A stretch of DNA of 64,000 bases, from assembly GCA_963575745.1 (NCBI GenBank), contig CAUYUJ010000115.1, positions 434,001 to 498,000 of the forward strand, written 5' to 3'. The notes beneath the pieces are model-generated. The model searched no databases and was not told the origin of the DNA. It saw only the letters and a list, made by a program, of their open reading frames with translations. Below are positions 1 to 64,000 of this stretch, one piece after another (the first letter of the stretch is position 1; each line of letters starts with the position of its first letter). Both the position numbers and the translations under genes were made by a program. Source of the stretch: Prorocentrum cordatum (Eukaryota).

Positions 1-73
1 AGCCGTCCTCCTCCTCCTCCTCCGCCTCCTCCTCATTCCTCTCCCTCTTCCTCTCCACCTCCGCCTCCTCCGG

Positions 74-750
74 GTGTCGGACGGCTCCAGCAGGCGGTCC
101 GTGGCCTTTGGGATCGAGGCATCGGGGATCGACCGAGGACTGATCGAGACTCAAAGGTCGATCGAGGAGCGGGCATCGATCGAGGATCGAGGGCCCGGGA
201 TCGACCGAGGATCGGTGGAGGGACGAGCATCGCTCGAACACCGATCGAGGATCGAGCATCGATCGAGGGTCGGGGACCGGGCACCGATCGAGGATCGATA
301 GAGAGGGCCGATGGTCGGTCGCGGATCGAAGATCGAGGGCCGAAGATCGATTCGAGGATCGGGTCTCGATCGAGCATCGAGGATCGATCGAGGACCGAGC
401 ACTGCTGGAGGATCGATGGTCCATCGAAGGCAGATCGAGGAGCGAGAATCGGGGATCGATCGAGGATCGAGGATTGACTGAGGATCGATCGAAGATCGAT
501 CGAGGATCGTGGATCGATCGAGGAGACGGGAGGATCGGTCGAGCATCGAGGATTGCACTGGCATCGATCGAGGATCGAAGATCGATAGAGAACCGAGGAT
601 CGGTGCATGATCGAGGCTTGATCGAGGAGCGAACGTAGATCGAGCATCGTGGATCGATCGAGAATCAGGGATCCATGGATGACCGATCGAGGATACATGA
701 TCGAACGGGGCTCGATCTTGGATCGGACGAAGATCGAGGATCGGGGATCA
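74..750. repeat. Degenerate GATCGA/TCGAGGATCGA low-complexity repeat tract
   Basis: Near-continuous GATC and TCGA words, e.g. gatcgaggatcga repeated; the overlapping ORFs are repetitive (SSILDR/DPRS). Confidence 0.85.
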
Positions 751-951
751 ATGGCTTCGGTATCTTTTGTATCCTTTTTTTCTAGCCTCTGCAGAGACGT
801 CCCGACCCCCAGACGCTGTTATTTCTTCACAAGAATGACCTATGAATGTCTCAGGATCGGCGGTTTCTTGACGGCCCCCTACCCCCCGAGCGCAGCAAAG
901 GCCTCCCAAATGCGTGATTCGTTGACGACGCGACCAGGTCTGGGGACGGAA

Positions 952-1120
952 AGTTCGTGTCGTGACGACGTCGTCACAAATTTCTGACACCGCGTGGGTC
1001 GTTCAGCCTTGAACGATCGCGGCTTTCCGATAGCGCAGATCGCTGGATATCGGCCGATGCCGGCGGCGGGCGGCGCTCAGCCTTGACCGCCGCCGCTGGG
1101 GTCGCCGCCGCGTCAGCGAG
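952..1120 (+). mobile_element. Diverged partial copy of the small TIR element seen at 10275-10462
   Basis: gttcgtgtcgtg...tttctgacaccgcg...tcgttcagccttgaacgatcg matches 10281-10347. Confidence 0.6.
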
Positions 1121-1361
1121 CCGCGAAGGCTGTTAACAGGATAAGAGGGTCACCCGTGAATGCTACGCCTAGCGTGTCAGTGGGTTGCAAATGCGGTGAG
1201 TGGCTCAGGCGTGGGGGTCGGGCCAAGTGGGCATCGTCCTTGGTGGATTGATCTGACCCCCCAAGGCCCCTCGGGGCATCTGCGCCCTCCTTTCCGAAGG
1301 TACCCTAGGTCAGATATTCCCACCGTAGCATCCACTTGTGTAGAAGAAGAACAGAAAACAC

Positions 1362-1521
1362 AAACATGAACTTGTGGTGCTCCGCGCGGATTTCTTGGAC
1401 CTGCGCTGGACCCCCCCCCCTCCCTGGCGCGCGAAGCGCGCCAGCGGCGGCGCCGGAGGTGCCGCCAGGGGGCCTAGCGCGGATCCAAGAAATCCGCGCG
1501 GAGCGTCACAAGTTCATGTGT
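1362..1521. mobile_element. Foldback MITE-like element with internal GAA-loop hairpin; relatives at ~11430-11580, 47379-47539, ~49250-49395
   Basis: Perfect 21-bp inverted repeat gctccgcgcggatttcttgga (1379-1399 / 1484-1504), outer IR acatgaacttgtg, and hairpin ctggcgcgc-gaa-gcgcgccag at 1424-1444. Confidence 0.7.
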
Positions 1522-1575
1522 ATAAAATTGCTTCTTTTTCGACCGTCGCATCCTCTTGTTACCCCTAGCCTCAGC

Positions 1576-2082
1576 TCGGGCGTGTCCCCCTACAGGGGGA
1601 TTCTTGGCGAAACATAAAAAAAATCGCCGGCCCAACGGGCCAGAGGCGTGCTAAGATCTCCGGTAACTTGTTAACAATATTTCTAGTTCGCGCGCGCGGA
1701 GCGGCCCCTGGGGGCCCCCGGACGAAAAGTACCCCGGCAAGGTCCCGAGAGAAGCCCGGGAGAAGCCACCAGACCACTCCAGGGGAGGGTATTTTTCGAC
1801 ACCCCTCACGAGGATCGTGGCCTCCGAGGGGGGAGCCGCAATCGACTACCCCCAAGAGCCCCCCAAGAGGCCCTGGGGGCCTCCAAAACGCCGCCAAGGA
1901 GCCCCAAGAGACTCCCAAGAGGTCCCCAAGAGGCCCCCAAGAGGCCCTAAAGAGGGCTCCAGGGCCGGCGGCATGAGCGAAGCGATTAATAATGTGCTCC
2001 AAAATGTGCGCAAGAAATCGTCCCCCGACAATTTTCTTTAAACTATTTTTGGGCACTCCTCCTGTAGAGGGGCAGGCCCGAC
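1576..2082. mobile_element. ~150-bp MITE (family B) expanded by a nested insertion
   Basis: TIRs tcgggcgtgtccccctacagg / cctgtagaggggcaggcccgac are the same as in uninterrupted copies at 3163-3324, 8235-8385 and 53637-53790. Confidence 0.7.
1621..1987 (+). mobile_element. Non-autonomous element (family C), short copy nested in MITE B
   Basis: Begins aatcgccggccc and ends gggccggcggcatgagcgaagcgatt; same termini and internal sequence as 10224-12885. Confidence 0.65.
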
Positions 2083-2820
2083 GTAACCCCAGACCTTCCC
2101 CGCGGAGATCCCACCGGAGAGGGCCCCTCCGGAGAGGCCACCCTCGGCTCCGAAGGCCCCCCCCCCACCGGGAGCTCTCCGCGCCCCCCCGCCGTGCGCG
2201 CGGGGGCGCCGCCACGCCTCACTCCCCTGCCCGACGGCGTGCTTCCTGCACTACACGCCAGCACTCTTTGGCACCGCGGCGACGCCCGGAGGGCTGGGCC
2301 TTACAGATGTCCTGATAAAAACGCTGGCGGCATCTTGTTCCCCGTTTTCAAGATCGCCGGCCTCCCTGTTTTCGGGGGCCGTGTTTTCTCCGTTTTGGGA
2401 TTGCCGTCTTGGCGCCCTCGGTTCGTTTTGCGATCCTTCCCTGATGGTCCCGCGGTGCCTCATGCCGCCGTGGCCCCGTGCCGCCGGGGCCCCACGCCGC
2501 CGAAAAACGGCCAAACGCCTCTTGTCGTGACTCGGGCCCAGACCCCCCCCCCCTCTCGCGGGGTTCGCAAGGATCACAACGGAAGGCTTCCGGCCATTCT
2601 CGGGCCCCCAGGGGCCCTCGTTAGGAGTCCGAACATACGGTGTCGGAGGATCGCGTCGCATCGCCGATGCATCGGCAATGTATCGGCGACGTCGGCGATG
2701 CATCGGCGCCGTCGGCGTGGAGAACATCGGGCATCACATCGAGCAACACCGTCGATGCATCGGCGATCCTCCGTCCACATCTACTCGGATCCCTAGATTC
2801 GTTCAGCATGGGGGAGGCGG

Positions 2821-3080
2821 GTCCTCAGGGAAACGGGTTCTGGACCCTGGGGCTTTCCCCCAGGACGAGACCTTCATCCCGACTCGCTTTCTGACAGCCC
2901 CTGGGCCTGTGGAGCGCCCGGGGAGGCCAGACAGAGAGGGAAACGGGTTCTGGACCCTGGGGCCTTCCCCCAGGACGAGACCTTCATCCCGACTCGCTTT
3001 CTGACAGCCCCTGGGCCTGTGGAGCGCCCGGGGAGGCCAGACAGAGAGCGAAAAACCTCCGGACCCGTTTCCCTCAGGAC
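2821..3080. mobile_element. MITE-like element with ~20-bp TIRs and an internal 110-bp tandem duplication
   Basis: gtcctcagggaaacgggttc (2821) versus ggacccgtttccctcaggac (3061-3080); unit gggaaacgggttctggaccctgggg starts at 2828 and 2938. Confidence 0.65.
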
Positions 3081-3162
3081 TCATTTCCCACATGGCTCCC
3101 TCGTGCCTCTCCGGCACCTGGGCGCCGCAATCTTGCTCACTCTGGGCGCCCTCGCGACTGGA

Positions 3163-3324
3163 CTTAGGTCGGGCGTGTCCACCTACAGGCAAATTTTGGA
3201 CGAAGAATGAAATATAGTCAAAAAATACTCAACCATTGTTCCAAAATGCTCCAAAAATAGTGCCCAGACTATTTTTTGACTATTCTTGAACATTCCCCTC
3301 GTAGAGGGACATGCCCGACTTAAG
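3163..3324. mobile_element. MITE family B
   Basis: TIRs cttaggtcgggcgtgtccacctac / gtagagggacatgcccgacttaag around an AT-rich core. Confidence 0.75.
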
Positions 3325-3512
3325 ACTGGCCGCGGGGCCGCGGGACCCCCTCGCGGATGGATGCGGTCCGAGCGGCGCCGCAGAGATGGGGCCCGGGCTT
3401 CGAGCTGGAGCAGGAGCGGTGCGTGGCTGGCCTGCCGCTGTCAGCGGCTGCCGTCCAGCTCGGCGCTCGCAAGACGAAGCAAGGGCGAGGACAGATTCGG
3501 GCGAGGATAAAT

Positions 3513-3815
3513 GAGGAGGAGGCGGAGGAGGAGGAGGAGGAGGAGGAGCTAGGAGGAGGAGGAGGACGGGAAGGAGAAGGAGGAGGAGGAGGATGGGAAG
3601 GAGGAGGAGGAGGAGGAGGAGGAGGAGGAGGAGGAGGAGGAGGAGGAGGGGGAGGAGGAGGAGAGGGAGGAGGAGGAGGAGGAGAAAGAGGAGGAGGAGG
3701 AGAAGGAGGAGGAGGAGGAGGAGGAGGAGAAGGAGGAGGAGGAGTAGGAGGAGCAGGAGGAGGAGAAGGAGGAGCTAGGAGGAGGAGGAGGCGGAGGAGG
3801 AGGAGGAGCTAGGAG
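3513..3815. repeat. (GGA)n microsatellite; further tracts at 4340-4510, 5556-5592, 9378-9660
   Basis: Direct inspection. Confidence 0.95.
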
Positions 3816-4197
3816 GCGGACGGCGAAGACTGGGCAAGGCGAGGCAAAAACAAAGCCTGACAACATCGGACAAGGGTCGACCGGGATCTCTGAGGTCCGG
3901 CGGCTCTGGAGGATGTATCGGGCGCCGCGGCCTTCTCACAGCGTTCCGGCATGCTCTGAAAGCGTTCCCGAACGCTCTGGGGCGGAGTTATCCTCGTCCG
4001 AGCCCCGTCCGACCTGGGGCCTGACCGACGTCTCAGGGGGGTCGACCATAGAGGAGCAGCCAGAGAAGCCTTGTCGAATACCAGGCCAGAGCAGCCCCAC
4101 ACCCCAGAAGTTGGGAGAGCTCGGCGTGACCATACCACCCGAGGGCGGCGGCGACGAGGCGTGTTCGGGGATCTACTGACCCGGGTCAGTCCAGACC

Positions 4198-4311
4198 TGG
4201 GTCAGTCAGGCTTTGCAAGATCCTGCAAGATCATGCACTCAAGCCCAGGTCAATACGACCCTGGCCCTGCAGGATCCAGGATCCTGCAAGATCCGGCGCT
4301 CTGACTGACCC
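4198..4311. mobile_element. 114-bp MITE-like element
   Basis: TIRs gggtcagtcagggc / gctctgactgaccc with internal gatcctgcaag repeats. Confidence 0.55.
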
Positions 4312-4682
4312 CCGTTTGCATTGAATGAGAACAAGGAAAAGAAAGAGGAGGAGGAGAAGGAGGAGGAGGAGGAGGAGGAGGAGGAGGAGGAGGAGGGAGG
4401 AGGAGGAGGAGGAGGAGGAAGGAGGAGGAGGAGGAGGAGGAGGAGGAGGAGGAGGAGAGGAGGAGGAGGGGAGGAGAGGGAGGAGAGGGAGGAGAGGGAG
4501 GAGGAGGAGGCAAGCTAGGTGCGCTCGCGTCATATCTGACGTCCTACCCCTCCCTCCCATCCCTTACCATGGCGCTGATTTTCTCTATCCGCGGACGCGT
4601 GTCGTAGCGGACCTGTGGCTCCGCGCGCGCGTGCGTAGTGGGTGGTGGTGCACGTGCGTGCGTGCGTGCGTGTGTGCGTGGT

Positions 4683-4859
4683 TGTGGTGGTGGTGGTGGT
4701 GGTGGTGGTGGTGGTGGTGGTGGTGATGGTGGTGGTGGTGGTGCTGGTGGTGGTGGTGGTGCTGGTGCTGGTGGTGGTGTTGGTACTGGCTGGTGCTGGT
4801 GGTGGTTGTGGTGGTGGTGGTGGTGGTGGTGGTGGTGGTGGTGGTGGTGGTGGTGGTGG

Positions 4860-4890
<31 letters not shown>

Positions 4891-4990
4891 GGTGGGTGGT
4901 GGTGTGGTGGGTGTGGTGGTGGGTGGGTGCTGGTGCTGGTGCTGGTGGTGGTGGTGGTGGTGGTGGTGGTGGTGGTGGTGGTGGTGGTGC
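4683..4990. repeat. (GGT)n microsatellite
   Basis: Direct inspection. Confidence 0.95.
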
Positions 4991-5124
4991 GGCGCGGTGG
5001 TGGCGGGCGGATGGGCGCGCGAGAAAGAGGCCCGCGCTGGGGCGAGAACGCCATCCTGAACGACGGAGGCCAAACACCGATCCGAAAATGAGGCCCACGC
5101 TGCAGCGGGAGCACGATTCGGAAC

Positions 5125-5512
5125 GATTCGGGAGCAGAAATGAGGCCGGCGCCTCAACGAGAGCAGCATTTTGGGAAAAAATGACGCCGGCGCGAGAGCA
5201 GCATTTTGGGAAAAAATGACGCCGGCGCCTCAGCGAGAGTCGTTTCCCGGGATTTTCCGGGCATCCTGTGTGTTTTAAAAAGCAATACGCGGAGAGTGCG
5301 CGGCTATCACCCGGACGCCGGATTCGGGAGCAGAAATGAGGCCGGCGCCTCGACGAGAGCAGCATTTTGGGAAAAAATGACGCCGGCGCGAGAGCAGCAT
5401 TTTGGGAAAAAATGACGCCGGCGCCTCAGCGAGAGTCGTTTCCCGGGATTTTCCGGGCATCCTGTGTGTAAAAAAACAGTACGCGGAGGGTGCGCGGCTA
5501 TCACCAGGACGC
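5125..5512. repeat. Tandem duplication of a ~196-bp unit with internal ~37-bp subrepeats
   Basis: gattcgggagcagaaatgaggccggcgcc at 5125 and 5321; gagagcagcattttgggaaaaaatgacgccggcg twice per unit. Confidence 0.85.
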
Positions 5513-6291
5513 CATCAGGGGAAGAGGGAGAGTATATTCATATTGAGTAATTGTAGAGGAGGAGGAGGAGGAGGAGGAGGAGGAGGAGGAGGAAGACGCT
5601 GCTTCCACGGCCTAAAAATCTGTGCTGCAGGATCTAAAGAGCAAACGCACGCCCTGCACACCGCGGCCGCGAGGCCCAAATCGTGGCGGTGCTCCCTGGG
5701 TATTTCGCCTCGTGCCCTCGACGAGTGACGGCTGCATGCCCTAGGTATCCGACCGAATGCCTTCGACGAACGACGACTGCATGCTACGGCCGACAGGCCC
5801 CAAGGGTGCTGGAGCTCCCTGGGGTTCCCGCCTCGCGTTCTCTCGGGTGGGGACCGCCCGAAGAAACAAACATGTTTCTCCAAGATAGAACCCTCGATGG
5901 TGAAGACTGGCGCCTTCGCAACTGGGCGTCGGCGTGGGCGTAGGTGCCAAAAACGGCCTGAAGGAGAAGGAGGATGAAGCCTGGAGCACCGCGGCGACTG
6001 CTAAGAGATAGGGTGAGATGTTAGTGGATGCTACTGTGTGTTAAATCTGGCCCAACTGGGCTCCGCCTACTTCGCGGAGTTGTTGTTCCCCCCAAGGACA
6101 CTCACGGCACTTGTGCCTCACTTTGAGCTATTTGGGGTCGGGCTGGAGGGGATGGGGGAGGGGCGGAGCTGAGGCGTCGTGCGTGTTTTCTCCGCTGCTT
6201 GGTCCCCCGACGCTCCCGACCCCTTCCCCAGGGCCGTCTTATCGCCACAACTCGCCTCTTGTTCGAAGCGGCGGCAGGTGCCGCACGCTTA

Positions 6292-6546
6292 TCTAGAGGC
6301 CTTCCAGACGGGGTCGGAGTAGATGGGGTCGGAGGGTCGCGCCGCATCGCCGATACATCGGCGATGCATCGGCGATGCATCGGTGATACACCGGCGATGC
6401 ATCGTCGACGCCGGCGATGCATCGGCGACGTCGACGTGCAGCAAATCGGGCCCCACATCGAGCCACATCGGCGATGCGTCGGCGAAGCATCGGCGATGCG
6501 GCGCGATCCTCCGACCCCATCGACGCCGACCCCATCTAGGAGGCCC
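6292..6546. mobile_element. Foldback element rich in catcgccgatgcatcggcgatg palindromes; relatives at ~2625-2790, ~13085-13260, ~55390-55570
   Basis: Long IR gatggggtcggagggtcgcgccgcatcgccgat / atcggcgatgcggcgcgatcctccgaccccatc. Confidence 0.7.
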
Positions 6547-7334
6547 AGGTTATCAGAAGCGGGCGCTCCACCTAATCGAAGCAGGCGCCCAAAACAGACG
6601 AAAGATCTACTCCCTGGGGGGGGCGAAGGGAGCAATGTGAGGACTCGCGCCGACCAGCCACACCGTGAATATCAAAAACGCGTGCGCCTTTTATCACCAC
6701 AGCTCGCCTCCTGTTCGAAGCGGCGGCAGGTGCCGCACGCTTCTCGGAGAAGTCCCCCTCCCCAACCCTTGAGCAGGGACCGACCGTCCCGGCATTCCTA
6801 GAGGCCTACCACGACACCCGAAAATGTTCGTATAACAAAGCATGTTCTTAGAACATAAACCCGATGCGTTGAAACAAGACAGTCACAGCCAGAAATGCTC
6901 TAAGAACATGTCGTGCAAACCACAAAAGGTTATTAGAGCATTCTTGGGTAGGTCCATAGGCACGCCAGGACGCTTCGCCACTGCTTCACACCCGCCCCCT
7001 TCACCCCCCTCGGGAGCCTTGGGGCGCCCTGCCCACATGCAGCACAGCCGCTCCTGCCGCACGGGCGCGGAAGAGGCGTGACGGGGCAACTCGGCCGCCC
7101 GGGCCCCCGTGGCACCGGGCAGAGGAGGCGGGGGGAGGACAACGCAAGGGCCTCCCAGACAGGGACCGGGAAGGAAGGGTGCCTCCCAGACAGGGACAGG
7201 ATGGTGCGCCCGCCCCCCCAAAACGTAATTACCCTGGCGACGTATCCAACCCCTGCGCACTGCGGGGCATAAGTAGCTTGGGCGACTTTACAAAGGGGTG
7301 ATGACGAGACATGGGCGTATGCACTTCTGCGACC

Positions 7335-7760
7335 AGCATTTGGGAGGTCCCATTTGAGTCCGCCGCGGGGCCCCACATTGCTGGCCCCCCTAGCAGGCCT
7401 CGAAAATGGCGACAGTTTTACTGACCGCAGCCCTCCAGGGATGGCGAGGTCCTATTCAAATGAATCTGCGTAGGACGTCACTATGCTGGACCCCCCAGCA
7501 GGCCTCGAAAGTGGCGACAGTTTCACTGGTCGCAGCCCCCTAGGGATGGCGAGGTCGAATTTGAGTCTGCGTAGGACGTCACTGTGCTGGACCCCCCAGC
7601 AGGCCTCGAAAGTGGCGACAGTTTCAATGATCGAAGCCCCCCAGGGATGGCGAGGTCCCATTTGAATCTGCGTAGAATGTCACTGTGCTGGACCCCCCAG
7701 CGGGCCTCGAAAGTGGCGACAGTTTCACTGATCGCAGCGTCCCAGGGATGGCGAGGTCCA
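7335..7760. repeat. 101-bp tandem repeat, about 4 units
   Basis: gctggacccccc at 7485, 7586 and 7687, plus a diverged unit near 7380. Confidence 0.9.
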
Positions 7761-8234
7761 ACAGGACGCGACCACAGTCCTCTATTCAAAACGAATACCC
7801 AACCAAGGAGGGTCAGGAAACAAATGTTGATTCTTGAAGTAAGAAAACGCTCTAAAAAGATTGGGATCTGGGAGTCCGAGAATACCTGCTTTCAACGACC
7901 GGTGTGTAGGGCAACGAGATCTGGAAAAATCCACAGACCATGACAAGGCACAAGAGCGATGTATACGCCTCCCTGGCTTGGCCTGGGGCGCGTATGACAC
8001 CGCTCCTGGGCTCAGGATGGGACTGGCCAGGGGCATGGGATGTGCCCAGGCATCCGACGTCGCGTTTTTGTTCACAACGCGGCTCCAGAGGTCTGAACCC
8101 CTTCCCCAAGACCGGCATTTCATTCCGAGTCGTTCTCTGATGGTCCCGGCACGGGCCCCCAGAGGCCGAACATGGAGAAAACCATCCGCCTTGAGCTTTC
8201 AATCCGCTGGAGGTCTGGGTCGCCTAGGTTTAGG

Positions 8235-8385
8235 TCGGGCACGTCCCCCTACACGCAGATTTTGGAGGGAAAATGAAACATATTCAAACACATGCTCCAA
8301 ACTTGTCAAAAGTATTCGAAAAACCGTCCCCAAACTATAATTTGACAATTTTTTGAATATTCCCCCTGTAGAGGGACAGGCCCGA
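8235..8385. mobile_element. MITE family B
   Basis: gtcgggcacgtcccctac ... gtagagggacaggcccgac. Confidence 0.7.
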
Positions 8386-10223
8386 CTGCACTCCGGGTCG
8401 CCGAAACTCGCGCTCCGCGCCCAGCGAAACCAACCGCGGCTCCCTGAGCGCTCTCGCGCCGCAGCGCTGGCGGAGAGCGCGGCAGGCGCAAGCGGGGAAC
8501 GAGGAGCTCCCGTGGGGCACATGCCGCGCCTGCTCTGCACCCCAGCGTGGCCGCCTTTGGAAAGCACGGAATCTGAGATCGTCGCCGCCGCTTCACTTCT
8601 GTGGACGCCCGATGCGCTTACGGAAACAGATGGCACGATGCCCAGGTAACAACGTCGTCCAAGACCGACAGCGGCCGCCGTTGGGGGCTGGCGACCTTCG
8701 GCCTCAAATGGACCACGTCCGCGGTGACCCCGGCAGCGAGCCCTGCTCAAAGTGCACAAGAAGTGCTGTCGGCCTTCGTGCCATTCATTCCTTCCGGGCG
8801 GCGGGCTGCCCAGGAGGTACCTGCGGGCAGCCCAGGAACGGAACTCAGGATGCACAGGCGGGCAGTCCAGGGAAGGTGCTCAGGAGATACCTGCGGGGAG
8901 CTCAGGAAAGGGTATTTGGGCATACCCGTGTCGTCCGTGCTGGTTTACTTCCGCCGCTTTACGCCGACCTTCCGCCGGCGGACTCGTGGCTCCCGCCGTA
9001 CGCCGCAGTGCCGTCCGCTGGCGACCCCGGCGAGGGCGCGGGAACGCTGCAAGCGGAGACCCTGCTCTTCAACCCGGGAACTGCACTACTGCTTGCTTCG
9101 GCGTCTTCGCTGCAATTGGGCGCTGATTCATGGGGGGCGATCCTCTGAGGGGGGGGGGGAAGTGCACCTTTCGCGCCACTCTTTGGCCCCAGAGGGGGCC
9201 CCCTGAAGGCCCCTTTTGGGTACCAGAGGTGCACATCGCAACCCCCAATGCTCCACGCCCGACTGCATGGTTAGTTGGCGTCCTCTGGGCGTCTCAGGCG
9301 GAAGCTCACAAAGGGGCGCCACCGAACGTTGGGGCCCCTGGGGGTGCACGGTTTCCCTTGGGGTCGTAGGCGACCCGAGGAGGAGGAGGAGGAGGAGGAG
9401 GAGGAGGAGGAGGAGGAGGAGGAGGAGGAAGTGAGGAGGAGGAAGTGAGGAGGAGGAGAGAGGAGGAGGGAGGAGGAGGAGGAGGAGGAGGAGGAGGAGG
9501 AGGAGGAGGAGGAGGAGGAGGAGGAGGAGGAGGAGGAGGAGGAGGGAGGAGGAGGAGGAGGAGGAGGAGGAGCAGGAGGAGGAAAAGGAGGGTAGGAGGG
9601 AGGAGGAGGAGGAGGATTAGGAGGAGGAGGAGGAGGAGGAGGAGCAGGAGGAGGAGGAGGACGGGCGCCTAAGCCCTTCGGAGAAACCCTCCACCTGGTG
9701 CAGGGCAAGCGTTCCTCCCCAGGGGGACTGTAGCGTTCTGTGACAACTTATGCGAGCTTCCCGTGTCATCTTGCTGGCTCCTGCGAGTCGACGCGACTCG
9801 ACGCCCTGCATCGGCGATACAAACCGATGACCAGACGTTAGCGCACACCAACGTACTCTCAAGACGACACTGCGAGGACATACGAGGCTCCCACAGGTTG
9901 CTCCCGAGGCAGAGGGCCCCTCCTGAGCTGCCGACCCCCCAGAAAGGCGCTTGCGAGGCGCGCCTCCCCCTCCCACCCCCGCGCACGTCTATACCGGAGG
10001 CGGGGCCAAAGAGACCACGGCGGCCTCCAGGGGGCCCCCAGCGAGGACGAACAACGCCACTGAGGGCCGACGCCGATGCATACTCAAAATCCCTTGTTAA
10101 TCGCGTCCACCCCTAAAAAACCGGACCCCTCTCCAACCGCGACCTCATATTCTGGACCCTCCTCTTCGACGGGGCGCCTCCATAAACCGGACCCCGTAAG
10201 CACCAATCCAAAGAAAGCGCCCT

Positions 10224-12885
10224 AATTCGCCGGCCCTCCAAAGAAGGCGTACTAAGATCTCCGGTACCTGCTTACGGCAGGTTCGTGTCGTGCCGACCCC
10301 GGCGTTGGTTTCTGACACCGCGGGGATCGTTCAACCTTGAACGATCGGCCGTTTCCGCAACGTCCAATCGTTCAACATCGATCGATTCTGGGCTGCCGCC
10401 GGCGTTCAAAGTTGAACGCCGCTGGCGGGGTCGCCGCCGGTCGACACGACACGAACCTACCGTACTAAGATCTCCGGTACCTGCTTACAGTATTTCTACT
10501 TCGCGCGCGCGGAGCGGCCCCTGAGGGTCCCCGGACGAAGAGTACCCCGGGCGATCCCAGGCCGGTTCGGGTCAGAGACCCTCTTTCTCCAGGGAGGCCG
10601 CTCTTGAGGCCCTCCAGAGAGCCACCAGAACGGCCAAGAGGCCCCCAAGAGGCTTCCTAGATAGAACAAGAGGGCTCTAACATGCCGCAAGATCGCTCCA
10701 AGATGCCCAAGATTGCCCCCGGACGCCCCAAGAGGCTCCAAAAGCACTCCCACAAGAGCTCCAAGAGGTAAAATTCACTGATGTTCCAAAGGTTTTGGCC
10801 AGATTTGGGCGTTTCCCCCTTTTCGGTTCCCGACGCCTCCAGACGGCCCAAGAGGTCCCCCAGATCGCACCTAGAGGGCCCAACAAGGCTTCCAGAGAGC
10901 CCCAAGGCGGCTCAAGAGGGCTCCAGGACCGCCCAAGACGACCCCAAGACGGCCCCAGAAGGCCCCAAGAACGCTCCAAGAGAGGCCCCAGAGGGAGAGC
11001 ACGAAACCACATGTCGAGCCCTCGGCCATAAGGAGCTCCCAGGAGGGCCCCCAGACGCCCCAAGAGGCTCTCCCACGAGGGCTCCAAGAGGTAAAATTCA
11101 ATGATTTTCAAGAGGTTCTGGACCAGTTTGGGCGTTTCCCCCTTTTCGGTTCCCGACGCCCCCAGACGGCCCAAGAGGTCCCCCAGATCGCACCAACAGA
11201 GTCCTTTAAGGCTTCCAGAGAGCCCCAAGACGGCTCAAGAGGGCTCCAGGACCGCCCAAGACGACTCCAAGACGGCCCCAGAAGGCCCCAAGAACGCTCC
11301 GAGAGAGGCCCAAGGGGGAAAACACGAAACCACATGTCGAGCCCTCGACCATGAGGAGCTCCCAGGATGTCCCCTGGACGCCCCAAGAGGCTCCAACAGC
11401 ACTCCCACAAGAGCTCCAATTGGCAAAATCTATGGATTTTCCTCCTTTCGGTTTCGGCGCTGGACACCTATCCCTGGCGCGCGGATCGCGCCGGGGGGTG
11501 CGCCAGCGGCGCCGCCAGCAGGGGCCCATCGCAGACCCAAGCAAGCCGCGCGGAGCTTTCAAACCAAGTGTTCATACATTGTTTCCCTCCTTCCTGCCTT
11601 CCCTGAGGTCCGATTTCTTTGCGGCATCCCTCAAGCGGGATCGATCTGTCATGTACGGGGCAACGATAGGGGGGTAGGCATAGGGGGGGAAGCATCGACC
11701 TGGAATCGGCGATACATCGCCAATAGACCAGCGATAGGCCTCCGATAGTGAATCCGCGCCTTCCTGGGCAGGCTGGGGCGATCGGGCCCCTATCTGCGAT
11801 CGGTGGGCGATTGGGGCTCGATGCGTCGACTCCTGTGCCTACCCCCCCTATCGATGCCCCTGATCATAGCCCCGAAGCCCCGAGCCGGGCGACCACGCCG
11901 TCTGGGACCAAGCTTGCAGCGCCCGGGTCTCTGGGCTCCTCCTCCTTCGGTGCCGGGGCCAGGTCGGTCCACAGCTCGGCCCTCGGGCGGCCCTCTGGGA
12001 CGATCCCGGCGCGGCCAAGATGCCCTCGGCGAGGCGGAGCTGCCGAAGGGCACCCCCGGGGGGCTCGAGAAGCTCCGGCGACCGACGGAAGCGTCCGGCG
12101 GCTGGGTCCTCTTCCCCTACCGACTAGACCTACCAGACCACCCCAACCCAGCCCGAAGACCCGAATCTCGCCCGAATTTCGGGTTGGGGGGTACGGGCTT
12201 CATATGTGTTTTTGTCCATGTTCCCCGACCCCCCCCCCACCGGGGTGGTTTGGGTTGGGGTTGGGTTGGTGGTTTGGTAGCGCGCTCTGCCCCGTCGTGT
12301 GGCCATCACCAGCTCGGCCTTCTCAAGGGCAACGAGAAAGGGGGGGACCGCTCAGGGAGGGAAACACCGACCCGGATTCGGCGATGCATCGCCGACACAT
12401 CAGCGATAGGCCTTGAGACAGCGAACCCGCATGGGTCCTGGGCAGGTTGGGTCTATCGGGGCCCTGTCGGCAATGAGAGGGCGAGCGTACGGATTCGCCG
12501 TCGGGAGCCCAGTGCATTGCAGCTCGACGTGTTTCCCCCCCCCGAGCCTCATCCCCTGGTCGTTTTCGGATCATGGTTCGGGCCTCCGGCAGCCGGCCGG
12601 TACGATCCGGGCACCCAGGAAACGCCATCGGCGAGACGCAGTCGCTGGAAGACATATTCCCCGGCTGGTTCCGACAACATCAAACTTACAACATGTCGAG
12701 CCCTCGGCCATAAGCAACCCCCAGGAGGTCCCCAGAGGTCCTTATAAGAGGCCCCAGGAGGCCCCAAGCAGGCGGTCAGCGCTCCAGGTGAAGACGTCCC
12801 CGCAAGCCTCGGAGAACTCCCAAGAGCTTCCTGTGCACTGCCTCCCGGTGCGCGAAAATGGGCCGGCGGAATGAGCGAAGCGATT
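10224..12885 (+). mobile_element. Family C element, long copy with nested insertions and a ~323-bp internal tandem duplication
   Basis: Starts aattcgccggccc and ends ggccggcggaatgagcgaagcgatt; interrupts an aaaccggaccc repeat present on both flanks; ccaagaggtaaaattca at 10761 and 11084. Confidence 0.6.
10275..10462. mobile_element. 188-bp TIR element flanked by a ~25-bp direct repeat
   Basis: 24-bp TIRs cggcaggttcgtgtcgtgccgacc / ggtcgacacgacacgaacctaccg (2 mismatches); tactaagatctccggtacctgctta at 10250-10274 and 10463-10487. Confidence 0.8.
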
Positions 12886-13611
12886 TCATAAACCAGACAC
12901 CCCTAATTACAAAAAAGGCGCCATAAAAACCGGACCCGGGAGACGATTAAGAAGGGATTTGGAGTATTGACCCAATTGACTGCCTCACCTTCCTGAGCAC
13001 ATGCCGTTGCCAAAAACCCCCATGGTGGCACGTAGAGTTAGGGCGCGATCTCTCACTTCATTGATCGCTGTGCCGAGTGCTGGTCTAGAGGCCTCCTCGA
13101 TGGGGGTCCGAGCAGACGGGCTCGCAGGATCGCGCCGCATATCGGCGGCTTCGACGAGGCATTGGCGCCGTTGGCGTGCAGAACATCGGGCTCCGCATCG
13201 AGCCGCATCGCCGATGCATCGGCGATGCGGCGCGATCATCCGACCCCATCCAGGAGGCCTCGATAATCCTCCCTCCGCCCCGTGCCTGCCCCGAGCCCGC
13301 CGCCACTGTCGCCCATGTTTCGCGCCCCGCGCCCCGCGGTGCGCGGCCACCTTCGCGCCCTCGCGCCGTCGCGCCGCCCACTTTGGGAGGGGGCAAATCA
13401 CTCTGGCCGAGACCGCGACGCGGCCGTGGCACCCCATGGGGGTGGCATATGGATGCCTCGACAAAGCCCTCCTCCGATACCTGCCCTTCGCGTGCTGCTG
13501 GCCTCCCCCCCCGCTCCCCCTCTCTATAGATGTATGTCTCGCTGTCTTTGTGTGGTATTGTTGTGTTCTCTCTTTCTCTCTCTATATATATACATGTTCT
13601 TATATACTTTT

Positions 13612-13712
13612 GTCAGAGTGAGGGGGCCGAACGGTCATTCACTGTCCCTGGGTGCGTGGCTAAAGTGGGGGTCCGTGATGAGGGTTCTGCTTCTTGCGTT
13701 GTTGTTGTTGTT

Positions 13713-13743
<31 letters not shown>

Positions 13744-13759
13744 TTGTTGTTGGTGGTGG

Positions 13760-13794
<35 letters not shown>

Positions 13795-13812
13795 TTGTTG
13801 CTGCTGTTGTTG
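13612..13812 (+). repeat. Dispersed repeat end (possible non-LTR element 3' end) followed by (TTG)n; reverse copy at ~44440-44522
   Basis: gtcagagtgaggg..ccgaacggtc.ttcactgtccctggg shared with the reverse complement of 44455-44521. Confidence 0.5.
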
Positions 13813-13983
13813 AATTCTCATTTCAGAAGAATAATTGTGGTGGATCCCCCCCCACTGGTGCACATTGTATTTTTCCCAACCATCCTGTGGTGTTGGGTCC
13901 TCGTTTTGAAGAGACGGTGCCCCGCGTTCTCCTTCCTTCCTTCCTTCCTTCCTTCCTTCCTCCCGCTGCCTCCTCCCCCCTCC

Positions 13984-14038
<55 letters not shown>

Positions 14039-14040
14039 GT

Positions 14041-15422
14041 CGGCACACCCTCACACGTTTCGTGGCTCCACTCCACCGAAGGCCCCAGTGCCCGCGGCCG
14101 CATGCGTCCCCCACACCCATTTCGGCACACCCTCACACGTTTCGTGGCTCCATAGGGAGCTCCACCGAAGGCCCCAGTGCCCGCGGCCGCATGCGTCCCC
14201 CACACCCATTTCGGCACACCCCTCACACGTTTCGTGGCTCCATAGGGAGCTCCACCGAAGGCCCCAGTGCCCGCGGCCGCATGCGTCACCCACACCCATT
14301 TCGGCACACCCCTCACACGTTTCGTGGCTCCATAGGGAGCTCCACCGAAGGCCCCAGTGCCCGCGGCCGCATGCGTCACCCACACCCATTTCGGCACACC
14401 CCTCACACGTTTCGTGGCTCCATAGGGAGCTCCACCGAAGGCCCCAGTGCCCGCGCCCGCATGCGTCCCCCACACCCATTTCGGCACACCCCTCACACGT
14501 TTCGTGGCTCCATAGGGAGCTCCACCGAAGGCCCCAGTGCCCGCGCCCGCATGCGTCCCCACACCCATTTCGGCACACCCCTCACACGTTTCGTGGCTCC
14601 ATAGGGAGCTCCACCGAAGGCCCCAGTGCCCGCGGCCGCATGCGTCCCCCCACCCATTTCGGCACACCCCTCACACGTTTCGTGGCTCCATAGGGAGCTC
14701 CACCGAAGGCCCCAGTGCCCGCGGCCGCATGCGTCCCCCACACCCATTCGGCACACCCCTCACACGTTTCGTGGCTCCATAGGGAGCTCCACCGAAGGCC
14801 CCAGTGCCGCGGCCGCATGCGTCCCCCACACCCATTTCGGCACACCCCTCACACGTTTCGTGGCTCCATAGGGAGCTCCACCGAAGGCCCCAGTGCCCGC
14901 GGCCGCATGCGTCCCCCACACCCATTTCGGCACACCCCTCACACGTTTCGTGGCTCCATAGGGAGCTCCACCGAAGGCCCCAGTGCCCGCGCCCGCATGC
15001 GTCCCCACACCCATTTCGGCACACCCCTCACACGTTTCGTGGCTCCATAGGGAGCTCTGCCCGCGGCCGCATGCGTCCCCCAGGCCACCAGCTGCCCGCG
15101 AAGGCCCCAGTGCCCGCGGCCGCATGCGTCCCCCACACCCATTTCGGCACACCCCTCACACGTTTCGTGGCTCCATAGGGAGCTCCACCGAAGGCCCCAG
15201 TGCCCGCGGCCGCATGCGTCCCCACACCCATTTCGGCACACCCCTCACACGTTTCGTGGCTCCATAGGGAGCTCCACCGAAGGCCCCAGTGCCCGCGGCC
15301 GCATGCGTCCCCCACACCCATTTCGGCACACCCCTCACACGTTTCGTGGCTCCATAGGGAGCTCCACCGAAGGCCTCAGTGCCGCCGCCCGCATGCGTCA
15401 CCCCCACCCATTTCGGCACACC
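14041..15422. repeat. 90-bp satellite, about 15 near-identical units; a lone diverged unit at ~16577-16630
   Basis: Unit cggcacacccctcacacgtttcgtggctccatagggagctccaccgaaggccccagtgcccgcggccgcatgcgtcccccacacccattt, period 90 (14161, 14251, 14341...). Confidence 0.95.
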
Positions 15423-15444
15423 CCCCGCATTTCTCGCACGGCAG

Positions 15445-15910
15445 GGTCATCACCACGGTGGCGTGCCAGGGGCGCACCTTGCGCGAAGGCGACGGGGCGG
15501 GGGAACGGCGCTCCGGGGGCGGCCAGACCTCCGGGGCGCGAGCAGTCCGCGGCCAGACCATCTCTCGGTCCTGTGGACTCTCGCCCTGGGCCGTCGGCTG
15601 CCCGGCGCGCTGCTCCCTCGGTCGACGTCGCCCAGGCGTGATCCTGGATTGCGGCCGCCACGAGGTAGGGAACGGCAAGAAGGAGGACGACGACTGGTGG
15701 CTGGAGCTCTACGTGCTGCTCTCGCGCGCCACGCGCCACGAGGACCTCCTGCTCATGCGGGCGCCGCGCATCGAGTTCTTCCTGGCAGGGCCGCCGCAGG
15801 GCTTGCGGAAGCAGCTGGAGCAGTTTGCGGCGCGCACGAAGCGGTGCAGGAGGGAAGCGACGGCCCTCGCCAGGGAGCTCGGCTTCACCGAGTTCATCCG
15901 CGAGGCCTGA
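15445..15910 (+). CDS. Terminal exons (15445-15488, 15636-15910) of a PIF1/RecD-like SF1 helicase; upstream exons not found in the window
   Basis: Spliced reading VITTVACQGRTLREG|VILDCG...ELYVLLSRATR carries motif V (T..xQGxTL) and motif VI (YVxLSR); AG acceptor at 15443-15444; 147-nt GC-AG intron at 15489-15635; stop TGA at 15908-15910. Confidence 0.65.
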
Positions 15911-16994
15911 CCTGAGGAGCGTCTCCCCCGAGCCGCGCCTTCTCTCGACTGCCCGACTAATTGTTTGGCCTCGCGCCGCGGACGACCCGCGCGCGTCGCT
16001 GGGACCCTCTCGGGGCGACCAGCGCGCGTCGCGGGAACTCCGTGCTGCGGGGGGCCCGGCGCCTCGTTCGCCCGTCGTCGCTCTGCCCAGCGGTCAGAGA
16101 CTTGCCCGCTATCAGCCAGCCAGTTAGCTAGTCAGCTCTCTCTGCTTCGCGCAGCGGACGACCCGCGCGCGTCGCTGGGACCCCGCCCGGGGCGACCAGC
16201 GCGCGTCGCGGGGACTCCGCGCTGCGCTGCGCCCGCAGCCTTGGATTTTGGAGTGCGCGGGCAAAGAGGAAGGAAAAGAAGAGCCGAAAGCGGGCGCGAT
16301 CCTCGCAAGAGGCGTGCCGACATGGGCGTCGCGACGTGCGGACGCTGCCGTCGGGGTTCCCGCGGAAGCTGCCTGCGGCGGCCACGCCCAGTGTCACGCG
16401 TGTTCGGACAGGCATGCTCGACACTTACACTAGGCGGTTCCATGATCGCATTCATGCAAATATATTCACTCGCGCGCAGACCCATTCATACTCAGATTCC
16501 CTCGCGCTCTGACTCACCCGCGTTCTTTCTCTCGTAATCAGATCTATCGTATTCCTTTGCGTTGTGTACCCCGCCACATTTCGGCACACCCCTCATGCGG
16601 TTCGTGGCCCCATAGGGAGCGCCACCGAAGAAGATACTCACAATTGCGATACTCACAACTGCATATGGTTGGGTCCTTCGCCAGGATAATTGAGTCGAAA
16701 TGCCTTTCCCGGGGCTCGCACCCTGTGACCTAACAGCGAAGACTGATAGGTTTCGAATGGCGTCAAAAGAGAACATCTTGACTCCCCAAGGGGGTCTGGG
16801 CGGGTGCCAGGGAATGCCGCGGGCGGGCGTTTCGCCTGAGACTTCCTTACAGTTTATGCTGGAATCTTGCTCTCGCCTGGGCCCCGGCCACATGTTGCTT
16901 CAGAATCGCGCTCTCGCCCGAGACTTCCTTCATTGTAATGCTGGAATCGTGCTCTCGCCTAGGCCCCGGCCACATTTTGCTTCAGAATCGCAGC

Positions 16995-18170
16995 AGGCTG
17001 ATGCTGAGGCAGGCTGAGGCTGAGGCTGAGGCTGATGCAGGCTGAGACTGAGGCAGGCCGAGGCCGCAGGACTGTGCGTGAGCGCAGCAAACTGAAGCTG
17101 AGGCAGGCTGAGGCTGAGGCTGAGGCTGAGGTTGACGCAGGCTGAGGCTGAGGCTGAGGCTGAGAAATGCAGGTTGAGGCTGAGGCAAGCTGATGCCGCA
17201 GGACTATGCGGGAGCGCAGCAGGCTGAGGCTGAAGCAGGCTGAGGCTGAGGCTGAGGCTGATGCAGGCCGAGGCTGAGGCAGGCTGAGGCCGCAGGACTA
17301 TGCGGGAGCGCAGCAGGCTGAGGCTGAGGCAGGCTGAGGCTGAGGCTGAGGCTGAGGCTGAGGCTGAGGCTGAGGCTGATGCAAGCTGAGGCTGAGGCAT
17401 GCTGAGGCCGCAGGACTATGCGGGAGCGCAGCAGGCTGAGGCGGAGGCAGGCTGAGGCTGAGGCTGAGGCTGATGCAGGCTGAGGCTGAGGCAGGCTGAG
17501 GCCGCAGGACTATTCGGGAGCGCAGCAGGCTGAGGCTGAGGCGGGCTGAGGGCTGAGGGCTGATGCAGGCTGAGGCTGAGGCAGGCAGAGGCCGCAGGGG
17601 ACTATGCGGGAAGCGCAGCAGGCTGAGGCTGATGCAGGCTGAGGCTGAGGCTGAGGCTGAGGCTGAGCTGAGGCTGAAGGCTGAGGCTGAGGCTGAGGCT
17701 GAGGCTGAGGCTGCTGCAGGCTGAGGCTGAGGCAGGCTGAGGCCGCAGGGACTATGCGGGAGCGCAGCAGGCTGAGGCGAGTCAGGCTGAGGCTGAGGCT
17801 GAGCTGATTGACGGCTGAGGCTGAGGCAGGCTGAGGCCGCAGGGCGGGGAGCCAGCAGGCTGAGGCTGAGGCAGGCTGAGGCTGAGGCTGAGGCTGATGC
17901 AGGCTGAGGCTGAGGCAGGCTGAGGCCGCAGGACTATTCGGGAGCGCAGCAGGCTGAGGCTGAGGCAGGCTGAGGCTGAGGCAGGCTGAGGCTGATGCAG
18001 GCTGAGGCTGAGGCAGGCTGAGGCTGAGGCCGAGGCTGAAGGCAGACTGAGGCTGAGGCTGAAGCAGGCTGAGGCTGAGGCTGAGGCTGAGGCATGCTGA
18101 GGCTGAGACTGAGGCAGGCTGATGCTGAGGCTGAGGCAAGCTGATGCTGAGGCAGGCCGAGGCTGAGGCT
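16995..18170. repeat. (GCTGAG)n-based minisatellite with interspersed gccgcaggactatgcgggagcgcagcag units; short reverse copy at 40730-40880
   Basis: Direct inspection. Confidence 0.9.
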
Positions 18171-18654
18171 GTGACTGCGACTGCCGTTGCCAGTCCGACT
18201 GTCATCGCGAATGCGACTGCGACTGCGAGAACAGCAGAATTCTACAACTGGGTTCTCATCTGAATCTTCAGGGGAATGCTTCCAGATATGCTTCTACACC
18301 TCTCTGTTAGGTTGTTTTGCCGGGGTATGTTCTATCAAGGGGCACCTTGAAGCTCAAACTGGGCCTTTGGCCCCCGGGTTACAACAACAACGGCCCCCGC
18401 CTGAGACTTCCTCTCACTTTATTCCAAAATCGCGCTCTCGCTTAGGACTTCCTTATAATGTATTCAGGAATCGCTCTCTCGGCGCTCTGGAATCGCGATC
18501 TCGCTGGAGACTTGCTTGCAATGTACTGAAGAATAGCGCCCTTGTGTTTGCATTTCCCGCTGTTTACTCAAGCGCCGCGCCCCCGACACCCAGGCACCCA
18601 GGAGTCGCGTTCACACTTAGGACCCCTTCACCGATAGCTTACGAATCGGGATCT

Positions 18655-19562
18655 CGCTGCTTTCGTGGCCCCGTACAGCCCTTCGTGGCCCCCTCGCTGC
18701 CCTTTGTGGCCCCGTTGCAGCCCTTCGTGGCCCCCTCGCTGCCCGTCGTGGCTCCATTGCAGCCCTTCGTGGCCCCCTCGCTGCTCTTCGTGGCCCCGTT
18801 GCAGCCCTTCGTGGCCCCCTCGCTGCCCTTCGTGGCCCCCTCGCTGCCCTTCGTGGCCCCCTCGCTGCCCTTCGTGGCCCCGTTGCTGCCCTTCGTGGCT
18901 CCCTCGCTGCCCTTCGTAGCCTCGTTGCACCCCTTCGTGGCCCCCTCGCTGCCCTTGGTGGCCCCGTTGCTGCCCTTCGTGGCCCCCTTGCTGCCCTTCG
19001 TGGCCCCTTAGCAACCCGTTGTGGCCCCCTCGCTGCCCTTCGTGGCCCCGTTGCAACCCTTCGCGGCCTCCTCGCTGCCATTCGTATCCCCGTTGCAGCC
19101 CGTCGTAGCCCCCTCGCTGCCTTTCGTGGCCCCATGTATGTATGCCCTTCGTGGCCCCCGCTCGTTCGCGCCCGTCGTGGCCCCATATGCATGCCCTTCA
19201 TGGCCCCGCTGTCGCCCTTCGCGGCCCCCTCGCTGCCCTTCGTGACCCCGTTGCTGCCCTCAGTGGTCCTGTCCTTGCCTTCCGCGGCCCAATATACGCA
19301 TGCCCTTCGTGGCCCCCGCTCGTTCGCGCCCGTCGTGGCCCCATGTGCATGCCTTTCGTGGCCCCGCTGTCGCCCTTCGTGGCCCCCTCGCTGTCCTACG
19401 TGGCCCAGTTGCTACCCTCAGTGGCCCCGTCGTTGCCTTCTGTGGCCCTGCATTATCTGCCCTTCGTGACCCCCGCTCGCTCGCGCCCGTCGTGGCCCCA
19501 TGTGCATGCCTTTCGTGGCCCCGCTGTCGCCCTTCATGGTCTACTTCGTGCCCTTCGTGGCC
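18655..19562. repeat. 21-bp minisatellite (cccttcgtggccccctcgctg), part of a block duplicated at ~23605-24900
   Basis: Produces the PFVAPSL / GPRRAAR repeat ORFs. Confidence 0.9.
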
Positions 19563-19989
19563 GTGCTGTCGTTCTCTCTCTCTCTCTCTCTCGTTTTCGG
19601 TTTCGCTCGTCGTCGTCGTCGCCGCCGTCGTCGCCGTCGTCGTCGTCGTCGACGTCGTCGTCGACGTCGTCGTCGTCGTGGTCGGTCTCCTGTCAGTCCC
19701 TCTTGGGGTCAGGTTGCCGCCGATCAGCGCTGCCGCTTGCCAGGCCGACGGTCCGCGGCCGCCCCGCCGCTTGCCAGGGCCCGGCCTGCAGGGAAGAAAG
19801 GTCTACCCCCCCAAAAAGGGTACGATCGAAGAAGGAAAGGGCGGATATTGAGGGTTTGGGAAATACGCGTTAACGGACACTCGAGCAGCTAAAAGCGAAC
19901 AGTCTCAACATGAGTGTAGTTGTTGTCCCCATATCCTAAGATGGGGTTATTGTTATTTCTTGGACGCCACCGACTCCAGAGAACAAATA

Positions 19990-21915
19990 CACACTCAGAA
20001 CACATACTTACTCATGCACAGACTTATTCATACTCAGACTTACTCATACCCAGACGTACTCATACACAGACTTACTCATACCCAGAGTTACCCATACACA
20101 CACTTATTCAGACCCATACTTACTCATACTCAGACTTACTCATACTCAGACCTTCCCGTACTCAGACTTATTCATACTCAGACGTACGCATACAAAGACT
20201 TACTCATACACATACTTACTCATACTCAGACTTACTCATACCCAGACGTACTCATACACAAATTTACCCATACTCAGACCTACACATACTCAGACCTTCT
20301 CATATACCTGATTTGCCCAACGCACGGCCGATTCTGATGATGCCTCAGGCGGGGCGCTGGCTTCAGCACCCCTAAGGGGGAGCCGCCAGGGGGTATATCA
20401 CGGGCCCGTTCGCGGCCAGATTGTGGGGATGTCTCAAGCGGTTTGCCTGGTTCGGTACCCAACCTCGTCTGCGTCTACAGCAGATTGCAAACATGTCTCA
20501 GGCGGGGCGCTGGTTTCAGCACTCCTAAGGGGAGCCGCCAAGGGGTATATCACGGGCCCGTTCGCGGCCAGTTTGCGAGGATGCCTATGGCGGTTTGCTT
20601 GTTTCGGTACCCAACATCGTCTGCGATTGCAGCAGATTTGGAGGATGTCGCAGTCGGGGCGCTGGTGGTTTCAGCACGCCTAAGGGGAACCGCCAGGGGG
20701 TATATCGCGGGCCCGTTCGCGGCCAGTTTGTGGGGATGTCTCAGGCGGTTTGCCTGCTTCGGTGCCCAACCTCGTCTGCGTCTACAGCAGATTTCAAACA
20801 TGTCTCAGGCGGGGCGCTGGCTTCAGCACCCCTAAGGGGAGCCGCCAGGGGGTATGTCACGGGCCCGTTCGCGGCCAGTTTGTGGGGATGCCTCAGGCGG
20901 TTTGCCTGTTTCGGTGCCCAGCATCGTCTGCGATTGCAGCAGATTTGGAGGATGTCGCAGTCGGGGCGCTGGTGGTTTCAGCACGCCTAAGGGGGACCGC
21001 CAGGGGGTATATCGCGGGCCCGTTCGCGGCCAAATTGTGGGGATGTCTCAGGCGGTTTGCCTGCTTCGGTGCCCAACCTCGTCTGCGTCTACAGCAGATT
21101 TCAAACATGTCTCAGGCGGGGCGCTGGCTTCAGCACCCCTAAGGGGAGCCGCCAGGGGGTATGTCACGGGCCCGTTCGCGGCCAGTTTGTGGGGATGCCT
21201 CAGGCGGTTTGCCTGTTTCGGTGCCCAGCATCGTCTGCGATTGCAGCAGATTTGGAGGATGTCGCAGTCGGGGCGCTGGTGGTTTCAGCACGCCTAAGGG
21301 GGACCGCCAGGGGGTATATCGCGGGCCCGTTCGCCGCCAAATTGTGGGGATGTCTCAGGCGGTTTGCCTGCTTCGGTGCCCAACATCGTCTGCGATTGCA
21401 GCAGATTTGGAGGATGTCACAGGCGGGGCGCTGGTTTCAGCACTCCTAAGGGGAGCCGCCAGGGGGCCCGTTCGCGGCCAGTTTGTGGGGATGTCTCAGG
21501 CGGTTTGCCTGTTTCGGTGCCCAACATCGTCTGCGATTACCGCAGATTTGGAGGATGTGTCAGTCGGGGCGCTGGTTTCAGACTTACTCATACCCAGACG
21601 TACACATACACAGACTTACTCATACACAGACTTACTCATACTCAGACTTATTCATACCCAGACGTACTCATACACAGACTTACTCATACTTAGACATACA
21701 CATCATCAGACCTTCTCATAATCTGAGTTACTCAACGCACGGCAGATTTTGAGGATGCCTTAGGCGGGGCGCTGGCTTCAGCACCCCTAGGGGGGAACCG
21801 CCAGGGGGTATATCACGGGCCCGTTCGCGGCCAGATTGTGGGGATGTCTCAGGCGGTTTGCCTGTTTCGGTGCCCAACATCGTCTGCGTCCACAGCAGAT
21901 TTCAAAGATGTCTCA
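19990..21915. repeat. Composite array: 16-bp catactcagacttact repeats flanking a ~153-bp (307-bp dimer) tandem repeat
   Basis: ORF starts recur at 20443, 20750 and 21057 (period 307); 16-mer tracts at 19990-20300 and 21580-21720. Confidence 0.9.
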
Positions 21916-22279
21916 GGCTCGTCGGGCCTGTCGCCCGCATGGGCGCGCTCTTATAGTCAGACGCTCACTACGGCATAAGATAAACATGAGATGCACATAT
22001 GGGGAGCTCCACGCAGTGAGTAATTGTTGCTGTTCTGTTGGATACTAAACAAATATTATTGTTGGACCCCTTCCAGGCGCCCTGGCGCCCTCGCCGGGGC
22101 GCCGGCTATATTTCCATTGAAAATCAGGTTCACGCTCGAGCGGTTTTGGGGACCGCCCAAACTGGCCCCCCAACAACAACAACAACAACAGCAACAGCAA
22201 CAGCAGCAGCAACAGCAACAGCAACAACAACAACAGCAACAGCAAGAGCCACAGCAACAGCAACAGCAACAACAACAAC

Positions 22280-23140
22280 AACGCTCCCGCTCGAGACTTC
22301 CTTCTTTTTTGCTCAGGGCTGATGTTCTCGCTCGCCGCCGAAAGCCGCCGTCCTAACAAAACCAACGCTCCCGCTCGAGACTTCCTCCCGTTTTACCTTC
22401 GACTGGCGCGCTAGTCTTTCTCTCATCGGCGCCGCCCCCAGCAAAAACAATGGTCCCGCTCGAGGATCCCTCCCTTTATAACTCAAGGCGGTGCTCTTCC
22501 TCGCCGCCGAAAGCCGCCGCCCCGACAAAACCAGCGCTCCTGCCCGAGACTTCCTTCCGTTTTACGCTGGACTGGCGCCCTACTCTCTTTTGAATTGGCG
22601 CCGCTCCCAGCAAGAACAAAGTTCCCGCTCGAGGCTTACTCCCTTTTTCCTCGGGACGGTACTGTTCCTCGCCGCCGACAACCCCCGTCATGGCAAAACC
22701 ACGGCTCCCGCTCGATGCTTCCTCCCTTCTTACTCAAGGCGGTGTTCCTCCTCGCCGCCGAAAACCGCCGTCCCGACAAAACCAGCGTTCCCGCCCAAGA
22801 CTTCCTTCCGTTGTACGCTGGACTGGCGCCCTACTCTCTTTTGAATTGGCGCCGCTCCCAGCAAGAACAACGTTCCTGCTCGAGGTTTCGTCTCATTTTC
22901 CTCGGGACGGTACTGTTCCTCGCCGCCGACAGCCCCCGTCCCGACAAAACCACGGTTCCCGTTCGATGCTTCCCCCCTTCTTACTCAAGGCGGTTATCCC
23001 CCTCGCCGCCGAAAGCCGCCGTCCCAACAACACCAGCGCTCCCGCTCGAGACTTCGTTGGGTTCTACGATGGACTAGCGCCCTACTCTCTTCAGCATTGG
23101 CGCCGCTCCCAGCAACAACAGCAGCCATGCTCGAGACTTC
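22280..23140. repeat. Degenerate higher-order tandem repeat (cctcgccgccga...cgctcccgctcgagacttcc), ~240-bp period
   Basis: ctggactggcgccctactctcttttgaattggcgccgctcccagcaagaacaa at ~22567 and ~22818. Confidence 0.75.
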
Positions 23141-23844
23141 CTCCATTTCTATTCAGGGCCAGGTCCTTGCCTCACCGCCGACAGCCCTCATCCCCACCGA
23201 GGCAATCCTGTCGTTCGATACTTCCTTGTGCTTTACCCTTCGCTGGGTTTCCACTGGCGGTCTCGCATCGGCGCAGCAAGGCGCGTCATGCGTTCCGAGG
23301 CGGGATCTGTTGAAATTCCTCGGAGGAGGTGTTTGCAAGACCTCATTGGGCGGGGTATCTTGGAATGGGAATAACGGCCCCTTCTATAGAACACGAGTCC
23401 ACCATGATGTGGATGGTTATCATGATGGTCGCATATTTCGTCTGGAAACATCGCGCATGCGGGTAAAATGATTGTTGTTGTTGAACTCTCACTGTTGAAG
23501 AATAAGTATTGCTGACCCCCCCGGCTGGTGCATACGAATTTCTCTCAATCAAAATGTGCCCCTCGACGCTCGCACTCTGTTTTCTTTTATCCCGGAAAAT
23601 CTTGAGGCTCAAACTGGGCCCCTGGCCCCCGGGATACAATAACAACGGTTTCCGCCCGAGACTTCCTCGCAATTTAGCCAAGACCCCCGCTCCCCGAGAC
23701 GTCCTCGCATTTTATTCAGGAATCGCGCTGTCGCTTTGGACTTCCTTCCAGTTTATTCAGGAATCGTTCTTCTGGCGCTCTGGAGTCGCGCTCTCGCGCT
23801 CACGCTTAAGACTCCCTCACAGATTACCTCGGAATCGGGATCTC

Positions 23845-24560
23845 GCTGCCCTTCGTGGCCCCGTTGCAGCCCTCCGTGGCCCCCTCGCTGCCCTTCGTGG
23901 CCCTGTTGCAGCCCCTCGTGGCCTTCCCGCTGCCCGTCGTGGCCCCATTGCTGCCATCAGCGGCCCCTCGCTTTGTTTCGTGGTCCCGTTGCAGCCTTTC
24001 GTGGCCCCCTCGCTGCCCTTCGTGGCCCCGTCGCAGCCCTTCGTGGCCCCGTTGCAGCCCGTCGTGGCCCCCTCGCTGCCCTTCGTGGCCCCGTTGCATT
24101 GCTTCGTGGCCCCCTCGTTTTGTTTCGTGGCCTCCTATATGTATACCCTTCGTGGCCCCCGCTCGTTCGCGCCCGCGGTGGCCCCATATGCGTGCCCTTC
24201 GTGGCCCCGCTGTCGCCCTTCGTGGCCCCCTCGCTGCCCTTCGTGGCCCCGTTGCTGCCCTCAGTGGCCCCGTCCTTGCCCTCCGCGGCCCAGTATGCGT
24301 ATGTCCTTCGTGGCCCCCGCTCGGTCGCACCCGTTGTGGCCCCATGTGCGTGCCCTTCGTGGCCCCGCTGTCGCCGTCTGTGCCCCCCTCACTGTCCTAC
24401 GTGGCCCAGTTGCTACCCTCAGTGGCCTCATCGTTGCCTTCTGTAGCCCCACATTACCTGCCCTTCGTGGCCCCCCCTCGTTCGCGCTCTTCGTGGCCCC
24501 ATACGCATTCCCTTCGTGTCCCCGCTGTCGCCCTTCGTGGCCTACTTCGTGTCCCTGTGG
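23845..24560. repeat. 21-bp minisatellite, second copy
   Basis: Same unit and same flanks (gaatcgggatctcgctgc upstream; (GTC)n and cccggcctgcagggaagaaagg downstream) as 18655-19562. Confidence 0.9.
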
Positions 24561-25171
24561 CCCTACTGTCGAACTCTCTCTCGCTCCCGCTTTCGCTCGT
24601 CGTCGTCGTCGCTGTCGTCGTCGTCGTCGCCGTCGTCGTCGGCGTCGCCGTCGTCGTCGTCGTCGTCGCCGTCGTCGGTCCTCTGTCCGTCCCTCTTGGG
24701 GTCGGGTCGACGGTCCGCGGCCGCCCCGCCGATCAGCGCTGCCGCTGGCCAGGCTGACGGTCCGCGACCGCCCCGCCGCTTGCCGGGGCCCGGCCTGCAG
24801 GGAAGAAAGGTATACCCCCCAAAAGGGACTCGATCGAAGACGAAGAGGGTGGGTATCGAGGGTTTGGGAAATATGCGTTATTGGACACTCGAGCAGATAA
24901 GGGCGACCCGTCTTAAAATGATTGTTGTTGTTGATGTTGTTGTTTTTGCTCTTTTCTTGAACTCTCACTACTGAATAACAATTATTGCTGATCCCCCCAT
25001 CCAATGCACATTGTGTTTGTTCAATTGAAATGTCCCTCCCGGCGCTCGCACCCTGTTTTTATAAGGGAAAAGATTCCTCCTCAAACAGTGCCCCTGGCCT
25101 CTGGTTTACAACAACAGCACAGCAACATAAACAACAACAACAGCAACAACAACACAAACAAACAATAGCAA

Positions 25172-25224
<53 letters not shown>

Positions 25225-25889
25225 GCAACAACAACAACAACAGCAACAGCAACAACAACAACAGCAGCAACATCAGCAGCAACAACGACAACAACAACAA
25301 CAACAACAACGGCTCCCGCTTGATACTTCCTCGAAATTTAGTCCAGTCCCCCGCTCCCGCTTGAGACTTCCTCGCAATTTACCCGGGAATCGCGCTTCCG
25401 CCTGAGACGTCCTCGCAATTTGCTCAGGCGCCGCGCCCTTGCCATTCAGGAATCGCGCGTTCGCTGGGGACTTCTTCGAACTTACTTAGGAATCGCCCTC
25501 TCGCTGGAAACTTCCTGGCTAATCACGCAGAACTCACGAAGAAACGTCTACCCACCAAAAATAATATGATCAAACACGAAGAGGGCGGGTATTGAGGGTT
25601 CGGGACAAGCACGCTGAATGACTCTCGAGCACATAAGCGCGAACAATATCCGCCAGCCCCCTTGTGGGGCCACCGGGCTGTAGGGCTAAGGCTCGCAGTT
25701 TCCTGTACCAGTTGCAGCTTCCAGTTTTTCACTGCTGAAGTTCTGCTTCTTGCTGCTTACTGTTCCTTGTTGACTTCTTGCTGATTGCGGTTCCTTGTTG
25801 ATGGACCGCGCGAGGGGGGGAGGCCCAAAACGGGCATTTTTACCACGCCCAAAACGTTTTCTCTGAATTGCTGGGGTAAGTAAAAATTG

Positions 25890-26672
25890 ACACCGCTCAC
25901 GCAGATCGGCGGGGTCAGGGTCCAAAAACATACGGGATGTGCGATATTTCTGAAATTCGGTGGCACCCCTCACGCAGATCCGCAGGGTCAGGGTCCAAAA
26001 ACACATGGGATTTGCCACATGTGTGAAATTCGGTGGGACCCCTCACACAAATCGGCGGGGTCAGGGTCCAAAAACACATGGGATTTGCCATATTTCTCAA
26101 ATTTGCTTGCACCCCTCACGCAGATCGGCGGGTCAGGGTCCACTTCTCTGTCTCGACCCTTCCAGTAAGCGAGCATCCTCGAGAGAGGCTTGGTCGGACT
26201 CTTCGGGGAGTTCTGCGACGCCAGCGGTTCGACTGGCTGGCGGGCAAAGGGCAGCGTCGAGTGCACGACAAAGGCCATCCCGACCGCACCGAGGACGGAT
26301 GGTGGAGGACACATTGGATTTGCCACATTTCTGACATTCGGTGGCACCCCTCACGCAGATCGGCGGGGTCAGGGTGTAAAAACACAAAGGATTTGCCACG
26401 TTTCTAAAATTCGGGCCCCTCACGCAGGTCGGCGGGGTCAGGGTCCAAAACCATACGGGATGTGCCACATTTCTGAAATTCGGTGGCGTCCCCTACGCAG
26501 ATCGGCAGTGTCAGGGTCCAAAAACATACGGGATGTACCACAATGCTGAAATTCGATGGCACCCCTCACGCAGATTCGTAGGGTCGGGGTCCGAAAACAC
26601 ACGGGATTTGCTACATTTCTGAAATTGGCGGCACCCCTCACGCAGATCCGTAGGGTCAGGGTCGAAAAACAA
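25890..26672. repeat. ~73-bp tandem repeat interrupted by unique sequence at ~26142-26305
   Basis: tcagggtcc at 25915, 25988 and 26061; array resumes at ~26310. Confidence 0.85.
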
Positions 26673-26807
26673 ACAGGTCCCGACACTGCTTCACGGCGGC
26701 GCCCAGACCTCATGATTTAGCTTTGCATCTCCCATTATCCGAGACAGGGGGCCGGCGGCAGTGTTCTGAAAGCCCTTTACGAATTTAAATATTGTGTTGA
26801 AACATTA

Positions 26808-27180
26808 TAATTACTTCTAAAGAATAATTATTGTTGGGCCCCCTGGTGCACGCCCCCCCTGCGCCGCCTAGGCCGCAGCTACATTTTCATCATTTTCGTG
26901 AGGAAGCCTCAGGTAAAACGATGTGATCCAGATCCGGTTGTTTTGTTCCCCCCGCTTTCCCTTGCAAAAAACACTATAAAATGACATTTCTTGTTCTAAT
27001 ATAATCAAATTTCAAGAATCCCTTGCAAAAAATAAGGTAAAGTGAACATTCGCGCGCGCAAGACGAAATCCTTCCAAAAGCTTAGTGTTCGGAGCGATTT
27101 TAACATAAAAACATCAAAAAACCAATGGTTTTCAACAAAAAAATGTCAAAATCTCATCCCGCGCGCTCTTGCGGATTCGT
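26808..27180 (+). repeat. AT-rich dispersed repeat, second copy at 49556-49926
   Basis: ttacttctaaagaat...ccccctggtgcacgcccccc...tcaaatttcaagaatcccttgcaaaaaataaggtaaagtg...cgcgcgctcttgcggattc shared. Confidence 0.85.
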
Positions 27181-28181
27181 AGGAAAACCAACACTTTTTA
27201 AACATTTCTGTCAAACGGGCTTTTGCGAGCAACTTTTTCGAACTTCTGCGACAACGGTTGCGCACCTGCCAGGGCATCATCCCTGTCAAATAATACCATG
27301 CGGGACACATTCGTTTTTTCTTCGCGCGCGCACGCCGAAATCTCCAAAAACCATTGGGCTTCTTAAGAATTTTAGCACCGCGCATCATAAAATCACACGA
27401 ATCGCACCGTAGGTCCTCGAAAAACAGCTGCACGACTTTTCAAAATTTCCACCCGCGCGCGCTGTCCGAATCCTAAAAAAACCAATGGTTTTCCAACATT
27501 TATGTTACATGAGCTCGAGCGAGCTACTTTCGCACGCTCTTACAACGGGGTTCGCGCGCCTGCCAGGGTGCCCCCCCCACCCCCATCCCATAATCCCCCA
27601 CCATCATCATCCATCCCCCCCCACCCACATCACCCCACCATTTTTAAAAACATAACCATACACACCCCATACCTCCCCATAACCCATCCACCATACCCCA
27701 TTGTGCCTCATCCCCACCCCCATACCCCATTCCCCATACCCCATTCCCCCCCCCCCCCCCCCAACCACACACCCCCCCAGCCCCCATACCTCCCCCCCAC
27801 CACCCCACCCATCCCCCCCACACCCCTGCCCCCCCCTCCCCCCCCCCATACATACATCCATAATCCCTTGCGGTTGCGCAATAGGTTGCGCCCTCGGCCG
27901 CCGAGAATAAAACGCCCTCCTATTGGTTGCGCCATAGGTTGCGCCCTCGGCCGCCGAGAATAAAACGCTCCCGACTGGTTGCGCCATAGGTTGCCCCAGG
28001 AGGCCTTCAAGAGGCCCCAAGAGCCCGCCGTGAGGACCCAATAAGCCCCCAAGAGGCCCCAAGATGCTTCCAAGAAGCCCCCCAAAGCTCAAGAGGACCC
28101 CAAGCGGCTCCAGGAGGCTTCCCCCCTACCCCAAGAGGACCCCAAGCGGCCCCAGGAAGCCTCCGACTGATCACTGTCACA

Positions 28182-28203
28182 TCCGTAGCCATCTCGGATC
28201 AAG
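28182..28203 (+). other. Relic dinoflagellate spliced leader (DinoSL)
   Basis: tccgtagccatctcggatcaag versus DCCGTAGCCATTTTGGCTCAAG, 19/22 identical, ending 26 nt before ATG 28230. Confidence 0.8.
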
Positions 28204-28229
28204 GAATCGCCTGTGTTCTTGGATGGGTC

Positions 28230-31170
28230 ATGGCTTTGTCGGCGAAAGCCCTTGACGACCAGTATGGCCCAGAGCTGTCGCGGCCTCCCTTGGCTGACTG
28301 CGGCAGCCCGTATTATTTGCATCAGGCGCTCGTTGCAAAGGGTATCCAGGTCAGTCACCAGGCGTGCAAGCTTTGGTGGTGCAAGTATCGGGTTGTGCCT
28401 GGCACGGTCAGTATATCTAGCGCCACGGAGCTGGAGGAGCACCACGGCTCTGCCATCCGCCACCTGGGCATCGAGTATAATACAGCTTTTAAATTATGCG
28501 GGGCGCTCCGACAGTTGGATCCACCACTGTATGTGTCAAATAAGGTCGCAACGACGTGGTTACTGCAGTATTCTTCCAAAGAGACGCTTGTCAAAGTGCA
28601 GAACGCTGGCCATCTGGAGACCTGGCATGGAGAACGTATTCGCACAGACATGCCCGAGGGGACAACTGACGGGGCCGTCTTGAAGCAGTGGCTCCTGGGA
28701 CATTTATCTGTATCTGCTGACGCCAGGGTATGTCAGAAGTGGCTCAGCACGGACTGGGGCGCCAAGGGAGCATTGAATACTGCCCAAGCTGTGGAGGAAT
28801 GTATAGGCCTGCGTCTTCGACTCAATCAGTATCGGGAGAGCTTTGCCGACGAGGCCGCCGCGGAGGTCCTCTCGCAGATGCTCTCGGAGAGCGACCCTCC
28901 CGTCGCTGTCAGCGGTATGGTTTTGAGGCAATGGTACGTGAAGTATCACCCTGACTCCGGACCTTTGCAGTATGACACGGCTGACAAGCTCGACGCGGCA
29001 CTTGGTGACCACATGCGCGCGGTATATCCAGGGCTGAAGTACCACACCTTGCATACCGTGTTGCGTATGCGACGGAAAGCTGTCTTGGTGTCCCGAGGAG
29101 TGTTGAGACAGTGGTGCGATGCGTATGCGTCGGTGAGCTCTTCAGTGCAGGCGACGGCTTCATCCGCCCAGGCCGTCACCAGGCGTGTATTGAAGCGCCC
29201 GGCGGCGCGGGTCGCAGGCGGGGTATTGAAACGGCCAGCCGCCGCCGGATCTGCCCGCGTGGCCAAACGGCCTGCCGCGGTCGACTGGGAGGAGCCCGTA
29301 ACCAAGCAGCAGGCCACGGCAGCTTCTTCCTCAACAGATGTGGTTCGTATGACGCTGATGACGGTGGAGGCTCTAGAGGCGGCATGCGGCAAGCGGTATC
29401 GAGAGGAGGTCTCCGACCTGGGCCTTGGCCTCGACTACCGGAATATGCAGGTGCGTCTGAAGGCCTGGGGGTATGAGACGGGTCCGAATGTCTGTCGAGA
29501 GTGGTTTGGCAGGTATCGCCTCGGAGACGGTGCCAAACACGGCAATTCCGCCGTCTACGCGCTGTCGCGCAGGGACCTCCAGTACTGGTATCACGTAGAA
29601 GGCTTGAGGGGGCGAGCGCTGGTGGACAAGTATCGCGCGGAGACCGGGGTATTTGCCCATTGCGCTAATCTTCAGACGTGGCTGAAGGCGCCCTCTCAGC
29701 AGCTGGCACTACTGGAGAATGCTGAGGACATACATCGCCACGTATGCGGGGAGTTTGTCCTGGAGCAGCTGCAGAAGGGCGTCTCGGCCGAGGAGGTGAA
29801 AAAGCAGTTATTGGCGCAGTATCTCGTTGATTGCAGGACCACGCAGCGGCTCATAGCGTATCGTCGCTATCGCGAGCAGCGTGGCGAATACTGGACCAGC
29901 GACCACCTGGAGCAGCACGAGTGGGAGTTCTTGTATTCCTTCGTCTCTCTGGATAGCAAGCTCGGGCACACCTGGGGGGTTGCTCCCTCTCTGCGCGCCC
30001 GGGCCAGATCTGCTCTGGAGACTGTGCGTATATCCTTATGTGAGCGCTTGGGCGTGGCGGAAGAGTTGGTGCCTTTGCACAATCTTGCGGTATTTTTTGG
30101 AGAACACGAACGGCATGCCAGGTTGGCTCTCGAGTATCCGGATGCTTTCGTATACAAGGATGTGCTGCCAGGCCCTGTGTTGGAGGCCTACGAGAAGACC
30201 TTCCAGGGCCAGGTGCTGCCCAGGACTGCGCACGCGTGTATCTCCGACAAAGAGCACGGCTGGTATGCGAGAGCTTGCAGCGTGGCGACAGCTGACCGGT
30301 GCATAGTATTCCCGAAAATGGCGGCGGACGCTTGTCTTGTTGCTGCGTATGCCATGTTGAAGTGCCAGGAGGTATTTCAGCGACAGTCTTGGTCCATGTC
30401 ATTACTCACCAGTATCCAGGCCACCTACCATAAGCAGTATAATTTGACGGATTTTGCGTTCTGGGTGTGCTACGGGAGTTGGTCCGCTTGCGAGGCCTGC
30501 GGCTCGTTCTTCTTTAATGACGAGTATTTCTCGAATCGTGTATATCAGGACCGCAGCACGTCGGAGCAACCAGACATGCTGGCGGCGTATCGTCGGCAAG
30601 TACCGCACGACCCAGTGGTGCACGCCTGTGGCCAAGTTGGTATATCTTCGAGATGGTGGTATAAGCCAGGCATGTATACGCCTGTGGTTGCCACATGCCC
30701 TTGCTGTTCTGGCAAAGAGACCCCTCTCGAGAAGTTCAACCGGCGTATGCAGAACCACGGCAAGGCCCTCAAGGTAGCAAAGACGTCGGAGCTGTATTGG
30801 ATCCCCTTGGCCACGAAGTCGGGCTACGAGGCAAAGGAGTGTATCAGCTGGCCTCGGTATTCCTTTGGGCAGTTTTCGCTGGACCACACCACTGGACCCT
30901 GTATGCATGAGATGACCGTGGACGAATGTCGTGCTCTGAGCATCGTCGTATTGAAGACCTCCGTGCAGCAGGAGCGGTATGGCGCCGCGCACCAGTTCAA
31001 CTGGAAGAAGGTGGGGCTCTCGCGCGCGTATTTCAAGAAGGACCTGGTCTGCGAAGCGAGTCTGCCTACGGAGCGGTGCAAGGCTGCGTATCACTTCTTG
31101 AGGGAGCACAGCAAGTATTACCGCGTCCTCCTGACGGAACAGAGGATCCGCGCGGGCAGGGGCTCCCACC

Positions 31171-31226
<56 letters not shown>

Positions 31227-31229
31227 CAA

Positions 31230-31260
<31 letters not shown>

Positions 31261-31282
31261 ACGGCGACGACGACGGCGACGA

Positions 31283-31324
<42 letters not shown>

Positions 31325-34300
31325 ACGATGACGACGAGATCGACGGCGACGTAGACGATCGCGAGGTTGACCAACCAAAAAAAAAAAGAAAAAAAAAAAA
31401 AAAACAACAATAAAATAGCTTTCTGACGTCCCAGAGGATCCGTATCGAGAACCGCAGCTCCTTGAACCTGTCCTCCTACGACCTCTTTGTGGTCATGAAA
31501 GGTATCGAGTGTGCCATGTATCCCGTCTTGTACCCGACCACGGACTTCACAGATACGGGTATAATGGAGCACTACTATGCCGAGACCCAGGACAGCACGA
31601 ACCGTGTGGTATCCATCGGCCTGTCTTGGGCTCGGAAGGTGCTGTCCAGTGCCCGCGTATATGGCGAGCAGCGGGACCTGCCGTTCTTCCTGTACGAGAA
31701 GCACTTGGCGAACAAGTATTTCAATGCACAAGTCCGTGCCAAGAGCCTCGGCGTCACTGGGGATGTCATGTCTCGGGACTCGCAGGCGTCTACGGGGTTT
31801 TGGGAGATTGTGCAAGACTCCCTCGCTGATCTTGTGCGTATCATGCTCGTGCGCTGCTACGACGAGAAGAATTATGAGGCCCTGTATCAACACTGCCGGA
31901 ATATTCGGGGACAGGTCTGGCTGTGCGCGTTTCCGAACTTGTTCATCACCATCGCGCCCGCGGAGTGGAAGTTCCCGAGGCCGTATTTCATGGAGCCGTA
32001 CCTTCGCTGTATTTTTGCTGGTGCGTATATGATGTCACTTCATATGTACTACCTGGTTCGCTGTATCTGGCTGTTCCTGGCGAACCGCTGGGGCCACAAG
32101 TACTTCATCGTTTACGAGTGGTGTATGAAGACCGAGTACCAAGGCCGTGGCACCCCGCACTGGCACATCTGCGCGTGGGTTGTATGCTTTGGGCTGTTGT
32201 AGTATCTCCAGGGGCGCACCGGGACGGCTGTCGTGTCGGCATTCGTCAAGTTCCTCTCGCTTGTATTCTGCGCCGAGATAGATGTTCAGATAGGCAACGG
32301 CCGGCTCAACTACATTTCAGGGTATGTCGCGAAGGACCACGATGCCGTCGACGTCGGGCTCGGCGAGTATGTGCAGAAGAATGCGAACAGCTCCTGGCTG
32401 ACCGCGTATCGCTTGCTCAGCAAGAGCAGCCCGTGCCTGCCGGAAGTGGCCATCCGTTTGGCGCAATTGTCGGAGTTTGAGCGGTCCTACTCTCATGTAT
32501 TGCTGTATCCACCGCAGCCGGCAGCCATGGTGAATTACGACGGGCGGCAGGGTAACTTTTCCTCGAGGATGTATGGCTTTTACCTTCAGGAGAAGAGGGA
32601 GCAGCTGGTCGCAGGGGTTCCCGTATCGGACAGTTTCTTGGTATGGCACCGTGGCAGGGAGTATGATTCCTGCAACCACTGCGTGCATTTTCGTGGCGGC
32701 CGACATAATCAAAGGTATGAACCTACGCAAGTGGTCGCCTGCAGGTATTGGTACGAGCTGACGGACGGGTACTGGGGCCAGCATTCACTGACTATGCTGC
32801 CACATGTATACGCTTCACAATTACTCCCTCGGACGTTCAATCACCTGGACAGTATGAAGAATTTCGTGGGCATGATCGAGTATCTCATGTCCTGGAATTG
32901 GTCCGGCACTGTTGGTATCGTGGAGACGTCGTGTGATCTCAAATTCCACACTCAAGCGCTGCCGATGCGTGTGGGCGATGATGGCCAGATACTCACATTC
33001 GGCTCTGAGTATACTGCAGGAGAGCCTGTATTTGCCAATGACAGGGCAGCATTCGAGTATCTGCTCTCGCTGGCCCGACGCGATCTGCAATTTCGCGGTA
33101 TGCGCGATGAGCGTGTCGGCTGCTTTGAGCAGAAGCAACACGCGAATTTTCTGCTGTATCAGCGTGTTGCTCGATGCAATAACGCGCCAGAGTATGAGTG
33201 CCTTCGGCAGGAGTGGGATACCTTGAACAGGCCGAAGTATCAGCAGCGCACGTGGAGCCCAGAGCAGGCTGATGCCATCGAGCGGGTCAAGAAGGCTGTG
33301 TCGCTGGAGGACGAGGAGGAGAAGCAGAACAGCAAGCGTTTCTTGTATATCTCTGGACCGCCCGGCAGTGGGAAGACGGCAGTATTGTTGGAGCTGGCCA
33401 TTTGGGCATGTGAGTCTCTTCAGGTTTTGATCGTGTGCCCCACCGGGTATCTCGTGCACCAGTACAAGTCCAAGCTGCCCGACAGACCTGGTATCGAGAA
33501 TATCCGAGTGGACACGATACAAGGAGTCTTGAAGTATAAGAGGGCCGGCAAGGACGGCAAGGTCCGCTGGGCCCCACCCTCGGCTTTGAGAAGTATTGAT
33601 TTGATTCTTTGCGATGAAGGGAGCCAGTATGAAGACCAGGAATGGATGCGGTTTTTCGCCTCGGTGCGGGAGCAGCCGCACAAACCCTTCACTGCTATCG
33701 TGGCCGATTTTAAGCAGTTACAGCCAGTATTGAGCGGGGGCCAGTGCGAGCACTTCTGCAACCAAATGGACAAGGTCGACTTGAAAACCGTGTATCGCAC
33801 CGCTGACAAGCAGCACTTGGTTTTCCTGAATCGTATACGTGAGGCTCAGCCAGATCGAGCGGTTTTGACTGAGTATTTTGGAGACCGCCACTGGCATCAT
33901 GAGTGCTTGGAGGCCTGTGTTGAGCGCGGTATGGCGTTGGCGGCGGAGACAGGGCATCCGTTTTCTTGGCTCACGTGTACGAACGCGGGCTCGGCGGAGG
34001 TATGCAGAGCGGCGCTGGCATTACTCGGCATTAGTGAGGCCGATCTGAAAAAGGGTGGGTATTGCGACCCGACCACGAAGTCCGTCTTACGCATTCTGGC
34101 CAGACCTGGTATCGTCATTCGCCTGAGTCGGAACTTTGACAAACAGCGGGGCTTTGTGAATGGGGCGTTGGCCACGGTATGCGAGTCGCTTCGTGGACAC
34201 TCAGTGTTTACAGCCAGGCTGGTGGGTACGGGCAACATGGTATTGGTGCACCCCATCGAGGAGAACGGAGAGGTATTCCTGCCTTGCTGCTACGGGTATG

Positions 34301-35178
34301 CGACCACGGTGCGTCGAGCGCAGGGCGCGGATCTCTTTCACGGGTGTGTATATTTCGAGCAGAAGAAGAGAGTGGCTACGAGAGGGTATGGCTACGTTGC
34401 CTGCAGTCGCTTCAAGTCTCGCGAGGGCTGCCATGTATTCGGCAAGCTCCGCCGCAGTGACTTCCTGCCGGCTGGGCCCGAGCAGGAGGGCGAGATTTTG
34501 GAGCGCGGGTATGACTCTGTATCGTCATCTGACGACGAGGGGAAAGGCATGGAGTATGCTCTTGCAGATCAAGGTGAGTATGACGCGGACCCTGTTGTAT
34601 CCATGGACATGGGCAACAACCTCGTGGACTCCTTGTTTTTTTTTTTTTTTTTTTCCCTTTATTTTTCTTCTTTTCCTTTTTTCTTTTTCTTCTCCTGTCT
34701 TTCTTTATTTTTTTGTCTATTTTTTTTTTTTTATTTTGTCCTTCTTTTTTTGTTTTTTTTCTTTGTTCTCTTCCATATTATCGTTATTTTCATTCCTTCT
34801 CTCTCTTTTCTTTCTTTCTATTTTTTTTTTTCTTTTTTTGCTTTTTTCGTTTTTTTTCTTTTTTTCTTTTTTTTTTTTTTTTTCATTTTTTCTTTTTTTC
34901 TCTTTTTTTTGTTGATTTTTTTCTTTCTTTTCTTGTCTTTTTCTTTGTTGTTTTTATTTTTTTTCTTTTTCCTCGTGAGCACAGAGGATCCGGCAGATGT
35001 ATCCAAGACTGAGTGCAAGCGTACCCTTGCAGACTTTGCTGCAGGTGCCAGTGCGGAGGCTGGCGATGCTCCAGTGTATGAGGAGATGGGCGTATGCAGT
35101 GAGCTTCCAGTGAGGGAAGAAGTGCGGGGCGAGAACGGCGAGCTGCTGGTGTACGGCGGCACGGCGACGCCGGAGTGA
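28230..35178 (+). pseudogene. Helitron-like Rep(HUH, two-Tyr)-PIF1 helicase transposase, ~2100-2200 codons; interrupted by a 292-nt insert, one TAG and a 351-nt T-rich insert
   Basis: Rep motif 1 FITIAP (31942-31959), HUH motif EYQGRGTPHWH (32134-32166), YISGYVAK (32311-32334), PEVAIRL; Zn-finger-like CEAC (30489) and CPCC (30696); helicase GPPGSGKT (33355-33378), LILCDE, ADFKQLQPV, LKTVYR, RNFDKQRGFVNG, YATTVRRAQG, YVACSR. ORFs 31462 and 32233 share a frame across TAG 32200-32202; removing 31145-31436 joins ORF 28230 in frame. Confidence 0.9.
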
Positions 35179-35428
35179 TCAATGTCGTATGGAGCTGGAC
35201 GTCGACCAAAAAAATCAGGGCCCGCATGTATCATCTGCATCGAGCATCGTGGCGGCAACAACTTGCCCCAAAAATGTGACCACACGGTGTCTCTGTATCA
35301 TGTCTGCCATACGCATCATGTGTAATACTGTATGAGTATCATGCGCAATGAGTAGTATTCTCAACAATTGCATGTGAGTCAGAATCTGCGCCCACAAATG
35401 TGACCCAATGTTGTTCCCATGTCTGGTG

Positions 35429-35460
<32 letters not shown>

Positions 35461-35469
35461 GGGGGGGGT

Positions 35470-38400
35470 TCTGTCTTGTCCGCAGTGGGACAGTCGCCAC
35501 GTTTGCTTGGGGGCTAATGTGCACCCTAAGCGACGGCCGATTGCAAGTCCAAGCCAGCATGCGGTTCGTGCGTGTCTTTTTTTTGGATACAGCGCACTAC
35601 GCCCCAGTGCCCGCGCGCTCGCTGTCCTGAACAGTGGCCCCTGTCTTTGTCAGCAATAAGGCAGTCGCCATGGCGGCCTGAGAACCGAAGTGAACCCCTA
35701 GCGATGACTGAATGGATTTTCGACCTAACTTGGTTTTTCTCAAGTCCGTTTAGAGTGCAACGTGCCGACGCGCGCTGTGATTTCTGTATTGTCCGCAATA
35801 GGACAGTCGCCATGTTGGCCTGGGAACTCAAGTGAACCCTGGGCGGTGGCCAGTTGGATTGTACACATAACCCGCGGTTTGCGCATTCCCTTTAATTGGT
35901 GCAGCGCGCAACTCGCCGACGCGCGCGGTGGTTTCTGTTTTGCCAGCAACTGGGCAGTTGCCATGTTAGCTTGGGAACTGAAATTACCCCTAAGCTATAA
36001 CCGATTGGATGTGCAATTTAACCTGTGGGTATCAGATGCGCGTCTATTGGCGCAGCCTGCAGCGCGCCGGCCCGCGCGGTGGTTTCTGCATTGGCCGCGG
36101 CAGGGCATTCGCCATGATGGCCTGGGAACTAAGTAAACCAGCAGCGGTGACCGATTGGATTTTCCATCTAAGTTTCTACATGTCAGTTTACTGGTGCAGT
36201 GCAACGCGCCGACGCGAGCGGTGGTTTCTGTATTGTCCGCAGCCGGACAGTCGCCATGTTGGCCCGGAAACTAAAGCAAGCCCTGAGTGGTGACCGATTC
36301 GATGTTCAACTTAACTTGCGGCCCTTACACGTCCTGAGCTACAGTGAGCCCGTAGCAGTAACCGATTGGATGTTTAATGTGGCTTGCGTTGTTTTACATG
36401 TCCGTCTAGTGGTTCAGTGTGCAAGGCGCCGACGCGCGCGCGCGCTCGTTGTCGCGCGTGGTGGATTGCCGTATTGTCTGCAAACGGACAGTCGCCGCGT
36501 TGGCCTGGCATCTTGCGGTTGTGATGTGTCCGTCTATTGGTGCAGCGCACAACGCGCCGACGCGCGCGGCGGTCTCTGTTGTCCGCAGTAGGACAGTCGC
36601 CATGTTGGCCTGGGAACTGAAATGAACCCTTAACGCCCGCCGATTGGATGTCCCCTTTGACTTGCGCTTGATACTCCCAAGCAAAATTAAAACCATCTAC
36701 CATCTATTGATGCAGCGCGCAACGCGCCGACGCGCACGCGCGCTCGCTGTCGAGCGCGTTTCTATATTGTCCGCAATAGGACAGTCGCCATGTTGGCCTG
36801 GGAACTAGAGTGAACCCGGAGCGGTGACCGCTTGGATTTCCACCTTATTTGCTGTTTTCTCATGTCCGTTTATTGGTGCAGCCTACAGCGCGCCGGCGCG
36901 AACGCGCGCGCGCTCGCTGTCGCGCACGGTGCTTTCTGCGTCGTCCGCAGCCGAACTGTCGCCGCGTTGGCCGGGGGATTGACGTGAATCCGTAGACCGA
37001 TTGGGTTTCCAATCTATCTGGTGCTTTTTACATGTCCGTCTATTGGTGCAGCGCACAACGCGCTGGCGCGCGCACTCGCGCGAGCGCGCTCGCAGTCGCG
37101 CGCGGAGGTTCCTGTGCTGTCCGCGATGGGACAGTCGCCATGTTGGCCCAGGAACTGAGGTGAATCCTTAGCGGTGGCCGAGTGGATTTCCAATTTAGTT
37201 TGTTGTTTTTACATGCCATCCCGCTTGTTCAGCGCGCAGCGCGCCGACGCGCGCGCGCTCGCTGTGGCGCGCGGCGGTTTCTGTTCTGCCCAGTGCAGGG
37301 CAGTCGCCACGTTTGCCTGGGGGCAACAGTGGGCCCTTCAGGTGCGACGGATGGGATGTCCACCTTAACATGATGATTTGATTTGCCCGTCTATTGGTGC
37401 AGCGCATAACGCGCCGACTCGCGCGCGCGGAAGTTTCTGCGCGGTTGGCAGCGCGGCAGTCGCCACGTTGGCCCGAGAATTAAATTTTAGACGACGCTTC
37501 GCGCATCCCCGCCAGCCCACCCAGGAAAGATGCCCAGGCGAGTCGAGGCGCTCAGGGAAGCGCGGGAGCAAAGTGGGGAACTGCCGAACCGCGCGAAGGA
37601 GGGGGGGGGAGAAGGCAGAGGCTGGATGGACGGATAAGGGAGTGGGGAGAGGGGGGATGAATCGGACGAGGAGGAGGAGGAGGAGGGGGAGGGGGAGAAG
37701 GCAGAGAAGGAGTAGGAGGAGGAAGGAGGAGCAGGAGGAGGAGGGCGAGCAAAATGGCCAGAGGTCTCCTGGATGCCTTTAGGAGCTTCTTGGGATATCT
37801 CTCAGGCGCTTCCCGGTTGCCTCTTGGGATGTCTCGAGGGTCTCTCTGCGGCCCTGGGGGGCTCATCGGCGTCTTGGGCGCGTCGGGGAGGGGGGGGGGG
37901 GCGCTCGGGGTCCTCTCGAGGGCCTCCAGAGTGCCTCTTGGGGGCCTCGGAGCCATCTCGGGGCCATCTCGGGGCCCCTCCTGGGGCTTCCGGGGCGCTT
38001 CTTGGAAGACGTCGATCAAAGAAGGGCACCCCTTCATTGGCTCGCCCCTCGCCCCCCAAGTCGCCCTTTTGAGGCGTTATTGGGGCGCTCTTGGAGCGCT
38101 CTCTGGGCGCTCTTGGGGCCGCCTCGGGGCCCCCGTGGCCCCTTCCCGGGCTCTCCGGGGCCATCTTGGAGCTGTCTCAAGGCCTCGAATGGCTTTCGGA
38201 AGCGACAGGGCGAGAAAGCAACAAACATTGATTTCCCTAGGTTTTTGAAGGATGTTGGCCTCTTGGGGGCATCCGCGGGGAGCTCTTTCGGCACCGTGGG
38301 GCCGTCTTTGAGCAGTCTTGGGGCGTCGTGGAGCATCTTGGGGGCCACCCCGAGGCATCTTGCGCTATCTTGAGCCATCTTGGAGCTTATGTTGGGCTCT

Positions 38401-39125
38401 CTGGCGCCCTCTTAGGGCCATCTTGGGCCATCTCGGACGCCAACTCAGATTCTGGTTGTTGCATGCCCTCCTTTTCGTTCAGCGCACAACGCGCCGACGC
38501 GCGCGCTCGCTGTGGCGCGCGACGGTTTCCTTCTGTCCGGGCCGTGCAGTGCAACGTGTAGTCGCCATGTTTGCCTGGGGACTAAAGTGGGCCTTTTTGC
38601 GCGGATTGGATCTCCACCTTAACTTGCAGTTTTGATGTGCCCGTCTACTGGTGCAGCGCACAACGCGCCGACGCGCGCGCGCGGTGGTTTCTGCGTGGAT
38701 CAATGCGGCTGCCGCCATGTTGGCTTGGGAACTGAGTTGCACCGTTAGCGGTGACCGATGGGATTTCCACCTTCGTTTCTGGTTGCTCATGCTCGTCATC
38801 TGTGCAGCGCATAACGCGCCGACGCGAGCGCGCGCGCGGTGGTTTTTGCATTGTCCGCAATCGGAGTATCGCCACGCTGGCTTGGGAACTAAAGTGGGCC
38901 GTTAGCGGTGGCCGATTGGATTTCCAATTCATTTTGCGTGTCGTAAATGTTTGATTGCAGGTGCAGCGCAAAACGCGCCGATGCGCGCGCGCGCTCGCTG
39001 TCGCGCGTGGTGATTTCTGCATTGTCCGCGGCGGGACAGGCGCCGCGTTGGCTCGGGAATTCAAGTGAACCCCTCGCGGTGGCCGAATGGCTTTCCACCT
39101 TGCGCGCGCGCTCTCGCTGTCTTTC
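35470..39125. repeat. Degenerate ~120-bp tandem array, interrupted at ~37490-38455 by a reverse-oriented family-C-like repeat
   Basis: Recurring gcagcgcacaacgcgccgacgcgcg...ttgtccgca..ggacagtcgccatgttggcctgggaact..agtgaaccc. Confidence 0.85.
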
Positions 39126-39542
39126 GTATTTCTGCGTTTCCAGGTGGCAGTATCAGGAGCGGTACCGCGTACGCCGACTACCCATGGTAGAATCTGACGG
39201 TAATTCCAGCAGCTGAGTGTGCTTGCGAGTTGTCGCATGCTGAGGCGTGAGCTCGCGTATGGGTGCAGACGTATGCGAGACGAGCCTTCGCAGACAAACA
39301 CGTACCGCGGCTTGGTCAAGGCCGACCAAAGGTCTCTGGGTAGAATCAAGTCCGTGTGCTTGCGAGTTGTCGCGGAAGTCGCATAGGCAGGCAGCAGTGA
39401 AGAAGCTCATGTACGCTGCGCCCCCCTCGTGAAGCGAGGTATGCTGCAGCCTTCAGGCACCGGTGCGTGCAAACGGACGTACCAGGAGCTGGTATCCGCA
39501 GCGCGCGCTCGCGGCGCCAGCGAGTATCAAAGAATTAAAGTG

Positions 39543-40552
39543 CAGGGAAGGTGGACCACCAGACGTATCCAAAGCCACGTTGGAAGCGCTGGTGGCTGAG
39601 CCCTAGGGGCGGTGCTCAGTTGTATAGTGCATTGTGGCAGACTTTGGTGTCAAGCAGAACTGTATGAAAGAAGAGCCACCAGTAATGACATACACACACA
39701 TATACACACACATGTAAACATTCGAGCTCGGTGCGCATAGCCATGCCTTTACACGCAGACGTGCACATACACAGTCTCGCACACATATACGTGCGTCGAG
39801 ACATGCACTGATATGTACATATCCTCGTACTTACGCAAACACATACACTTGTACATAGAGACACACACGTACTAACACATACAGACACACATACATCCAT
39901 GGATACACAAATGTATCATCAAAGATGTGTTTCGCAAATGTGACCTCCGACACGCAAAACGGTCTCGCAAGTATAAAATGCTGGTAGCTGTCCAAAGTGT
40001 CTTCTCCGTCTTGTGAAGGATCGCGCTTGGCGACGACACGTCAGGGAAGGTGGACCACCAGACGTGTATCCAAAGCCACGTTGGAAGCGCTGGTGGCTGA
40101 GCCCTAGGGGCGGTGCTGGTGCTCAGTTGCATAGTGCATTGTGGCAGACTTTGGTGTCAAGCAGAACTGTATGAAAGAAGAGCCACCAGTAATGACCTAC
40201 ACACATATACACACACATGTAAACATTCGAGCTCGGTGCGCATAGCCATGCCTTTACACGCAGACGTGCACATACACAGTCTCGTACACATATACACGTA
40301 CGTTCGTCGAGACATGCACTGATATGTACGTATCCTCGTACTTACGCAAACACATACACTTGTACATAGAGACACACACGTACTAACACATACAGACACA
40401 CATACATCCATGGATACACAAGTGTATCATCAAAGATGTGTTTTGCAAATGTGACCTCCGACACGCAAAACGGTCTCGCAAGTATAAAATGCTGGTAGCT
40501 GTCCAAAGTGTCTTCTCCGTCTTGTGAAGGATCGCGCTTGGCGACGACACGT
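39543..40552. repeat. Recent ~500-bp tandem duplication
   Basis: cagggaaggtggaccaccagacgt at 39543 and ~40042; both units end gatcgcgcttggcgacgacacgt. Confidence 0.9.
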
Positions 40553-40687
40553 TCTGCCTTACTTCCTGCAAGTTGGCGTAGTATCATATCTACTGTGCGT
40601 TTCAGGGCCCGCACGCGTCACGTGCATCGAGAATCATGGGTATGGCAACGGCGACGGAGGCGGCGGCGGCGACGGCGAGGGTGACGG

Positions 40688-40724
<37 letters not shown>

Positions 40725-41492
40725 GTATCGTCCTCAGCCTCAGTCTCCGCCTGCCTCAGCACCAGCCTGCCTCAGCGTCGGCCTCAGCCTGTCTCAGCCT
40801 CAGCCTGAATCAGCTCAGCGTGTCCCAGCCTCAGCCTGCTCCAGCTTCAGCTTCACCCTCAGCCTCGGCCTCAGCCTGCGTGAGCCTCTTTTGCTCTCAT
40901 GTCTATCATACGTTTCATGTGCTATACGTATCATACATGACACGGGGATGTGTGTCAAAACATCCCCTAGAAATGTGACCAAGTCTGGTGTGTATGTGTC
41001 CCATGGCTAGCAGACGTATCATGTGCAATCTGTATCATGTGCAACACGGCTCACGTGTAATATGTGTTCCGAGGGCTTTCCCACGGAGTCGCCAGACCCA
41101 TCTGGGGATCTTGGGAGGGCCTCCCAGGGCCCTGTGGTTATGTATTCTCTTTAGGCCTTCGGCCCCAGCCGCCAGACCTCTCTGGGTATCTGGGGGGTTC
41201 CCAGGGCCCGATTGTCTTAGTTTCTGTGGCCCGATTCCCAGGGGAAGTTTATGAGGGCGTCTGGGGGGTTCCCAGGGGAAGTCTATGAGGCCTGTGGATT
41301 CAAATAAAAAGATGAAGTGAGTATGCCTGCTCTGGTCGCATGTGCGGCGGCGGACTTCGTCTTTCCGACGGCGCTCGCATGAGTGTTCTGCGTGTGCGGT
41401 CATGTATGCGGCGGCTATTGTGGGCGCTATGTGCGGTTTCTGGGCATCTGCGTGTGCGGTCGTACTGTACGTATGCGGTTCGCTTCTGTTTG

Positions 41493-41514
41493 TACGTAGC
41501 GGTTTCTGCTCAAG
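41493..41514 (+). other. Probable degenerate relic DinoSL
   Basis: tacgtagcggtttctgctcaag is 17/22 identical to DinoSL, with the gctcaag 3' end intact, 66 nt before ATG 41581. Confidence 0.5.
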
Positions 41515-41580
41515 CCGCTTACTGTATATCGCGAGATCGTATTCACTTCCATATTGCCGGCCTTCCGTATGGCTTCCCAG

Positions 41581-42524
41581 ATGGCCGGTCGGCTCGACCC
41601 CGTGACGGGCGAGTATTACCCAAGCGATGATGAAGTGCGCTACAGTATGGAGCGCTGGCACACGCCACCCAACCACGAGGCGTATGCGCGGCGCTGGCTC
41701 AAGCAGTGTGGCTCGGAGAGGTGGTTCGCGTGCGGTATCTTCTTCCCTATTCTATGGGAGGGTGTCAAGGGCGTATGCCCCGCCGTATCGAGCGTTATGT
41801 CCACGAGGCAGTCGAAGACGAACAACGACCCGGACTACCAGCACAGTATGGGGGGCATCCCCGAGCCGGAGTGGCTTTACTTCGACGCCTTCTTCTACGC
41901 GCACGCGGTATTCGGGAACTTCTCGGTATTCCAGGATGAGAGGCTTGGGAAGCCCATTGGCTACCTTCTGCACGTATTCGACACGCTGTGCACCGCGCGA
42001 GGTATCGTCGCTGGAAAGCCAACCTCTTCGTCCACCCGGGCCAGTGGGTGTATAGCAGTATGCGGTATTTGCTCGGTCAGCTCGCTATTCCCATTCATGC
42101 GGAGATCGTATCCGGCCTCTCCTACAGGGCCCTCGCCACCTTGGACGTATTCATTGCGTATCACGCGGCCTTCATGGGTACGGACCCGCAGAAAATGGCC
42201 ATTTGGAACGTATCCCCTGAGGTCGGCCCAGAGATGAAGTATCCGCGTCAAGACCAGTGGTGGTGGTTGCCCGTATGGCGGTCTTTTGGTCAGAGCGACG
42301 AGTATCCGAACATGCTCGATTACCCGGCCTTGCCACCGCAGGTCCACAACGTGCTCGCGTTAGCACTGCCGTATGCAAGCCCCGGCTCTCTCGCCAGCAG
42401 GCGTATCGGCAATATCATTGGGCATTTGGGAGCGCACGGGTATCAGCCAGGCCCGCACCTGCATCAGCCAGGCAGCCATGTACCCAAGCGCCTTTGCGAC
42501 GTCGCAGACGACGAGTCGCCTTAG
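41581..42524 (+). pseudogene. Unknown ~310-aa aromatic-rich protein split by one frameshift near 41970-42010
   Basis: MAGRLDPVTGEYYPSDDEV...GYLLHVFDTL in one frame continues as RYRRWKANLFVHPGQW...DVADDESP* in another; non-repetitive, coding-like composition; no family recognised. Confidence 0.6.
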
Positions 42525-42833
42525 TATGCTTCTGGGTGAGTATACTCCTACGTGTGACTGGACCTGTTTGCGAAAGCAGGAGAAAGTATGGCACCCCTTT
42601 GTGTCCAGAGCCGCGCCGCTGCGTTATTCCTTTCTCGCTTCTCTCCTTTCCTCCTTGTCCTGCTCCTCCTCCCCCTCTTGCGCCTCGGAGCCGTATTGGA
42701 ACTGTCGATGGCCATCTCCCTGTCTCCCTCGCATGTCTGCTTGTACATATGTATAATTTCAGAACTAAACGTGCATGTGATCGTTTAGAACATGGTGGAC
42801 CGTGCGTATGCACGAACCTTGTGTACTTTCTCT

Positions 42834-43708
42834 CCCTCCGTCTGGCTGTGCACGCGCGCGTTGGGCAGTGAGAGTTAGGATCACAGCGCCACCAGTGTAT
42901 GAGCAATGCATGCGTCATCCTTGGGACTGTATAACAGCAGAAACAGACAACATTGCATCGCAGCGGGACAGCCATCGGGACAACCATCGGGACAACCATC
43001 GGGACAACCATTTGGACAAGCATCGGGATAACGATCGGGACAACCATAACCATCAGGACAACCATCGGGGCAACCATCGAGACAACCATCGGGACAACGA
43101 TACCTTCTCTCTTGTGTCCTCCCACATCCCTCAGGAAGTTGCCCTAAAGATGTGACCGACTCCTCTCTCTCCTTCTCTCTGTCTCTCGCTCTTTCTCTGC
43201 TTCATATCTATCATACGTAACACATCTACTTGTGTAATCGCCTTCCCAGGAATTTGCCTCAAAAATGTGACCAACTATCTTGGCACTGCGTACCATCTCA
43301 CGTGTACCGTGTACCACATCTTCTCAGGTTGCCTCACACATGTGACGAATCTCTTTCTATCTCTCTCTCCACTGGCTCTCTGTCTTGCTCTCTCTCTCTC
43401 TCTCTGTCTCTCTGTACTATGTATGTCATACGCAACAAATGCACCATGCGGGGCACATGCGGGGCCCAAACAAGTGATCAACCTCTGCGGGTGTGTACTC
43501 CACGCCAGTGTAGTATCCACGATCGTCCGCGCGCCACGAAGTGAAGTGTCCTGACGTCATAGGGCGGGAAGCTGGGTGTGGGTGGTTCCCGAGAGTCGTG
43601 TGGATGTTTGGTAGAGCTTGCATTGCCCCCCCACGAAGTGGGGGTATTGGCTGGCGTCGCATGAAAACCCTGGCACTGGGGAGAACACTGAGCGTTCGGG
43701 TAAAATGA
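42834..43708 (+). mobile_element. Conserved end module with hairpin, abutting (TTG)n; contains a 12-bp catcgggacaac repeat at ~42965-43100
   Basis: Shared with 49943-50401; hairpin cccccac-gaa-gtggggg at 43628-43644; ends cgttcgggtaaaatga. Confidence 0.7.
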
Positions 43709-43811
43709 TTGTTGTTGTTGTTGTTGGTGTTGTTGTTGTTGTTGATGTTATTGTTGTTGTTGTTGTTTTTGTTGATGTTGTTGTTGTTGTTGTTGCTGCT
43801 GCTGCTGCTGC

Positions 43812-43846
<35 letters not shown>

Positions 43847-43857
43847 GTAATCGTCGT

Positions 43858-44045
43858 CCCACCCGCGACCCACCCGCGACCCACCCCGCGACCCACCCCG
43901 CGACCCACCCGCGACCCATCCCGCGACCCAAGCGCGACCCACCCGCGACCCACCCGCGACCCACCCGCGACCCAGCCCGCGACCCACCCGCGACCCGCCT
44001 GCGTCCCACCCGCGACCCAGTCCGCGACAAACCCGCGACCCACCG
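43858..44045. repeat. ~11-bp minisatellite (cccacccgcga)
   Basis: Direct inspection. Confidence 0.85.
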
Positions 44046-44769
44046 TAGACCCACTTGCGAGCCAACCCGTAACCCACCCACATAGTTTTTACAAAAAGTC
44101 GGCGCCTGCGGTGGGTTCGTTTTATAGCTTGAAAATTATGCGCCTGCGGCGGGCTTCTTCAGAGCCTCGCAGACTGCCGACGTACCCGCCGCCCCCTCAC
44201 TCTTATCCGCAACTGCGGGGTGCTACGGTATTCCTTTCCTCCACCTTGGGAGTCGCTAAAGCCGCGTGGGCCCGCGATTAAGGCGATGAGGATACACCCT
44301 CTATCTTCCTAGCTCTACCACCAGGCAATGAGGTAGGACCATCAACATTCAATGAGGTATCCGGCGATAGCTCCGTCGGGTGGATCGCGGGAGGGTCGTT
44401 GGCCAGGTCGCGGGCGGACGGTGATAACAAACAACACACAATAACAATCCGCACAGCGGAATCCCATTTCTGCCAGGCGCCCAGGGACAGTGAACGACCG
44501 TTCGGTTCCCTCACTCTGACCGTCTTTGGTCCATATTGTACGTAACTGTTGAACGTATCCAGCTTCGAAACCACGCGGTCTTTGGACGTTGCAGGCGAAA
44601 CGCCCAGTCATCCCTAACCACATGTTTTGTGGTGCGACATGGAGGAGTTGCGAATACGGTTGGTTCATGCGGCGATGGCGCGCCAGCGATACTTGCGAAG
44701 GTCTTTAAGGTTGGACTCCGCACGATAGAACGACGTGGAATCACTGAGGGACACGGTGACGCCACTGGA

Positions 44770-44884
44770 CCCGACGGAATTCAACTTTGAACGATCGGGG
44801 CCGCGATCGAGTCAAGGTTGAACGGTCGACGCGGTGTCAAAAATCTTGGCGCGCACCGACGCCGCACCGCACGAACCCGCCGTA
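44770..44884 (-). mobile_element. Partial reverse copy of the 10275-10462 TIR element
   Basis: Reverse complement reads tacggcgggttcgtgcggtg...tttttgacaccgcg..accgttcaaccttga...cgttcaaagttgaa. Confidence 0.6.
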
Positions 44885-47800
44885 AGGAAGTAGATCGAGG
44901 ATAATTAGTGCCTTCTTTTCTTCATCACGTTTCGCTCTTTTCGGACCTCCGCAGGCCTCCTGACGGCCTTCGGAGGCCTCCATACGCCTCCGTGGACTTC
45001 TGGAGACCTCGACGGATCTCCACGGACCTCCAGGAAGTTGCATGCGGAGTGGTTGCGCTCACGGCCGGCTCTGAGCAGAGCCCCTCGGAAAGGCAGGTCG
45101 CATGTCGGCGATGGGGAGGAAGGAGGAGGATGAGGTGAATGAGGAATAATCTCTTCAGGATATGGCAAAAGATAATGAGAAAAGAATTTGGAAGAGGAAG
45201 AGAGCAGGCGGGGACAGATAATCACAGCCCCGAATGATCAGGGCAGGGGGTGGTCAGGGATTCGGGCCTTGCGTTTCCGCGTCCGAGTTTTCTCGGACTG
45301 CGCTCTGCCCCAAGGCTACCGGATCACAGTTTGCTGCCACACGTGCAGATGTTGTTCAGTGACTTTCCTGGCACATGAGATACCCCGGATCAGGGGCTCC
45401 AGGCGTCTCTCGGATCGCATTCGGAGGGCCACAACAGGGCCGTACCCGGACCAGGCCCATCCCAGCCATTCCGGCTGCCCGAGAGAAGGGCGAGCTTCGA
45501 GAGCAGTAAGCAGACCAGTGGCGTCGTCATTCGTTCTGGGGTTGAGCCACCTGTGCCTGGCAAACGCCAGCGGTGGCGTTTCAGTCGGGACGGGTTGGCA
45601 GGAGCTTACCGAGGCATGCGGCGCGAGCTGTCATTCGGGAGGGCCCCCGCAAAATGTATAAACATAGACTTTCAGAAGACCGCGCAGATGTCGGAATGCT
45701 CCAGGGGCCACGCAGGCGCCGCCAGCGATCTTCCACGTGCTCGCGTCGTGAAAAGTCCACGACGGAAGGCTTATGGCGGCTTTCGGCCTCTGGGGTTCCT
45801 CTCTGGCTTCCAGGGCCGTCAACAGAACGACTCAGCTTTACGAAGAGCCGTCCCCGCGGACAGGGGCCAGACCTCTGGGGCGTGGTTTTTGTTGCGACAG
45901 AAGTCGCGCCGTCGGAGCAGATCCACGGCCGCCCTCGCTCTATCCATTCCCTAAACTGGGGGGCCATCCAAGCAGTGCGGCGGTGATCATACCGTGTGGT
46001 GTGGTTCGAAGGAAAGTCGGGGTGACCGCGAGGTCTTGGCACTTGGGTCGTTCTCCGGGGGGATGTCTCGGGCGACGGGATCTCCGAGGCCCCCACGAGG
46101 TGCAGTGGCGGACCGTGCGGGGAGGTCTTTGGGGGGGGAAAGGAGGAGGAGGGGGAGGAGGAGGAGGAGGAGGAGGAGGATGCGGAGGAGGAGGAAGGAT
46201 AAAGGGTGGGTGGCCTACACAGGGGTTCGAGCAGTCCTCCCCACCGCACGGTCGATCACCGCACCGTTTTTGCTCAGGCCCTTGCCGTCGTGCTTTCTTT
46301 GTGGCGTGGGCCCCAAGAATTTTGGGCCCCTTCCAGCGCGCCCAGCGGGGGAGTGAGAGTCGGCGGCGGCCAAGAGAGGGGTGATGACAAGGGGGGGGGA
46401 TATCATGGCGTGGGCCATGATATTCCCTCAGATTTGATGGCGCCTTTTCTTACCAGGACGTCCCTGGTCCCCCCCTGGGCCGATTTGCGCCCCCCCCCTT
46501 CTGGACGCCCCCCTCTTGGCCGCCCCCGAGAGAGGCGGAGTGTCTTTTCAGGAGCCTCGGAAGTCCTCAGGCCTTCTGGTGACAAGTTTTCTGAGCCCTC
46601 CCCGAAGACGCCGAAGACCTTTCCGAGGGCGCGAGGGCGTCGAAGCCCCGCCGCCTTTTGAAAAGGCCTTCTCCTTCTCACCTCGCTTGTCCCCCTCGCT
46701 CGCCGCCGATTTCCTGAACGGGAGTTTCGTCTGGAGTCGATTTTGACGGTCCCGAGGCCCAGTGAGGACCTCGGAGGTTGAGGATAGGGAAAATGTCCTG
46801 TCGTGTTTTTTCCCGACGCGAGGGAGTCCGTGCTGGTATGTTGGAATGGATTTCCGGAGATGTGTAGCGCTGGGGCGTCGCCGTGGCTCCACGGACTTCG
46901 CGGGGGCAGGTGTCGCTTCGGCCCTTGCCAATCGTGGCTGGGCGGTCGACATCTGGCGGCTGCGCGCGCACGCGCGCGTGAGTCCGAGCAGCTCCTCGGG
47001 CTGCCGTCACCAGGCCGCCTCGACATTCCTGATGCATTTTGGGTCGGCAAATCATGTGAGCCTTGAATACCCTTGTCACTGCGTCTTCAGAGTGCATTAT
47101 CGTCGACTAGCGGCTGGTTGTCGAGGAGATAGCGCCGGTTTAGCGTCGATTAGCGTCGACGATCGTCGATTCGTCAGAGGCAGCAAGATGGTACTGCAGG
47201 TTCCCATGAGTTGCCGCAGAAGGCTTGCTTGTGCCCGCCATGCGCGCGCGGCGATGCGTGTGAGCTGTGACGGAAAGGCCTTTCAGTCGTATGGTTGCGG
47301 GGCAGGCGTGTTTTTTTTGTCGCGGCGACGGCATCCCTCACAACCATAGTGTTGGTCCCGAGTAGGGGGACGAACAATGACATAAACATAAAAACTCTCA
47401 GGACGGATTTCTCGGATCGGCGGTTGACCCCCTCCCTGGCGTGCGGAGCGCGCCAGGGGCGGCGCCGGAGGCGCCGCCAGGGGGTCCAGCGCGGATCCCA
47501 GAAACCCGTGCGGACCTCCGAGTTTTGGTGCTTATGTCACCGCCGTGCGGGATGTAGAAGACGATCGCGCGGTAGCGCTGCCCACGGGCAACTATACACG
47601 GGGGGCTCCTCACCATACTGCGCACGCCAAGGTTTCACGTTCGGGTTCGTTTATTGCGGGTTGGTCCTCGCGCGGTTCTGGGCCTGCTTGGCGCAAGTTG
47701 TCTGCACCTTTGTTTGCCTGCGGTGCCGTTGAGAGGAGTGTGTGCTTACCCTCTGGCTCCACTGTTGAAATGGCATGTCGGGAAGCATCATATCAGATCT

Positions 47801-49422
47801 TCCTAGATGCAACCAGGCTCATTGTTGTGCACAGCGCGATCCAACATCAAATGCTGGCCTCTTGGTAGTCGTGTCCACCTGCTGCCAAAGCCCCCACTGG
47901 AGCACCGCCGCGCGGAGGACATCCGGAACGCGGCGGCGACGGCCATGGTGAATCTGGCCAACTCATACGGGGAGCTCCCGGCTTCGGGTCGGGCCAGTCT
48001 CATGATAGTTCTTTTTCAGGGCCGTTGGTTTCCAGACAGGGCGATGGAGTGTCGATGTTGAATTCCCATGCTGATTTTGGCGTTGCATCTCAGGCTTTAG
48101 CCTTGCTGGCGCGGACGAGAATCAACCGTATCCCAGGAGCATGGCAACAGGTTCGCCATCGACTGCTTGAGCGTACACCTGGAGCGGCTGAATTCTTCAT
48201 TGTGCTTTGTTCTTTGATTGACGTTTGCAAGCTGACCAGACGGGTAGAGGGTGTGCTTTACAGAGGTCGGGAGCGGGAGTGAGGGGAGTATTTCGAGAGA
48301 GGGAGAGAGAAAGAGAGAGCGGGAGAGAGAGAGAGAGAGACAGAGAGGCAGAGAGACAGAGAGGCAGAGAGACAGAGAGATAGAGAGAGAGAGAGAGAGA
48401 CAGACTAGTCCTCCTCCCTCCTCCCTTTTTTTCGTCGGAATGTCCCAGATGCCTTGGGGCACGAGGGGTTCGGGGTGGGCTGTTGCAGGTATTTGGGAGT
48501 TCGGAGTCACAGCCATTTGAACATAGTTGTCAAGAACACGATGAGGAGTGTCAGACAATAGTTTATTCCTTGCGATGATATGAGCCAGCGTCTTAGCATG
48601 AACACTGTGTAACACCGTCGGCGACGCCATGGTGGGGGTGGCACTTGTAGAGGGTTGCAGGAGCGAGGGAAGCAAAGGATGCCGTCGGTTCGGTAGGTTC
48701 GGTTGCTTCGCTGTTGGCCGCACTCGATCGGTTCGGCTAGGTCGTTTCGGTGCGCCACCGCGCCCTTCCAGGCTGTTTTCGGTTCGTCGGTTTCGGTCGG
48801 TTTAGGTTTCGCGATCGGTTCGATGTAAGGAAGAACCAGGGCAGCCTCGATCGGCACGCAACAGCTGTATTTCCTTTCCACGTGTCCGCACCGTTCGGTA
48901 CGGGGCGACGTTCGCGCGGCGATCGTCCGACGCAAGCTGGACGTCGATCCGACGTGACTCCGACGTCGTTTGGGTTTCGAGCTGCCGCGCGAGGCCTGCT
49001 ACAGCCGGACCGAGGTATAAGATCGAGGTCGGTTCTGGGTGGCTGCCATAGTTTTTTTCTTGTTTGTTGGATGCTCTGTGGATTCTGGGGAGGGTACCCT
49101 TGGATGTTCTGTGTGTTTTGGCCGGCGGAGCGTCTCATGAACTTGAGGATGTCCTTCTGGCTCAGGTCCGACTGTACAGCTCCTTGGCATCTTTCGGACG
49201 TGTGCGTTTTTGTCGGCGAGGGCCATCGAGGAGCATCGGAGAAGAAAAACGCCATGAACATACACTTTGGCCTCTCCGCGAGGATTTCTTGGATCCACGC
49301 TGGGCTCCCCCGCCGGCGCCCCCAGCGCCGCCCCTGGCGCGCTCCGCGCGCCAGGGAGGTGGCTCGGGCGCGGACCACGAAATCCGCGCCGGCCTCCAAC
49401 AGTTTATTGCTATGCCTTTCTG

Positions 49423-49454
<32 letters not shown>

Positions 49455-49942
49455 GGTGGTGGTGGTGGTGGTGGTGGTGTTGGTGGTGGTGGTGGTGTTG
49501 TTGTTGTTGTTGTTGGTTTTGTTGTTGTTGTTGTTGTTGTTGTTGTTGAACACTATTACTTCTAAAGAATTATTATTGTTGGACCCCCTGGTGCACGCCC
49601 CCCGCCCAAAACCTAGGCCGCAGCTACATTTTCATCATTTTTCTGCGAAAGCTTCAGAAAAGTGGATTACCCCCGGATCCGGTTTTTTGTTGACGCTCGT
49701 TTTCCCTTGCAAAAAACAATAGAAAATGAAAATTCTTGTTCTTAGTTGATCAAATTTCAAGAATCCCTTGCAAAAAATAAGGTAAAGTGGACATTCGCGC
49801 TCGCAAGACGAAATCCTTCCAAAACCTTAGGTTTCGTAGCGATTTTAACATAAAAACATCAAAAACCCAATGGTTTTTTTAAGAAAAAATTGTCAAAATG
49901 TCCTTCCGCGCGCTCTTGCGGATTCATAATTGTCAAAATGTC

Positions 49943-50400
49943 CCTCCGTCTGGCTGTGCACGCGCGCGTTGGGCACTGAGAGTTAGGATCATAGCGCCAT
50001 GAGTCTATGAGCAATGCATGCGTCATCCTTGGGACTGTATAACATCAGTGTAACACATGTACTTCTGTAATCGCATCCCCACGAATTTGCCCCAAAAATG
50101 TGACCAACTATCTTGGCACTGCGTACCATCTCACGTGTACCGTGTACCACATCATATGTAACAGATGTGATCAACCTCTGTGGGTGTGTACCCCACGCCA
50201 GTGTAGTAGCCAGGGTCGTCCGCACGCCACGAAGTGAAGTGTCCCAACGTCATAGGGCGGGAAGCTGGGTGTGGGTGGTCTCGAAGAGTCGTTTGGATAT
50301 TTGGTAGAGCTTGAACGGCCCCCCCACGAAGTGGGGGTATTGGCTGGTGTCGCAAGAAAACCCTGGCACTGGGGAGAACACTGAGCGTTCGGGTAAAATG

Positions 50401-50401
<1 letters not shown>
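49943..50401 (+). mobile_element. Internally deleted copy of the 42834-43708 end module
   Basis: Same start ctccgtctggctgtgcacgcgcgcgttgggca, same hairpin (50321-50337), same end followed by (TTG)n. Confidence 0.75.
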
Positions 50402-50433
<32 letters not shown>

Positions 50434-51875
50434 GCTGGTGCAGTTGCTGTTGTTGTTGTTGCTGTTGTTGTCGTTGTTGCTGTTGTTGCTGTTGTTGCTG
50501 TTGTTGCTGTTGTTGTTGCTTCTGCTCCTGCCCTTCCCTCCCAGAGCGTATCGGACCCTCCTGCAGAACAGCAAACGCACGAGCTCGAAGAAGGCACGGG
50601 GCGTGGACGCCCGAGCGATGGCCAGGCTCCCGCCGTCCCCCGCCGGGAGATTCCTGGGAGGGGGGGCTTTACCTCGTTCTCTTGCGTTTACATCGGCGGG
50701 TGGGCGGGCCCACCCCCCTCCTGTGAAACTACCTGGGATTCCAGCGTGGGGGGGGTCTTTGCTTGGTTATTTTCGTTGACATCGGCCGGTGTGCGTGCCC
50801 GCCCCCCCCTGTGAACATTGGCTGGGCGGGCGCAGGGCAGGCAGGGCCGCAGGGCAGACCGCGTGCCGGCCGCCGCCTGGGGAGAGCCGCGAGGGCTCGA
50901 GGCCGGGCGCCGCACCGGGCGCACATGATCGTGTGGTAGCGATCCTCCCCGGCGGCGGCGCGCGAGGGGGGGGGGGCAGTTTGAGAGTCGAGGCTCGGGG
51001 TTCTCGGGCGGCCATCGCAGTTCCCAGCAGGCGCTGCGGCCTCGGGAGGCGTTCCAGCGGCTGCGCCTCGCCGAGAGCGTCTCGGGGATGCCCGCATGGT
51101 CCCGAACGGCCGCCAGAGACCCGAGTTGTGACCCGAAAACTGAGCTCGGGGGATGTGAGAAGGATCAGTCGGGCATTGGAGAATATGCATCAGCAGTGGC
51201 GGGCTTTTTTTGTCAATCCCAGGACATTCAGAGTGTCGGGGACGACGTCGGGGTGGTGTGGCGTATACCTGCTTTCCCCGTTCCCAGGGGGACAGCGAAA
51301 AATGTATACACCAGGATCCCGTATACTCCAGGATCCGCTTTCCTGTGAGAATTGCAGTGCGGGGCCAGAAAAAGCGTCGGAGCATAGAGTTCGGCTCCTC
51401 AATAAGGCCTTCTCAGATGGCGGCGGGGTTCTCCGAAGCCCCCTCGCCATTGAGAGGTGTTCGGTGCTTTCGGAGGAAGAAAGCTCAGAAAGCTTGTCAT
51501 GAAGCTCGGGGGCGGCAAAGAGGGGGGTGATGACAAATTGTGGGGGTGGATATCATGGCGGGGACCGTGATGTTTCCCCAGATTTCATGGCGCCTCTTCT
51601 CATTTCAACGCCCCTGGCCCCCCCCCGGGCCGCGCACATGCTCCTGGCTATGGTTTGCGCCCCCCCCGCTTGGACGGCACCCTCTTGGCCGCCCCCGAGA
51701 GGCCGAAGGCAGGCCCGCCCCTTCTCATTTCCCCCCCCCCCCAGGCGCGCCGCCGGTCCTGGCGGGCGGTAGCGGCAGCGGGGGGGGTTGGAAGCCACCA
51801 GCGTCCATGAGGAGGAGGAGGAGGGGGAGGAGGAGGAGACGGAGGAGGAGGAGGAGGAGGCCGATTCAGTCAGGC

Positions 51876-52295
51876 CCGATCCGATGCGGTTCTCAGGCGA
51901 TCGCAAACGTGGATCAAGGGGGCGCGCATTAGCCAATCGCGGACTGTCGCCGCCGAGCGAGGCGGCACCGGCCGCATTTTTGGGGAGGGCATCTCCCCGG
52001 ATCCATGGATTTGGCGACCGCGCGCCAAATCCATGGGTCTCTAATCCATGTTGGCGCGCCCGACGATTCAAGCCGGCCCGATTCGATGCGGTTCTCAGGC
52101 GATCGCAAACATGGGTCAAGGGTGGGTGCATTAGCGAATCGCGGACTGTCGCCGCCGAGCGAGGCGGCACTAGCCGCATTTTGGGGAGGGCACCTCCCCG
52201 GATCCATGGATTTGGCGACCGCGCGCCAAATCCATGGTTCGCTAATCCATGTTGGCGCGCCCGACGATTCAGGCCAGCCCGATCCGATGCGGTTT
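51876..52295. repeat. ~202-bp tandem duplication
   Basis: cgatgcggttctcaggcgatcgcaaac at ~51882 and ~52084. Confidence 0.85.
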
Positions 52296-53636
52296 CTCTG
52301 TGCCGAGGACCCGTTGCGGCCCGATGCTCGTTTGGCGCTGTTTTGTGCATCCTGGGGCAGCCACTGCGATTCGATGTTTCGACTGCGTGCCGTTGCAGCC
52401 CCATCCGGTGCACATCGATCTGGATTACCGATTCGATGCGGATTGCTGTTGCCAGCACGCGGGACAACAGTCTTCTGGGATGAACGAATTGGTGGTTAGT
52501 GCGATGGAGGTAATTACTCAGACGAGGACGAGCTGAGGCAAGCGTAGCTGGTCTTCCGCGGGCCCTCGTGGTCGCCACGGCTTGAGGCAAGTCAGAAGAT
52601 TGGTGCGTTTGGACCCCAGGAGGGGTCCAGGGACCGACCTTGAGGTGCCATTGTCTCAACTTGCCCTGCTCCGATTTGCTGCTGTGTGCTTGCGCTTGCA
52701 AGCTAGGCCTAACCACCACTTTGCCTTCTGCATGGTGGTTGGCCAGTTTTGCAGACGGTCAACACAGGATCCCCGCCACGCAAACCTTGAGATTACGATG
52801 TCGTGGTTAGGAATTTGGGGATCAGACATTGGTGGAGGTTTCCCTTCCATTGAAGGGCTCCACCTCCCATCAGCTGGGGAGCTGGCAATTTCCGTCGAGC
52901 TGCCGAGAGGGCGAGTCCCGGGGCCGTCGCTAGCGTCACACGGTGGAACAATGAAGCTCGCGGTCTTGCTTTTGTTGTTCGCTATCGAGATGGCCCTGCC
53001 CCGCACACCCACAGAGCGACCGAGGATGGGCTCCGCCCGACGCCTGCGGTTGCCCAAGCCCTCTTGGCGAGTCGGCCGAAAAACCACCTGGTGGCCTTGT
53101 TGCGCCATTTTCGGATCCTGGCGGCGACTGCCCACCAAACCACCTCAACCCGACCCGAAGGCCAGAAGTAGAGCCCTGCATTCCCAGTGGAGGGGCATCC
53201 CAGAACATGGGAAGAAAAGCACCGATGGAGCCCGTGCGCCCCCCCACCCGAAACTTGGGGATGCGGGCCGGGGTGGGGGAGTCTGGTGGGCAAGCAGTCA
53301 GGCGGGCCGCTTTCCCGAGGCAGGAGAGGTCACGAAGATGTTCGAGATGAGACAGCCAGCCTGAAGGGGGGGCTCGGGATCTGGGGGCCGGCGACTCGGC
53401 CAATGTCGACGAGCTGGCGGAGGCCGGGTTCCTTTTTGCCTCCCACGCCGTGACCGTCCGCCCGATCCGTTCCCTTCCCCGACTGACCCGATTGTTAGCT
53501 TGCCCGCACTTCGCCACTTGACAACGCCCCGCCGCCCAGCGTCCCTTTCCAAGGAGGGCATCTGTGCATCGCCGCCTTGCCTGGCCAGGGCCGTGGTATC
53601 GGCGCCACTGAATGGTGCCCAGACGTGTACCGTGAA

Positions 53637-53790
53637 GTCGGGCATGTCCCTCTACAGGAGGAATATCCAAAAAAATAGTCCAAACATAGTTTGGGGCCGA
53701 TTCTTTACTATGTTTGACTGGTGTTGGGCATGTTTTGACTGTGTTTGATTCTTCTTCCCAAAATCCCGCCTGTAGGAGGGCATGCCCGAC
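53637..53790. mobile_element. MITE family B (reverse orientation)
   Basis: gtcgggcatgtccctctacagg ... cctgtaggagggcatgcccgac. Confidence 0.75.
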
Positions 53791-54591
53791 CTGAGTGTAT
53801 ACTATACCGACCCCCTTCCAGATCGCGGCCCTGGACGAGGGCCTCTACCGCCGTGCCCGGGCCCAGGACGGCCCAGGCCAGGCATGCCGGTGGCGTGCAG
53901 GTGCCCTCTGCTGGGATGCAATTCCTGGGAGGCTAGATGCTGCAGCGGCGCTGGTATTCTCGCGGTCGATAACCGGTTCAATCTGAGCTGATCGGGCTTA
54001 ATCCGGCCAGATCCCGCTTATAGTCCTGCTGATGATCCTGCTCAATCTGGCTGAGGCCCGGGCTTACAATCTTGCCTTATCTGGCGAAGTGGCCCTCTGA
54101 TCGGGCTTAGCCGCCCTTGCTCGTTCCAGCGGAGCTCTCCCAGGAGCTGCCTCCTAAGCCTCTGCGCATTCCTCGGCCGACTCCGATGTCCGTGCTGCCG
54201 TCGGGCTCCGTCCTGCGCATGGTCGCCGCCGGCTACGGCCCCGCGGCGCCGCCGGACGTCCCGGGCTTGCCCCGACCTGGCTTGGCTGCAGGACCGGGCA
54301 GTCGCTGCGGGCTTGTTGAGCACTCCGCGAAGCGAGCAAGATATACACGCGGGTCGTTGAAAGTAGGTATTCGTGGATTCCCAGATGCCAATTTATCTCA
54401 AGCGCCTTCCCACTTCAAGGATCGATATGCTGACGCTTTGTTTTGTTTCCTCTGGGAGGACCTGAGCCCAATGAGGCTAGTTGAAGATTGGTGCCTCGGG
54501 TGGCTGCATTGCCCGTTCCTCGGAGGTTCCTCGGGCTCCTCGGGTTCCTCGGGTTCCTCGGGTTCCCTGGTTCCCTTGATGGTGCGTATGT

Positions 54592-54845
54592 TTTAAGCCC
54601 TTGTCAAGCAAAGACTTGAAGAAGCCGACTGCGTGTACCCTTTTAGGACACATCAGTTGGATACGGCAGACGATGTAGCGTGGCATCGTGCACAGTATTC
54701 AGTGGTGCGACACCCGCGATATGACTGCGGATGGTCACGCCAAGGGGAGCATCGACAGGGAGATGCTCCTACAGGTTATGGCAGGTATACGATCCTTCAC
54801 GCTTGACTTAAAGAGTCACATTCCTTACCGGGCTGGCCGGACATC
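54592..54845 (+). pseudogene. Ty1/copia LTR-retrotransposon RNase H C-terminal relic
   Basis: Frame from 54592 reads FKPLSSKDLKKPTACTLLGHISWIRQTM*RGIVHSIQWCDTRDMTADGHAKGSIDREMLL, matching the copia RNase H end motif (W/Y..T..M.AD..TK); contains an internal stop. Confidence 0.7.
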
Positions 54846-57800
54846 TTGTTCCGCAGCCGCCTGAGGAGCACCTTTATGTACAGAACGGTACAGGCACGGC
54901 AACTTGCGTGCGGGTCCACCCTCCTTACGGCCCCGCCCTTTTGCTGCCCTTTTGTGCATATTAGCTGTTGTGCCTGGTGTATAGGGGCGGCGGACTTACG
55001 CTTCGTCTCCCTCCCCCCCCCCGGTGCTAAAGCGAGCTGGGGAACGCAGGGAGCGGAAGCGAGCGTGTGCCCGCGGCCGCGTCGGTTCAAGCGGCCGGCC
55101 GCCCAAATGTGACTGCGCTTCATTGCGAGGCATACTATTCGCCATCGAGACCAAAAGGATTCTGCTACTGCTTAAGATGGCACGCCCTCTACTACTGGGA
55201 CTCGTTGCTACGGTGCAACAGAGCTGGGGCTGGGCTTCGCCTAGCGCGAAGCTGCTGGTTGGGCCTCCCAACCCCATTCAAACTGGGGCTCGCGCGCGCG
55301 GTCTAGTTGGTCTAGTAGAGTAGGTTGTCACGCGTTCATACAGTCACTGCTGCAGACCTTGACAGACAAGCCTCCTATCGGGGCCACATCAGGTGGGGTC
55401 GGAAAGTCGCGCCGCATCGGCGTCGGACCGGCGAGGCGGCACGATCTCGGGCGCTGACGTCTTCCCTCCCAGCGGCGCTGGTGCATCGACGATGCGGTGC
55501 GATCCTGTTTCTCGGGCCCTCTCTGGGACCCCTAAGTTTGGATCGTTGTATTGTCGGCGTTGCCGACCCCATCCTCCTCCTTATGACCCTTCGCTCCGCG
55601 ATCCGCACTTTTTGTTCCCAACTCCTTCCTTCCCCTTCATTCCTCGTACCATCACACCTCGCTCTTCATTCCCAACTCCGCACTCCCTCCTCGCTCTTCG
55701 TTCCTCTCCACTTCCTCTGCGCCGCCCATCCTGCTCCTCCGCCTGCCCTGGTTCCTCGTCCTCCGCCTCTTCCTCCTCCCCTCTTCTTTCTCTTTTCTCT
55801 GACCTCTCTCTCCCACTCTCGTCCCCTCTCCTCCTTTCCCTCCTGCTCGTCCCTTCCCCCTCCAGCTCAACTCCACCGCCATCACCCGCCCTCCTGCGGA
55901 TCCTCCGCCCCGCAGTCCGCCCACCCCTCTCCCCCGCCCCTCTCTCCTCTTCCTGCCCTCCTCCTGCCTCTCTCCCGTGCCCTGACTTCAACCCTCTCTC
56001 TCCCCCCCTCTCGTCCTCGTCTTCGTCCTCGCCGGTTTGCTCTTCCGTCCTCCCCTCTGCCGTCCTCCTCTTCGTTTCTTCTCCTGCTGTCGTCCTCGTG
56101 CTCTTCCTCCCTCGTGGTGGGAAGGAAGGGGGAGAAGCAGGCAGGGAACATGATGAGGGAGGGGGAGATCAGGGGGGGTCAGACGAGATGAGAACGGCCG
56201 CGAAGCGAGTCTACATAGCATTAAGCCCTGGCCGCCCGTTCAGCCTGGCTGAGCACTTTGGGCCCAAGATGTGGAACTACTGTTGGGCATTGCCGCCGGA
56301 ACAGATGCGTGGATCGGCATGGCGAGAGCACCAGAGTTGAACGGGCTGGAGCATGTTTGTTTTGTGCATCATGAACCTGCTAGCCGCGATGCCCTTGCCG
56401 GCCGCCTATATGAGTTGCTTTTCCAGGCGCTCTGGCCCCGCCCCGCCTAGTTCCCTCGCGTGGGCATCCGTACCGGCACCGTCGCCGTCACCGTTTAGGC
56501 CAATGATCTCTTCCTAAACGCCGAAGGTATTTTTTTTCCCGTGGGACGGCGCCGTCTAAGTGTATCTTGTCTGCAAGAGGAGTCGGAAAACAAATGAAAG
56601 GAGGAGGGAGTAGTCAGTAGTAGGCGTCTGAGTTCCAAGAACAATCACACCTTCGGATATGGTGAAGATGGTTATCCGCCTTCCTACCTCTCGTTGTCGC
56701 CGTCGTCATCGTCGTCGTCATCGTCCTCATCTTTTTTCTTTCGCCGTCTTCCATTTTTCCCTCACCTCTTCGTTTCTCCTCCTCCCTTTTTCCCCCCCTC
56801 GTCTTCGTCTCCCTTCTCATTCCCCCGTCCCCTCGTCCTCTGGCTCCGCCTCCTCGTTCTCCTCCTCCTCTCCGCCTTCACTGCTCCTCGCCCTCCGCGC
56901 CTCTACAGTGGAGATGCATGCCAAGAAACACCCTGCTCGCCTCCAGGGTGCCCTGAGTTTCTTGAGTTTCGATGGTTTTGCTGTGGGGAGCGTGACGTTC
57001 CTACACCAAAAACCAATTGACGTCCTGGGGTCTCAGGGTTGGATTTCTTGTGGAAGGTCTCTTGTGGACTGGCCTCCACTGGATTCCCCGCCGAGGAGGT
57101 CCGCCAGAGGCCGCGCGCGACGCGCGAGCGCTGGCCGAGGGCCACGGCAGCGAGGAGGGCGCGGTCGACAGCGCTTTCTCAACGCTGAGGACCATGGCGC
57201 GGGAACATGATTGTCCGTTCCGATCCTATCGGCCCGGTCCGATATCGATTTTAATGTTCTTGATGACGTGTGTTAGCCGACGTGTGTTTATTCCCCCCGT
57301 CCGTTTCGCAGTTCACCAGTGGCCGTACCACTAGCGGCAGTCCTGGACCGCCTTGCAGATCCCTGTTGGCTGGCGCATGTCATCCCGGCCTGTTTGCTCA
57401 CTGGACCTTGTGTGTTTGCAGGTAGACTTGCTCCGGTACCTTCTTCGTCGTGGTCACCCTCGTGCGCTCCTGGATATGGCGAATAAGCACGCGGGCGCTA
57501 CATGGGGCTAGTCTTTCTCGACCAGCACGCCGAGTTGATTCGCCTCATCTGGACGGTCTTGTCCTTCTGCCTGCGACTCAGATGCGTTTGGGCCACAGCC
57601 CGCTGACGAAGACCTCTATGGTCTGAGTTTGCCCCTCCTCTTGCACCTCTCCCCCTGCGGCCGCTCTGCCCCATGTGTTCCCGCCCGAATTGATGGCTCA
57701 GCCCCCCTGAGCTGCTCGACCGGCTCGCGCGCTCCCCGGGCCTGCGGACAACAGCTTGTGGACCCCGTCCCGCTCCACCGACAAGTCACTGCATTGCCTG

Positions 57801-58189
57801 CGACGTATCGAAGGAAGGGCTTCGATCGACAACCCAACGTTGGCGCTAGCGCGCGTTCTGTGGATCATCGAATCGGTTCAAGCCGTCTCAATTCGGTTCA
57901 ATATCGGTTCGGTTCCGACATTCTGGCGATCCTATGCGCGGCCCGATGATCGCACATCTTGGCGCAGCCGATTCTGCTCGGAATTGATTCCGGGCAAATG
58001 CAGCTTGGTCCGTCAAGCATTCCGGCTTGCCCCTGTTCCCCCAGTCGGCCCAGGGGTTCCATGGTCAAATCTTGCACACAGGGTTCGTTGCCCCCGTGCC
58101 CCCGATACTAGAGCATGCCCTTTGCAGGACTGAAAGATGATCGTACAACTTTTATTCTTACCACAGGTACCACAGGTACTATCGGTATT

Positions 58190-58423
58190 ACCACTACTAC
58201 TATTCCACGACTACTACTACTACGACTACTACGACTATCACCAGCATTCGTATTATTACGACCGACATATCGAGTATTACCACTATTATTACTGCGATTG
58301 CGTTTACTGAAATTATTAGCAGTAGTAGTACTCCGATTACTACGACTACCACGACTACGACTACGATGATTACGACTACTACTTCCTAGCACTACGGCCC
58401 TGACTATTACTACTTGTATGTCG

Positions 58424-58454
<31 letters not shown>

Positions 58455-58458
58455 ATAT

Positions 58459-58504
<46 letters not shown>

Positions 58505-58612
58505 GCTTTTACTATTACTATAAGTCTAACTCTGTTCAGTATTATTAGTACTACTACTGCTAGCATTTAATGCTACTACTACATCCTTGTTTATTATTTT
58601 CGTATTACACTA

Positions 58613-58654
<42 letters not shown>

Positions 58655-58949
58655 GACTACTACTACGACTACGACTATCAGTACTACTACCACGATTACG
58701 ACGGTAACTACTACTATTACTATTACTACTACTACTACTACTACTACTACTATTACTACTACTACTACTGTTACTACTATTAGAACTACTATTGATACTA
58801 CTACTTCCTCGAATATTATTAGTATCCCACATTTCGATTGCGAACGCTTCTTCATCGTTAGTAGTACAGCTACGACCACGGCCACCACTACCGCTACTAC
58901 TACTATTACTACGAATAGTACTACTACTATTACTACTACCACGACTACG

Positions 58950-58990
<41 letters not shown>

Positions 58991-59083
58991 GACTACTACT
59001 ACTACTACTACTACTACTATTACTTTGAGTACGATTAGGGCTGCGATTACGATCCTGCTTCTACTACGACTACGACTACGAGG

Positions 59084-59121
<38 letters not shown>

Positions 59122-59543
59122 AACTACGACTACTACTACGACTACGACTATCCGTACTACTACCACGATTACGACGGCAACTACTACTATTACTATTATT
59201 ACTACTACTACTACTACTACTACTATTACTACTACTACTACTGTTACTACTATTAGAACTACTATTGATACTACTACTTCCTCGAATATTATTAGTATCC
59301 CACATTTCGATTGCGAACGCTTCTTCATCGTTAGTAGTACAGCTACGACCACAGCCACCACTACCGCTACTACTACTATTACTACGAATAGCACTACTAC
59401 TATTACTACTACTACTACGACTACGGCTACGACTACTACTACTACTACTACTACTTTGAGTACGATTAGGGCTGCGATTACGATCCTGCTTCTACTACGA
59501 CTACGACTACGAGGACTACTACTACTACTACTACTACTACTAT

Positions 59544-59606
<63 letters not shown>

Positions 59607-59626
59607 ACTACTACTACGACTACGAT

Positions 59627-59658
<32 letters not shown>

Positions 59659-59812
59659 TTACTGCGACTAACACTACTCCGACGACTGCTGTTACGACTA
59701 GGACTACCATGCTTAGTACTACTGCAATTCCAACGTCAGTAACTACCACCACCGCTACTACTACTACTACTACTACTAATACTACTACTAATACTACTAC
59801 TACGACTACTAG

Positions 59813-59851
<39 letters not shown>

Positions 59852-60053
59852 GACTACTACAACGACTACTACTACAAGGACTACTACTACTACTACTACT
59901 ACTGCTGCTACTACTACGACTACTACGACTACTACTCTTACGACTACGACTTTTACTCCTCCTACTACTACTACGACTACTACTACTATTCCTATCACCA
60001 CTACTAGTACTATTATTACTACCACCACCACCACCTCCACCACCACCACCACC

Positions 60054-60103
<50 letters not shown>

Positions 60104-60230
60104 TGCTGCTACTACTACTACTACTACTAATACTACTACTACGTCTACTATTACTATTACTATTACTATTACTGCTACTACAACTACTACTACTCCTCCC
60201 GCTATGGCGACTACTACTACCAATACTGCT
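58190..60230. repeat. (TAC)n degenerate microsatellite with an internal ~480-bp duplication
   Basis: cctcgaatattattagtatcccacatttcgattgcgaacgc occurs at ~58807 and ~59280. Confidence 0.95.
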
Positions 60231-60509
60231 GTTATCTATATATATGAAAGCGCGCCAGTGGATGACACTGAATAGATCATTGGTTTTGTGTGCTCGCAGA
60301 ACCCCCCCCCTCCAAAGTTGGGGTGAGATTTTCGACCCCCCCCCCTTCCCCCCCTTCACGGGGGGGGGTCCGACCCTCCCCCCCCCGAACGGGGGGGGGG
60401 GTCCGGACACCCCTCACCCCCTCCGCCCCTTGGCGCTGGAAGGGGGGGAAAAGGGTTCGACCCCGTCCCCCCCTTTGCGCCGAACAGAGGGCTGGGGAGG
60501 GAGGAGCAA

Positions 60510-61545
60510 GTATTGGGTAGCGAGTAGGGAGTGGTGACTATTGAGTAGTGAGAAGTGAGTACGGAGTAGGGATTGGGGAGTCGTGAGTAGTTGGTAGTGA
60601 GTAGTGAGTAGTGCGTCGTGGGTAGTTAGTAGAAAATATTGGGTAGTGAGTAGTGGATAGCGAGTAGTGAGAAGTGAGTAGTGAGTAGGGAGTAGTGCGT
60701 AGTGAGTAATGAGAAGCGAGAAGCGGGTATTGAGTAGTGGGCAGTGAGTAGGGAGTAGCGGGTAGAAGTTATTTGTGAGTAGTAAATAGTGAGTCGTGAG
60801 TAGTGGGTAGTGAGTAGCGATGTGCGACTAGTGATTAGTGAGGAGGGATACGTGAGTAGTGAGTAGTGCGCAGTGGGTAGTGAATAGTTCCTAGCGCGTT
60901 GCGGATAGTGAGTAGTGAGGTGCGGGCAGTGCGTAGTGAGTCGTGAATTGTGAGTATTCAGTAGTAAGTAGTGGACAGTGGTTAGTGGGTAGTGAGTAGT
61001 GCTTAGTGAGTAGTGAGTAGTGGGCCGTGAGCAGTGTTTAGTGCGTAGTGAGTATTGAGTACTGGGTAGTGCGCAGTGAATACTGAGTTGGGAGTAGTGA
61101 GTAGGACATTGGAAATAGTGAATGCTCAGTAGTGGGAGCGTAGTGGGTAGTGAGTAGCGGGTAGTGAATAGTGCGTGTTGGGTAGCGAGTAGGGTGTAGG
61201 GGCTAGCGGAGAGTGAGTAGTGAGTAGTGAGTATTGTATTGTGTAGGGAGTAGTGAGTAGCGAGTAGTGGATCGTGAGTGGTGAGTTGTGTGCAGTGAGT
61301 AGTGAGTAGTGAAGTGTGAGTCGTGAGTAGTGGATAGTGGTTGAGTATTGAATAGTGGGTAGTGAGTAGCGAGTAGCTTGTAGTGAGTAGCGAGTAGGGA
61401 GTAGGGAGTAGTGAGTAGTGGGTAGTGGGGAATAAGTCGTGGGTAGTGAGTAGTGAGTCGTGAGGTGTGAGTAGTGAGTAGTGAGCAGTGAGTGTGAGTT
61501 GCGAGTGGTGAATTGTGGGTAGTGAGTAGTGCGTAATGAGTAAGT
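60510..61545. repeat. Degenerate (AGTAGTG)n 7-bp satellite
   Basis: Direct inspection. Confidence 0.9.
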
Positions 61546-62056
61546 ACTGTTTGGGTTAGGGTTTGGGTTTGGGGTTCGGTCCCGGGGTTAGGGTAGGGGT
61601 GGTAGGGGTCGGGTTCCCGAGACCGGGGGCGCCATGGCAAAGGGGGAAGGGAGAGGGGGGGGTCGAATTTGGCGCCCCCCCATTCTTTTGATGAAAGGGC
61701 GGATGGGGGGGGGTACCCGACGACGGACCAGGAAAGGGGGGGAGGGGGGGTTCCCCGACGACGGATCGGGAAAGGGGGGGAGGGGTGGGGGGTCCCCGAC
61801 GACGGATCGGGGAAGGGGGGGGGGGTCCCAACCCCCGCCCCCCCGTGGGACATCCAGCGACACGCCCTCTATATCTATCACCACCACTACCACTTCCAAC
61901 CCGTGCGCCGTACCGCCGTCCATCCTGCATGCGAATTGCTGGGGAAAAAATTATGCTAACGGAGTTCCCCACATGGGCGTTTTAATAGGGCGCGGGCTTA
62001 GTCAGGAGGCAGAGGAAGAGGCGGAGGTGCGGGGGGAGGGGTCGACGAGGATGGCA

Positions 62057-63589
62057 GCGAATACTGTCCTCGCTCAGGCGGGGCCTCCGTGGAGCGGTGG
62101 GAGGAACACGAAACCTGATAAATAATATGGTTTGCGAATACTGTCCTCGCTCAGGCGGGGCCTCCCTGGAGCGGTGGGAGGGGCACGAAACCGGATAAAT
62201 AATATGGTTTGCGAATACTGTCCTCGCTCAGGCGGGGCCTCCCTGGAGCGGTGGGAGGGGCACGAAACCTGATACATAATATGGTTTGCGAATACTGTCC
62301 TCGCTCTGGCGGGGCCTCCCTCGAGCGGTGGGAGGGGCACGAAACCTGATAAATAAGATGGTTTGCGAATACTGTCCTCGCTCAGGCGGGGCCTCCCTGG
62401 AGCGGTGGGAGGGGCACGAAACCTGATAAATAATACTGTTTGCGAATACTGTCCTCGCTCCGGCGGGGCCTCCCTGGAGGGGTGGGATGGGCACGAAACC
62501 TGATAAATAATATGGTTTGCGAATACTGTCCTCGCTCAGGCGGGGCCTCCCTGGAGCGGTGGGATGGGCTCGAAACCTGAAACATAATATGGTTTGCGAA
62601 TACTGTCCTCGCTCTGGCGGGGCCTCCCTGGAGCGGTGGGAGGGGCACGAGACCTGATAAATAAGATTGCTTGCGAATACTGTCTTCGCTCAGGCGGGGC
62701 CTCCCTGGAGCGGTGGGAGGGGCACGAAACCTGATACATAATATGGTTTGCGAATGCTGTCCTCGCTCAGGCGGGGCCTCCCTGGAGCGGTGGGAGGAAC
62801 ACGAAACCTGATAAATAATATGGTTTGCGAATGCTGTCCTCGCTCTGGCGGGGCCTCCCTGGAGCGGTGGGAGGGGCACGAAACCTGATAAATAATATGG
62901 TTTGCGAATACTGTCCTCGCTCAGGCGAATCGGTCCTCGCTCAGGCGGGGCCTCCCTGGAGCGGTGGGAGGGGCACGAAACCTGATAAATAATATGGTTT
63001 GCGAATACTGTCCTCGCTCAGGCGGGGCCTCCCTGGAGCGGTGGGAGGGGCACGAAACCTGATAAATAATATGGTTTGCGAATACTGTCCTCGCTCTGGC
63101 GGGGCCTCCCTGGAGCGGTGGGAGGGGCACGAAACCTGATAAATAATATGGTTTGCGAATACTGTCCTCGCTCAGGCGGGGCCTCCCTGGAGCGGTGGGA
63201 GGGGCACGAAACCTGATAAATAATATGGTTTGCGAATACTGTCCTCGCTCTGGCGGGGCCTCCCTGGAGGGTGGGAGGGGCACGAAACCTGATAAATAAT
63301 ATGGTTTGCGAATACTGTCCTCGCTCAGGCGGGGCCTCCCTGGAGCGGTGGGAGGGGCACGAAACCTGATAAATAATATGGTTTGCGAATACTGTCCTCG
63401 CTCTGGCGGGGCCTCCCTGGAGGGGTGGGAGGGGCACGAAACCTGATAAATAATATGGTTTGCGAATACTGTCCTCGCTCTGGCGGGGCCTCCCTGGAGC
63501 GGTGGGAGGGGCACGAAACCTGATAAATAATATGGTTTGCGAATGCTGTCCTCGCTCAGGCGGGGCCTCCCTGGAGCGGTGGGAGGGGT
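62057..63589. repeat. 77-bp satellite, about 20 units
   Basis: gcgaatactgtcctcgctc at 62057, 62134, 62211...; one phase break at ~62926-62935. Confidence 0.95.
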
Positions 63590-63629
63590 GTATGTATGGT
63601 TTCCTACGTGCTTGCCTGACCCCGGTGGT

Positions 63630-63900
63630 CTGCAATAGTATGGTATGGTATTGTATGGTATGGTATAGTATGGTATGGTAGGAGCAGGAAGAGGGAGCGA
63701 GCGTGGTAGGTAGGTATTGTATGGTATTATATGGTGTGGTAGGTATGCGGTGATGGTGTATGTATGGTTTCCTAGGTGTGGTATGGTAGGTACGGTGGTC
63801 TGCTATATTATGGTATGGTATGGTATTGTATGGTATGGTATGGTAGGAGTAGGAAGAGGGAGCGGTATTGTATGGTATGGTATAGTATGGTATGGTAGGA
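63630..63900. repeat. (GGTAT)n microsatellite
   Basis: Direct inspection. Confidence 0.85.
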
Positions 63901-64000
63901 ATAGGAGGAGGGAGCGGGAGGTGGGAAGGTGGGAAGGTGGGAAGATGGGAAGGAGAGGGTGTCCTGGGAAAACAAGAACCCCACTCAGGATGTGGGGAAT

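What the first reader, a model, noticed from the sequence alone, without database searches (positions are those of the whole stretch)
28230..42600. Strong strand-polarised excess of the tetramer GTAT confined to the element's own sequence
By-eye count: about 21 GTAT in 28260-29230 and about 32 in 41320-42590. Base composition predicts roughly 3 per kb, and the reverse complement ATAC occurs only about 3 times in the first interval. GTAT appears in all codon phases (nnG-TAT, GTA-Tnn, nGT-ATn) and in non-coding stretches (35180-35360, 39130-39570, 40900-41340), so it is not simple codon bias. It is absent from the two inserts inside the gene and rare in unique flanks such as 52400-53400. Inference: it may be a polarity mark acting on a single-stranded intermediate (priming, protein loading or packaging site), a base-modification context, or a strand-specific mutational footprint.
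Basis: partly seen in the sequence, partly recalled or inferred. Interest (0 to 1): 0.8.

Follow-up and report, generated by a model that had tools for sequence, protein, structure and literature searches.

The report
Evenly spaced GTAT marks on a transposon
A Helitron-like mobile element, probably in a dinoflagellate, and all its sampled relatives carry the four-letter word GTAT about every 48 bases on the coding strand, kept by natural selection even at silent codon positions, and nothing like this has been described for a eukaryotic transposon.

Summary
In 28230-35400, GTAT occurs 134 times against 16 ATAC. Dinucleotide shuffles give 16.6±3.7 and synonymous-codon shuffles give about half the observed count.

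The excess is a family trait. All 46 of 46 related marine-metagenome loci (50-95% aa identity, GC 44-61%) show it, pooled 1730 vs 265.

- **Codon choice:** it is bent towards GTAT in all three phases. Tyr after G is TAT 748:129; Val before T is GTA in 352 of 575.
- **Conservation:** sites are preserved at 46% against 22% for tetramers in general.
- **Non-coding DNA:** the excess extends into intron-like insertions, 93 vs 25, and other non-coding parts.
- **Spacing:** it is quasi-regular, median 45 nt, CV about 0.5 against 0.9 expected.

A single mutational process cannot give this pattern, so the tetramer is selected.

The element encodes a Rep(HUH)/Pif1-like helicase with an N-terminal array of about eight three-helix modules, plus a second ORF. 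A spliced-leader relic points to a dinoflagellate host.

Best guess (0.4): a polar cis signal on the strand peeled off in rolling-circle transposition, for priming or protein loading. The main rival is a pre-mRNA binding motif (0.3). The reader of the motif is unknown.

The parts
28263..42809 (+). GTAT-tiled domain, from the first to the last GTAT of the run. It is interrupted by GTAT-poor later insertions.
   Evidence: 4-7 GTAT per 250 nt. The last GTAT is at 42806, 26 nt before the right insertion junction at 42832.
28183..28203 (+). Relic of the dinoflagellate spliced leader, 27 nt upstream of the ORF1 ATG.
   Evidence: 3 mismatches to the 21-nt SL core, with 0 of 100 shuffles giving a match.: the relative L004 has a copy with 2 mismatches at position 788.: the 21-mer stands in 28 papers on dinoflagellates.
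28230..31331 (+). ORF1 first frame (1033 aa). Residues 1-560 form about 8 tandem modules of about 60 aa, each with three helices. A Cys-rich segment follows, then a poly-Asp run.
   Evidence: There is no Pfam family. It holds 59 GTAT.
31130..31331 (+). (GAC)n low-complexity run inside ORF1, free of GTAT.
   Evidence: 0 GTAT in 202 nt.
31462..32202 (+). Rep part of the gene, holding the HUH-type motif (…GTPHWHI…).
   Evidence: The Helitron_like_N match is weak here (E 0.0026). PF14214 is precomputed on relatives P0003, P0007 and P0067.
32233..35178 (+). Two-tyrosine motif (…NYISGYVAK…) and Pif1-like SF1B helicase.
   Evidence: (AAA_30, E 3.3e-13), and (69 relatives).
34620..34980 (+). T-rich low-complexity run inside the helicase ORF tail, free of GTAT.
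   Evidence: 0 GTAT in 361 nt.
35179..35417 (+). Non-coding stretch after the helicase stop. It is GTAT-rich and holds a small inserted repeat at 35260-35333.
   Evidence: 6 GTAT, 2 ATAC in 239 nt.
35418..39099 (.). Later insertion made of (GT)n and tandem repeats of about 150-170 nt. It is GTAT-poor.
   Evidence: 5 GTAT, 2 ATAC in 3682 nt.
39100..39542 (+). Non-coding stretch of the element carrying the GTAT skew.
   Evidence: 7 vs 0.
39543..40552 (.). Tandem duplication of about 500 nt (95.5% identical), without the skew.
   Evidence: 10 vs 15.
40891..41040 (.). Small inserted repeat. It also occurs in the intron-like gaps of L001 and L002.
41041..41568 (+). Stretch between that repeat and ORF2. 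It is non-coding or of uncertain coding status, and carries the GTAT skew.
   Evidence: 7 vs 0.: one relative's gene model (P0076) extends into 41321-41545.
41569..42521 (+). ORF2 (about 317 aa, no known family). This copy has one frameshift near 42010-42018.
   Evidence: P0074 is 99% identical across two frames.: other copies have an extra C behind 42010.
42522..42832 (+). 3' terminal non-coding part with the GTAT skew. It holds a 5-bp hairpin at 42801-42814 whose loop is GTAT, ending 18 nt before the junction.
   Evidence: 6 vs 1.
49612..50518 (+). Paralogous 'empty' copy of the flanking repeat. It shows that about 27182-42832 is inserted; the left limit is imprecise.

Best explanation
GTAT, usually followed by C, G or T, is a selected, orientation-specific cis-acting word. 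It tiles the plus (coding) strand of a Helitron-like Rep/Pif1-helicase element about every 45-50 nt.

The most likely reading is at the DNA level, by the transposition machinery, on the strand that is nicked, peeled off 5'->3' by the helicase and copied discontinuously. The word would serve either as frequent start sites for complementary-strand priming or as loading and tracking sites for an element-encoded protein. The N-terminal array of three-helix modules in ORF1 is the candidate reader.

Shown here:
- The excess is real and confined to one strand.
- It holds across the whole family.
- It is imposed on codon choice in all three phases.
- Its sites are conserved.
- It is present in non-coding and intron-like parts.
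- It is evenly spaced.
- It ends at the right junction of the insertion.

Inferred:
- The coding strand is the transposed strand. This is by analogy with Helraiser and with recalled Helitron convention.
For: Selection rather than composition, codon usage or a single mutation type:
- Shuffles do not reproduce the excess.
- Codon choice depends on context in 46 loci. Tyr after G is TAT 748 vs TAC 129, against 60:117 after C and about 1:1 after A or T. Val before T is GTA in 352 of 575, against 11 of 271, 66 of 441 and 67 of 583 before A, C and G. Gly before AT is GGT in 93 of 152, against 372 of 1453 elsewhere.
- GTAT is kept at 687 of 1491 aligned places, against 15645 of 72063 for all tetramers. 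That ranks fifth of 202 tetramers, beside words that overlap it or hold ATG or TGG.
- All 46 of 46 loci have more GTAT than ATAC, pooled 1730 vs 265 in 106,715 nt at GC 44-61%.

Not translation and not mature mRNA:
- 22 insertions that interrupt conserved coding sequence carry 93 GTAT vs 25 ATAC, with 16 of 22 having more GTAT and 3 fewer. The 8 largest were checked and have stops in all frames.
- Window non-coding parts: 39100-39542 7:0, 41041-41568 7:0, 42522-42832 6:1.

Spacing:
- CV is 0.48, 0.49 and 0.59 in three window blocks, against a null of 0.9±0.1.
- Gaps under 15 nt number 0, 2 and 4, against 12.6, 13.9 and 8.3 expected.
- The median gap is 45 nt and 90% of gaps lie between 16 and 94 nt.

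DNA-level hints:
- The run ends at the right insertion junction defined by a paralogous empty site, next to a subterminal hairpin.
- Later insertions lack the word.
- The element has Rep HUH and two-tyrosine motifs and a Pif1-like helicase.
- ORF1 starts with about 8 tandem three-helix modules. Their weak structural matches (Z 4.0-5.7) are mostly to Myb/SANT domains and to transposase or recombinase HTH DNA-binding domains.

Control: 108 spliced-leader-tagged stretches unrelated to the element (249,855 nt) have 4.78 GTAT vs 4.57 ATAC per kb.
Against: - Exons, intron-like parts and untranslated parts all lie in a pre-mRNA too, so an RNA reading fits nearly as well.
- The element's termini are not canonical or not defined. 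The right end is not CTRR. The left limit is imprecise, and the roughly 1 kb between the left junction (27182) and the ATG holds no GTAT.
- Spliced-leader relics upstream of ORF1 in two distant members show that mRNA-derived copies exist. For such copies a DNA-level transposition signal would not be needed.
- The structural matches of the N-terminal modules are weak. By the tool's own note, Z under 8 may reflect only a common helical arrangement. Foldseek found nothing at E<=0.001.
- No primase is known to me that requires GTAT. One literature search on this found nothing relevant.
- The control sequences are mostly AT-rich and need not come from the host. The 6 with GC>=0.45 show a mild skew of 26 vs 11.
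Confidence: 0.4

Rival explanations
1. The word is read on the sense pre-mRNA as GUAU. It would be a dense array of sites for a nuclear RNA-binding protein that protects, exports or marks the long transcript. Alternatively its complement AUAC would destabilise antisense transcripts.
For: - It lies on the sense strand only. It covers both ORFs, the intergenic part and the intron-like insertions. All of these would be in one primary transcript.
- A single RNA-binding domain reads 3-5 nt, which matches a bare tetramer plus one weakly constrained base.
- Spliced-leader relics show that the gene is trans-spliced and that mRNA-derived copies arise.
- Contigs of RNA libraries cover parts of ORF1 (table 8).
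Against: - The run continues to within 26 nt of the right DNA junction, and there is no poly(A) remnant there.
- No described dinoflagellate RNA mark fits. The published m1A context is NNCA (PMC11549093, passages seen).
- 108 spliced-leader-tagged stretches from other contigs lack the feature, so it is not a general need of trans-spliced mRNAs.
- It does not explain why an element with a Rep-helicase in particular carries the word.
Confidence: 0.3
2. GTAT is the context of a DNA base modification, for example thymine hydroxylation or adenine methylation. The modification would be placed on one strand to protect the element from the host, or by the host to mark it.
For: - Dinoflagellate DNA is rich in 5hmU. 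This base is enriched on repeats and transposable elements, and the writer enzyme prefers single-stranded DNA (PMC11572971, passages seen).
- A short word at high density is what a modification enzyme would need.
Against: [quoted passage not shown]
- No methyltransferase or dioxygenase domain was found in ORF1 or ORF2. The ORF2 fold could not be predicted (pLDDT 33), so this remains open.
- Even spacing and strict one-strand polarity are not expected of a modification context.
Confidence: 0.1
3. The excess is a strand-specific mutational footprint. The cause would be deamination or another context-dependent process acting on the exposed strand during transcription or rolling-circle copying.
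For: - The sense strand is G+T-rich (A 22%, C 23%, G 28%, T 27%; TTT, TGG and GGG all exceed their complements). Such a skew is common on strands that are exposed as single strands.
- Sites turn over between close copies. In a trio of 88-95% identical copies, 22 sites are shared and 14 are variable, with both gains and losses.
Against: - Four different substitution classes would all have to converge on one tetramer.
- One-step neighbours are not depleted: GTAC 17, GCAT 28, GTGT 30 in 7.2 kb.
- Sites are conserved at twice the background rate across 40-50% protein divergence.
- Spacing is more even than random.
- The 3.7-kb insert inside the element has not acquired the word.
Confidence: 0.05
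4. The excess is a by-product of protein sequence and codon usage: a tyrosine-rich protein with a TAT preference.
For: About half of the coding GTAT are nnG-TAT. Many fall on conserved tyrosines.
Against: - TAT is preferred only after G. It is 748:129 there, about 1:1 after A or T, and 60:117 after C.
- The other two phases are enriched as well.
- Synonymous-codon shuffles give half the observed count.
- Non-coding and intron-like parts share the skew.
Confidence: 0.02

Closest known systems
Helitrons (eukaryotic rolling-circle transposons, e.g. Helraiser)
   Same: The element encodes a Rep domain with an HUH-type motif and two nearby tyrosines, followed by a Pif1-like SF1B helicase on one polypeptide line. 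It has a subterminal 3' hairpin. Helraiser uses one strand only (PMC5876387).
   Different: No CTRR 3' end is seen and the 5' end is undefined. A very long N-terminal extension holds about 8 three-helix modules. There is a second ORF of unknown family. A spliced-leader relic lies upstream. No dispersed tetramer of this kind turned up for Helitrons in my searches (listings only).
Polar over-represented oligomers of bacterial chromosomes (Chi read by RecBCD, KOPS read by FtsK); recalled, not tested here
   Same: Both are short words strongly skewed to one strand, over-represented against composition, spread over the whole replicon, and read by a DNA translocase or helicase in one direction.
   Different: The bacterial words are 8-mers at about 1 per several kb on a chromosome. 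Here a 4-5-mer occurs every ~48 nt on a eukaryotic mobile element, with regular spacing, and no reader is known.
Primase recognition words (e.g. phage T7 and T4 5'-GTN-3' sites) and single-strand origins of rolling-circle plasmids; recalled, not tested here
   Same: They are strand-specific signals of 3-5 nt, or single sites, that start complementary-strand synthesis on a displaced single strand. GTAT begins with GT, as the phage words do.
   Different: Those words are not known to be enriched and evenly spaced by selection on codons. Single-strand origins are single structured sites, whereas GTAT here is not presented in hairpin loops.
Dinoflagellate retrogenes tagged by spliced-leader relics
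   Same: An SL-like 21-mer lies just upstream of ORF1 in the window and in L004. The phenomenon is described in PMC5585692 and PMC12014239 (abstracts seen in the listing).
   Different: No poly(A) remnant is seen at the right junction. The inserted segment extends about 1 kb upstream of the relic. Other SL-tagged stretches lack the GTAT skew.

Membership tests
Helitron (Rep/Hel rolling-circle transposon) | Rep domain with an HUH-type metal-binding motif | tested here: met
   …RGTPHWHICAW… in 31462-32202. The Pfam Helitron_like_N match is only weak here (E 0.0026, 18.4 bits against a cut-off of 28.9). PF14214 is precomputed on relatives P0003, P0007 and P0067.
Helitron (Rep/Hel rolling-circle transposon) | Two catalytic tyrosines downstream of the HUH motif | tested here: met
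   …LNYISGYVAKDHD… at the start of 32233-35178. N26, Y27, I28, G30, Y31 and K34 are invariant in 17 sequences. Identifying this as the catalytic motif rests on recall.
Helitron (Rep/Hel rolling-circle transposon) | C-terminal Pif1-family (SF1B) helicase | tested here: met
   AAA_30 E 3.3e-13 and AAA_19 1.2e-5. The Walker A GSGKT/S is invariant.
Helitron (Rep/Hel rolling-circle transposon) | Termini 5'-TC…CTRR-3' with a 3' subterminal hairpin, and insertion without target duplication | tested here: inconclusive
   A 5-bp hairpin at 42801-42814 lies 18 nt from the right junction, but the end reads …TTTCTC, not CTRR. The left end is not resolved because the flank is a diverged tandem repeat.
Dinoflagellate SL-tagged retrocopy | Relic of the 21-22-nt spliced leader at the 5' end | tested here: met
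   28183-28203, 3 mismatches, 0 of 100 shuffles match. L004:788 has 2 mismatches to the canonical core.
Dinoflagellate SL-tagged retrocopy | Poly(A) remnant at the 3' end and absence of introns | tested here: not met
   No A-run is present at 42832. Relatives carry intron-like insertions.
Polar genome words (Chi/KOPS type) | Strand skew, over-representation against shuffles, and conservation among relatives | tested here: met
Polar genome words (Chi/KOPS type) | A translocase or nuclease whose activity changes on meeting the word | not testable with these tools
   Needs biochemistry.
Mutational footprint (RIP-like or deaminase-like) | One substitution class in one context explains the excess | tested here: not met
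   Four positions converge by different changes. Neighbour words are not depleted.
Packaging-signal-type motif presented in hairpin loops | The word lies in the loop of a local stem | tested here: not met
   6 of 1903 GTAT are closed by >=4 base pairs, against 521 of 115,443 positions in general. Other loop geometries give similar results.

The most novel reading that the evidence does not exclude
GTAT tiling is a self-identity and polarity code of a transposon family, a eukaryotic counterpart of Chi or KOPS.

In this reading the element's own Rep-helicase reads the word every ~48 nt on the strand it travels on. It would do so through its eightfold three-helix array or a zinc module, possibly together with ORF2. 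The word would keep the enzyme engaged, trigger complementary-strand priming, or both. The end of the tiling would then help define where the element ends.
Probability: 0.25. Interest if true: 0.9.

Novelty: categorically new. Interest (0 to 1): 0.8.

Why it matters
If the reading holds, a mobile element can write a second, non-protein code through its own genes. That code is strong enough to override synonymous codon choice for hundreds of sites and across deep divergence.

It would open three lines of work:
- A handle on how Helitron-like elements tell their own DNA and strand from the host's, which is an open question given their sloppy end recognition and gene capture.
- A simple sequence signature (GTAT skew and spacing) to find such elements, and their non-autonomous derivatives, in the huge and poorly annotated dinoflagellate genomes.
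- A defined short word for biochemical tests with primases, the ORF1 N-terminal array and ORF2.

Tried and rejected
- **Longer motif:** there is none. Only A is avoided at +1 (10% against 22% background, n=1896).
- **Hairpin-loop presentation:** absent.
- **Periodicity:** apart from the ~45-50 nt mode, there is no clear helical-repeat periodicity. The Fourier peaks of the pair-distance counts were not tested against a null and are weakened by pooling homologous sites.
- **GTAT density against gene decay:** no relation. Spearman -0.15, p 0.33, over 41 loci of >=600 coding nt out of 45 loci.
- **Whole genome of the window:** none is held.
- **Cluster-member look-up for organism names:** switched off.
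- **Earlier findings of this scan:** nothing by place, words or sequence.
- **ESM Atlas for the ORF1 N-terminal frame:** no usable hit.
- **Pfam:** nothing on the N-terminal modules, the middle of ORF1 or ORF2. Sub-threshold Slx4 and DUF5768 rows were ignored.
- **Foldseek against PDB with the 560-aa model:** nothing at E<=0.001.
- **ORF2 structure:** pLDDT 33, unusable and not searched.
- **Family search in IMG/VR:** 51 pattern matches, none a relative.
- **Rfam on the whole window:** 0 matches.
- **17 long ORFs in the flanks:** no Pfam family, so there is no recognisable host gene in the window to serve as an internal control.
- **Reads:** all four runs were contigs.
  - Joints 28082->43436 (X1, one contig, side 30) and 27568->43251 (X18) might be empty sites, but they lie in repeats and were not relied on.
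  - RNA-library contigs gave no cover over 41384-42451. This is not evidence of anything.
- **Run list:** near-identical words occur in marine, estuary and freshwater metagenome runs.
- **Literature searches:** GTAT+Helitron, dinoflagellate+Helitron+spliced leader, dinoflagellate+GTAT, Helitron/dinoflagellate/Symbiodinium and primase+recognition sequence+GTAT. The listings showed only primers or unrelated uses and no description of this feature. Subscription journals are not covered.
- **Source label:** one source labels a 180-aa ORF2 relative (P0075, 86% identical) as Pyramimonas sp.. This conflicts with the spliced-leader evidence and was treated as an unverified label.

Full report
**Observation.** GTAT vs ATAC is 21 vs 3 in 28260-29230, 33 vs 1 in 41320-42590 and 198 vs 37 in 28230-42600. 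The flank 52400-53400 has 0 vs 0.

In 250-nt bins the element holds 4-7 GTAT almost everywhere between 28250 and 35400 and between 41000 and 43000. GTAT is the most strand-asymmetric tetramer in the element (172 vs 17) and has no flanking-base preference. It accounts for 134 of 261 TA dinucleotides in 28230-35400, against 24 of 339 and 29 of 307 in the flanks. TA outside GTAT is as frequent as in the flanks, so the word is an addition and not a redistribution.

Dinucleotide-preserving shuffles give 16.6±3.7 against 134. Shuffling synonymous codons within each ORF gives 29.5±3.3 vs 59, 7.1±1.7 vs 14 and 23.7±3.0 vs 53. Other GTAT or ATAC peaks in the window (about 20006-20304, 21579-21734, 62057-63588 and 63638-63897) are ordinary satellites.

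**What the element is.**
- ORF 28230-31331 (1033 aa) has no Pfam family.
- 31462-32202 carries an HUH-type motif and a weak Helitron_like_N match.
- 32233-35178 carries a two-tyrosine motif and a Pif1-like helicase (AAA_30, E 3.3e-13).
- A second ORF at 41569-42521 has conserved relatives: P0074 at 99%, P0076 at 70%. In this copy it is broken by one frameshift near 42010. It has no family, and its fold could not be predicted.
- The first 560 residues of ORF1 are about eight tandem modules of about 60 aa, each with three helices. Their structural matches are weak (Z 4.0-5.7) and go mainly to Myb/SANT and transposase or recombinase HTH domains. This is suggestive only.
- A paralogous copy of the flanking repeat at 49612-50518 lacks the element and sets the right junction at 42832. 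The left limit (27182 or further right) is blurred by diverged tandem repeats.
- A 5-bp hairpin whose loop is GTAT lies 18 nt before the right junction.
- Later insertions lie inside the element. They are a 3.7-kb repeat block (35418-39099), a ~500-nt tandem duplication (39543-40552), small repeats (35260-35333 and 40891-41040) and two low-complexity runs in ORF1.

**Host.** Just upstream of the ORF1 ATG, at 28183-28203, is a 21-mer with 3 mismatches to the dinoflagellate spliced-leader core. None of 100 shuffles gave a match. A distant relative, L004, has a version with 2 mismatches to the canonical core upstream of its ORF1. The core sequence stands in 28 papers on dinoflagellates (listing and abstracts seen). 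The host is therefore probably a dinoflagellate or a close spliced-leader-using relative. One source labels an ORF2 relative as Pyramimonas sp., which I treat as unverified. No genome is held for the window.

**A family trait.** A scan of metagenome contigs with a helicase alignment gave 46 related loci, with tblastn identities of 50-95% by locus.
- All 46 have more GTAT than ATAC on the coding strand, pooled 1730 vs 265 in 106,715 nt, at GC from 44 to 61%.
- In the parts that align to the window proteins the density is 18.9 per kb, against 2.3 for ATAC.
- By locus it ranges from 7.5 to 27 per kb and shows no relation to stop codons.
- Pooled over 1896 sites the logo is GTAT followed by C, G or T (A 10%), and nothing else. 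GTAT tops all 3- to 6-mers for strand asymmetry (z 34.7).

**Selection, not mutation or codon usage.** In the 46 loci:
- A Tyr codon after a G-ending codon is TAT 748 times and TAC 129 times. After A or T the ratio is about 1:1, and after C it is 60:117.
- Val before a T is GTA in 352 of 575 cases, against 4-15% elsewhere.
- Gly before AT is GGT in 93 of 152 cases, against 372 of 1453 elsewhere.
- Arg, Ser and Cys behave alike.

Each of the four letters is therefore pulled towards GTAT by a different kind of change, which no single mutational process does.

At the window's GTAT sites, 687 of 1491 aligned tetramers in relatives are GTAT. One conserved Tyr is GTAT in 38 of 45 relatives. Tetramers in general are preserved at 15645 of 72063.

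Among three close copies, 22 sites are shared and 14 vary. The window copy has lost three sites that most relatives keep and has gained at least one.

**Not a translation or mature-mRNA signal.** 22 insertions interrupt conserved coding sequence in the relatives (6763 nt). Two near-duplicates were dropped. The 8 largest were checked and have stops in every frame. These insertions carry 93 GTAT vs 25 ATAC. 16 have more GTAT and 3 have fewer. In the window, non-coding parts 39100-39542, 41041-41568 and 42522-42832 have 7:0, 7:0 and 6:1.

**Spacing.**
- Within three uninterrupted window blocks the gap CV is 0.48, 0.49 and 0.59, against 0.9±0.1 for random placement.
- Gaps under 15 nt number 0, 2 and 4, against 12.6, 13.9 and 8.3 expected.
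- The median gap is 45 nt, 90% of gaps lie between 16 and 94 nt, and the longest is 135 nt.
- Of 10 long relatives, 7 show the low CV (below 0.6, P<=0.001), and 8 of 10 show the shortage of short gaps at P<0.05.
- The word is not presented in hairpin loops.

**Controls for the host.** The window has no recognisable host gene. As a proxy I took 108 distinct stretches downstream of exact spliced-leader copies in IMG/VR contigs (249,855 nt), unrelated to the element. They have 4.78 GTAT and 4.57 ATAC per kb. Most are AT-rich. The six with GC>=0.45 have 26 vs 11, a mild skew at about a seventh of the element's density. This weakens the idea that host genes show the same skew, but it does not settle it.

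**Mechanism.** What is shown is a selected, polar, evenly spaced tetramer that covers the whole element and stops at its right end. What reads it is inferred.

I favour a DNA-level reading (0.4). Three points support it:
- The element encodes the rolling-circle machinery.
[quoted passage not shown] Frequent strand-specific priming or loading words would be useful there.
- The tiling runs to the DNA junction rather than stopping earlier.

The ORF1 N-terminal array is a candidate reader.

A pre-mRNA reading (0.3) explains nearly the same facts and is favoured by the spliced-leader relics. A modification context (0.1) has no support from published 5hmU or m1A contexts. A mutational footprint (0.05) and codon usage (0.02) are contradicted.

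**Novelty.** Five full-text searches found no description of such a word in Helitrons or dinoflagellates (listings only, and subscription journals are not covered). The nearest concepts are bacterial polar words (Chi, KOPS), phage primase words and single-strand origins. These are recalled, not tested. They differ in length, density, spacing and host. The element itself is a new member of the Helitron-like elements. The tiling is, as far as I can tell, a new kind of feature for a eukaryotic transposon.

Noticed in passing
window 28183-28203 (+); L004:788-808: A relic of the dinoflagellate spliced leader lies upstream of ORF1 in two family members that share only ~49% identity in that ORF. Either retroposition recurred or the relic is conserved.
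   Followed up: partly
L034:605-1442, L033:908-1811, L018:440-1021 (= L004:4865-5448), L007:2084-2371 and others: Insertions with stops in all frames interrupt conserved coding sequence. Some have terminal inverted repeats and short duplicated flanks. They resemble the introner elements described for dinoflagellates (PMC12130899, passages seen). Several sit at the same codon (R195) in different loci.
   Followed up: partly
window 40891-41040 and 35260-35333; L002:812-960; L001:804-936 (reverse): A small repeat of about 150 nt is shared between the window's element and the intron-like gaps of two close relatives, in either orientation. It may be a non-autonomous passenger of this family.
   Followed up: no
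window 28230-29909: About eight tandem modules of about 60 aa with a recurring pattern (helix, helix, short strand, helix with W..Y). They have no Pfam family. Their structural matches to Myb/SANT and transposase HTH domains are weak.
   Followed up: partly
window 31130-31331 and 34620-34980: In-frame poly-Asp and poly-Phe/Leu low-complexity runs lie inside ORF1. They are absent from the conserved alignment and free of GTAT.
   Followed up: no
window 42010-42018: ORF2 is frameshifted in this copy. Contigs of two runs carry an extra C behind 42010, so other copies are probably intact.
   Followed up: partly
window 20006-21734: A 152/307-nt satellite (20339-21581) is bracketed by two arrays of a 16-nt repeat (20006-20304 and 21579-21734).
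   Followed up: no
window 62057-63588 and 63638-63897: A 77-nt satellite of about 20 copies is followed by a (GTATG)n microsatellite. These explain the ATAC and GTAT peaks at the window's end.
   Followed up: yes
L047 onward (IMG/VR contigs): 119 stretches in contigs filed as viral or giant-virus bins hold exact copies of the dinoflagellate spliced-leader core, often several per contig. Most of the sequence is very AT-rich (GC 13-30%). These contigs may be misfiled DNA of spliced-leader-using alveolates.
   Followed up: no
window 35265-35285, 35390-35405, 43140-43160, 43255-43275: A short recurring word (…AAAATGTGACC…) appears in several non-coding places in and beside the element.
   Followed up: no
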